Part shown: in pieces, positions 1 through 20,000 of the stretch
Layout of the letters: each line of letters opens with the position of its first letter
Position numbering within the stretch: the first letter of the stretch is position 1
Source of the DNA: an uncultured virus (IMG/VR IMGVR_UViG_3300025844_000016)
Taxonomy: Duplodnaviria > Heunggongvirae > Uroviricota > Caudoviricetes
IMG/VR virus record: IMGVR_UViG_3300025844_000016
Length of the DNA: 20,000 nucleotides
Reading direction: 5' to 3' (one strand)
Notes under the pieces: model-generated
The model's database searches: none
What the model was told of the DNA's origin: nothing
What the model saw: the letters and a program-made list of their open reading frames with translations, nothing else
Program-made: the position numbers and the translations under genes

Positions 1-267
1 CTTGGCGAGGACCTTGGCCGCTTCGACAGCCTTGTCGATGTCGGCGCGAACTTCATCGATCGCCTTGTCCGCTTCTTCACGGATGCTGCTGATCTGGGCT
101 TCGGCGTCGGACAGCACGTCTTCGATCCGCTCTTCGAGAGCGTTCACGGTTTCGTCGTTCTGAGCGAGGAAGATGTCGAGCTTGGCATCAAGCGCGACCA
201 CGAAGGCGACAAGCGAGTCGCTGCTGCGTGCGATGAAACGCAGCAGCCAAGAGTTGAGTGTGTTCAT
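1..267 (-). CDS. Hypothetical protein, acidic and coiled-coil-like; runs off the window edge
   Basis: Read manually: ATG at 267, MNTLNSWLLRFIARSSDSLVAFVVALDAKLDIFLAQNDETVNALEERIEDV..., open to position 1; promoter upstream at 320-362. Confidence 0.75.
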   Translation of the reverse strand, partial: MNTLNSWLLRFIARSSDSLVAFVVALDAKLDIFLAQNDETVNALEERIEDVLSDAEAQISSIREEADKAIDEVRADIDKAVEAAKVLAK

Positions 268-319
268 GTCGGGAGAACCTTTCGGAAGGTGATTCGGTAT
301 TGGTTGTTCAGAGGCATTC

Positions 320-362
320 TAGCTACACACCGTTAAGGTTAATGTCAAGCCAAAATGTCGGT
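320..362 (-). promoter_or_regulatory. Sigma70-type promoter with upstream ACCGACATT box
   Basis: Minus strand reads ACCGACATT-ttggc-TTGACA-N17-TAGCTA. Confidence 0.75.
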
Positions 363-371
363 GGTGGATAA

Positions 372-620
372 TTAAGCGACGAAGGGCGGCTGACCATCCT
401 TGGACTTCCACGAGATACCGAGGTAGCCGCGCTCGGGGCGATGGGTCACACCGTCCTTATCGACAACCCGGTGCCCGCCGTCGGCAAGCAGGTAGAGTGT
501 CACTGGCCGGTTGATGCGGAACTTTGCACCATTGGCGTAGCTGTAGGTCCGGTAGTCTTCCGAGGAAATATCCACGATCGTCCACGGGGTGATGTCGGGA
601 TCAACCGCACTGGTATCCAT
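372..620 (-). CDS. Hypothetical phage protein (82 aa)
   Basis: Starts 1 nt after the stop of the upstream nuclease gene; protein-like composition. Confidence 0.75.
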   Translation of the reverse strand: MDTSAVDPDITPWTIVDISSEDYRTYSYANGAKFRINRPVTLYLLADGGHRVVDKDGVTHRPERGYLGISWKSKDGQPPFVA

Positions 621-621
621 G

Positions 622-1683
622 TTATGCGTCCTTGAGTTTGACGGTCAGGCGCTCGTATCCGTTGCCTTCGCGTTGGTAATCATCGATGCTCTTCCCCAAG
701 TCTTGGAGATCAGCGGCAAGCGAAAGAGTGTCGAGCGACTTCTTGCCCGCACACCACGAGTTGCTGATGGTGAAACGGTCATCACCAACACCCTTGGTAT
801 CGTGTTCACGGAGAATTTCCTTGATCTCTGCTTCGATCACCTTCTTCTCGTGTTCTGCTTCCTTGGCGGTAGCAGCAAATTCCTTCTGCCGGCCGGCAAG
901 CAGCACCAGACGATCGAGGATCGCCGGGTCTTCGATCTTGCGCTTGGCCTTGGGGAAGTTCTCACCGGTGGTGAAGGCGCACTCCTGTGTGAACTCACAC
1001 AGATTGCACTCACCACTAATCTTGCCCTCAGCCATCAGATCGGCCGGGTTCTCAGCCGCGAAGATCATCTTGGCGCGCTGCTTGGCAGCCTCGTAGATTT
1101 TCGGATCGCGTTTGACGACGTAGGGACGGATGTCCGAAAGCCACGATGCGTTGAAGTAGACGATCACCGCATACTCCGGTCGGAACTCAGTGAGTTCGTG
1201 GATGAGGCCCATCTGGACCTGAACCTGACCGACGTGGATTTCCTTGGCTTCCTTGATGTTGGCGCGGGGATCGAACGACTTGTATTCGATCACCAAATCC
1301 TCGGACAGGATGTCATCGATACCAAGCTGAGCCAGCGCATCCGGATCGAGCCCGGTTGCCAGACCGTCCGGTGTTGCTGACAGGCGGCCCTTACGAAGGG
1401 TTTCCTGTTCATCACCGGCGTAGAGCAGTTCCGCGCCTTCGGTCATGATCGCTTGTGTCGCTGGGACAGCGAAGAAGTTTTCGATGATGTCACCGCGCTT
1501 GGCGGCACCCCAGTCTTGTTCGTGATCGTCATCCGGATCATACTGGAACTTCTTGAAGTGGACCTTCCTCAGGCAAGAGAAAGCTTCCGACGCACCGACC
1601 GATGCGTTGCGGTCATACTTCCATTCCTTCTCGTTGGAATCCGAGAAGGCTTGGAACATGCCATCGAAATTGAGCGCAGCCAT
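622..1683 (-). CDS. Cas4-like / PD-(D/E)XK exonuclease with probable 4Fe-4S cluster
   Basis: N-terminal Cys (ASEAFSCLRK), PDG...EYKS catalytic motif, QVQVQM motif, C-terminal CxxC-x5-C (ECNLCEFTQEC). Confidence 0.8.
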   Translation of the reverse strand: MAALNFDGMFQAFSDSNEKEWKYDRNASVGASEAFSCLRKVHFKKFQYDPDDDHEQDWGAAKRGDIIENFFAVPATQAIMTEGAELLYAGDEQETLRKGRLSATPDGLATGLDPDALAQLGIDDILSEDLVIEYKSFDPRANIKEAKEIHVGQVQVQMGLIHELTEFRPEYAVIVYFNASWLSDIRPYVVKRDPKIYEAAKQRAKMIFAAENPADLMAEGKISGECNLCEFTQECAFTTGENFPKAKRKIEDPAILDRLVLLAGRQKEFAATAKEAEHEKKVIEAEIKEILREHDTKGVGDDRFTISNSWCAGKKSLDTLSLAADLQDLGKSIDDYQREGNGYERLTVKLKDA

Positions 1684-2210
1684 TACACCACCATCTCAGT
1701 CTTGAGCCCATACTTGCGGCTCGTTAGGTTGAACTTCTGGGCGACACAGGAGCCGGCGTGGAGATCGAAGCAACGGGCCAGTCGGAAGACATAGACCACC
1801 ACTTCGTTGAGGTTTCGGTTCAGGTCTTCGAGTGAGCCACGAGCGCCTACCATTCCGAAGCGTTCGCGCTCTTGTTTCTTGATCGTGTTGGAGACCATTC
1901 CGACCTGAATCGCCAGATCGAGCATGATGTCCTTCGGCATACCGAACAACGGAATTTCCGGCTCCAGATTGAGTTCGAGATCGCAGCGCAGAGCAATGAG
2001 ATCGCAGCAGATAATCACATCACCAATCTCTTGGATGAGCGCTTCCTGATCGGAGCCGCCGAAAAGAATATCGGTAGCCGCTTCGATCAGTTCACCAGCT
2101 TCACCGGCAAGCTCATTGCCCGCATAGGACAGGGTGATGTCGCCGCCGGTATCCCACTCAGCTTGGCGAGCGCGATTGGCATCACGTAGATTGGTGAACT
2201 GGGTCATCAC
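1683..2210 (-). CDS. MazG-like NTP pyrophosphohydrolase with an internally duplicated domain
   Basis: ELAGEAGEL...EIGDV MazG motif; a second degenerate repeat ends in AQKFNLTS. Confidence 0.8.
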   Translation of the reverse strand: MMTQFTNLRDANRARQAEWDTGGDITLSYAGNELAGEAGELIEAATDILFGGSDQEALIQEIGDVIICCDLIALRCDLELNLEPEIPLFGMPKDIMLDLAIQVGMVSNTIKKQERERFGMVGARGSLEDLNRNLNEVVVYVFRLARCFDLHAGSCVAQKFNLTSRKYGLKTEMVV

Positions 2211-2716
2211 TCGTCCTCATCTTCTTCGTCATCGTCGGCGTCGAAATCGGACTCACCAAACATGATGTCCTCATGCCGACCACGAAACTTCGCAAAGTCC
2301 TTGAACAGTTCGAGCAGCGGGATGAAGTTCTGGATGACATCCATGGTGGGATCGGTGGCGACCATACTCTCGGCGTGGTAGCGTTCGGTGACATCGATCT
2401 CGCCGTCTTGGAATATCACCAGAACTGGTTCATCCTCGGCACCTTCGTTGACCGTTTCCGAGATGGTGAAATAGATCACACCATCTGACACATCGAGATC
2501 ATCTTCGTCGCCCATTTCGAAGTGGATCATCACGAGGACGAATACTTCGGAGAACGCGTGATGGCTGTGGAAGCTATCGTTACCTTCTTGGATCGCATCC
2601 ACGTCACCAGCGAATGCGACTTCCCAGTCACCATTTTCGTAGACGACCACGACTGGCGTGCCCGGCAGATCAGCGGCTGGAATTGTTGTATTGAGAGTGA
2701 GCAGTGATGCGGTCAT
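2207..2716 (-). CDS. Highly acidic hypothetical protein with internal repeat
   Basis: 44 D/E against 5 K/R in 169 aa; repeat PVVVVYENGDWEV / PVLVIFQDGEIDV; overlaps both neighbouring genes. Confidence 0.8.
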   Translation of the reverse strand: MTASLLTLNTTIPAADLPGTPVVVVYENGDWEVAFAGDVDAIQEGNDSFHSHHAFSEVFVLVMIHFEMGDEDDLDVSDGVIYFTISETVNEGAEDEPVLVIFQDGEIDVTERYHAESMVATDPTMDVIQNFIPLLELFKDFAKFRGRHEDIMFGESDFDADDDEEDEDE

Positions 2717-3090
2717 TAGAGGACTCCCAACCCCTTGGCCGTGCTGAGGACGATGGTCCGGAACAGGCGGTCCTTGAACTGCTGCTCTGGCGGTAGCTCT
2801 TCGAACGGAACCATGCAGGGGTGCGTCTTGGCTTCCGGGTCCTTGACCTCGCCGTAGACCCAGCCATCGGTGACCTTCTCACGCATCCACGATTCATGGC
2901 TGGCGCTATCACCAGCGTCCGGGTTGCCGACCACGAAGCGCACACCGGCGATCGCGGAATCCTGCTGCCACTTGGGAGCGTCTTCCCATGCTGGTTGGCT
3001 GGTGTCGCCATTGTATTCGCACCATGCGCGATTGGCTTCGTGACATACCCGTGCGAGATTGACAGCAGCGGTGCCGGAAATATAACCCAT
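2716..3090 (-). CDS. RyR-domain protein
   Basis: HESWMREKVTDGWVYGEVKDPEAKTHPCMVPFEELPPEQQFKD matches the RyR domain pattern H-x2-W...GW-x-YG...HP-x-(L/M)VP(F/Y)-x2-L. Confidence 0.85.
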   Translation of the reverse strand: MGYISGTAAVNLARVCHEANRAWCEYNGDTSQPAWEDAPKWQQDSAIAGVRFVVGNPDAGDSASHESWMREKVTDGWVYGEVKDPEAKTHPCMVPFEELPPEQQFKDRLFRTIVLSTAKGLGVL

Positions 3091-3114
3091 TGTGTTTACC
3101 TTAATGCTGGAGAT

Positions 3115-3312
3115 TTATGAGCCGTCGTCGTCGCGGATCAGGTGGAATGAAGCCTGCTCTTGCGTCTTGAAGGTACCTCGAAGAGCGTGGGTGAACAAGC
3201 TCCGGAAGTAGAAAGTGCCACGCTGATGGCCGTTGTATTGGTCGGGGACCTCGAACACCTGCCCGATCGGGAAGTGTAGTTCGGGATCGATACGGGAGAG
3301 ATTATTCGACAC
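3115..3312 (-). CDS. Hypothetical protein (65 aa)
   Basis: Fills the gap between co-oriented genes and overlaps the upstream stop. Confidence 0.55.
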   Translation of the reverse strand: MSNNLSRIDPELHFPIGQVFEVPDQYNGHQRGTFYFRSLFTHALRGTFKTQEQASFHLIRDDDGS

Positions 3313-3553
3313 GGATCATGTCCCAATCATCGTAGCCGAGAACGGCTGGGATAATACGAACAGTCTGCAACGCCGCATCGACAGCGGAACGAAGAGACTG
3401 GTTGTGGAAACTGTAGCTCTGCGTGACGGTCTCGATAGCGACCCGTGCGATTGCCTCAGCTTCATCTTCATCGGTGGTTATGCCCAAACACTTCCACCCT
3501 TCGCCGTTGGGGTTACGACACATCACAGCCCAAACGCTCTCTTGCACGATCAT
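3302..3553 (-). CDS. Hypothetical protein (83 aa)
   Basis: TGATG coupling to the exonuclease gene. Confidence 0.7.
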   Translation of the reverse strand: MIVQESVWAVMCRNPNGEGWKCLGITTDEDEAEAIARVAIETVTQSYSFHNQSLRSAVDAALQTVRIIPAVLGYDDWDMIRVE

Positions 3554-4275
3554 CAGGCAGCTTCTCCCAGCGCCATGAACTCCTCGTAGAGAGCCGGGGT
3601 GATCTTGCCGGCTCGTTCCAGCCGTCGGACTTCCTTGTCGAAGGCACCCAGCGCGACCAGTTCATGGAACACCTTACGGGTCCACGAAATATCGACGATA
3701 GCGGAGTGAGCGTTTTCCATCTCGACGCCGAAGAAGAAGGGAACCGCTTCCTCCAGCTTGGGCCACTTGTAGTTGGTGCTACCGACCCGGACGACTCCCT
3801 TCTTGGGAATCTTGCAGATCGGTGTGGCGGTCTTCATCGTGCAGAGGAAGGGCGATCCGGCGAAGACATCACTCGGCGTCTTGTGGTTCGGTCGGAGGCG
3901 AGCGTATTCACCTTCCATCACCTTGGTATCGAAGGCGGTGTTGTGACAAACGATCAGGTCGGCATGTTCCGCTGCGATGATGAACATCTCGACCGCATCG
4001 GCGATCGGGATACCCTGCTCTTCGCACATCTCGGGCGTGATGCCGGTGACTTCCATAGCCTTGTGTGAGATGATCGAAGGCGGAAGTTCGCCGGTGGGGT
4101 CTTCGTGGAGATACCAGTTGTCGGGCTTGATGAGGGCGTCGAGCGTGATGACATCAACGCCGTGGCGTTCGAGGATGAAACCAAGCTGCGTGATATTCGG
4201 CTGGTGGGTCTCACCAGTCTCGGGGTCCTTCCGGGGTAGGCCGGTGGATTCCACGTCGAAGAAGAGGATGTTCAT
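3553..4275 (-). CDS. DEDDh 3'-5' exonuclease (DnaQ / Pol III epsilon-like)
   Basis: ExoI FFDVESTGL, ExoII HNTAFD, ExoIII AHSAIVD. Confidence 0.9.
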   Translation of the reverse strand: MNILFFDVESTGLPRKDPETGETHQPNITQLGFILERHGVDVITLDALIKPDNWYLHEDPTGELPPSIISHKAMEVTGITPEMCEEQGIPIADAVEMFIIAAEHADLIVCHNTAFDTKVMEGEYARLRPNHKTPSDVFAGSPFLCTMKTATPICKIPKKGVVRVGSTNYKWPKLEEAVPFFFGVEMENAHSAIVDISWTRKVFHELVALGAFDKEVRRLERAGKITPALYEEFMALGEAA

Positions 4276-4302
4276 GTCGGGGAGAACCTTGTTGTCCAGA
4301 CT

Positions 4303-4345
4303 GCGTTATGTCAAACTGTCTGTGATGTCAAGTGAAAATGGCGGT
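4303..4345 (-). promoter_or_regulatory. Sigma70-type promoter with upstream ACCGCCATT box
   Basis: Minus strand reads ACCGCCATT-ttcac-TTGACA-N17-TAACGC. Confidence 0.75.
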
Positions 4346-4692
4346 CAGCGCGAAAAAGGTGGCTGGGCAGGGTCGTAGGCCGGGCCTATCGGGGAGCGAA
4401 TAGGTGAGCCCTCCGGCGAGCGGACAATCGGCCCCGGTGTGATGTCCACACCTGAAATGGGGAAATCGATCACCAGCTTGGGGATAGGCATGTTGAGTTC
4501 GCGGAGCTTCTTGAGCCCTTCGATCAAAGCATCCACTTGCTCCCCGGTGAGAACCAAGCATCCTTCGGTCTGGCCGGAAGCAACCGATCTGATTTCAAAC
4601 AGACCGGCCCCATCAACGTTCGGGCTGAGTGCGAGGTAATCACCGCTATCATCATCGTAGAGACGCAAGGCATATTCGGTGGTGAGCTTCAC
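4345..4692 (-). CDS. Hypothetical protein with Pro-rich C-terminus
   Basis: GTGA overlap with the upstream gene. Confidence 0.7.
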   Translation of the reverse strand: MKLTTEYALRLYDDDSGDYLALSPNVDGAGLFEIRSVASGQTEGCLVLTGEQVDALIEGLKKLRELNMPIPKLVIDFPISGVDITPGPIVRSPEGSPIRSPIGPAYDPAQPPFSR

Positions 4693-4880
4693 AGGAAATA
4701 CTCCAGAAGAAAGATGATCAGGCCCACCACAGCCGCAACGAACAGTGCGACAAGTTTACTGGGCGTGCTACGAGAACAATCCGGATAATCGGACCACCCA
4801 TGTGGATTGGTAAGGCTCAGATTATACAGAAGATACAAGGCAAGCCCTGCGACGACGATAACGATGGCAGGTTCGGTCAT
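4689..4880 (-). CDS. Small membrane protein with two predicted TM helices
   Basis: Hydrophobic stretches AIVIVVAGLALYLLY and LVALFVAAVVGLIIFLL; ATGA overlap. Confidence 0.7.
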   Translation of the reverse strand: MTEPAIVIVVAGLALYLLYNLSLTNPHGWSDYPDCSRSTPSKLVALFVAAVVGLIIFLLEYFL

Positions 4881-5356
4881 TGTGTTTCCTTAATGTTACT
4901 TTCGCTGTAGCTATGACGTTCTCTGAACGGACGTTCGTAACTTCCTCGGATCACAACATAGTCTCCGGGGATATACCCATTGCATTTATACCGGCTACGG
5001 GGTTCAGGATTATTTGAACCCAAAGCGATATGTCTTTTCCCTATCAGTTTATCAATAGGAAAGCACCATAGATGAGTTCCGACTACCCATAGTTCATCGA
5101 TCTCATCAGGAGTGTATCCATTAAGATGAGATTTAGTTAGAAGTGGGCATCTCTCGTAAGCAAAGTGACCATCACCAAACTTAGACCACTGCGCTGTCTT
5201 TACCTGCACACGCACAGCCTTACCTTCTTTAATGTATACGAGGTCGGCTCGGGACTGGGATGCGATTGACATATGGACATCAAAACCTTTAGCTGCCAGA
5301 TGGGAGGCAACTAAAAGTTCTGATGCTAATCCTAAAGCGGCTGTATCACGAAGCAT
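4877..5356 (-). CDS. PD-(D/E)XK endonuclease, putative free-standing homing endonuclease
   Basis: GLASE...ADLV...RVQVKT motif typical of the I-Ssp6803I-like PD-(D/E)XK family; AT-rich (24/60 GC at 5041-5100); ATG at 5356 overlaps the polA stop (TAATG), so the ORF-track start at 5386 is probably too long. Confidence 0.75.
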   Translation of the reverse strand: MLRDTAALGLASELLVASHLAAKGFDVHMSIASQSRADLVYIKEGKAVRVQVKTAQWSKFGDGHFAYERCPLLTKSHLNGYTPDEIDELWVVGTHLWCFPIDKLIGKRHIALGSNNPEPRSRYKCNGYIPGDYVVIRGSYERPFRERHSYSESNIKETQ

Positions 5357-7671
5357 TAGTGTGTCTCGTGCCAAGCATAACCACACGAAGCTGACGCGTC
5401 AACTGGAAGAGCAAAGTTAAGGTAATTACCAGCTTCTAATGCAGCCTTGACACAGACTTCCATGACTTTTTCTTCAAGACCTTCTCTACAAGCAATTTGA
5501 ATCTCATCGTGGACCCAAGCGCAGAATACGAAATCTTTGTCCCAACCATATTCAAGACCTTCTTCATATAGCATATCTTCCACAAAGATCAGCCACCAGT
5601 TGGCGATCGTGGCACCCATGCCTTGCAGGTCGGTGTTGAGAGCCGCGTGCTTGGAGCGCACGAACAGACGACGGCCATCCAGACCTTCGAGGAACTTACG
5701 TCCGGCTTGACGCTGGATGTCACGGATCACCTTGTTCAGGGCCGGCAAGTTCTTGAGGAACTTCTGCTTGAGTTCCTTACCAATCTTTGCCTGTTGAACT
5801 GGGCTTGAAAGAGGAGAAATAATCTTACCAATCTTCTCGTCGCCCGCCCCATAGAGGAAGGCGTAGATAAAGGTCTTGGCCGTGTCACGCATATCCAGCC
5901 CGGCGAGGCGCTGGTTTTCAGAGTGGATGTCACCTTCGAGCAGAACCTGCCCGTAAGCACCACCGTCATACTTCGCCATTTCATGTGCGAGGCAGCGAAG
6001 CTCGATACCAGCCAAGTCAGACCCGACAAGCTTGAAGCCTTCATAGACCGTAAACAGCGAGCGGCACTCGTAGCCCCAGCCGCCCTTGAGCCCGAGAATG
6101 ATGACTTCGACGATCAGATCGCCATCATCATCACGCTTGAAGAACGGCTCGCCATTTTCATCAACGGACTGAGCAAGCTCCTGCCAGTTATCGCAGCGCC
6201 GTCCCTTGTGCATCACAAGCACCGGACCACCCTTGAAGATGGCATTCGGGCGGATGATACCGGTCGGCTTGGTGATCGGCTTGAGCGCAGTGATCTTGGG
6301 CTTTTTCTTGCGGACGGCCGGGACCTGTGCAAGGTTCGGGAATGCGTGCGTCGCACGGGTGGTGACCGCGCCGCATGGGTTGACGTAGGCGTGGATGCAC
6401 CCGGTGGTAGGATTGTAGACCTTGAGCCACGCCTGCTTGCCGTCAGCCAACTGGCCCATCAGCTTGCGGATCGCGAGCAGATCGGCAAGGTCTTCGGCGA
6501 CCGGGAACTTCTCGACGATCCGGCGAAGGATCACGTCGTTCGCTTTGACGTTACCCTTCTCGGTATAGTCCTCATCCTCAGGCTCCCAACCAAGCTCTTG
6601 CAGTCGGTCGGTAATCTGGGGGCGTGATGTCGGCTTGAACTCCTGCCAGATGATCGGCGTGAAGTGTGCCCCGGCGCTGTAACGAGCGCGGAGCGGGTCC
6701 TTGAAGTTCAGTGCATCCTTTGGTTTGGTCTCGGGGTAGCCATACCACCGGCGGTCAGGGACCAGTTCATCCATCTCGGCGCGTTGCTTGGCGATCGCTT
6801 CGCTGGCCGACAGATTGGAATCGAACTTGATCTCAGCGGTTCCCCAGAAGTCAGGGAACTCGCCGCCGTTGACGTTCCGGCCGATCGGTGCTGTGTCCAT
6901 CCGCTTCTTCGGGATGAAACGACCGGGGAAGGAGATCGCGAGCTTGGCTTCGAGATTGGCTTGCTCGACCGTGAGTTCTCCGGCCAGCATCTTGGCGCGT
7001 GGTGCGTCGAATGGGAATCCGTTCTCCTGCTGCCGGGCCATGAGATCACCGAGACGGTGCTGCACATAGACAGCATCAGGGGAAGCCTCGCGGCTCTCGA
7101 TCATCTTGACCAGAAGGCAGGTGACCTCTACGTCATTGACGCAGTATTCTTCCAGTTCTTCGGTCCACGTCCCCCAGACCCAGAGACGCATTTCCTCGGA
7201 GTCCTTGAGGTAACCCCGTTCGAGACCGATCGCTTCTTTGATCGCCTTGTAGTCGCCCTTATACATGCCGAGACGTTGGCCCCAGCTATCGAGCGTGTGC
7301 TTGCCGATCAGCTTACCTTCGAGCTTGCCGCCTTCGAACAGACGGAAGTCCTTGTCCTTCTGGTCGGGGAACATCAGACGAGCGAGGATCAGCGTGTCGC
7401 GGATACGTGCTTGCGGCTGGTATCCGAAGAGGATTTCCAGCATGGGAATGTCGTAGGCCACGATGTTGTGGCCCCAGATTTCCTCAGCGTCGTCGAGCAG
7501 CGCGAACAGCTTGTGGATCGTGTCCTCGCGCTTGTTCTTGCGGAACACCCACCGCTGGCCGGTGTCATAATCTCGGACCGCGACGCAATGGCAGACCGTG
7601 ACTTGCTCAAGCAGGCCATCGGTTTCCGCGTCGAATACGAGACGACGATATTTTTTCGGCTTGAGCTTCAA
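5356..7671 (-). CDS. polA: Family A DNA polymerase (T7 gp5-like) with 3'-5' exonuclease domain
   Basis: Exonuclease motifs FDAETDG, GHNIVAYD and YCVND; motif A SDLAGIELR; motif B RDTAKTFIYAFLYG; motif C WVHDE. Confidence 0.97.
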   Translation of the reverse strand: MKLKPKKYRRLVFDAETDGLLEQVTVCHCVAVRDYDTGQRWVFRKNKREDTIHKLFALLDDAEEIWGHNIVAYDIPMLEILFGYQPQARIRDTLILARLMFPDQKDKDFRLFEGGKLEGKLIGKHTLDSWGQRLGMYKGDYKAIKEAIGLERGYLKDSEEMRLWVWGTWTEELEEYCVNDVEVTCLLVKMIESREASPDAVYVQHRLGDLMARQQENGFPFDAPRAKMLAGELTVEQANLEAKLAISFPGRFIPKKRMDTAPIGRNVNGGEFPDFWGTAEIKFDSNLSASEAIAKQRAEMDELVPDRRWYGYPETKPKDALNFKDPLRARYSAGAHFTPIIWQEFKPTSRPQITDRLQELGWEPEDEDYTEKGNVKANDVILRRIVEKFPVAEDLADLLAIRKLMGQLADGKQAWLKVYNPTTGCIHAYVNPCGAVTTRATHAFPNLAQVPAVRKKKPKITALKPITKPTGIIRPNAIFKGGPVLVMHKGRRCDNWQELAQSVDENGEPFFKRDDDGDLIVEVIILGLKGGWGYECRSLFTVYEGFKLVGSDLAGIELRCLAHEMAKYDGGAYGQVLLEGDIHSENQRLAGLDMRDTAKTFIYAFLYGAGDEKIGKIISPLSSPVQQAKIGKELKQKFLKNLPALNKVIRDIQRQAGRKFLEGLDGRRLFVRSKHAALNTDLQGMGATIANWWLIFVEDMLYEEGLEYGWDKDFVFCAWVHDEIQIACREGLEEKVMEVCVKAALEAGNYLNFALPVDASASCGYAWHETH

Positions 7672-7697
7672 GGGGACTACCTATCGGAGGAAGGTTT

Positions 7698-7740
7698 TGT
7701 TAACCACAAAACGCCGTCACTGTCAATTCAAAATGTCGGT
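7698..7740 (-). promoter_or_regulatory. polA promoter with upstream ACCGACATT box
   Basis: Minus strand reads ACCGACATT-ttgaa-TTGACA-N17-TTAACA. Confidence 0.75.
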
Positions 7741-7894
7741 CACGGACAGCAGCGAGGCGATCCGCCGCAGACATTTGCGTAGTGACCAAACTCGAAGTCC
7801 TCGGGTTCTTCCGGCCATTCGGTTGCCTTATCGCAGACGTTGCAGCAGAAGAACAGGATACCATTGTCCTCCCACAATCCGTCTGGGAGTTCAT
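7700..7894 (-). CDS. Possible small hypothetical protein (64 aa)
   Basis: TGATG coupling to the upstream ORF, but its 3' end overlaps the polA promoter and the composition is unconvincing. Confidence 0.3.
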   Translation of the reverse strand: MNSQTDCGRTMVSCSSAATSAIRQPNGRKNPRTSSLVTTQMSAADRLAAVRDRHFELTVTAFCG

Positions 7895-8034
7895 CAGGCG
7901 TAGAGGTCTGGGTCATCATCGTTTCCGTTCATAGCAGACAAGATAATGAAAGCACAGACGATGATGCTCACCCAGAGCAAGGCGTCCGTGATCTTTTCAA
8001 TGAGTTCAAATGTCGAGGGCAAGTTGGCCTCCAT
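7894..8034 (-). CDS. Small single-pass membrane protein (46 aa)
   Basis: MEANLPSTFELIEKITDALLWVSIIVCAFIILSAMNGNDDDPDLYA; start reassigned to the ATG at 8034. Confidence 0.55.
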   Translation of the reverse strand: MEANLPSTFELIEKITDALLWVSIIVCAFIILSAMNGNDDDPDLYA

Positions 8035-8545
8035 CAGTAAAGTCGTGTTCTTCTTCGTCCACCGGATCATCGTATTTGATGTAGCCGGCATTGATCGACA
8101 TATTGCGGCCGATCTCCTCGAAGAAGCCGTGGTAGCCGTAATCGTGGCAAACGACTTGACCGTTAAGCATTCCGAAATTGGCGTAGTGGATGTCGTGGAG
8201 AACCGACGGGATGACACCGCCTCTTGTCCGCATCAGGGCTGCCTTGAAGTCCTTGTCGCACTTGAAGGGCTCTGTCCGTCTCTGGGTTAAGACATTCCCG
8301 TAGGGATCGATGTCTACGCAAGGTGCGAACCAGTCAGAGATCGGCCATTCCTTCATCTCCTGCCAGACCAGCCATTCGGTCTGGTTGTGGAATGTCCGGG
8401 CGGTGGTCTCGACTTTCATCACAAGCGTCGGGTCATGGATAACCTCGTAGACTTCACGAGATGCCCCAGCGCCAATGCATTTTCCCAAGAACATTGTGAG
8501 GATGGAGTTCTTGAGCGGGTCCACGTAATTCCAAGGATTGCTCAT
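8006..8545 (-). CDS. Minimal protein-kinase-fold protein (Ser/Thr kinase-like)
   Basis: Gly-rich loop IGAGASREVY, VMK lysine, NQTE glutamate, catalytic HDIHYAN, DFG-equivalent DYG. Confidence 0.75.
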   Translation of the reverse strand: MSNPWNYVDPLKNSILTMFLGKCIGAGASREVYEVIHDPTLVMKVETTARTFHNQTEWLVWQEMKEWPISDWFAPCVDIDPYGNVLTQRRTEPFKCDKDFKAALMRTRGGVIPSVLHDIHYANFGMLNGQVVCHDYGYHGFFEEIGRNMSINAGYIKYDDPVDEEEHDFTDGGQLALDI

Positions 8546-8637
8546 CGGTCTCTTGGTTCCTCCATGACATCCATAAGCATCTCATCGATCTCGACGATGC
8601 TGGACAATCCGTTGTCCATCTGGATGGCGATAATCAT
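8542..8637 (-). CDS. Small acidic protein (31 aa), not in the ORF track
   Basis: MIIAIQMDNGLSSIVEIDEMLMDVMEEPRDR; ATGA overlaps at both ends. Confidence 0.6.
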   Translation of the reverse strand: MIIAIQMDNGLSSIVEIDEMLMDVMEEPRDR

Positions 8638-10268
8638 GCGTGGAACCTTCCCTTGTTGAGCGTGATGATCGTCCGCTTGCCGTTTTGATACGTGATGATG
8701 TGGCTGTGCGACCACGACGAAGGGCCCTTGTTGTAACCCATGTCGAGGCTACCAGAGACGCCACCAACGTAGGCACCATCGCGGATGGCCGGGCTGTGGG
8801 TGTGGCCGGTATTCGACTTACGGCCTGATCGGCTGATCGCCAGCGGCGAACCCCGCGACCCGTTTGGTCCAAGGTGGCCGTGCATACCGCATTCGATGTC
8901 GCCGCAGATGATGAAAGACTGATCTTCGTTGCAGAACACAACGTCCTCAGGTGTTCCCATCTCCCGCATGACTTGCTGGAACACGTCCGGCGAACTGTTC
9001 CCGGCCTGCATCTCCATGTAGAGCCACTTCTGGCAACTCAGGAAGAACAAGGCGTTCTCAGGATCATCACGATAGTCGGCCGTCTTGAGCCACTTGAGAA
9101 GGGCTTGGTCGTGGTTGGATTCCACAATCACTGACGTGCAGTCATCCCGATGAATTTGCTTGATGAACTCAGCGCAGCCATTCAAAGCCAACTGGACATT
9201 GTTGTTCTGTCCGCCGCGAGTGTGGGCAGCAAACCGGAAGTGGTGGTCCTTGATGTTGTGGTGGTTGCGCGGCGAGAAGTCGCTGAGGTCGTGGAAGAAC
9301 TCATACTTCGGCCGCAGCCGGTGGATCAGCGGCAGCGGGCGCGGATCGTGTGGGTCTCGGAAATTGTCGATGTCCCAAGCTTCCTGCGACGGGACATGGT
9401 ATCCCCACGTCAGCATGGCGACTTCGTGATCCAGCTTTTCGTGGTGAATGTCACCATAGCTGATCGCTTCGACGCGGTGATTGGTCGTCACACCTTGGCT
9501 GGTGACATAGCGATCGAGATCGTAGAACGAGCCATTCTCAAGATCGGTGGTCAGCAGGTGCCGGCAGTAGGTAGCACCGTCCGGAGTCATCTCGACCAGC
9601 ACGGCACCAATCTGGTGGTGGAAGGTGGCCTTGATACCGGCCTTCTTGCGGACGTAGTTCGGTAGCGTGACCGAACCCGTGGTCATCAACTGCTTGGCAC
9701 GCTCGTGCTTCATCGTCGCCACCGATTCCAACTGGACCTTCGGGTGCGGGAAGACGCCCCAGCGAGCGCGGGTGTAGGTGGCGAAACCAGACAGTGGGGT
9801 AACAGCCGTCGGTAGCGTGTTCATCTCGCCGCAGAAATCCACTTCGTCGCCCAGCCGCACGCGGTCATGAACGATGAAGTCATCCACAGACGGGTGGAAG
9901 CCGACTTTGGATGAACGGGTGTCGTGATCCTCGAACAGCTTCTTGCTGTAGGTGAACCCTGAAACGATGATCTCACATTCGCCCAGCCAGTGGGCGTAGA
10001 CATTTAGCGCGTTCCAGAAGTCCTCGTGGATGTCCGAACTGTCTTGAGCCGAAGTCAGGATGAAATAGCGAGTGTGATCCAGCGGTTCGTAAACCGTCGG
10101 CCGGAGCGGACGGTTCGATGAGAACACGAACTCGATCTGTTCACCGAGGTCTTCCTGCACTGCAATGTTTCGCTTCATGCGATAACGCAGTGTGGACTCG
10201 GCGATGTTGAGGGCGCGGGCAGCCGGGCGGATACCGCCGTGCTGGGCGACCAGTTCAAGATATTCCAT
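8634..10268 (-). CDS. HTH plus calcineurin-like metallophosphoesterase/nuclease, T5 A1-like protein
   Basis: N-terminal HTH (GGIRPAARALNIAESTLRYRM); motifs GDIH, SNHD, HGH, GHTH. Size and C-terminus resemble T5 A1 homologues (from recall). Confidence 0.75.
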   Translation of the reverse strand: MEYLELVAQHGGIRPAARALNIAESTLRYRMKRNIAVQEDLGEQIEFVFSSNRPLRPTVYEPLDHTRYFILTSAQDSSDIHEDFWNALNVYAHWLGECEIIVSGFTYSKKLFEDHDTRSSKVGFHPSVDDFIVHDRVRLGDEVDFCGEMNTLPTAVTPLSGFATYTRARWGVFPHPKVQLESVATMKHERAKQLMTTGSVTLPNYVRKKAGIKATFHHQIGAVLVEMTPDGATYCRHLLTTDLENGSFYDLDRYVTSQGVTTNHRVEAISYGDIHHEKLDHEVAMLTWGYHVPSQEAWDIDNFRDPHDPRPLPLIHRLRPKYEFFHDLSDFSPRNHHNIKDHHFRFAAHTRGGQNNNVQLALNGCAEFIKQIHRDDCTSVIVESNHDQALLKWLKTADYRDDPENALFFLSCQKWLYMEMQAGNSSPDVFQQVMREMGTPEDVVFCNEDQSFIICGDIECGMHGHLGPNGSRGSPLAISRSGRKSNTGHTHSPAIRDGAYVGGVSGSLDMGYNKGPSSWSHSHIITYQNGKRTIITLNKGRFHA

Positions 10269-10274
10269 GGGACC

Positions 10275-11015
10275 TCAGTTCAGAACGAGCGGGCCGGACT
10301 TCGGCTGGCCGGGCTTGGGTGCAAAATCGGGATGGGAGTAAGCGATGCCGGCAGCACCGGCCTTGTGACGCCAGTCCCAGACGAACCACGAATAGTTGTG
10401 GCGCGGCGATCCGGTGGAGCCAGCAACCCAGCGCGGGCGCTTGGAGACCACGATTTTCTTGTGGAAGGGTGGGAGACCGAACAGTGGCATACGCCCCTTC
10501 GAGCAGTCGTATTCGTTCCGCAGGAACATCGCGACTTGACCCTTGACCGGCTGCATGAGCTTGAGGGCGTGCTTGATGAACTCTTCCGGGAGATCACCGG
10601 CGTAGGGTGGATTGGAAACGATCGCCTTGATCGAGGGATCAGGCAGCTTGTCCATCTTGAGGAAGTCACCGATCGTGAAGCGATCTTCGTAACCATAATC
10701 GATGATGTCGCTCGACCAGACAGTGTGGCCGAAGTCCGTCAGACGCTGCGAGATGTCACCCTTGCCGGCCGCGCATTCCCAAACGTTGGGATGGATGTTG
10801 ACGTGCTGGAGAAGGCAGTCCACGTTCTCCGGCGGCGTGCAGTAATGATCTGCTTCGATCCGCTCGTATCCGGAGTCGCCAAGCATGGCGGCGTCCTTCT
10901 TCTCCAGCGCCTTGCGTCGGATCATTTCCTCGGCGATCGCGAGAGGAACGCCCATTCCCATTGCGATCTCCTCAGCGGTTCCTTCGCGCCAGTTCAGTTC
11001 AGGTAGCGATGTCAT
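10275..11015 (-). CDS. DNA amino-methyltransferase (probably N6-adenine)
   Basis: SAM-binding motif I WECAAGKG followed by catalytic motif IV SNPPY. Confidence 0.85.
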   Translation of the reverse strand: MTSLPELNWREGTAEEIAMGMGVPLAIAEEMIRRKALEKKDAAMLGDSGYERIEADHYCTPPENVDCLLQHVNIHPNVWECAAGKGDISQRLTDFGHTVWSSDIIDYGYEDRFTIGDFLKMDKLPDPSIKAIVSNPPYAGDLPEEFIKHALKLMQPVKGQVAMFLRNEYDCSKGRMPLFGLPPFHKKIVVSKRPRWVAGSTGSPRHNYSWFVWDWRHKAGAAGIAYSHPDFAPKPGQPKSGPLVLN

Positions 11016-11016
11016 G

Positions 11017-11544
11017 TTATTCCTCGGAACTCAGCGTGGTCATCATGACACCCGCTTCTTGAAAAATGGCGCGTGTCGCGGCGAGGCTGGTTCCCCACCG
11101 TTCAAGCTGTTCTGGTGTGGGCTCAGGGCTCACAACGCGGGTGATCCCAGCCTGCACGACGAAGACGGCGCACCGGTCACAGGGAGTGAACGTGCAGTAG
11201 AGAGTGCAGCCATCCACCGGCCCATGGGCATTGAGAATGGCGTTCATTTCCGCGTGAACGATGCGGCTGTATTTGGTCTCCCGATCCTCATAGAGAGACG
11301 GGTGATCTGACATGCCACGGGGGAAGCCGTTATAGCCGACGCTGATGACCGTGTTGTTGGGCCGGACGATCACAGCCCCCACCTTGGTGGAAGGGTCCTT
11401 GCTGGCTGTGGCGATGTATTGTGCCATGCCGAGATAGAACTGATCCCACTTGTCGATGCGGTAGGCTCGGCGCATGATCTCGTCTTCGTAATCGAAGCGA
11501 GGGTCTACATCGCTCCGGCCGATCGGTGGGGGACAGCAGTTCAC
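11017..11544 (-). CDS. dCMP deaminase
   Basis: SKDPSTKVGA, GYNGFP, HAEMNA and PCDRC zinc-binding motifs. Confidence 0.93.
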   Translation of the reverse strand: MNCCPPPIGRSDVDPRFDYEDEIMRRAYRIDKWDQFYLGMAQYIATASKDPSTKVGAVIVRPNNTVISVGYNGFPRGMSDHPSLYEDRETKYSRIVHAEMNAILNAHGPVDGCTLYCTFTPCDRCAVFVVQAGITRVVSPEPTPEQLERWGTSLAATRAIFQEAGVMMTTLSSEE

Positions 11545-11795
11545 TTGGCGGCCTTGTTGGCGATGTCCAGCTTCACTTCGGGCGGCAAGCCGTCCATCAC
11601 CGCCTTGACCATGCGGTCCACCTTCTGTTCCAGCAGCCGGATTCCGGGAGTAGGGACACGCGACTTGTCCGCTTCCTCGTAAACCTTAACGATCGCATCG
11701 GACAGCATGGTGAGGTCGTCAGTGCGGGAGATGTCGGCGTCGATGATCGCGCCCTCGGGGAGAATGGGCGATGCGAGGCGGATATGGATGTTCAC
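11541..11795 (-). CDS. Hypothetical protein (84 aa)
   Basis: GTG start at 11795 overlaps the stop of the HD gene (GTGA); the ORF-track start at 11903 overlaps that gene too far. Confidence 0.65.
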   Translation of the reverse strand: MNIHIRLASPILPEGAIIDADISRTDDLTMLSDAIVKVYEEADKSRVPTPGIRLLEQKVDRMVKAVMDGLPPEVKLDIANKAAK

Positions 11796-12559
11796 AGGAG
11801 AAATCCTCTCTTGGTGTATTCCAAAGGCTCGTAGTTGCCTTCGGTTTCGATGATGGTCTGGTAGCGGCGAATGAAGCGGTCCTTGGCTTCCTTGGCCGAC
11901 CAAACACGGAACTCTGGAACCACGTTGTGGATCGAGATTCGGGGGTGGTCTTGCTCGTTGGTGTATGGCACCACCGGTGGCCCCATGAGTTCGTCCCGTT
12001 CAAGAAACACCATCATATTGTCCACACGGCGGACGCATTCCCGGATCGCTTGATCCACCGGGCAACGGAGTTCTTCGATGATATGCTCCATCAGGGCATC
12101 TTCGCCGTCCTTGTATCCGTTGACCGAATACTTGACCGGGCGAACCAGATCAGCGAACCCATACCCTTCTGGCGCGTCATGGATCAGGCCGTATAGAGCC
12201 GGTGAACCGGACAGTGACCAATCCCACTTGGGGACCAGTTTCTTGCGGTTCAGGGCGCAAATGTCAGCGACGTGAACCGAGTGCTGGGCAACCGAGTAGC
12301 GGACAGGATCACCGTAGCGATCGGCAGTCTGGCCGCCCCAGCGGGGCATCACAGCCAACGTATGAGCGATCGTCTCGATGTCGATCTCGTTGCCCGGATG
12401 CTTCGGCTGGAGCGGCCAGAAGTAGCGCCCCTTGTAGATTTGGATCGCCCCTTCGAGGCTCGATACCTTGGCTACTGCCCGGTTGCGATTGATCCGGGCT
12501 TGCCACTGGCTGTCAGAGAGACACACAGAAGGCTTCGCCTGTGTCGGGTGGTTGAGCAT
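11792..12559 (-). CDS. HD-domain phosphohydrolase (YfbR/YfdR-like 5'-deoxynucleotidase)
   Basis: IAHTLA...RWGG...YSVAQHS...LIHDAPE...VD motifs. Confidence 0.85.
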   Translation of the reverse strand: MLNHPTQAKPSVCLSDSQWQARINRNRAVAKVSSLEGAIQIYKGRYFWPLQPKHPGNEIDIETIAHTLAVMPRWGGQTADRYGDPVRYSVAQHSVHVADICALNRKKLVPKWDWSLSGSPALYGLIHDAPEGYGFADLVRPVKYSVNGYKDGEDALMEHIIEELRCPVDQAIRECVRRVDNMMVFLERDELMGPPVVPYTNEQDHPRISIHNVVPEFRVWSAKEAKDRFIRRYQTIIETEGNYEPLEYTKRGFLL

Positions 12560-12588
12560 GTGGGGTTTTCCTTGGTCGGGATGGACAC

Positions 12589-12631
12589 TGTTAAGCAGAA
12601 ATGCCGGTCAGTGTCAAGCGATAATGTCGGT
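12589..12631 (-). promoter_or_regulatory. Sigma70-type promoter with ACCGACATT box and a second copy in the spacer
   Basis: Minus strand reads ACCGACATT-atcgc-TTGACA-ctgACCGGCATTtctgc-TTAACA. Confidence 0.75.
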
Positions 12632-12638
12632 GCCTGCC

Positions 12639-12962
12639 TCAGTAACCCGGAGCCGGGGTGTGCAGAAGACCGTCCACATAAAGACGCGGCGTCTCGACAT
12701 CGACCGACAGAACAGCGAACGAATTGTCGAGAGCAGAGGACGACATTGCGCACGGAGTCACGTTGTCTGTGATGTAGGTGATCTTGGCGATCGCCGCTCG
12801 GCCGGTGTATTGACCAGTCCGGGAATCGAACTCACGCAGCAGCATCCGATCGCCGATGGCATAATCCCGATCGCGCTTGTCCCGCATGTCGTGCTTCTTG
12901 CGTCCCACGATCATCTCTTCGAAGAACCACGGCCACGACTTCACTTCGTAATCATATTCCAT
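12639..12962 (-). CDS. DUF3850 / ASCH (PUA-like) domain protein
   Basis: EVKSWPWFFEEMIVGRKKHDMR...DRDYAIGDRMLLREF...YTGR...ITYI; SD GAGGAAGG precedes the ATG at 12962. Confidence 0.8.
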   Translation of the reverse strand: MEYDYEVKSWPWFFEEMIVGRKKHDMRDKRDRDYAIGDRMLLREFDSRTGQYTGRAAIAKITYITDNVTPCAMSSSALDNSFAVLSVDVETPRLYVDGLLHTPAPGY

Positions 12963-12976
12963 ATCAGTTTCCTTCC

Positions 12977-13150
12977 TCATTCATAATCTGCAATGATCTT
13001 GGCGACTTCATCCTCATCGTAGAGGACTTCGCACTCGCAATCACATTCCGGACAGAACCCAAGGTCCATCGGCATGGGACGGGTCGGGTGTTCGTTCAAC
13101 TCGGTCACTGGACCAATCCAGCCGCATTGACCACATTCAGTGAACCACAT
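12977..13150 (-). CDS. Small zinc-ribbon protein (57 aa), not in the ORF track
   Basis: MWFTECGQCGWIG...GFCPECDCECEV...; two CxxC motifs; fills the gap between the helicase and ASCH genes. Confidence 0.75.
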   Translation of the reverse strand: MWFTECGQCGWIGPVTELNEHPTRPMPMDLGFCPECDCECEVLYDEDEVAKIIADYE

Positions 13151-13153
13151 AGG

Positions 13154-14962
13154 TCATCTTCCCATCTTCATTGTTGGTTCGATACCATCCACACCTTCTT
13201 GGATCATCGAAATACGATCCACCAGTGTCTGGATGGTCAAGGCGTCGATGGTGCCATCAACGACCAAGAAGTGAATCAGCACGTTGTGTTCAAGGCCGAT
13301 CCGGTGGGCCCGGTCTTCGCACTGTTCCATGTCGCCGGGAACCGACCACATCTCCACGAACACGACGACGGTGGCTTCCGTCAGAGTGTGGCCGACGCCG
13401 CCGGCCTTGAGGTTGCACAAGATGACATTGCATTCTGGATCGGGAGCGATCCGGGCATCCTTGTCACCTTGGAATCGCAGCTTCTCAGCTTCGACTTTCT
13501 TGGCACCCATCCCACCAACGATCCGGGCGGCCGTGGGGAACTTAGCGTGAAGTTCCGAGATCACGTCCTTGTGGATCGCGAAAACGATTACCTTCTCACC
13601 GGCGTCTACGAGCCGCTGGATGTGTTCGGCCGCCATCGGCACCTTGGACAGCGCGAGATCACGGCGTGCCTCTGAGTAGGCCGCAAAGCCCGGTGCAAGC
13701 TCCCCTACGTCAAGGTCGTCGATCTCCGGCGCATCGAAGCCTTGAGGCAGGATGGTCGCCATTGTGTCGAGGATAAGAGCCGGGTCCACTTCTTCGAGGA
13801 CCAGCTTCTTGTTGTATTCGATCCCGGTGTTGGCCGCGTCGAGCATGGCGAGCGCGTCGGTGAACTTGTCACGCTCGGTCTTGATGGTCTTCTTCAAGCC
13901 CTCAGGCGGAAAGACGATCACCTGTCTCGTCTTGCTGGGTAGGTCTTTCAGCACGTTGCTCTTGAGGCGGCGAATCATGAACGCCCGGCGAAGCTTCTCG
14001 TTGAGTTCGGACAGGTTCGAACCACCGGTGGCTTGTAAGCCGAACGGAGACATCACACCATCGCAATACGTCATGGCGAAGTCTTCCCAGCACTTCCCCA
14101 GACCCTCAGGATCGAAGTCGCGGATCATCGTCCACATATCCTTCGGCTGCTTCATCATCGGAGTCCCGGTGAGCATCAGCCGAATGTTCGCTGGTAGGCA
14201 GGGAAGCTTCCGGGTGCTACCCACCCGTTGTTTCATCCGCTCATATTTACGCTTCCACTTCTCTGTCCTCGGGTCGAAGAACCAAGTCCCAAAGATGGCC
14301 TGAGTTCTCTTGGAGTTCCCATTGGACAGATACTGGGCTTCATCACAAACCAAGATGTCCCAATGTTCTGCCCACAACTTCTCCCGGTTCTTGTGGAGAA
14401 TGTCGTAGTTGATGATGACGAAATCGGTATCCGGAACATCAGAGCCGGCGGCGACGCCCACGGTGAGGTCCTTGTCCACCAACCACTTCAACATCTCCTT
14501 GAGCCAGTTCAGCTTCAAGGTCGAGGGACATACGATAATCCCATTGGTGAGCCCGAGATGGTTGATCAGGCCGATCGCTTGGATCGTCTTACCAAGCCCC
14601 GGACTATCCCCAATCAGGGTGTCATCACGCTCAGCGGCATAGAGGATACCAGCCTTCTGGTAAGGTAAATAATCCAGCACCTCCCCTTTGTGATTGACCA
14701 GATGCGGCCGGGCAATGTCCGCTTCGGCGAACATGGAATAGGAGGCGTTCATCGCCTCTTCCAGTTCGGTCAGCTTAGCATCAAGATCATTCCACAACTC
14801 GTCGGAGTCAGACCATTCGATATACTCGGCCGCTTTACGCCAGTCCGTTGTGGTGTAGAACCTGTTGCGCCGATCGAATATCCAACCGGCATCACGAAGC
14901 TCGGCCCAACGAGACTCGCGGGACGTGATGATGTAGCGGTCGTGGGATTGTGAAAGCTCCAC
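13154..14962 (-). CDS. SNF2-family (SMARCAL1/HARP-like) helicase
   Basis: Q motif LPYQ, Walker A GDSPGLGKT, DEAQ, LTGTP, IRRLK, AGGVG, QCEDRAHRIG. Confidence 0.92.
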   Translation of the reverse strand: MELSQSHDRYIITSRESRWAELRDAGWIFDRRNRFYTTTDWRKAAEYIEWSDSDELWNDLDAKLTELEEAMNASYSMFAEADIARPHLVNHKGEVLDYLPYQKAGILYAAERDDTLIGDSPGLGKTIQAIGLINHLGLTNGIIVCPSTLKLNWLKEMLKWLVDKDLTVGVAAGSDVPDTDFVIINYDILHKNREKLWAEHWDILVCDEAQYLSNGNSKRTQAIFGTWFFDPRTEKWKRKYERMKQRVGSTRKLPCLPANIRLMLTGTPMMKQPKDMWTMIRDFDPEGLGKCWEDFAMTYCDGVMSPFGLQATGGSNLSELNEKLRRAFMIRRLKSNVLKDLPSKTRQVIVFPPEGLKKTIKTERDKFTDALAMLDAANTGIEYNKKLVLEEVDPALILDTMATILPQGFDAPEIDDLDVGELAPGFAAYSEARRDLALSKVPMAAEHIQRLVDAGEKVIVFAIHKDVISELHAKFPTAARIVGGMGAKKVEAEKLRFQGDKDARIAPDPECNVILCNLKAGGVGHTLTEATVVVFVEMWSVPGDMEQCEDRAHRIGLEHNVLIHFLVVDGTIDALTIQTLVDRISMIQEGVDGIEPTMKMGR

Positions 14963-14965
14963 GAC

Positions 14966-15130
14966 TTAACCAGCGATACGGAAACGATGCTCTTCGATCC
15001 CGTCTTCCCAACAGGTGCTGATGCCGACGCATTCTGGCATGATCATCGCATATATGCGATCAACCAACGCTACTGCCGCCGGGTTGTCTGGATCGTGTTG
15101 GAGCGTGATGGTGTGGTGTGCCTCACTCAC
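14966..15130 (-). CDS. Small hypothetical protein (54 aa), not in the ORF track
   Basis: GTG start overlapping the upstream stop; MSEAHHTITLQHDPDNPAAVALVDRIYAMIMPECVGISTCWEDGIEEHRFRIAG. Confidence 0.6.
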   Translation of the reverse strand: MSEAHHTITLQHDPDNPAAVALVDRIYAMIMPECVGISTCWEDGIEEHRFRIAG

Positions 15131-15621
15131 GTAACCAGCCCATCGTAAAAAGCGAACACCGCATTCAGGTCGATGTCGAGGTCGATCACTTCCACATTTT
15201 CTTCATCGACATAGCGCTTGGTCATCAGAAAATGACCCAAGTTGCTCGTGATGTGACGGGTATCGGAAACGCTCAGAGCGCCGGCGTCGGCCAGCATCTC
15301 CAAAATCATCAACAGCAGGGTTGTCTTCCCGCTCATCTGATTTGCTGCGATAGCGATCGAGATACCAGCTTTCTGTTGCTGCTGGATGTTCTTTCGCTGT
15401 GCCTCGGTCGGGAAGGGACTGGCGTGCGGCGGGAAGTCCTTTGCCTTGTTGGCGTCGGTCATCTCTTCTTCGATGATAGCGAAGCGGTTTTCGAGAGATG
15501 CTTCCAGCATCGCTTTATGGCGAGCCGCATAGCGCTGGGCCCAGAGGTCGTCACGCATCTTGTTTACCAGCGCGTGGCAGTAGTCTTCGATGTCCTGATC
15601 GGTGAAAGCGGCGATGTCCAT
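15127..15621 (-). CDS. Hypothetical protein with a degenerate P-loop-like motif
   Basis: AGGAGA SD; IAIAANQMSGKTTLL; first gene after the leftward promoter. Confidence 0.75.
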   Translation of the reverse strand: MDIAAFTDQDIEDYCHALVNKMRDDLWAQRYAARHKAMLEASLENRFAIIEEEMTDANKAKDFPPHASPFPTEAQRKNIQQQQKAGISIAIAANQMSGKTTLLLMILEMLADAGALSVSDTRHITSNLGHFLMTKRYVDEENVEVIDLDIDLNAVFAFYDGLVT

Positions 15622-15642
15622 AAGTTCTCCTGATTCGGTTAC

Positions 15643-15688
15643 CAGCTAGACGAATTAGCTTGCACTGTCAACTCAAAATTGCTATGGT
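15643..15688. promoter_or_regulatory. Overlapping divergent promoters at the strand switch
   Basis: Minus: TTGACA(15671-66)-N17-TAGCTG(15648-43). Plus: TTGCAC(15660-65)-N17-TATGGT(15683-88). Confidence 0.65.
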
Positions 15689-15716
15689 GCGAACTCAGAA
15701 TGTCGGTGAGTTCTCC

Positions 15717-15935
15717 ATGAAGATCGTAAAAGGTTCGGTTATTTCTTCCACCCCACTCCCCACGGATTGGGATGAAGACGCTTGCCTGTGTCAAGGTAAG
15801 GTCCCGGAAGACAAGCGGATCGACGTGGTGGAACGCATCTATGACGAGAAGCGCGAGAAGCACCGCTGGAAGGTGTATGTCCGCTACCACCAAGACTGTC
15901 CAGTTCACGGATGCCACCGCAAGGAGACTGCGTAA
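15717..15935 (+). CDS. Small Cys/His-containing hypothetical protein (72 aa)
   Basis: ATG at 15717 after GGTGAG; CLC...DCPVHG motif. Confidence 0.7.
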   Translation: MKIVKGSVISSTPLPTDWDEDACLCQGKVPEDKRIDVVERIYDEKREKHRWKVYVRYHQDCPVHGCHRKETA

Positions 15936-16108
15936 TGCCACGAGGTTTGAGCCCCACCAAGTGCAACGAAATCGAACGGGATGGGGTCATCCCTGATGAG
16001 TGCCGTTTCCTGAACCCAACCCTTCACTTCTGCCCCGACTGGCAGGGTGCCTTGATCGACTCCTCCGATCCTGAATATGAGCGGTGTGCATGTCCGAAGG
16101 CCCGGTAA
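15935..16108 (+). CDS. Small Cys-rich hypothetical protein (57 aa)
   Basis: TAATG coupling at both ends; HFCPDW...CAC. Confidence 0.7.
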   Translation: MPRGLSPTKCNEIERDGVIPDECRFLNPTLHFCPDWQGALIDSSDPEYERCACPKAR

Positions 16109-16476
16109 TGACCTTGGAAGAAATCCACGATGCGCTGATCACCGATCACCGTGCGAACGGACCTGATGGTTGCTCGAACATCGATCGTATCAGATTTATC
16201 GGCGAAACCATGCAGCCGCAGGTGATCGACCTGACTGTGGACTATGACTTCACATTGGTAGTCGAGGAAGAGAGTCCGATCTTGGTGGCGGCGGTGAAAC
16301 ATCTGGCGCTTCTGAAACTGGACTACATCAACCGGCTTTATGATCATTGCCACATGATGAAAGAGGTGTATGACGCTGAGGCAGCCAAGCTGATCCTCGC
16401 CGTGCGCCGCATTGACCATCATCTTTCCTATTTGGAAGAAGGTCTACCCACCCCACCATTCTCGGTGTTCTCGTAG
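16108..16476 (+). CDS. Hypothetical protein (122 aa)
   Basis: TAATG coupling places the start at 16108. Confidence 0.7.
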   Translation: MTLEEIHDALITDHRANGPDGCSNIDRIRFIGETMQPQVIDLTVDYDFTLVVEEESPILVAAVKHLALLKLDYINRLYDHCHMMKEVYDAEAAKLILAVRRIDHHLSYLEEGLPTPPFSVFS

Positions 16477-16501
16477 GTCCAGTAGTTTTTCCACTTATTT
16501 G

Positions 16502-16536
16502 TTGACACGAATCGCGAATCGCCTTAACTCGCGATT
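16502..16536 (+). promoter_or_regulatory. Recombinase promoter with tandem CGAATCG and an overlapping inverted repeat
   Basis: TTGACA-cgaatcgcgaatcgcct-TAACTC; inverted repeat AATCGCGA...TCGCGATT. Confidence 0.7.
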
Positions 16537-16564
16537 ACCGAAAGCAACAAAGGAGTGAAACACT

Positions 16565-17191
16565 ATGGCTATCAAGCGTGCCAAGACCTTCGATGAGAAG
16601 CAGTTCTATCGGCTGCTTACTCACATCGAAACCCACAGCGTCATGCCCAAGCGTGACAAGCTGATTGTGGCTCTGTCATTCAAGGCCGGGCTGCGTGTCG
16701 GTGAGATCGCCAAGATCAAGATCAGCGCGATGACCGATGTCGATGGCGCTATCGCCAAGCAGATCAACATCTTTTCCGATGTTGGTAAGAAGCAGCGGAT
16801 GCGTGACATCCCGATGAACCCCCTGATCAGAACCTGTCTGGAAGAGTTCCGCGAGGAATATCCCAACGCCAAGTTCGTTGCGATTTCTTCGCAGCCCTTC
16901 CGTTGGATTCTGGCACGGGGCCGGCCGATCCCGAAAGATGCTGAGTTCAAGCAGATGTCCCCGGAAGCCTTGAAGACTTACTATCTCAAGATGCTCAAGT
17001 CGTTCGGGTTCGAAGGCGCTTCCACTCACTCGGGTCGCCGAACTTTTGGAACCCAGCTTGCCCGAACAGCTAACGCTCACCACTGCTCACTTCGTGACGT
17101 TCAGCGGTTGATGGGTCACGCTCGGATGGAAACTACCGAAGCGTATATCGAACTCACCGAAGATGCATCTGCGATGGTGATGGCACTCTAA
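16565..17191 (+). CDS. Tyrosine recombinase, catalytic domain only (208 aa)
   Basis: GLRVGE (R), GKK (K), HSGR (H-x-x-R), MGH, TEAY (Y); SD AAGGAG. Confidence 0.92.
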   Translation: MAIKRAKTFDEKQFYRLLTHIETHSVMPKRDKLIVALSFKAGLRVGEIAKIKISAMTDVDGAIAKQINIFSDVGKKQRMRDIPMNPLIRTCLEEFREEYPNAKFVAISSQPFRWILARGRPIPKDAEFKQMSPEALKTYYLKMLKSFGFEGASTHSGRRTFGTQLARTANAHHCSLRDVQRLMGHARMETTEAYIELTEDASAMVMAL

Positions 17192-17203
17192 CAAACTTTT
17201 TTC

Positions 17204-17240
17204 TTGACCAACTAGGTGGAGCGTCATAGAGAACGAATCA
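17204..17240 (+). promoter_or_regulatory. Sigma70-type promoter with CGAATCA near the start site
   Basis: TTGACC-N17-TAGAGA, then CGAATCA at 17234-17240. Confidence 0.6.
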
Positions 17241-17265
17241 CCGACAACAAATGGAGGATACAGAC

Positions 17266-17832
17266 ATGACGAATGCAGTGAAAACCCCCGCCCGTGGGCG
17301 CAAGAAGATCGATCAGGCAGCCCTCGACGCTGCGAACGAAGCCTCCAAGGCACTGAGCGAGAAGCAGCAGCAGGCCGCTTCGAAGCCCCGTGCCAAGGCG
17401 GCTCCCAAGACCCGCGCCAAGGCCGCTACTGGTCTGGGCAAGCAGCGTCAGGCAGATGCCGCTGCTCCGGTGATGGAAAAGCAGGGGGCTTCGGCTTCCG
17501 GTAAGTCCGCTCCGGTCGAAGAGCTTCGCGGCGGCACCAAGCAGGTGCTGATCACCGAAGCTGTGATGGTCGGACGTTCCGGCCGGCCGGCTGGTGTCGA
17601 GGAATACCCGTTCGGCGAGCTTCCGCCCGCCTACAAGGATGAGAACGGACAGATCGTTGGTCTCTCGTTCTTCATCCCGATGACTGACAAGGCCGAGGGC
17701 AAGCTTTCTGCTGCCCGCAAGCGCCACAAGTGCCTGTTCTGGAGCCGCACGGTTTACGAGCAGGTCAATGGCAAGGGCCCCAAGGTCGAAGGTCTTCGCA
17801 TCTGGCGTGGCACGCCTGACATCAAGGCGTAA
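17266..17832 (+). CDS. Basic Lys/Ala-rich putative DNA-binding protein
   Basis: GGAGG SD before the ATG at 17266; histone-H1-like KPRAKAAPKTRAKAA region; C-terminal domain YPFGEL...SFFIP...GLRIWR. Confidence 0.75.
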   Translation: MTNAVKTPARGRKKIDQAALDAANEASKALSEKQQQAASKPRAKAAPKTRAKAATGLGKQRQADAAAPVMEKQGASASGKSAPVEELRGGTKQVLITEAVMVGRSGRPAGVEEYPFGELPPAYKDENGQIVGLSFFIPMTDKAEGKLSAARKRHKCLFWSRTVYEQVNGKGPKVEGLRIWRGTPDIKA

Positions 17833-17844
17833 CCACGCAAACGG

Positions 17845-17877
17845 AAGGGCCGTCACGAAGGTGGCGGCCCTTTCCTT
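17845..17877 (+). terminator. Rho-independent terminator
   Basis: AAGGGCCGTCAC-gaag-GTGGCGGCCCTT stem followed by a pyrimidine run. Confidence 0.75.
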
Positions 17878-17919
17878 ATAGTGAGAGCCAAATAATTTTC
17901 ACTGACTGTCATTTTTATG

Positions 17920-17948
17920 TTGACACTGACAGTGAGAATCGGTAATTC
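17920..17948 (+). promoter_or_regulatory. Promoter for the first ncRNA
   Basis: TTGACA-N17 (contains AGAATCG)-TAATTC, with no credible ORF downstream. Confidence 0.7.
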
Positions 17949-17955
17949 GGCCCTC

Positions 17956-18186
17956 CAACGTCTGCTCCATGGTTTTCCGAGGGGCAGGAACAGCCGGAGT
18001 CACTCTGACCCCGCAGCGTCGAACTTGGGCGCGAGCGAGTCATTGGCCGGTCTGGTGCGGATACGTTTCGTGTCAAGGGCGGGTAGAACGGGGGAAGCCC
18101 CGAGATCACCGGCCCCCAGCACGATAGGCCAAGCCAGCGCAAGTGGTCCTGTCACGCGGTAAGTCATGGAATATCTCGACGAGTTG
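17956..18186 (+). ncRNA. Unassigned structured RNA A (about 230 nt)
   Basis: Own promoter; nested pairings CAACGTC/GACGAGTTG, TCCATGG/TCATGGA, GGCAGGA/TCCTGTC, TTGGCC/GGCCAA, CGGGG-gaag-CCCCG, GATACG-ttt-CGTGTC. Confidence 0.6.
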
Positions 18187-18199
18187 ATTTGATTAAGTG

Positions 18200-18228
18200 T
18201 TGACACGAATCGAATCACCTAATAGAGA
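18200..18228 (+). promoter_or_regulatory. Promoter for the GOLLD-like RNA and downstream ncRNA cluster
   Basis: TTGACA-cgaatcgaatcacctaa-TAGAGA, with two GANTC sites in the spacer. Confidence 0.7.
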
Positions 18229-18231
18229 GAC

Positions 18232-18793
18232 GGAATGCCAGCCTGATGGCGATAGTGTGAGGCAACTCACATAAAGGGGGTAAGGCCACTTAACCCCGCC
18301 GGTCCCGATCGGTCAATTCAGGCAAGCGCAGTCAGGTCCGCGAGGACCGCTTCACCGGGATAACCTTGCAAACTTAGCATAGTTGGTAATGCAAACGACT
18401 CTTAATCGTGAGATCGGTGGTTCAAACCCACCAGTCTGCTCCAAACGCAAAGATTGCCACGACTGCATGTGAAAGACGCCTAATGCCATAGAGGCTTGCC
18501 TCAATGTGGCCCGACCTGATCTCGCAAGGTGATGGTTGGTTGGTGGAAGAAGTTTCGTTGGGCCCGCAAGCCCTTAATGGCTGGAGACAGTCAGCGGAAT
18601 CGAAACTGCCGAATATCATGCAGTGTCACCGCAAATGCCAGCGGTCCCGTGAGAACCGGGAGAAAAAGGCGGCGTTGGTCTGGAACTGAGCTACCGCAAG
18701 GGGCTTGGTGGATAAGTCGGGAAGGTGACTCGCAAGGTCACTATAATCTGACGAATGACGGATCGTAGCGGGTGTAATCTCAACCTGCTTCCA
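18232..18793 (+). ncRNA. GOLLD-like RNA (compact, about 560 nt) with embedded tRNA
   Basis: Many CGCAAG/GCAA-capped hairpins; ordered motifs TGAAAG...CTA, GTGGATAAG, ATAAT and a terminal hairpin with loop GTAATCTCA match my recollection of the GOLLD 3' domain; embedded tRNA and phage tRNA-cluster context are typical of GOLLD. Not checked with a covariance model. Confidence 0.7.
18368..18443 (+). tRNA. tRNA-Lys(CTT) with encoded CCA
   Basis: Acceptor GCAAACT/AGTCTGC (one A-C mismatch), D arm GCAT-agttggta-ATGC, anticodon arm ACGA-ctCTTaa-TCGT, T arm GGTGG-ttcaaac-CCACC, then T-CCA; 76 nt. Confidence 0.9.
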
Positions 18794-18797
18794 TTTT

Positions 18798-18980
18798 TCG
18801 ATTTCTATGTTGGCCCAGCAAAGAAGGTTAGCTACCTTCCCCTCGGTTCCCGCAGGTCAGGTCGATCCCAGCAATTCTCGAATGCAGACGGATCGTCGAA
18901 GCATCAGGTCCAGTAATTCGAGCCGTGGCTTGATCGCATTGGGCGTCGCTGCAAACCCGCTGGGTCATCATAGAAAACGA
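18798..18980 (+). ncRNA. Unassigned structured RNA B (about 180 nt)
   Basis: Terminal helix TCG-a-TTTCTATG-t-TGGCCCAGC / GCTGGGTCA-t-CATAGAAA-a-CGA; inner helices GAAGG/CCTTC, GGTCAGGTC/GGCTTGATC, CTCGAAT/ATTCGAG. Confidence 0.65.
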
Positions 18981-18982
18981 TA

Positions 18983-19151
18983 GCCCGGAGTAACCGCCAC
19001 AACAGATTGGTAGCTTCCATGGAAAGTTGTCGGGAGTTGGTCAGGGATGTTTAGGTGAAGTCGCCTTCGAAAGCGGCGCGGTGGATCGGAAAGCAGGGTT
19101 GATCTCCTGTGGAACGATAGGCCAGTGGTTCGACTCCACCTCCGGGCTCCA
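18983..19151 (+). ncRNA. tRNA-like RNA C (169 nt): acceptor stem, T arm and CCA around a large non-tRNA body
   Basis: GCCCGGAG/CTCCGGGC 8-bp stem, GTGG-TTCGACT-CCAC T arm, T discriminator plus CCA; no canonical D or anticodon arm. Confidence 0.7.
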
Positions 19152-19158
19152 TAACGCT

Positions 19159-19298
19159 TCACTCGTAATGAAGCTTCTCAGCGGAATGTCGGCGGTCACG
19201 CGACCTAACCGGCGATCCGTGGGTTTACACTGAACCGGCGGAAGGAAGGGCGTAGTGAACCCGGCCGAGCTTCGAGAGGCCCCATTACGAGTGATCCA
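19159..19298 (+). ncRNA. Unassigned structured RNA D (about 140 nt)
   Basis: Perfect 12-bp TCACTCGTAATG/CATTACGAGTGA followed by T-CCA; inner GCTTCTC/GAGAGGC and GGGTTTAC/GTGAACCC. Confidence 0.65.
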
Positions 19299-19427
19299 TT
19301 TGTGATCGGGCCGGCGGCACCAGATAGGTTTAAGGCGAGTGGACTCCCGTCGAACGGAGACGACAGACCCGGATAAAAACCGTGTATGGGTGTTGCTAGT
19401 GCTTTGGCCGCCGGCCTGATCACAGAT
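19298..19427 (+). ncRNA. Unassigned structured RNA E (about 130 nt)
   Basis: 21-bp terminal helix ATTTGTGATCGGGCCGGCGGC / GCCGCCGGCCTGATCACAGAT, with two G-U pairs. Confidence 0.65.
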
Positions 19428-19430
19428 GTT

Positions 19431-19516
19431 TCACTTGCAACAAGGGAGGCGGGCACCGTCGGGAAACCGGGACGGATGATTCGCGAACTTTAGTCCGCTC
19501 TCCTTGTTGCGAGTGA
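19431..19516 (+). ncRNA. Unassigned structured RNA F (86 nt)
   Basis: About 24-bp terminal helix TCACTTGCAACAAGGGAGGCGGGC / GTCCGCTCTCCTTGTTGCGAGTGA (G-U pairs, one mismatch); apical CCGTC-GG-gaaa-CC-gg-GACGG. Confidence 0.65.
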
Positions 19517-19530
19517 TGTTCGAGTTTTTC

Positions 19531-19691
19531 TCACTTCCCTGTCCGCAGGGGTGACCCGGTAGGTAACCAAGGGTGGTTCGAATATCCTCGCATTTAGTTC
19601 CTGTGGGTTCCATGGAGCCCCTTGAATCCTCAAGCAGGTGACAGAGAGTTAAAGGAGCCGCCCTGCTCCGAAACCAGATAAAATGGGTGAG
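19531..19691 (+). ncRNA. Possible structured RNA G (multi-hairpin; boundaries uncertain)
   Basis: Hairpins CCCTG-tccg-CAGGG, GGGTG-gttcgaa-TATCC, GGGTTC-catg-GAGCCC, CTTGA-atcc-TCAAG, GGAGC-cgccct-GCTCC; closing CTCGCATTT/AAATGGGTGAG. Confidence 0.5.
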
Positions 19692-19704
19692 TGCAATTTT
19701 TTAG

Positions 19705-19733
19705 TTGACATTCGAATCGGATGTCGTTACACT
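19705..19733 (+). promoter_or_regulatory. Promoter of the leader-peptide / tRNA unit
   Basis: TTGACA-ttcgaatcggatgtcgt-TACACT; CGAATCG in the spacer. Confidence 0.8.
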
Positions 19734-19785
19734 TCGATCATCAAGACCGGGATGTTCCGGCCAAACAGGATTTCAGAGTTCAACC

Positions 19786-19875
19786 ATGTTCAACGTAGTC
19801 GCCATGAATAACCCAGCAGCACCGGCCATTATGGTCCCGGTCGCGATGGCGTGCGAACAGATGGTTGGTGGCTAG
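19786..19875 (+). CDS. Putative leader peptide (29 aa, MFNVVAMNNPAAPAIMVPVAMACEQMVGG)
   Basis: Short ORF between a promoter and a terminator hairpin; SD is weak. Confidence 0.5.
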   Translation: MFNVVAMNNPAAPAIMVPVAMACEQMVGG

Positions 19876-19904
19876 GCCACTTCACTCTCCAAGCAGTTAT
19901 CTCG

Positions 19905-19941
19905 ATCGGGGGCCATGGCAACATGGCCCCCGATTTCGTTT
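19905..19941 (+). terminator. Terminator/attenuator hairpin immediately upstream of tRNA-Pro
   Basis: Perfect 13-bp ATCGGGGGCCATG-gcaa-CATGGCCCCCGAT followed by TTCGTTT. Confidence 0.7.
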
Positions 19942-20000
19942 CAGGGTCTAGCTCAGTTGGAAGAGCGTCCGGTTTGGGACCGGAAGGCCGTAGGTTCGAG
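19942..20000 (+). tRNA. tRNA-Pro(TGG), truncated by the window edge
   Basis: CAGGGTC-TA-GCTC-agttggaa-GAGC-g-TCCGG-ttTGGga-CCGGA-aggcc-GTAGG-TTCGAG... Confidence 0.92.

Follow-up and report, generated by a model that had tools for sequence, protein, structure and literature searches.

A compact GOLLD RNA gene with a linker tRNA-Lys and a shortened 5' domain at the head of a phage tRNA island

GOLLD RNAs have been known since 2009 and structures of the cages that they form were published in 2025. The env-38 GOLLD (833 nt) is a 14-mer cage capped by its 5' domains, with rings and half-shell contacts made by the 3' regions and with the linker directed inward (PMC12286853). The GOLLD of S. agalactiae (700 nt) is a 12-mer, and PMC12990946, which reviews it, reports that the assembly is capped by the 5' domain and held by it to one stoichiometry, and thereby to homogeneity, and that the 3' domain by itself (P14-P27, 375 nt) assembles mainly into decamers with minor octamers and dodecamers. 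The presence of a tRNA or pseudo-tRNA inside GOLLD has already been published (PMC12286853, PMC12990946 and PMC6582537), and for a Mycobacterium GOLLD the internal pseudo-tRNA is reported as undetected as a separate RNA (PMC6582537). The family properties on which a preliminary description of the present locus had relied (tRNA islands close by, a linker tRNA and a better conserved 3' region) have likewise all been published (PMC12286853, PMC12990946).

The locus analysed here lies in a window of 20,000 nucleotides corresponding to bases 7317-27316 of a 39,169-b viral contig with a CheckV completeness of 23%. The ORFs of the window have their matches among phage protein families of replication and nucleotide metabolism (DNA polymerase A, SNF2 helicase, dCMP deaminase, RecE-like exonuclease, integrase), and the ORF list of the window holds no convincing ORF on the + strand from about 17900 onward. 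A covariance-model search of the window detected a match to the GOLLD family RF02032 at 18340-18786 (+) covering the full model (1-416) with 122.1 bits (E 4.4e-33), and a search of the whole record returned the same score with an E-value of 1.6e-35. This significant match falls over the region 18445-18793, which had been named beforehand as the place to look for a refutation of the proposed GOLLD-like RNA, and the GOLLD reading is thus favoured. Model positions from about 116 to 416 are aligned with high posterior probability, including two CGCAAG-capped hairpins and the GUAAUCUCA end loop, while the model hairpin 1-62 is matched in the window by a makeshift 6-bp stem only. Because the score falls below the curated gathering cut-off of 150 bits, Rfam's own rule would leave the window GOLLD unannotated: at the Rfam gathering thresholds tRNAs alone are reported in the window, and GOLLD appears with E-value reporting. 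In the same window, ROOL gave no covariance-model match at E-values up to 10.

Homology thus shows that the RNA gene at 18230-18789 (+) belongs to the GOLLD family. It measures about 560 nt, or about 485 nt minus the tRNA, in keeping with the expected size of under 500 nt, and its GC content is 53%. ARAGORN and the RF02032 alignment agree in placing a tRNA between the 5' and 3' parts, as had been proposed. Rfam is without a model for the GOLLD 5' domain, and that part was delimited by alignment to relatives. In single-sequence folding energy the RNA does no better than shuffled sequences (z -1.5, 5' part; z -1.0, 3' part; a further value was -1.2), a measure that is uninformative for this GC-rich RNA. 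The features of the locus are collected in Table 1.

Table 1. Features of the GOLLD locus, in window coordinates.
Feature	Position	Strand	Basis or remark
Promoter-like site TTGACA-17 nt-TAGAGA	18200..18228	+	Repeated phage motif
5'-domain remnant	18230..18364	+	Alignment to five full-length relatives; consensus and single-sequence folds
tRNA-Lys(CUU)	18368..18443	+	ARAGORN; Rfam tRNA 60.3 bits
Linker 3' flank AACGCAAAGAUUGCCACG	18444..18461	+	Nearly invariant in the clade
Conserved GOLLD 3' domain	18462..18766	+	Aligned to model ~137-397
UGAGA, candidate kissing partner of the last loop	18650..18654	+	In a 7-nt hairpin loop
Terminal hairpin AGCGGGT-GTAATCTCA-ACCTGCT	18767..18789	+	Model 398-416; 7-bp stem; conserved GUAAUCUCA loop
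Start of another tRNA	19942		ARAGORN, Rfam

Relatives of this gene were collected from IMG/VR and a metagenome collection with a 19-letter word of the 3' domain and were completed with two GenBank phages, giving 10 distinct sequences. Five of them, L015 (178.3 bits), L006 (172.1 bits), L012 (163.8 bits), L007 (157.6 bits) and L011 (156.7 bits), pass the RF02032 cut-off and are 76-93% identical in DNA to the window; L014 scores 149.2 bits, the two GenBank phages are full length and under the cut-off (vB_EliS-L02 141.9 bits, XM05 120.4 bits), L013 (51.1 bits) breaks off at model position 191, where its contig ends, and was counted as full length for the 5' side only, and the window itself represents the short form. 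The nearest long-form DNA relative is L011, at 85-93% identity. The 3' domain of L015 aligns poorly (40/88 pairs) and was retained in the counts of 3' consensus, tertiary pairing and tRNA shape. Four further contig records, L005, L008, L009 and L016 (173,752-b contig), show 100% identity with the record of the window along 2.6-3.0 kb; with the window they are one identical strain and no independent lineages. One more record, L010, contained the 19-letter word and was taken as a chance hit: it gave no GOLLD match at E ≤0.001 and no BLAST match and was dropped from the counts.

The closest cultured phages are the Erythrobacter phages XM05 (PV416404) and vB_EliS-L02 (OL955261), each of about 150 kb. 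Over 18200-18785 they are respectively 82.5% and 78.4% identical to the window and have the upstream integrase gene in common with it, and in both GenBank records no annotation lies under the GOLLD match. With the sequence beyond the window included, the record has a total of 27 tRNAs, together with a permuted alpha-type tmRNA that scores 75.9 bits and passes its cut-off; the GOLLD gene heads this island, with the tRNAs and the tmRNA downstream. Covariance-model searches of the 39-kb and 96.8-kb fragments of the strain found no second GOLLD copy. The genome that carries the gene is probably that of a roughly 175-kb phage of the type of the Erythrobacter phages.

The 3' domain of the window GOLLD is intact. 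A consensus fold of nine clade sequences contains 88 pairs, 38 of which are changed on both sides, and recovers the Rfam helices; the window retains 87 of these 88 pairs, as compared to 84-88 in the seven well-aligned relatives. A long-range stem (18462-18469 with 18617-18624) encloses hairpins and is followed further 3' by a hairpin with a UGAGAAC loop, a three-way region and two CGCAAG-capped hairpins. CGCAAG occurs four times on the + strand within 18523-18736, and 21 times on both strands of the whole window against 12.0 expected. The CGCAAG-capped hairpins previously noted in the 3' part were found again, as was the AGCGGGT...ACCTGCT hairpin at its end. The stem of this terminal hairpin varies among relatives, and it is followed by TCCATTTTT, with UCCAUUUUU at 18790-18798. 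A terminator scan did not call it, the loop limit of the scan being 8 and the loop here 9.

A pseudoknot had been suggested between TGAGA and the TCTCA of this last loop. The complementarity exists, and as UGAGA and UCUCA (18778-18782) each occupy a hairpin loop in the consensus fold, a kissing contact between them is plausible in its geometry. Among the nine sequences, 43/45 cells pair and no pair changes on both sides, neither side varying usefully, and a 5-nt complement within 350 nt is close to chance expectation. A second candidate pairing of the same loop, between AGAUUGC (18452-18458) and GUAAUCU, is conserved with likewise no pair changed on both sides.

On the opposite side of the tRNA, the structured 5' sequence of about 135 nt that had been described is present and is conserved in all five aligned full-length relatives. 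A consensus fold of five long 5' domains comprises 139 pairs, 51 with changes on both sides. Within this fold the window remnant keeps a closed multi-branch, in which the stem GCCUGA/UCAGGC surrounds three hairpins, and a GGUCC-GCGA-GGACC hairpin. Columns 12-97 and 109-122 of the corresponding alignment (A3) are retained in the window, and columns 100-108 and 123-127 have lost to the deletion the strands with which they pair; the remnant therefore ends up with two orphan strands, which are the 5' strands of longer-range helices.

The promoter that the preliminary description had placed upstream of the gene, at 18200, went uncalled in a generic sigma-70 scan, but its TTGACA belongs to a strongly over-represented motif: TTGACA-N17-TA occurs 7 times in the window versus 0.28 expected, a count reached in none of 200 shuffles, and 9 times versus 0.24 expected in the downstream 15 kb (L002). 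Every copy is oriented like the adjacent ORFs or RNA genes, several carry GAATCG in the spacer, and L011, L007 and XM05 have conserved the copy at 18200. We take TTGACA-N17-TA as a putative phage promoter family; taking the 18200 site as one of its members, transcription is predicted to start near 18231. One RNA contig, from run X18, covers 18199-18359 and begins upstream of this predicted start; it could reflect read-through from the copy of the motif at 17920, or DNA.

The difference in length between the window GOLLD and its relatives can be traced to a single site. The junction lies between 18364 and 18365 (site 18359..18365), where relatives carry 295-301 nt. Alignment with the five full-length relatives is good over 18230-18364 and again from 18365 onward, and the window is without columns 177-480 of this alignment (A2), the distance from the shared start to the tRNA being 135 nt in the window as compared to 417-444 nt in the five relatives. 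The much reduced 5' domain that had been proposed is thereby confirmed; in the family at large this domain, of about 400 nt, is variable. The missing part corresponds to most of the 5' domain together with the hairpin preceding the linker (model 1-62), which aligns well in XM05 and vB_EliS-L02 and is probably P13 of the published numbering. Of the helices, this model hairpin is missing and two in the 5' domain are without their partner strands. The deleted part, hairpin 1-62 included, is kept in nine of the 10 distinct clade sequences, that is in all but the window. Of the GC-rich compact variant that had been envisaged, the compactness holds; it reflects a recent deletion and is not an old trait of a GC-rich lineage, GC-rich relatives being full length.

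An oil-sands metatranscriptome (X19) contains the long form in an almost identical background. Its 809-nt contig runs from 18247 to 18359, continues with 299 letters and resumes over 18365-18761, and its flanks, including the same tRNA, match the window at 509/510 letters. With such near-identical flanks, the deletion in the window strain is a very recent, strain-level event, and the window GOLLD is compact because about 300 nt were recently lost. All the sampled words were also present in 17 DNA runs, each of them flagged as a possible source of the record, and these runs were therefore not counted as independent. We consider it probable that the locus is a GOLLD gene heading a tRNA island that recently lost about 300 nt, that has kept its 3' domain intact and that would still self-assemble, this last point being deduced from the engineered S. 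agalactiae 3' domain, a construct from another species.

The main alternative is that the deletion broke the GOLLD, the short RNA being transcribed without assembling and persisting as a neutral or mildly harmful passenger. The near-identical long form speaks for it, leaving no time for selection to act, as do the retention of the deleted part in the rest of the clade, the removal of a conserved hairpin with two helix strands left orphaned, and the fact that the five DNA records (the window's own and its four identical companions) amount to one strain. Since the deletion is so recent, a signal of selection on the short form is not to be expected. On the other hand, the strain was recovered in five contig records, one of 173,752 b, and so was abundant enough for repeated assembly, its 3' domain is untouched, and a lone 3' domain assembles in vitro (PMC12990946). 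We regard a broken gene as a real possibility, but as less likely than not.

The tRNA of the linker bears on a second alternative. The complete tRNA-Lys reported in the preliminary description was recovered by both ARAGORN and Rfam, and it sits in the unpaired linker of the RF02032 model. It folds into a canonical cloverleaf with a 7-bp acceptor stem containing one A.C mismatch, a discriminator U and an encoded CCA, and its tertiary-fold positions all look canonical. A tRNA-derived module occupies the linker in 10/10 clade sequences. Across these relatives, compensatory change keeps the D, anticodon and T stems; 16 of the 21 cloverleaf pairs change on both sides, and 89.5% of the cloverleaf cells are paired versus 71.9% in shuffles, none of which (0/500) reached this value, slid controls remaining at or below 47%. 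By contrast, 74% of cells pair in the acceptor stem. The anticodons called by ARAGORN vary among relatives (CUU, UAU, UCU, UUC), L013 has lost 19 nt inside the module, and the window copy is the only one of the 10 to combine a complete acceptor stem with a discriminator base and an encoded CCA. It has no duplicate among the other 26 tRNAs of the island, the best match being 57/76 letters. The island also holds a second tRNA-Lys(CUU) and a tRNA-Lys(UUU), which make the linker copy redundant for decoding; both have discriminator A, a lysine identity element, versus U in the linker copy. The conserved fold together with the drifting anticodon and acceptor end suggests that GOLLD retains the tRNA shape as one of its own elements and not as a needed decoder.

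RNA contigs document this tRNA in its GOLLD context. Six metatranscriptome runs hold part of the stretch, of which four, from 4 studies, were examined. In all four, RNA contigs cover at least 18390-18760 with at least 99% identity and bridge the tRNA 3' end (18443/18444) with at least 54 letters on the left; the X19 contig, which is of the long form, spans the tRNA 5' end as well. There are thus molecules that carry the tRNA and the 3' domain joined together, with the reservation that RNA libraries can hold DNA. A contig from X20 extends from 18353 through the short junction, with 12 letters on the left, which is under the 31-letter rule for bridging, and could be DNA. In three runs the contigs stop at 18760/18761, and in the fourth they reach 18770, in each case short of the last hairpin, which hints at most weakly at a nearby 3' end. 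Within 17000-19700, the four runs gave no RNA-contig cover at 17000-17454, 17728-17909, 18820-18910 and 19184-19700.

These observations can be set against the possibility that the transcript is a precursor, from which RNase P and 3' trimming would free a working tRNA-Lys(CUU), the GOLLD parts becoming two RNAs. The window tRNA would suit this role, being alone among the 10 in its acceptor stem (7 bp), discriminator and encoded CCA, with canonical tertiary positions. Against it stand the joining of tRNA and 3' domain across 18443/18444 in 4/4 runs (contigs giving no proportions of joined versus processed RNA, so that partial processing may occur), the redundancy of the linker copy in the island, its discriminator U where both island tRNA-Lys have A, and the mycobacterial precedent of an internal pseudo-tRNA reported as undetected as a separate RNA (PMC6582537). 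We find a tRNA precursor unlikely. The related earlier claim that excision of the tRNA would cut the RNA into two pieces is sound in its logic, but the contigs of all four runs carry the tRNA joined to the 3' domain. Finally, it is extremely improbable that the true DNA is full length and that assemblers skipped the 300 nt: the evidence does consist of contigs rather than raw DNA reads, and the record may itself derive from the DNA runs, but the identical junction recurs in the four other contig records of the strain (L005, L008, L009 and L016), its two flanks have no more than about 5 nt in common, too short a repeat for an assembly to collapse on, full-length relatives were assembled normally, and the X20 RNA contig crosses the junction, albeit with the 12 letters on one side.

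Under the reading that we prefer, of a recently shortened GOLLD with an intact 3' domain, the RNA would probably be transcribed from its own phage promoter at 18200 as a molecule of about 560 nt comprising the 135-nt 5' remnant, the linker tRNA-Lys(CUU) and the complete 3' domain ending in the GUAAUCUCA hairpin. By analogy with the S. agalactiae construct, the 3' domain alone might still multimerise and would then yield an uncapped, possibly heterogeneous ring-like multimer with the tRNA tethered on the inner face of the assembly. One may go further and imagine the short form as a working cap-less GOLLD, a ring open at both ends in which the tethered tRNA-Lys is exposed to processing enzymes or host tRNA-targeting factors rather than enclosed in a cage; we hold this to be a long shot. 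If it were true, GOLLD would be a tRNA store of which the window strain represents a natural 'open' state, and the near-identical pair of long and short strains would make GOLLD function directly testable.

The family itself, the linker tRNA, the tRNA-island setting and the self-assembly of the 3' domain are already known. What is new is a natural GOLLD that has neither cap domain nor pre-linker hairpin and of which a near-identical long form exists, as well as the GOLLD genes that lie unannotated in the published genomes of two Erythrobacter phages. In the literature searched, we found no paper joining GOLLD and Erythrobacter and no naturally cap-less GOLLD, which may still be in print. The locus offers a natural matched pair, with one strain devoid of the cap-forming half and a near-identical strain and cultured relatives that have the cap, and a phage without the GOLLD cap domain still reaches an abundance sufficient for repeated assembly. 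The short form is therefore a natural test of what the front half of GOLLD is for, and it supplies a concrete construct with which the purpose of the cap and of the enclosed tRNA can be addressed.

Compared with described systems, the window GOLLD resembles those of env-38 and S. agalactiae in its homologous 3' domain, its GUAAUCUCA end loop and the presence of a linker between the 5' and 3' parts, and it conforms to the family in lying beside a phage tRNA island with a tRNA in the linker. Unlike the two former RNAs, it lacks the pre-linker hairpin and has a 5' domain of 135 nt, a total length of about 560 nt, a GC content of 53% and a score under the Rfam cut-off. ROOL is also a large phage-linked RNA found near tRNA islands, forming cages with a disordered inner linker (PMC12286853), but it is unrelated in sequence and fold. 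Mycobacterial GOLLD (PMC6582537; Morgado 2020 as cited in PMC12990946) similarly contains a tRNA-shaped element and lies, like the window gene, within a horizontally moved tRNA cluster; it comes from another host phylum and its element is called a pseudo-tRNA, whereas that of the window looks canonical. The GOLLD genes of XM05 and vB_EliS-L02 share with the window the order integrase, small gene, GOLLD, tRNAs and a tRNA or tRNA-like element in the linker, but keep the ~300 nt and have linker tRNAs with imperfect acceptor ends and no canonical CCA. The engineered S. agalactiae 3' domain (PDB 9LMF; PMC12990946) is likewise cap-less and can be set beside the 346 nt that follow the tRNA in the window (18444-18789). 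That construct is man-made and derives from a distant host, whereas the RNA of the window is natural and carries in addition a 135-nt remnant of the 5' domain and a tRNA.

Immediately upstream of the window's GOLLD RNA gene lies a separate non-coding element, which is equipped with a TTGACA-N17-TA site of its own at position 17920. Its predicted fold contains a long closing stem (approximately 17968-18000 with 18150-18186). When five sequences were compared, both-sided changes were found in 16 of the 87 predicted pairs. Sequence alignment indicated that the element is kept in Erythrobacter phage XM05 and in the GOLLD relatives L011, L007 and L013; no alignment was obtained for it with phage vB_EliS-L02 or relative L006. 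A contig from metatranscriptome run X18 (RNA libraries can also hold DNA) spans 17987-18131. Searches of the element against Rfam with E-values up to 10 returned no family, save a malK-II match of chance level at the 5' edge.

The TTGACA-N17-TA site belongs to a family of phage promoter-like motifs occurring more than 25-fold above chance, several copies of which carry GAATCG within the spacer. Throughout the window and L002, the 15 kb of the same viral record located downstream, these motifs are always oriented like the adjoining ORFs or RNA genes. Two ORFs overlap on opposite strands further upstream of GOLLD; since the size and place of the plus-strand ORF agree with those of the annotated gene XM05_1, this ORF is probably the real gene of the pair.

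Coordinates of the features in the window, in L002 and in two published phages
Feature	Sequence	Position	Strand	Remarks
Separate non-coding element	window	17920-18190		immediately 5' of GOLLD
tRNA look-alike, oversized (~173 nt)	window	18984-19156		paired ends and T-arm
ORF, 193 aa	window	17251-17832	+	
ORF overlapping the 193-aa ORF	window	17224-17856	-	
TTGACA-N17-TA	window	324, 4307, 15647	-	
TTGACA-N17-TA	window	16502, 17920, 18200, 19705	+	
TTGACA-N17-TA	L002			nine further copies
Permuted, alpha-proteobacterial-type tmRNA gene	L002	9519-9950		beyond window; alpha_tmRNA 75.9 bits, tmRNA_permuted 70.2 bits
Full-length GOLLD gene, Erythrobacter phage XM05	PV416404	3666-2782		embedded tRNA
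Full-length GOLLD gene, Erythrobacter phage vB_EliS-L02	OL955261	69187-70012		embedded tRNA

In the oversized tRNA look-alike, the 5' end GCCCGGA pairs with the 3' strand TCCGGGC, which is preceded by a T-arm (GGTGG-TTCGACT-CCACC) and followed by T and CCA. It folds closed as the paired ends predict, with an energy no better than that of shuffled sequences. Neither ARAGORN nor Rfam made a call on it, and a contig from metatranscriptome run X22 spans 18987-19145.

The tmRNA gene, whose two scores both exceed the cut-off, stands at the far end of the island of 27 tRNAs, and its alpha type points to an alphaproteobacterial phage host. Weak matches to YrlA, a Y RNA-like family (cut-off 69 bits), were also observed within the tRNA islands of L002 (3645-3748, 37.5 bits) and L006 (2788-2890, 45.7 bits).

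Neither GenBank record of the two Erythrobacter phages carries an annotation at its GOLLD locus. Comparison of the linker tRNA across L003, L004, L006, L007 and L011-L015 revealed that the anticodon of this GOLLD-internal module, as called by ARAGORN, differs among relatives (Lys-CUU, Ile-UAU, Arg-UCU, Glu-UUC), that most copies are devoid of a clean acceptor end and CCA, and that the L013 copy has a 19-nt internal deletion. In the alignment of the window GOLLD with five relatives, the middle of the 5' domain (columns ~150-300) exists in two versions, one common to L011 and the distant L006, the other found in L007, which is close to L011, and in XM05 and vB_EliS-L02. This disagreement with overall relatedness suggests that modules have been exchanged within the GOLLD 5' domain.

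Follow-up and report, generated by a model that had tools for sequence, protein, structure and literature searches.

Small stable RNAs can accompany phage tRNA genes: the tRNA gene cluster of phage T4 encodes two of them, "species 1" and "species 2", whose function is not known and which are matured with the tRNAs. Phage tRNA islands are increasingly found to hold other RNAs as well (GOLLD, ROOL and Y-RNA-like RNAs), none with a known job, and GOLLD among them is a giant cage-forming RNA. As far as they are described in the RF02032 family and in 10.1101/2024.12.08.627333, GOLLD and ROOL are phage-borne structured RNAs lying beside tRNA islands, with no function assigned to them there. The bacterial Y RNAs (YrlA, Rfam RF02553) are portrayed by Chen et al. 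2014 (PMC4201824) as small RNAs whose 5′ and 3′ ends are joined by a helix, with tRNA mimics, phage-encoded members and links to RtcB operons among them, and the same source places a Ro-binding motif, GNCGAAN0-1G, near the Y RNA 5′ end. Finally, Fremin and Bhatt 2023 (PMC10690425) report 8,495 covarying candidate RNAs from IMG/VR viruses, some of which are tRNA-like.

Here we describe a train of small RNA modules located in the RNA island of an Erythrobacter-type phage that is CbK-like, where a GOLLD gene with an embedded tRNA is followed by the train and then by ∼27 tRNA genes, a Y-RNA-like RNA and a two-piece tmRNA. Within the window (the whole 20,000-nt stretch of DNA that was analysed), the relevant features are the following:

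16565–17191, small tyrosine recombinase gene (Phage_integrase family), conserved, two genes upstream of the train.
18340–18786, + strand, conserved 3′ half of the GOLLD RNA (Rfam RF02032, 122.1 bits, E 3.8e-33, short of the gathering score of 150).
18368–18443, + strand, tRNA-Lys(CUU) inside GOLLD (Rfam/ARAGORN).
About 18798–19587, + strand, supported span of the RNA-module train, between the GOLLD gene and the tRNA gene block.
18798–18980, + strand, unit A, a 183-nt multi-branched RNA with a 21-bp closing helix, recovered as an MFE domain (z -4.9).
18983–19151, + strand, unit B, a 169-nt tRNA look-alike identified from its sequence, five homologues, model R2 and an RNA contig.
19159–19294, + strand, unit C, 136 nt, closed by UCACUCGUAAUG/CAUUACGAGUGA (12 bp) and a 7-bp helix (z -4.6).
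19297–19428, + strand, unit D, 132 nt, with a closing helix of at least 22 bp including two G-U pairs (z -6.0).
19431–19516, + strand, unit E, an 86-nt hairpin RNA with closing helix UCACUUGCAACAAGG/CCUUGUUGCGAGUGA (z -5.6).
19515–19587, + strand, unit F1, a 73-nt domain closed by GAUGUUCGAG/GUUCGAAUAUC around an inner CCCUGUCCGCAGGG hairpin.
19588–19691, + strand, window-specific tail of what had been taken as unit F (z -0.5), unsupported as a unit.
19705–19733, + strand, promoter-like site (TTGACA, 17-nt spacer, TACACT) at the 3′ border of the train, kept in relatives.

Against RF02032, the GOLLD RNAs of two relatives reach 157 bits (L006) and 159 bits (L007). All 27 tRNAs called by ARAGORN on the contig lie downstream of the train on the same strand, nearly all with an encoded CCA, a sub-threshold YrlA-like RNA is found 640 nt 3′ of the train, and the two-piece tmRNA is encoded separately by the same phage. 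An RtcB gene is present in four of five related records and a Ro60/TROVE gene in none of five; likewise, neither an RNase III gene nor a PF01743 nucleotidyltransferase was found in any of five phage records.

Seven ORFs of 52–83 aa overlap the region, among them a 52-aa ORF at 19041–19199 (− strand); the other six, searched against Pfam at E ≤ 0.01, belong to no family, in keeping with the original prediction that no credible ORF is present. A search for promoter-like sites within 18798–19691 was empty, again as predicted. The units had further been said to match no known RNA core, and Rfam searches at gathering score over the window and at E ≤ 10 over 17840–20000 revealed nothing real inside the region: no unit falls into an Rfam 15 family, and the sole match at E ≤ 10 within 18798–19691 is a spurious mir-1976 hit on the E hairpin (27.6 bits versus a gathering score of 71). 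The term "undescribed" holds for Rfam 15 and the literature searched.

When the 914-nt stretch 18787–19700 was folded as a whole, the + strand reached an MFE of -377.4 compared to -330.3 (sd 7.75) in 20 shuffles (z -6.1), with a weaker signal on the − strand (-338 versus -305.5, z -4.4). Span-limited folding yielded separate top-level domains at 18798–18980, 18982–19148, 19159–19294, 19297–19428 and 19431–19516, which agree within 4 nt with the boundaries first proposed for units A to E; the spacers between units are only 0–7 nt. In every module, the 5′ and 3′ ends are joined by a closing helix (7 bp in B, 9+6 bp in E, the others as listed above). Closing helices had been claimed for units B to F, and they are found in B, C, D and E and additionally in A, but not in unit F as first drawn (19531–19691), for which the closing helix is missing from the MFE structure and the 3′ part (19588–19691) is common to no relative. 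This tail cannot be aligned, the relatives holding another module of ∼225 nt at this place, and it ends with a conserved A/U tract, AAUUUUUUAG, just 5′ of the next promoter-like site.

Per-unit z-scores, obtained with 100 dinucleotide shuffles on both strands (given as +/−), were -4.9/-3.0 for A, -4.6/-4.9 for C, -6.0/-6.2 for D and -5.6/-5.0 for E, as well as -1.0/-0.6 for B, -1.5/-1.1 for F1 and -0.7/+1.3 for the first-drawn F; three coding stretches analysed as controls on both strands ranged from -1.7 to +0.7. In absolute terms, the MFE is lower on the + than on the − strand in every unit (-65.1 versus -55.5 in D). Together with a G-U pair kept in all four aligned unit A sequences (columns 18/175) and the strand bias of the unit A model R1 (191 bits on the + strand versus 28.5 on the − strand), this upholds the prediction of RNA-level pairing on the + strand.

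Compensatory base-pair changes are clear in units A and C, across five and six related phages, respectively. Unit A carries two invariant motifs, CCCGCAGG and CGCUGCAAA, which pair with each other via GCAG/CUGC, and unit C, with homologues in all six clade phages, contains a conserved internal GUAGUGA motif. In the alignments, which comprise 3–6 sequences from one phage clade so that the shuffle controls are inflated by relatedness, both sides had changed in 19 of the 46 pairs of unit A (four sequences, 95.6% of cells paired; 7.5 ± 2.0 in shuffles, 0 of 500 reaching 19; 1–4 when the partners were slid) and in 13 of the 35 pairs of unit C (94.7% of cells paired; 5.4 ± 1.6 in shuffles, 0 of 500; 0–4 when slid). 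Covariation, proposed at the outset as a check on the units, thus exceeds all shuffle and slide controls in both cases, and compensatory changes keep the two folds intact. Model R1 detected one copy of unit A in five of the six clade phages (159–195 bits) and none in XM05; a pattern search for A returned 115 loci, and screening 100 of them with R1 gave one true relative (L191) and four weak matches (E 0.047–0.7), while the unit C pattern retrieved five already known contigs only. A segment of unit A, CAGGUCAGGUC, resembles SRP RNA; it is not conserved among the homologues and has no Rfam match.

These data also bear on whether the apparent folding is simply what chance produces in a GC-rich non-coding gap. 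B, F1 and the first-drawn F are indeed no more stable than their shuffles; A, C, D and E, however, stand well apart from the coding controls (z -4.6 to -6.0), the covariation surpasses every shuffle and slide control, and units are kept in six phages. Chance folding is ruled out for units A to E, and as an account of the region it is barely conceivable.

The remaining units are more uniform in sequence. Unit D, present in four of the six phages, has 38 consensus pairs with three compensatory changes, a low number owing to the ∼90% identity of the sequences, and its invariant 19-nt word matched genome contigs four times where about four matches are expected by chance, none extending beyond 19–23 nt. 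Unit E, likewise kept in four of six, has a closing helix identical in all four and two pairs with compensatory change, and its interior occurs in two unrelated forms, a short one in the window and L191 and, in L006 and L007, one that is longer by ∼45 nt. F1 is retained in four of six phages with 21 pairs, three of them compensatory, and gives a weak thermodynamic signal (z -1.5). The near-invariant helices of D, E and F1 could instead serve a DNA-level or protein-binding role. Units C and E have the common ends UCACU...AGUGA.

All members of the module families come from six genomes of Erythrobacter-type phages. Among 50,697 phage records searched by blastn 19 were matched, and beyond the tRNA-Pro gene the matches were limited to XM05 and L02; the neighbouring 193-aa protein, queried alone and as an alignment, is found at five viral and two metagenome loci only. 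Unit A occurs once per genome, and no module family has dispersed copies. The order A-B-C-D is seen in the window, L006 and L007, compared to A-C′-B′-D in L191 and C-B in XM05. Both the presence of a module and its place in the order vary independently among relatives, indicating that modules behave as independent units.

Such mosaic content and shuffled order would also be expected if the inverted repeats acted in DNA, as hairpin or recombination joints of MITE- or attC-like cassettes, possibly via the recombinase encoded at 16565–17191. Along the same line, C, D and E display terminal inverted repeats around a variable interior, those of D and E being near-invariant whereas E has exchanged its interior, the ends of C and E are shared, and two genes upstream lies the conserved gene of the Phage_integrase family. 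However, dispersed copies, strand independence and a cassette-specific recombinase are all lacking: each family is found once per genome, and Sphingobium phage Lacusarx has the same recombinase and neighbouring gene beside its tRNA array, yet neither GOLLD nor modules. Moreover, covariation extends to the interior helices of A and C, RNA is favoured by the G-U pairs and the strand asymmetry, and unit B has been seen as RNA (see below), all of which makes a DNA-level role of the repeats very unlikely.

Unit B differs from its neighbours in that its fold is no more stable than shuffles (z -1.0, + strand) and in that it resembles a tRNA at its ends:

18983–18989 with 19141–19147, + strand, 7-bp acceptor stem (GCCCGGA/UCCGGGC).
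19148, + strand, U73.
19149–19151, + strand, encoded CCA.

It further contains a T-arm (GUGG-UUCGACU-CCAC), a helix P2, which carries a variable insert, and a hairpin whose 8-nt loop, GUUGAUCN, is conserved and includes the palindrome GAUC. Covariation across the five homologues is seen in the stems of the acceptor, P2, T-arm and loop hairpin: the seven acceptor pairs are kept in four to five of the five with 1–3 pair types per position, GGUUCGA is invariant in 5/5, three of the five T-stem pairs vary with compensation, and the 8-nt loop and UUUAGG motifs are conserved in all five phages. The copy in L191 is divergent and has no CCA. Unit B accordingly possesses a tRNA-type acceptor stem, T-arm and CCA. 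The acceptor stem, T-arm and UCCA had been overlooked in the original prediction and are legible directly from the sequence.

Model R2, which was built without the window sequence, finds exactly 18983–19151 at 24.4 bits, a score that ordinary tRNAs equal over the 100 sources searched, such that R2 cannot separate B-like RNAs; of these sources, 92 come from the 119 loci returned by a unit B pattern, mostly D-arms in long-arm tRNAs, and the divergent L191 copy is missed by R2. With respect to tRNAs, B has the 7-bp acceptor stem, discriminator base, 3′ CCA and UUCRANY T-loop arm, and is devoid of a D-arm, a 7-nt anticodon loop (the sole candidate being the 8-nt GUUGAUCN), a length of 70–95 nt and a tRNA-finder call: ARAGORN made no call at default settings, relaxed settings gave mutually inconsistent folds, and the Rfam tRNA and tmRNA models had no match at E ≤ 10. 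Features of tmRNA missing from B are G3-U70 (position 3-70 reads CG, UA, GC, GC and GC in the five homologues), a tag reading frame with resume codon (the window, L006 and L007 have no frame in common), and pseudoknots.

Several other identities were considered for unit B and rejected. As an intron-bearing tRNA or tmRNA it gave inconsistent folds or none with the ARAGORN intron and tmRNA options, and ARAGORN -m at lowered threshold returned nothing in 4/4. A short reading frame behind AGGUGA does not recur in the homologues, and GGUUGAUCACC, which resembles the 16S rRNA 3′ end, is not conserved among homologues and has no Rfam match.

Expression was evaluated in the metatranscriptome runs X18–X21. 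In X19, a 159-nt contig (18987–19145) covers unit B alone without mismatches at a depth of 16.4, compared to 6.35 for GOLLD; this comes from one run, and contigs cannot fix RNA ends. It supports unit B as a discrete RNA species in that run. GOLLD contigs from all four runs end at 18760–18770 and none extends into unit A. Across X18–X21 no contig was found over A, C, D, E or F1, which does not imply their absence as contigs drop rare RNAs, and none bridges any unit boundary. That only GOLLD and B have RNA cover speaks against carried-over DNA.

With regard to the predicted processing into separate RNAs, the B contig of X19 thus supplies evidence for one unit, A, C, D, E and F1 being without contigs. 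The proposal of a single polycistronic transcript finds no support in the contigs, none of which spans a unit boundary, and uninterrupted read-through is uncertain in view of hairpins of terminator type between GOLLD and the train in two relatives (L001:4235-4281, and L006:7822-7893, the latter with a U12 run behind it). A promoter at 18200 would be one candidate source only, given an RNA contig upstream of it (17987–18131) and a second TTGACA motif at 17920; because of the terminator-like hairpins following GOLLD in two relatives, the source of transcription is ambiguous.

Should the train nevertheless be one long multi-domain RNA, whether as a second giant RNA or as a continuation of GOLLD at its 3′ end, the units would be its domains. 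Their abutment with 0–7-nt spacers, the lack of promoter-like sites within 18798–19691, the large and modular nature of GOLLD-class RNAs and the lack of contigs revealing the ends of A, C, D or E would all suit this arrangement. Against it, the GOLLD model ends at 18786 and the GOLLD contigs stop short of unit A in 4/4 runs, B forms a separate and deeper 159-nt contig, terminator-like hairpins separate GOLLD from the train in two relatives, and the variation of module order and content among close relatives is hard to reconcile with a single co-folding RNA. We therefore regard one long RNA as unlikely.

The depth of B above GOLLD is also difficult to accommodate if the region serves the tRNA array as a spacer for processing or insulation, with hairpins acting in cis as stability, termination or RNase entry elements, B as a decayed tRNA pseudogene and no function in trans. 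The position in a tRNA island, with a transcription unit on either side, the missing anticodon loop and D-arm of B, and the common use of long hairpins as RNase III and terminator elements speak for such a spacer. However, covarying helices, the 8-nt loop and UUUAGG are kept in five phages, unlike in a pseudogene, the multi-branched fold of A with its 19 covarying pairs exceeds what a spacer needs, and Lacusarx does without the region; a mere spacer is unlikely.

Taken together, these results support the units as structured + strand RNAs that are conserved and have no Rfam entry. They are best read as co-located small RNAs that mature together with tRNAs, and we consider it probable that at least six independently folding small ncRNA genes (A, B, C, D, E and F1) are encoded on the + strand, processed and acting in trans. 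The closing helices would let every module fold alone despite spacers of 0–7 nt and might also mark the cut sites of the precursor. Unit B could be released by tRNA maturation enzymes, with RNase P cutting at 18982/18983 and 3′ trimming to the encoded CCA; in A, C, D and E, cleavage by a double-strand RNase from the host, e.g. RNase III, would fall on the long perfect helices. The mature RNAs may then act in trans on the tRNA- or RNA-handling machinery of host or phage; in the case of B, the likeliest action would be mimicry of the tRNA acceptor and elbow, by which it might tie up enzymes that bind tRNA, or host nucleases directed at tRNA, and take no part in decoding.

A bolder model, which we hold to be a long shot in its entirety, would have the modules as exchangeable RNA cassettes with self-insulated folds, in which the closing helix is both precursor cut site and swap joint (cf. 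the common C/E ends UCACU...AGUGA), and whose RNAs, led by the anticodon-less mimic B, would blunt tRNA-cutting or tRNA-sensing host defences as decoys or clients together with the GOLLD cage and phage RtcB. If the modules indeed proved to be decoys against tRNA-directed defence, an RNA-based layer would be added to phage counter-defence. Irrespective of their function, the locus packs at least six RNA families outside Rfam right behind a GOLLD gene, and one of the shuffled modules is an anticodon-less tRNA mimic detectable as RNA in nature. Two cultured relatives, Erythrobacter phages XM05 (with units C and B; host Erythrobacter sp. JL475) and vB_EliS-L02 (with unit A and a variant of C; host E. 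litoralis DSM 8509), make experiments feasible, and work on the train could also reveal the purpose of the adjacent GOLLD RNA.

How, then, does the train compare with known systems? In phage T4, two small stable RNAs lie among the tRNA genes rather than forming a train, the likeness being one of description only. Unit B shares with tRNA and the tRNA-like domain of tmRNA the 7-bp acceptor stem stacked on a 4–5-bp T-stem, the UUCGANU T-loop, a single discriminator base and an encoded CCA, a gene style also seen in the phage's own tRNAs. Unlike a tRNA, it is 169 nt long and has P2 with its variable insert and the GUUGAUCN hairpin in place of a D-arm and a 7-nt anticodon loop; unlike tmRNA, it has neither pseudoknots nor the G3-U70 pair nor a reading frame for a tag.

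Units A, C, D and E resemble Y RNA and YrlA in the helix between their 5′ and 3′ ends; they differ from YrlA in that 18798–19691 has no RF02553 match at E ≤ 10, and from Y RNA, as far as its motif is defined in PMC4201824, in that GNCGAAN0-1G occurs in the train only within the D hairpin loop and never in a 5′ strand. In its setting, directly 3′ of a GOLLD gene and by a tRNA island, the train is akin to GOLLD and ROOL as described above; unlike GOLLD, its units are 73–183 nt long, separable, reordered among relatives and outside the RF02032 model. The catalogue of PMC10690425 draws on the same collection and could include some of the units described here. Overall, the train is new to Rfam 15, and its unit B is tRNA-like in its acceptor stem, T-arm and encoded CCA.

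The row of RNA modules at 18798-19691 on the + strand, hereafter the train, is real and conserved, and consists of new small RNA families confined to a single clade. The window belongs to a 39-kb viral contig whose nearest named relatives are the Erythrobacter phages XM05 and vB_EliS-L02 (L02), with 78% identity across parts of 17840-20000. According to its description (PMC9127768), L02 is a CbK-like siphovirus that carries 29 tRNAs along with genes for an RtcB-type ligase and a peptidyl-tRNA hydrolase; the accessible part of that description mentions no non-coding RNAs besides tRNAs. From ~17920 on, the window holds RNA genes only.

Features of the RNA island and its surroundings (window coordinates unless prefixed; L008 is a contig reaching past the window end)
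upstream of the train, -: replication module (DNA polymerase A, SNF2 helicase, dCMP deaminase)
16565-17191, +: 208-aa integrase-family gene (small Phage_integrase-family recombinase), after the replication module
17251-17832, +: 193-aa gene without a family match
18340-18786: GOLLD RNA (large structured RNA, Rfam RF02032), conserved 3' half; 122 bits (E 4e-33), short of the gathering score of 150
18368-18443: tRNA-Lys(CUU) inside GOLLD
18798-18980, +: module A
18983-19151, +: module B
19159-19294, +: module C
19297-19428, +: module D
19431-19516, +: module E
19515-19587, +: module F1
19705: promoter-like site, 3' of the train
L008:8419-8850: two-piece alphaproteobacterial tmRNA, phage-encoded; RF01849 75.9 bits (above the gathering score of 50), tmRNA_permuted 70.2 bits

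The 208-aa recombinase is conserved two genes ahead of the tRNA island in XM05, in L02 and in Lacusarx, a more distant Sphingobium phage. In Lacusarx, tRNAs come directly after the recombinase and a homologue of the 193-aa gene, and both GOLLD and the modules are absent, indicating that GOLLD and the train are an addition specific to the clade of Erythrobacter-type phages and that the recombinase is not tied to them. Beyond the window lie 26 further tRNA genes, a YrlA-like RNA (YrlA being a bacterial Y RNA family) and the two-piece tmRNA. The YrlA-like RNA, a permuted tRNA-like RNA at L008:2545-2648 (20328-20431, just beyond the window end), runs from T-arm through an acceptor-like hairpin to D-arm; it scores 37.5 bits to Rfam YrlA, below the gathering score of 69, and has equivalents in the uncultured relatives L006 and L007. 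Gaps of the tRNA array hold more stem-closed RNAs (L008:4988-5094, 5992-6131, 6139-6233, 7044-7131, 7134-7238 and 8851-9042) with T-arm-like GGUUCGA motifs, on which ARAGORN makes no call; two of them end 3' in an acceptor-like stem plus ACCA.

The 914 nt at 18787-19700 fold on the + strand at -377.4 kcal/mol, compared to -330.3 ± 7.8 for shuffled sequences (z -6.1; - strand, z -4.4). When pairs could span no more than 230 nt, the minimum free energy structure resolved into top-level domains at 18798-18980, 18982-19148, 19159-19294, 19297-19428 and 19431-19516, bearing out the first five units (A to E) of the original prediction as separate domains. The sixth, at 19531-19691, did not hold up: its proposed closing helix was absent from every fold and its 3' two-thirds are without counterpart in relatives; F1 denotes the conserved part. 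Against 100 dinucleotide shuffles, A (z -4.9), C (-4.6), D (-6.0) and E (-5.6) were stable, three coding controls ranged from -1.7 to +0.7 over both strands, and B (-1.0), F1 (-1.5) and the predicted sixth unit (-0.7) were unremarkable. Seven short ORFs (52-83 aa) overlap the train; the six of them compared with Pfam gave no match.

Versions of the train occur in six distinct phages, namely the window's phage (with four more identical copies among IMG/VR and JGI contigs), L006, L007, a third uncultured relative (L191), XM05 and L02. The consensus of A (4 sequences) has 46 pairs with 95.6% of cells paired, including one G-U pair retained in all four, and that of C (6 sequences) has 35 pairs with 94.7% of cells paired. 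Both sides had changed in 19 pairs of A compared to 7.5 ± 2.0 when shuffled, and 13 pairs of C were compensatory compared to 5.4 ± 1.6 (0/500 shuffles reaching either value), a control that overstates significance because the sequences are few and related; the fairer slide control was also clear for both modules, leaving 1-4 pairs for A and 0-4 for C. For C, the 'further pair types' measure was not significant (44/500). A covariance model of A found exactly one copy in 5/6 phages (+ strand, 159-195 bits; - strand, 28.5 bits or less) and none in XM05. D, E and F1 are present in 4/6 phages and show compensation in just 3, 2 and 3 pairs, respectively, because their sequences are so conserved. No homologues of the train families were found outside the six phages by blastn of 50,697 phage records and by pattern and model searches. 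Setting apart a partly accessible catalogue of 8,495 IMG/VR candidate RNAs (PMC10690425), which may include them, full-text literature searches returned no description of the train RNAs.

Across these phages, the modules behave independently and have been reshuffled.

Modules of the train by phage
Window and L006: A-B-C-D-E-F1
L007: A-B-C-D-E-F1 plus three additional modules
L191: A-C'-B'-D-E-F1
XM05: C-B, preceded by a terminator-like hairpin
L02: a C variant and A, among other modules

Each module is a separate fold sealed by terminal helices. A further sign of independence is that the closing helix of E is identical around two unrelated interiors, and that in C the closing helices and an internal GUAGUGA persist while the interiors diverge. 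C and E have the termini UCACU...AGUGA in common, and similar ends occur on one extra module each in L007 and L191. More fully, the two share UCACUYG at the 5' end and CGAGUGA at the 3' end (C, 19159-19165/19288-19294; E, 19431-19437/19510-19516). The internal GUAGUGA of C (19254-19260) is invariant in 5/6 homologues and UUAGUGA in the sixth; base-pairing between it and the 5' UCACU could take the place of the closing helix. The tRNA inside GOLLD varies likewise, being Lys in the window and XM05, Glu in L02 and Ile in L191.

Twenty-four sequencing runs are listed with words of 18200-19950, six of them RNA libraries, of which four (X18-X21) were compared as assembled contigs rather than reads. 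GOLLD was covered in all four, with contig ends at 18761, 18770, 18761 and 18760. X19 has a 159-nt contig that falls entirely inside B (18987-19145), without mismatch and at a depth of 16.4 compared to 6.35 for GOLLD; this separate B RNA comes from a single run, and exact ends cannot be read from contigs. Among the assembled contigs of the four runs, none covers A, C, D, E or F1 and none bridges a module boundary. Such patchy cover fits stable RNAs, since contaminating DNA would give even cover over the stretch. An X20 contig is of a longer GOLLD form, having 299 additional letters at 18359/18365; the window has the short form (11 nt at 18354-18364, compared to ~300 in L006, L007 and XM05 and ~370 in L191), and scores 122 bits compared to 157-159 for L006 and L007.

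A promoter-like motif, consisting of TTGACA and, after it, a spacer with CGAATCG(A/G)AT, recurs at 17920-17925, 18200-18205, 19705-19710 and L008 ~4283. The first two copies flank an RNA contig (17987-18131), so GOLLD transcription probably starts at the 17920 rather than the 18200 site. Further downstream, a 29-aa ORF (MFNVVAMNNPAAPAIMVPVAMAC...) at 19786-19875 encodes a peptide kept in 6/6 phages with in-frame indels (28-31 aa), followed by a 14-bp GC-rich hairpin (19904-19935) and two tRNA-Pro genes; ORF and hairpin could form a leader peptide or attenuator of the tRNA array.

B is an expressed tRNA mimic. Its acceptor stem, read off the sequence, pairs 18983-18989 (GCCCGGA) with 19141-19147 (UCCGGGC); a T-arm (GUGG-UUCGACU-CCAC) precedes the acceptor 3' strand, which is followed by U and CCA. 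Homologues occur in L006, L007, XM05 and L191, the latter more divergent and without CCA. In an anchor-guided alignment, the acceptor pairs and T-stem covary, as do the 5-bp helix P2 (e.g. AUCACC/GGUGAU, UUCGCC/GGCGGG, UUGUC/GGCAA) and a stem below the conserved 8-nt loop GUUGAUCN (GCAGG/CCUGU, GUCGG/CCGAU, AGCGAG/CUCGUU). Built from three homologues, with the window left out, a model recovered exactly 18983-19151 at 24.4 bits, a score range that ordinary tRNAs also reach, so the model mainly detects the tRNA-like frame. Neither ARAGORN nor Rfam called B. We rejected a tRNA (B is 169 nt long, without D-arm or 7-nt anticodon loop) and a tmRNA (no G3-U70 pair, no reading frame in common among homologues, and nothing found by ARAGORN -m).

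We infer a polycistronic train, its promoter and a decoy role. Terminal helices would insulate each fold within a precursor almost without spacers and might mark cutting sites, the long helices being cut by a host double-strand RNase; a gene for such an enzyme is present in 0/5 clade phage records, and RtcB is encoded in 4/5. A Ro60/TROVE gene is present in 0/5 related phage records, so any RNA-repair or Y-RNA-like link would need to work without a phage Ro protein. As a decoy, B may occupy tRNA-binding enzymes or tRNA-directed nucleases, which would fit its anatomy, and it could be matured in the manner of the adjoining CCA-encoding tRNAs. The U73 and encoded CCA of B match the style of the phage's own tRNA genes, an ending that indicates no particular amino acid.

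Follow-up and report, generated by a model that had tools for sequence, protein, structure and literature searches.

A putative non-decoding, tRNA-shaped RNA gene with a conserved loop in bacteriophages

What kind of RNA gene begins and ends like a tRNA, runs to 169 nt, and lies between a GOLLD RNA and a tRNA array in a phage genome? The question is raised by positions 18983-19151 of the window, that is, the whole 20,000-nt stretch of an uncultured Caudoviricetes record (IMG/VR IMGVR_UViG_3300025844_000016) that was analyzed here. The tRNA-like character of this element, to which direct reading, a shuffle scan, homologues, and an RNA-library contig all speak, is confirmed. As to its nature, the reading that we favor, and consider rather probable from sequence comparison, is that a phage gene, present in single copy, encodes here a stable RNA that is shaped like a tRNA but oversized and non-decoding, and that presents a conserved loop to a putative partner.

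The tRNA-like frame and its enlarged arms

On the plus strand, which carries all the features described below, the 8-nt 5' strand of the acceptor stem, GCCCGGAG (18983-18990), forms eight Watson-Crick pairs with CTCCGGGC (19140-19147), and the resulting helix stacks on a T arm (19125-19139) with a 4-bp stem, GTGG (19125-19128) with CCAC (19136-19139), and the loop TTCGACT. A discriminator U (19148) and an encoded CCA (19149-19151) complete the 3' end. The helix is split 8/4, for 12 bp in total, because A19124 opposite C19140 rules out a fifth T pair. This arrangement had been proposed in the initial annotation, and every part of it can be read directly; the absence of G3-U70 and of an A discriminator also stands, since the element has C3-G70 and U73, not the G3-U70 and A73 of tmRNA and alanine identity. 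When both strands of the window were scanned for a split 12-bp helix of oversized span (95-400 nt) that carries a TTCRANN loop and ends in NCCA, the element was the single hit, and one of 300 dinucleotide shuffles of the window gave such a structure. The stability of the fold is unremarkable, with a minimum free energy (MFE) of -63.7 kcal/mol (z -1.33) that is equaled in 19 of 200 shuffles, and the fold supported by homology, at -54.0 kcal/mol, lies about 10 kcal/mol above the MFE.

The case for the fold rests on homologues that were obtained independently of it. The subfamily of five sequences comprises the window, Erythrobacter phage XM05, and three uncultured contigs (L323, L126, and L127), of which XM05 was reached by blastn of the flanks, L126 and L127 through a neighboring protein, and L323 by pattern. 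When the element was compared with XM05 and with phage L02, blastn matched the flanks only, and the XM05 homologue was recognized by eye and by pattern. Across the four helices of these five sequences, 99 of 100 cells are paired, and of the 20 pairs 14 vary, with 12 showing changes in both strands; when the 3' partner is slid, just 49-52 of the 100 cells pair. The covariation among homologues that had been suggested as a check is thus in place, and the compensatory changes fix the fold. In the acceptor stem, all eight pairs are kept in all five sequences, and seven of the eight vary; in the T stem, 20 of 20 cells are paired. The 8/4 split is found in the window, L323, and XM05, and both 8/4 and 7/5 are possible in L126 and L127. 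All five sequences combine the 12-bp acceptor/T helix characteristic of tRNA with a TTCRA-type T loop and a discriminator-CCA, which reads TCCA throughout.

The same alignment changes the picture of the interior. The initial annotation saw a foreign body in place of the D and anticodon arms; the homologues contradict this, showing a D-like stem with GG and, where a tRNA has its anticodon arm, an arm whose loop is invariant, so that the cloverleaf topology is kept and enlarged. In the D-like stem, CGCC (18995-18998) pairs with GGTG (19054-19057); the five-sequence alignment has 20 of 20 cells paired here, with two of the four pairs altered on both sides, and the stem is present in the MFE fold too. 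It encloses, at the position of the D loop, a 55-nt insert (18999-19053) that consists of a long irregular hairpin and then the conserved motif AGGGATGTTTA (19043-19053), which has a GG as in a D loop, so the element has a D stem closing a GG loop, yet one with a 55-nt insert. The length of the insert is 55 nt in three of the five sequences and 53 nt in the other two. In the RNAalifold consensus, CAAC (19000-19003) of the insert hairpin pairs with GTTG at 19036-19039 around an apical CATG (19018-19021), which becomes CTAG, still palindromic, in L126 and L127. A proposed ACAAC/GTTGT helix thus survives in its 5' strand, whereas its partner at 19026-19030 gives way to the one at 19036-19039 that the homologues prefer.

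Next comes an extra, lineage-specific hairpin, CGCC-TTCGAAAGC-GGCG (19062-19078; strands 19062-19065 and 19075-19078), which, as had been claimed, forms in the window and has a small counterpart at the same place in XM05, but which the alignment lacks in L323, L126, and L127. The long arm at the anticodon-arm position (19085-19118) has an outer stem, ATCG/CGAT (19085-19088/19115-19118), replaced by GATG/CATC in L323, a 5+5 internal loop, and an inner stem, CAGG/CCTG (19094-19097/19106-19109), which covariation strongly backs and which upholds the earlier proposal of a CAGGG/TCCTG helix. At its tip is the 8-nt loop GTTGATCT (19098-19105), with the family consensus GTTGATCN, where N is never C. 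This 8-nt loop, GUUGAUCN, is shared by all five subfamily sequences, its first seven letters being identical in each. Between the long arm and the T arm, direct reading and the alignment place a 6-nt variable-loop position, AGGCCA (19119-19124). The proposed TGGTC/GGCCA helix has to be given up: it is in register in only two of the five sequences, and, as an extended pairing between the D loop and the variable loop, it is in register just in the window and L323, shifts by one position in XM05, and clashes with the outer stem of the long arm in L126 and L127.

Beyond the subfamily, the family was defined by a G-C-closed hairpin with the loop GTTGATCN, a T arm, the 12-bp acceptor/T helix, and NCCA, in the absence of a tRNA call, all of which hold for the window. 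This strict signature recovers 14 viral contigs and turns up at a single place among 185,579 prokaryote species genomes, and the same loop, T arm, and NCCA occur in tRNA-like genes of Cronobacter phage CR9 and Pantoea phage AAM37. In an alignment of 25 distinct sequences, including the window, 93.3% of 225 cells are paired, compared with 66.3% in shuffles (0 of 500 reach 93.3%) and 39-55% when the strands are slid; some of this pairing is due to selection, because the members were collected with an exact pattern and kept only if they had a hairpin of 3 bp or more. Likewise, the first seven loop letters are common to all 25 sequences, in which the search pattern itself demanded them. Among the matches listed for a loose pattern, TTAGGTGA...GGTTGATC, three candidates were left after filtering, and the one that is real is identical to the window; among the matches listed for another pattern, most were ordinary tRNAs whose D region contains GGTTGATC. 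Each of the six carrier records scanned (G000, the complete 176-kb G001, G002, XM05, CR9, and AAM37) has one copy, and single-copy members lie unannotated in the cultured phages XM05, Cronobacter CR9 and CR3, Pantoea AAM37, and Xanthomonas DIBBI. Across the family, the acceptor stems differ and the discriminator can be U, G, A, or C, with the loop constant. Judged by this conservation of sequence and pairing, the element is a real, conserved phage gene.

Genomic setting, transcription, and processing

The element sits in a gene-free train of RNA modules. Upstream is the conserved domain of a GOLLD RNA (18340-18786, Rfam RF02032) in which ARAGORN finds an embedded tRNA-Lys(CUU) (18368-18443); the domain scores 122.1 bits in the window (E 3e-33), under the gathering score of 150, and its relatives score 156.7 and 158.8 bits. 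Downstream, a promoter-like site (19705-19733) precedes the first tRNA (Pro, 19942-20000) of the tRNA array, and about 1.2 kb from the element, on the same contig, there is a weak YrlA-like match (37.5 bits against a gathering score of 69). There is no overlapping open reading frame of at least 80 aa. In four related phages the element lies 200 nt downstream of GOLLD, and in XM05 the RNA modules come in a different order, in the manner of cassettes. Neighbor proteins in common across lineages come down to spurious frames over tRNA genes and one hypothetical protein in two jumbo-phage contigs; among the five related records, none has a Ro (TROVE) gene or a member of the CCA-adding enzyme family PF01743.

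One of four RNA-library runs, X2, yielded a contig of 159 nt in total that equals 18987-19145 with no differences. Such contigs show neither true ends nor strand, and DNA can occur in RNA libraries. Missing cover is uninformative both for the flanks in the same run (18771-18986 and 19146-19939) and for runs X1, X3, and X4, which gave no contig over the element.

The stretch that separates GOLLD from the element shows neither a promoter-like nor a terminator-like site, and the element would be cotranscribed with the neighboring GOLLD RNA and RNA modules. Host tRNA end-processing enzymes should then excise it, given that the 12-bp helix, the T loop, the D-like stem with GG, and the encoded CCA are all retained: the predicted RNase P cut lies just ahead of G18983, and trimming of the 3' end would halt at the CCA ending at 19151. 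The tRNA frame would thereby supply processing and stability, and would present two enlarged parts, the 55-nt D-loop hairpin and the long arm with the GUUGAUCN loop.

Processing could also be the whole story. The fold would then be pure punctuation, a t-element that merely recruits RNase P and the 3' enzymes to separate GOLLD and the other modules, and the excised piece would have no function. A train of RNA modules that has no internal promoter or terminator, and whose order differs in XM05 as expected of independent cassettes, fits such a role, but an acceptor/T helix alone suffices for processing, whereas here phages of unrelated hosts have also kept the loop, the GG motif, and the insert length. 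Moreover, the contig from the RNA library is the piece itself, and small phages with two tRNAs and no GOLLD found also carry a member, as in AAM37, where it adjoins just two annotated or predicted tRNAs. We regard this explanation as unlikely, and the element looks like more than a processing tag, given its invariant loop and the constancy of its insert length.

The neighborhood invites another explanation, in which the element is a partner or cargo of the GOLLD RNA cage or else associates with itself through the palindromic letters of its loops, GAUC in the long arm and CAUG or CUAG at the tip of the D insert. The location downstream of GOLLD in the four related phages is in keeping with a partnership, and the cryo-EM study PMC12286853 suggests tRNAs as possible GOLLD cargo. 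However, phage L02 has GOLLD and lacks the element, and in carriers such as CR9 and AAM37 no GOLLD was found within the 1.5-kb flanks searched. For self-association, both apical loops do hold 4-letter palindromes, and the change from CATG to CTAG in L126 and L127 preserves one of them, but palindromes of this length are frequent by chance, just three independent lineages are concerned, and tetraloops are poorly suited to kissing contacts. Either version seems extremely unlikely.

Decoding and the nearest known RNAs

Could the element still be a tRNA? ARAGORN makes no call at 18983-19151 in the window, as had been expected beforehand, and it reports no gene in any of the five subfamily sequences when run at its default thresholds with introns and tmRNA enabled; Rfam, at E<=10, has no match over the same positions, including RF00005, the tmRNA families, tRNA-Sec, and RF02553. 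The assertion that this is not a tRNA, a tmRNA, or an intron-bearing tRNA is therefore borne out by both. Under relaxed thresholds, the subfamily sequences are read as His, undetermined, Ser, Arg, and none, which are mutually inconsistent, and some family members as Ile(gat). A canonical anticodon arm has a 5-bp stem and a 7-nt loop with U33 and a purine at 37, set at the usual tRNA distance from the elbow; the arm of the element has 4+4 bp, interrupted by a 5+5 internal loop, and its terminal loop has 8 nt, with a pyrimidine after any readable triplet. Normal decoding would not be expected because, with the outer stem, internal loop, and inner stem in between, the loop is too far from the acceptor end, and because it is not a 7-nt anticodon loop. 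Identity rules that dispense with the anticodon offer no way around this, as the element has neither G-1 nor a long variable arm, and charging by that route is not expected given that G3-U70 is missing as well. Two other candidates were rejected: an intron-bearing tRNA, as ARAGORN with introns at defaults finds nothing and no exon pair restores an anticodon arm, and an attP site (an integrase target copy), as the acceptor stem has both of its strands, and these covary.

The notion of a working translation adaptor, either a tRNA with an anticodon loop enlarged to 8 nt (four-base or Ile-type) or a tRNA gene with a removable insert, draws its appeal from the tRNA-sized relatives, one of which, the 79-nt L302, is read by ARAGORN as a tRNA with the 4-base anticodon 'tgat', and from the relaxed Ile(gat) calls. 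According to PMC7609411, an 8-nt anticodon loop functions in yeast mitochondrial tRNA-Thr, and the oversized tRNAs of Lak megaphages are assessed as intron-bearing in bioRxiv 10.1101/356790. In the window, however, the loop tops a far longer arm, the D loop holds 55 extra nt, a pyrimidine stands 3' of any readable triplet, and the loop stays constant although the acceptor stems and discriminators (U, G, A, and C) differ; besides, the default search with introns is empty for five of five members, and the relaxed calls disagree. That the element is an adaptor is thus highly unlikely, although for tRNA-sized relatives such as L302, the loop may have a decoding ancestry or role.

The nearest known kind are the stable tRNA-like RNAs of phages T4 and T5, which have long been known and whose function is still unexplained. 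As the initial annotation stated for T4, and as the records verify, stable RNAs are encoded in the tRNA cluster. T4 species 1 RNA (rnaC, 139 nt) and T5 RNA1 (144 nt) and rna2 (125 nt) are, like the element, oversized and encoded within or next to the tRNA cluster of a phage; an acceptor-like helix beside a T arm with a TTCRA-type loop closes them, and they are devoid of a usable anticodon arm. No relation in sequence was found: the signature of the GTTGATC hairpin plus T arm is absent from both genomes, and GTTGATC itself from both RNAs. The element further differs in its clean 8/4 helix, its D-like stem with the 55-nt insert, and its invariant 8-nt loop, and, whereas T4 rnaC and T5 rna2 as annotated have no terminal CCA, it ends in U-CCA.

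Other likenesses are partial. In tmRNA, too, an acceptor stem, a T arm, and CCA close a large non-tRNA middle, with a stretch resembling a D loop, but the element is less than half the usual tmRNA length and has no tag reading frame and no detector or family match; the absence of the tag frame had been asserted at the outset, and ARAGORN -m finds no tmRNA, just as Rfam has no tmRNA match. Y RNAs such as YrlA (Rfam RF02553) are likewise non-coding mimics of tRNA; in these, the ends make up the stem that binds Ro, and the module resembling tRNA lies inside, unlike in the element, the ends of which form an acceptor stem with CCA. Allo-tRNAs, at about 90 nt, share the 12-bp acceptor domain, which in them and in tRNA-Sec-like tRNAs is split 8/4 or 9/3. 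As PMC7609411 relates after Mukai et al. 2017, allo-tRNAs and irregular tRNA-likes of polycistrons have this domain split 8/4; the 8/4 tRNA-likes come from metagenome and metatranscriptome polycistrons, some having extra loops and being uncharged by E. coli synthetases, and allo-tRNAs have genuine anticodons and owe their serine acceptance to a long variable arm. Set against these RNAs, which are bacterial, the element is found mostly in phage sequence, measures 169 nt, and has the 8/4 split but neither the long variable arm, its variable position being 6 nt, nor a normal 7-nt anticodon loop. The oversized tRNA genes of Lak megaphages, as described in bioRxiv 10.1101/356790, are also tRNA-framed and beyond classification under standard settings; there, the extra sequence was handled as intronic, and each gene received a type and an anticodon, whereas in the element no exon pair rebuilds an anticodon arm. 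Literature searches for phage tRNA mimics and decoys, and for the letters of the motif, yielded no account of the GUUGAUCN-loop family, and among the roughly 8,500 IMG/VR candidate RNAs of PMC10690425, which may still list the motif, the numbers of five contigs are absent from six supplement files.

The conserved loop and its putative partner

If the element is, as we think probable, a stable, non-decoding RNA, then the 8-nt loop is its likely working surface, which would bind a protein or an RNA of host or phage. A more specific proposal, which the sequences allow us to make only tentatively, is that the GUUGAUCN-loop RNAs are tRNA-framed effectors that borrow host processing, and that the loop, carried on a freely varying arm, engages one conserved host target. 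A tRNA-directed defense nuclease, a synthetase, a modification enzyme, and the ribosome are examples of such targets.

A related idea, possible but doubtful, goes back to the initial annotation, which had suggested, beside a processing tag, a decoy for toxins that target tRNA. The RNA would be a decoy or sponge that, with the top half of a tRNA and a hairpin resembling an anticodon arm, occupies a host factor acting on tRNA, such as an anticodon nuclease used in defense, a tRNA-modifying enzyme, or a synthetase, and so would protect real phage or host tRNAs or blunt the defense. An invariant loop on a variable frame, mostly in phage sequence and close to tRNA arrays, is what a decoy might look like, and there is a literature on tRNA-targeting defenses and phage tRNAs; nevertheless, we found no known target with a substrate loop resembling GUUGAUCN, and a single copy per genome gives no sign of a high sponge dosage. 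The RNA repair ligase RtcB, encoded in four of the five Erythrobacter-type records, would together with the weak YrlA-like RNA suit a setting of tRNA damage, but RtcB is present in one of the 16 other carriers, and its absence from 15 of these counts against the decoy. For the same reason, RtcB was rejected as a family-wide partner, and the other candidate partners looked for, Ro (TROVE) and PF01743, are each in 0 of 5 records.

Taken together, these findings make the family definable by a strict signature, consisting of the invariant 8-nt loop, the GG motif, and the 12-bp acceptor/T helix with NCCA, and add a further member to GOLLD loci, seen as trains in which each RNA module is processed separately. 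The element would be of the same kind as the stable tRNA-like RNAs of T4 and T5, now with a signature, covariation, and cultured carriers. As single-copy members reside in cultured phages of several hosts, deletion, mutation of the loop, and pull-down are feasible. Should the partner of the loop turn out to be a host factor that handles tRNA or takes part in defense, the family would represent an RNA-based countermeasure; otherwise, it would be a well-described case of an old puzzle. If the effector proposal is true, these RNAs would be factors of counter-defense or host takeover, and would give access, by experiment, to the stable RNAs of T4 and T5.

The enlarged cloverleaf

The 169-nt tRNA-like element occupies 18983-19151 of the plus strand. 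Read directly, its acceptor stem joins 18983-90 (GCCCGGAG) to 19140-47 (CTCCGGGC), its T stem joins GTGG (19125-28) to CCAC (19136-39) around the loop TTCGACT, and U and CCA end the element; the acceptor-like stem, the T stem, the loop, the U and the CCA listed in the initial annotation are present in the sequence. A fifth T pair is excluded, with A opposite C, and the 12 bp are therefore split 8/4. A scan for oversized split helices finds the element as the sole such place in the window, and one of 300 dinucleotide shuffles yields any. As the initial annotation expected of ARAGORN, no tRNA, tRNA-Sec or tmRNA call is made on the element, either by Rfam (to E<=10) or by ARAGORN, also with introns allowed. 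The folding energy is not special (z -1.33; MFE -63.7 kcal/mol).

Four distinct relatives, each reached by a route free of any assumption about the fold, reveal the architecture: those of Erythrobacter phage XM05 (L002:3633-3781, via the flanks), of two uncultured contigs (L126:6093-6238 and L127:6405-6550, both via a neighbouring protein) and of a third (L323:209-356, via a metagenome pattern scan); the window's element itself recurs unchanged as four locus entries on three viral contigs and at one metagenome locus. Four helices are kept across the five sequences, namely, an acceptor stem of 8 bp and three stems of 4 bp each: the D-like stem, the T stem and the inner one of a long arm. Laid in register, 99 of the 100 helix cells are standard pairs, falling to 49-52 when the 3' partner is slid by one or two places, and 14 of the 20 pairs vary, 12 of them with both sides changed. 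The D-like stem is CGCC/GGTG in the window and takes the forms CGTC/GACG (L323), CGCC/GGCG (XM05) and CACC/GGTG (both L126 and L127) in the relatives, and it encloses an insert of 55 nt in three of the five and 53 nt in the other two, predicted to fold as a long irregular hairpin followed by a conserved GG stretch (AGGGATGTTTA in the window), at the same place as G18-G19 of the tRNA D loop. At the position of the anticodon arm, the outer stem of the window pairs ATCG with CGAT (GATG with CATC in L323); a 5+5 internal loop separates it from the inner stem, CAGG/CCTG, which is capped by the 8-nt loop GTTGATCN, the first seven letters of which are identical in all five. The stretch between the long arm and the T arm varies from 5 to 18 nt, and the window and XM05, unlike the other three, have a small extra hairpin after the D-like stem and before the long arm.

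The initial annotation had seen a foreign body in place of the D and anticodon arms. That description is not borne out: because the D-like stem, the arm at the anticodon position and the U-CCA end are conserved in all five, the body is, on comparative sequence grounds, an enlarged cloverleaf. The homology-supported fold comes to -54.0 kcal/mol, against -63.7 for the MFE, a gap that could be covered by tertiary contacts, which lie outside the program's model.

Several familiar identities are ruled out. In agreement with the initial annotation, the element is neither a tmRNA, given C3-G70, U73, the lack of a tag frame and of any detector or Rfam call, nor an intron-bearing tRNA, as no exon pair restores an anticodon arm and relaxed ARAGORN calls on the five disagree (His, undetermined, Ser, Arg and none). 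A normal decoder is rejected on four features: the loop is of 8 nt, any readable triplet is followed by a pyrimidine, the arm greatly exceeds an anticodon arm in length, and one loop is combined with differing acceptor stems. Charging independent of the anticodon requires G3-U70, G-1 or a long variable arm, and since all three are absent, the element is probably not charged. That it serves as a working adaptor appears very improbable.

Genomic setting and expression

The window (G000:C1:7317-27316) belongs to a 39-kb uncultured virus record, 23% complete by CheckV, whose nearest cultured relatives are the Erythrobacter phages XM05 and vB_EliS-L02 (L02), of ~150 kb each. Replication genes (family A DNA polymerase, exonuclease, SNF2 helicase) lie in 1-15,600 on the minus strand, and a small integrase-family gene follows at 16565-17191. 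From ~17,860 to the window end, there are no ORFs of at least 80 aa apart from two doubtful frames, 17917-18162, without a Pfam match, and 19205-19456, on the minus strand. Here lies the conserved domain of the GOLLD RNA (RF02032; 18340-18786, perhaps from ~17860), which scores 122.1 bits (E 3e-33) in the window, short of the gathering score of 150, and 156.7 and 158.8 bits in L126 and L127, above the Rfam threshold. Inside it, ARAGORN places a tRNA-Lys(CUU) at 18368-18443, with a single mismatched acceptor pair and the same U-CCA end as the element. Two further gene-free stretches, 18787-18982 and 19157-19295, are conserved in relatives: 18794-19602 is 75.5% identical to L126 overall, the part before the element being far more conserved than the element, and 19157-19295 matches XM05 at 77% and L127 at 92%. 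In XM05, the counterpart of the latter precedes the element instead of following it, which implies that these RNA modules are shuffled like cassettes. Just 3' of GOLLD in two relatives (L003:3390-3440 and L127:5955-6010), and absent from the window, we observed a bare minihelix of ~48 nt, an 8-bp acceptor-like stem joined straight to a T arm with the loop TTCAAGT, lacking body and CCA and flanked by a long inverted repeat.

The tRNA array begins with tRNA-Pro at 19942. A promoter-like site (TTGACA, 17 nt, TACACT; 19705-19733) is kept in XM05 and L02, where a short frame starting with ATG and a GC-rich hairpin with a run of T come between it and tRNA-Pro; from this site to 19941, the sequence resembles an attenuator or leader preceding the array. 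Within the array, ~1.2 kb downstream of the element and outside the window, there is a weak match to YrlA (RF02553) at L001:2846-2949 (~20328-20431 in window numbering), with others at L126:7568-7671 and L127:7925-8025, all scoring 37-38 bits where the gathering score is 69. The element itself is not a Y RNA: it has no RF02553 match, and none of the five related records carries a Ro (TROVE) gene. The RNA repair ligase RtcB is encoded in four of five Erythrobacter-type records (G000:C1:38433-39152, outside the window; W01; W02; G001), ~10-12 kb from the tRNA array as reckoned from coordinates, and in one of 16 other carriers of the tRNA-like family, so that we reject it as a family partner and regard it as local context.

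One of four RNA-library runs (X2) holds a contig of 159 nt, full length, that equals 18987-19145 with no differences and so lacks the first 4 and the last 6 nt of the element; being assembled, such contigs attest to presence in the library but not to the strand or the true termini, and DNA may have been carried over. The contig fits, as weak evidence, with the element existing as an RNA in its own right, the matter on which the initial annotation had hung its test. The GOLLD domain is found on separate contigs in X1 (18199-18359 and 18390-18761), X2 (18390-18770) and X4, a variant in which 299 other letters replace 18360-18364. A role of the element as partner of the adjoining GOLLD, or in self-assembly, seems the least probable of the readings considered here.

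A wider family with the same loop

A complete exact-pattern scan of IMG/VR (GGTTGATC, gap, T arm, NCCA) returned 53 loci, many of them ordinary tRNAs with the GGTTGATC letters in the D region. Among all loci collected, by this and other scans, 29 distinct sequences passed a filter for pairing of the acceptor strand and for a loop hairpin of 3 bp or more, a few of them still ordinary tRNAs or wrongly bounded. We aligned 25 of these, leaving out L018 and L080 as ordinary tRNAs or wrongly bounded, L177 because it duplicates L126 in truncated form, and also L068 and L171, both of which ARAGORN reads as intron-bearing tRNAs. Across the loop hairpin and T stem, 93.3% of 225 cells pair, against 66.3% in shuffles (0/500 reach the observed value) and 39-55% with slid partners; the selection filter accounts for part of this pairing but not for the diversity of pair types, since the pair third from the loop is CG in 8, AU in 6, GC in 6, UA in 3, GU in 1 and unpaired in 1.

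Members are 94-178 nt long (L314, mis-bounded at 221 nt, has a tRNA-like part of ~77 nt by a relaxed ARAGORN call), and in every one the acceptor and T stems total 12 bp (8/4, 7/5 or 6/6). The discriminator may be U, G, A or C, the final loop letter is never C, and in most members a GG-containing stretch like AGGGATGTT precedes the loop arm. Many lie in or adjoin phage tRNA arrays. Cultured carriers include the Cronobacter phages CR9 and CR3, Pectobacterium phage PcCB7V, Klebsiella phage KaOmega, the Pantoea phages AAM37 and PSKM, and Xanthomonas phage DIBBI; the feature tables of CR9 and AAM37 annotate no RNA gene at the locus. The signature is single copy in the window's record, G001 (complete, 176 kb), G002, XM05, CR9 and AAM37, and absent from the L02, T4 and T5 genomes. 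Of the 53 viral loci, 14 match a stricter pattern, as do 24 metagenome loci and, among 185,579 prokaryote species (one genome each), a single locus on a Prevotella MAG contig (L302:372-450). This last is a tRNA-sized relative of 79 nt, whose stem of 6 bp bears the same 8-nt loop, and ARAGORN calls it a tRNA with an anticodon of four bases, its type undetermined. Two metagenome loci (L315 and L317; 135 nt) have a canonical-looking D arm, an acceptor stem nearly equal to the window's (GCCCGAG...CTCGGGC-T-CCA) and, in place of the anticodon loop, ~66 nt including a GTTGATC hairpin. This arrangement hints that the family may have arisen from real tRNAs through growth of the anticodon arm.

Likely working and relation to known phage RNAs

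The element is real and conserved, and probably expressed. We consider it reasonably likely to be a stable RNA in a tRNA frame that displays a conserved loop, given the tRNA-like frame, the conservation, the invariant loop, the single copy in six carrier records and the separate RNA-library contig; the family occurs mostly in phage sequence. Because promoter-like and terminator-like sites are absent between GOLLD, the element and the neighbouring modules, these would be co-transcribed, and the element would then be excised by RNase P and trimmed at the 3' end to its encoded CCA, like the phage's own tRNAs. The initial annotation had proposed that it is a tag guiding the processing of the array; that it is purely such a tag appears improbable. 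The loop, and perhaps also the D insert, would have a working role. A specific decoy role, the other proposal of the initial annotation, is unlikely, albeit the likeliest of the alternatives.

The nearest known counterparts of this tRNA-framed RNA are T4 species 1 RNA (rnaC) and T5 RNA1 and rna2, stable tRNA-like RNAs from phage tRNA clusters that, on comparison of records and sequences, share its size, location and acceptor/T design and lack the same-loop signature. The 8/4 split is shared with allo-tRNAs and with the irregular 8/4 tRNA-like polycistrons of soil metatranscriptomes, which, according to PMC7609411, differ in having anticodons and long variable arms. Oversized tRNAs of Lak megaphages are, in bioRxiv 10.1101/356790, handled as intron-bearing. 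A literature search found no paper on the GUUGAUCN-loop family, and the contig numbers tried were not found in the searchable supplements, three files aside, of a catalogue of ~8,500 IMG/VR candidate RNAs (PMC10690425), which may contain it. The element is a well-delimited new variant of an old, unexplained kind of phage RNA, and its cultured carriers put it within reach of experiment.

Follow-up and report, generated by a model that had tools for sequence, protein, structure and literature searches.

Among described systems, the trpL, hisL, multivalent thrL and ilv leaders are attenuators of amino-acid operons, while the pheM/pheST attenuator of phenylalanyl-tRNA synthetase exerts feedback on the translation apparatus through charged tRNA. 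The pheL leader peptide of E. coli is likewise described as an attenuator of an amino-acid operon in the accessible part of PMC3082878. The trn operon of Anabaena, a spare array of 26 tRNA genes carried on a mobile element, is switched on by translational stress (accessible sections of PMC10272220). The reason for the large tRNA arrays of phages has been debated for decades. According to the accessible sections of PMC10264068, the main ideas are that phage tRNAs compensate for codon usage or stand in for host tRNA that has been destroyed, and phage tRNAs counter tRNA depletion. PARIS and Retron-Eco7 are defences discussed in the same context. In those same sections there is no mention of sensing or control of phage tRNA transcription, and the strings "attenuat" and "promoter" each occur 0 times.

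Here, we analyzed a 20,000-nt stretch of DNA (the window), which corresponds to positions 7317-27316 of a 39-kb virus contig. At its 3' end a preliminary description had recognized the layout of a ribosome-mediated attenuator in front of tRNA genes. We find three promoter-ORF-terminator units on the contig and read them, with a probability of roughly 85%, as multivalent ribosome-mediated transcription attenuators that tie synthesis of a tRNA block to the speed at which the codons of that block are read.

RESULTS

A conserved leader ORF and terminator precede the first tRNA block

The 3' end of the window falls 59 nt inside a tRNA-Pro gene, and ARAGORN detected 27 tRNA genes on the whole contig, 26 of them at or beyond window position 19942. 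Among named phages, Erythrobacter phages XM05 and vB_EliS-L02 and Sphingobium phage Lacusarx stand closest, and phiCbK is more distant; integrase identity amounts to 84% for XM05, 52% for vB_EliS-L02, 50% for Lacusarx and 37% for phiCbK. Unit 1 was compared across nine distinct copies (the window, L005, L006, XM05, vB_EliS-L02, L014, L020/L026, L040 and L044). L005 and L006 were retrieved through a neighbouring protein (five loci, three of which were identical to the window), L020 by the leader-2 pattern, and XM05 and vB_EliS-L02 by a 3-kb DNA search. As L014, L040 and L044 were retrieved by ORF-core patterns, the core is biased toward invariance in this set. Chance pattern matches, all lacking tRNAs, were discarded (1 of 7, L015; 2 of 9, L024 and L025; and 8 of 13). 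Prophage or host copies of the unit were rejected as well: a tRNA was present in none of 10 pattern matches in genome contigs, and the Sphingobium match sits inside a long coding frame.

Unit 1 lies on the + strand and begins with a predicted sigma-70-type promoter (TTGACA-17-TACACT, 19705..19733), which matches the consensus at 10 of 12 positions; transcription is expected to start near 19740. A TTGAC(A/C/T) promoter followed by a leader of 28-48 nt before the ATG was found in all nine copies. Within the 5' leader, a CCGGG/CCGG hairpin followed by CCAAACAGGATTT occupies 19747..19773 (+). The 39-kb contig carries two exact copies of this 13-mer, one in the leader of unit 1 and one in that of unit 2. 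The hairpin is found with altered sequence in most unit-1 copies and is absent from L044. A search of 19705-19941 against Rfam profiles (E up to 1) returned no match to a T-box or any other cis-regulatory RNA.

Leader ORF 1 (19786..19875, +) encodes MFNVVAMNNPAAPAIMVPVAMACEQMVGG followed by a stop codon. Its 29 codons, 5 of them Met and 6 Ala, favour Pro, Ile, Asn, Met, Ala and Val. The ribosome-binding site of the ORF is weak, with AGGA and GAG ending 15 nt and 7 nt upstream of the ATG, respectively. The ORF is 28-31 codons long in all nine copies. Gaps inside it are multiples of 3, save for one 2-nt gap at the edge of the count, while gaps 3' of the ORF measure 1-3 nt in the nine-copy alignment. 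Both alternative frames contain stops in every copy. The leader ORF thus appears to be under selection for its frame. Hardly any variation is seen in its core, NNP-(A)-PAIMVP, even at third codon positions. None of the three leader peptides of the contig matched a family, leader or arrest peptides included, in NCBIfam (E up to 1) or PHROGs (E up to 0.1), although such short queries are weak in these searches.

The ORF is followed by an intrinsic terminator (3:4; 19904..19941, +) of 13 Watson-Crick pairs plus a G-U. The perfect 13-bp stem (19905-19917/19922-19934) carries a GCAA loop, and the tail TTTCGTTT (19934-19941) abuts the tRNA. The hairpin folds at -29.4 kcal/mol (z -6.8), a value matched by 0 of 200 shuffles. 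All nine copies have the terminator 24-31 nt past the stop codon, with a hairpin of -19 to -29 kcal/mol and a tail rich in T. The tail 8-mer TTTCGTTT has three occurrences in the contig, one behind each leader terminator. A simple terminator scan did not list the unit-1 hairpin. Directly after the tail, at 19942, begins tRNA-Pro(TGG), the first gene of block 1 (19942..20000 in the window, extending to contig position 27333, +; detected by ARAGORN and as an Rfam tRNA). Thus, the promoter, the 29-codon ORF and the directly adjoining tRNA-Pro all lie where the preliminary description had placed them. Its perfect hairpin with a U-rich tail is also present, but the tail is interrupted by CG. That description had further proposed to look for ORF and hairpin upstream of tRNA genes in relatives, and all nine copies have them, with tRNA-Pro(TGG) as the next gene in every case.

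Several other elements were noted on the contig. The window positions 18340-18786 match the GOLLD RNA (122 bits against a gathering score of 150, E 5e-33), and a tRNA-Lys(CTT) lies at 18368-18443 within the 5' part of this match; tRNAs in GOLLD linkers are noted in the accessible part of PMC12286853. The following ~900 nt (18790-19700) hold many hairpins and no long ORF, and a tRNA-His-like call near 19076 appeared at a lowered threshold only. A two-piece alphaproteobacterial tmRNA with its own promoter upstream was found at 9519-9950 of locus L001. CGAATCG, a GANTC site, lies in the spacers of five TTGACA promoters (window 16502, 18200 and 19705; contig 29384 and 33522) and is not kept in every relative. 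GcrA acts at methylated promoters, as stated in the accessible text of PMC4647560; the exact GcrA motif considered for the promoter spacer does not appear as a string in that text.

A predicted antiterminator rod competes with the terminator

In the preliminary description, ATGGTCCC inside the ORF (19831-38) was proposed to pair with GGGGCCAT in the 5' arm of the hairpin (19909-16) as an alternative antiterminator. The positions and the pairing are as claimed, but at -12.5 kcal/mol, compared with -26.5 for the terminator stem, this 8-bp pairing is too weak to compete as the sole antiterminator and proved to be the foot of a rod of 32 pairs. The rod (19831-19917, 87 nt) folds at -42.3 kcal/mol (z -4.1; 0 of 200 shuffles). 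Its 5' strand, region 2 (19831..19875, +), consists of codons 16-29 plus the stop codon, which is located in the apical loop. The 3' strand, region 3 (19876..19917, +), comprises the spacer and the 5' arm of the terminator. A rod of 30-36 pairs and -41 to -48 kcal/mol was found in all nine copies, and in each of them 0 of 300 codon-order shuffles equalled it. Because the rod takes in the terminator 5' arm in 9/9 copies, the two structures are mutually exclusive. A 1:2 pairing, a candidate anti-antiterminator or pause hairpin, is present in the minimum-energy folds of most copies; in the window copy it does not stand out from shuffles (z 0.2).

On a MAFFT alignment, RNAalifold gave only 12 pairs, 4 of them with both sides changed, at -7.3 kcal/mol. 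As the spacer is poorly aligned, we used cross-folding instead, in which the rod strands of the nine copies were folded with their own and with each other's partners. Own partners reached a mean of -25.6 kcal/mol and other partners -16.0 kcal/mol, and the own partner was the best in 6 of 9 rows. This outcome was reached by 1 in 100000 permutations, a figure that is no true probability since the sequences are related. Thus, the two strands of the rod change together across the nine copies.

These data bear on a reading in which the locus produces a small peptide or a trans-acting RNA of 200 nt, and the hairpin either terminates leakily without being regulated or marks a processing point upstream of tRNA-Pro. 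The terminator tail indeed adjoins the 5' end of the tRNA directly, and a transcript of this length would fold into a compact RNA. However, the C-terminal third of the peptide varies, yet its RNA co-varies with the spacer, and the arm captured by the rod keeps GGGRCC in 9/9 copies while the upper terminator stem changes. We therefore consider this reading very improbable.

The modelled position of the ribosome shifts the terminator margin

To the attenuator we assign a proposed sensor stretch, region 1, consisting of codons 2-13 (19789..19824, +); a ribosome located here would leave the antiterminator strand free. In folds with a ribosome footprint of 28 nt, the terminator margin was smallest with the A site at codons 10-13 in all nine copies. 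Moving the A site from codons 10-13 to 14-17 raised the margin by 9-16 kcal/mol, again in 9/9 copies. Stalls in codons 14-22 favoured termination under both this footprint and a shorter one. The margin did not change sign, and the terminator won at equilibrium at every ribosome position in all nine copies. In the window copy, the early-stall margin of -15 to -18 is close to the ribosome-free value of -18. In the cut transcript, the rod also formed without a ribosome or with a ribosome at the stop codon (0.91). Because the terminator always wins at equilibrium, the unit-1 switch must be kinetic if these models hold, and folds of this kind cannot prove kinetic control.

We infer that leader ORF 1 is translated and that kinetics and regulation follow the course below. 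RNA polymerase would start near 19740, and behind it a ribosome would translate the leader ORF. With normal reading speed at the Pro, Asn, Val, Ala and Met codons, the ribosome would reach codons 14-26 and cover the 5' rod strand, so that the terminator would fold and the transcript would end at 19941. If the ribosome lagged in codons 2-13, the rod (19831-19917) would zip before the 3' arm of the terminator exists, and the polymerase would continue into the genes for tRNA-Pro, Ile, Asn, Met, Val and Ala. Once made, these tRNAs would relieve the lag, which would constitute a negative feedback.

Three leaders match three tRNA blocks

ARAGORN called Pro(TGG), Pro(CGG), Ile, Asn, Met and Ala in block 1, to which we added Val(GAC), an Rfam tRNA match with the anticodon assigned by eye, and Val(CAC), a cloverleaf recognized by eye. 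The window ends inside this block, and the two further promoter-ORF-terminator units lie beyond it. Unit 2 has a promoter at contig position 29384 and the leader MTYGFTKRDRRRGEERGFTS (29466-29528), followed by tRNA-Lys(CTT), then the terminator and then block 2, which runs Lys, Gly, Gly, Asp, Glu, Arg, Glu, Arg, Phe, Arg. Unit 3 has a promoter at 30794 and the leader MFTQTALQSLTGSLLCWHSQYSSLSPF (30830-30913), followed by tRNA-Ser(CGA), the terminator and block 3 (Leu, Thr, His, Gln, Ser, Cys and Trp, plus Tyr by eye).

Block 1 also contains some unusual features. Three tRNA genes with odd T loops were missed by default ARAGORN (a CAT-anticodon gene, Val(CAC) and Val(GAC); L001 3425-3505, 3780-3860 and 4958-5035), and XM05 has similar genes. 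There are two weak promoter-like sites inside the block, both held within an AT-rich ORF (L001 ~4540-4880) with Cys/His pairs that look HNH-like by eye. The stretch at L001 3645-3748 weakly resembles YrlA (Y RNA-like), at 37.5 bits against a gathering score of 69.

The 20 amino acids are split among the three leaders in the same way as among the tRNA blocks behind them. Residues belonging to the set of the own block number 22/28, 14/19 and 21/26 for leaders 1, 2 and 3, against expected shares of 0.32, 0.38 and 0.30, while swapped leader-block pairs match at 0-5 residues, at or below background. Among 200000 random partitions of the 20 amino acids, none reached the total match. With default ARAGORN calls alone, 17, 14 and 20 residues are matched, which 2 of 200000 partitions reached; for leader 1 taken alone with these calls, the number was 1142 of 200000. 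Furthermore, each leader ranks first for its own block among 258 ORFs of the contig (ATG-led, 18-45 codons). In leader 1, codons 3-13 fall in the block-1 amino-acid set without exception (11/11), as do all of codons 14-22, where the sole Ile codon is found, and at the codon level 19 of 28 codons match block 1.

Anticodons with a codon in their own leader amount to 7/8, 9/11 and 13/14 for units 1, 2 and 3, and two of the four unmatched ones are Lys(CTT) and Ser(CGA), both located upstream of their terminators. AAG is missing from 9/9 copies of leader 2 and TCG from 6/7 copies of leader 3. This is a hint that the omission of the codons of these ungated tRNAs is meaningful, although the copies are related. 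The attenuator reading of the preliminary description is supported by the kept frame, the terminator and the co-varying rod, and also by the match of leader and block, which recurs in all three units and with rearranged blocks in other phages. Its suggestion that the tRNAs are transcribed only upon stalling is weaker than claimed, because two tRNAs of the sister units precede their terminators.

The folding of units 2 and 3 was analyzed in the same way. In unit 2, an antiterminator strand directly follows the stop codon in 9/9 copies (-17 to -21 kcal/mol), a geometry resembling that of trp, and the margin in this genome goes from -7 to -19. A stem of 15 bp flanks and encloses the tRNA-Lys(CTT) of this unit (L001 5543-5655) and makes up the upper part of the antiterminator. 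In unit 3, our folds showed no switch in the energy profile. A CTGACGC motif lies in a hairpin loop in 7/7 copies and its complement in 6/7 terminators; the two may form a loop pairing that is beyond the model of the folding program.

Promoter-proximal elements such as those of unit 1 could also belong to a timing switch, in which a phage or host antitermination protein acts on the 5' hairpin plus CCAAACAGGATTT and the ORF is incidental, with the layout of lambda PR'/Q or of nut sites as the model. The distance of ~200 nt from promoter to terminator, the recurrence of hairpin and 13-mer in unit 2 and the equilibrium folds, which favour termination, would all fit such a switch. On the other hand, it leaves the conservation of the frame, the rod and the codon match unexplained. 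Moreover, the 13-mer varies in relatives, and unit 3 lacks a 5' leader altogether, its ATG lying 7 nt past the -10 box in 6/7 copies. A timing switch therefore has only a slim chance of being correct.

Leaders follow rearranged blocks in other phages

We found the same layout in the tRNA regions of 7 of 9 named phages. Scanning the arrays of RcXuper and MD18 revealed no set of promoter, ORF and terminator. In Lacusarx, block 1 is present and leader 1 is missing; between the last ORF and tRNA-Pro (L010 7700-8020) there is also no stretch of GOLLD size. In total, 22 of 25 leaders in nine genomes are enriched for their own block (p 0.002 or less). The other three, ORFs before Glu/Asp pairs, showed no enrichment for the amino acids of their blocks. 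The 20-codon ORF of phiCbK (L032 3082-3141), 9 nt past a promoter, lies inside a hairpin before tRNA-Glu and tRNA-Asp, and CcrSC and Bajun have a similar ORF that is not enriched for Glu or Asp.

In phiCbK, CcrSC and Bajun, the blocks are composed differently, as Pro/Thr/Lys/Leu/His/Ala/Ser and Tyr/Phe/Val/Ile/Gln/Asn/Arg. The leaders of the former match at 41/44 (phiCbK gp083), 33/38 (CcrSC) and 38/41 (Bajun) residues, and those of the latter at 19/31, 18/31 and 20/30, respectively. Mesorhizobium phage Cp1R7A-A1 has a separate Pro/Val/Ile/Glu block, and the leader of that block matches at 14/23, the other leader at 39/42. The block sets include tRNAs assigned by eye (for XM05 Val and Met, for phiCbK Tyr and Asn, for Cp1R7A-A1 Pro) as well as a putative Met in L026 and a putative Tyr in XM05. 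Blocks and leaders agree in the placement of Pro, which goes together with Val and Ile in two lineages but is separated from both in phiCbK. The phiCbK record has no Thr, His or Ala tRNA annotated behind gp083, itself annotated as hypothetical and placed in a PHROG with no assigned function. With a lowered threshold, ARAGORN detected Thr, His and Ala tRNAs, all behind gp083, as the leader predicts. The leaders can thus point to tRNA genes missed by annotation.

In five leaders of Caulobacter, Brevundimonas and Mesorhizobium phages, the margin jumped by 13-28 kcal/mol close to where the matched codons end, and in two phiCbK-like leaders it changed sign. The margins of the Tyr/Phe/Val leaders go from -3, +4 and +4 to -22, -24 and -17 kcal/mol, and those of Cp1R7A-A1 from -8 to -21 and from -4 to -20. 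The margin of gp083 shifts little and that of its Bajun counterpart not at all; one Brevundimonas phage leader showed no switch in its profile.

The rearranged blocks also help to judge whether the attenuator senses general ribosome slowing or peptide arrest rather than the supply of particular tRNAs. The near-invariant core of leader 1, third positions included, would fit an arrest peptide or a structured RNA, and any lag in codons 2-13 yields the same fold. However, three unrelated leaders each match their own block and the swapped pairs do not, and a general sensor needs no composition that tracks rearranged blocks in other phages. This reading is improbable, if somewhat less so than the other two alternatives.

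DISCUSSION

By the attenuation reading, unit 2 would do for Lys, Gly, Asp, Glu, Arg and Phe, and unit 3 for Ser, Tyr, Leu, Thr, His, Gln, Cys and Trp, what unit 1 would do for its own block. The block sets cut across biosynthetic families and differ by lineage, which points to tRNA supply as the signal. The shortage itself could stem from host nucleases that cleave tRNA, from a general decay of the host tRNA pool, from demand at its peak or from starvation; we give host anticodon nucleases about one chance in three of being the main driver. We see even odds for a broader proposal, a three-channel tRNA homeostat. Here, the three leaders would audit the 20 amino acids, only the block of the failing codons would be switched on, the order of genes would be set by regulation, and the system would sense host defences that cleave tRNA. 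The ungated tRNAs of units 2 and 3, Lys(CTT) and Ser(CGA), sit inside the switch, and their folding or processing may be part of it.

If attenuation is correct, phage tRNAs would be an inducible reserve, the gene order of the arrays would be explained, and the switch would serve as a direct readout of the host tRNAs that fail in infected cells. The laboratory phage phiCbK carries this design as well. In the literature searched, where subscription journals are thinly covered and a prior mention is possible, we found no attenuation control of tRNA genes. We regard the element as real and conserved, a known mechanism in a use for which we found no published precedent, and the completeness with which sensor and output match is unusual.

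The phages phiCbK (PMC3556154), Lacusarx (PMC5648845), XM05 and vB_EliS-L02 belong to the same or a near clade, and the same leaders are present in their records; the main text of PMC3556154 and PMC5648845 contains neither "attenuat" nor "leader". According to the accessible sections on depletion-countering phage tRNAs, these provide a reason to top up tRNAs when translation fails. In Anabaena, as far as the accessible sections describe it, the repressor TrcR controls initiation of the whole trn array, whereas the phage units provide one RNA switch per block. The pheM/pheST attenuator, unlike the phage tRNA units, responds to one amino acid, has a protein output and belongs to a host operon. 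With the attenuators of amino-acid operons, the phage units share a short ORF rich in control codons, a 2:3 antiterminator opposed to a 3:4 terminator and, as proposed here, the position of the ribosome as the switch. In contrast to them, the phage units would gate tRNA genes instead of enzymes, between 4 and 15 amino acids would be sampled per leader, the sets cross biosynthetic families and vary by phage lineage, and two of the units carry a whole tRNA gene between the stop codon and the terminator.
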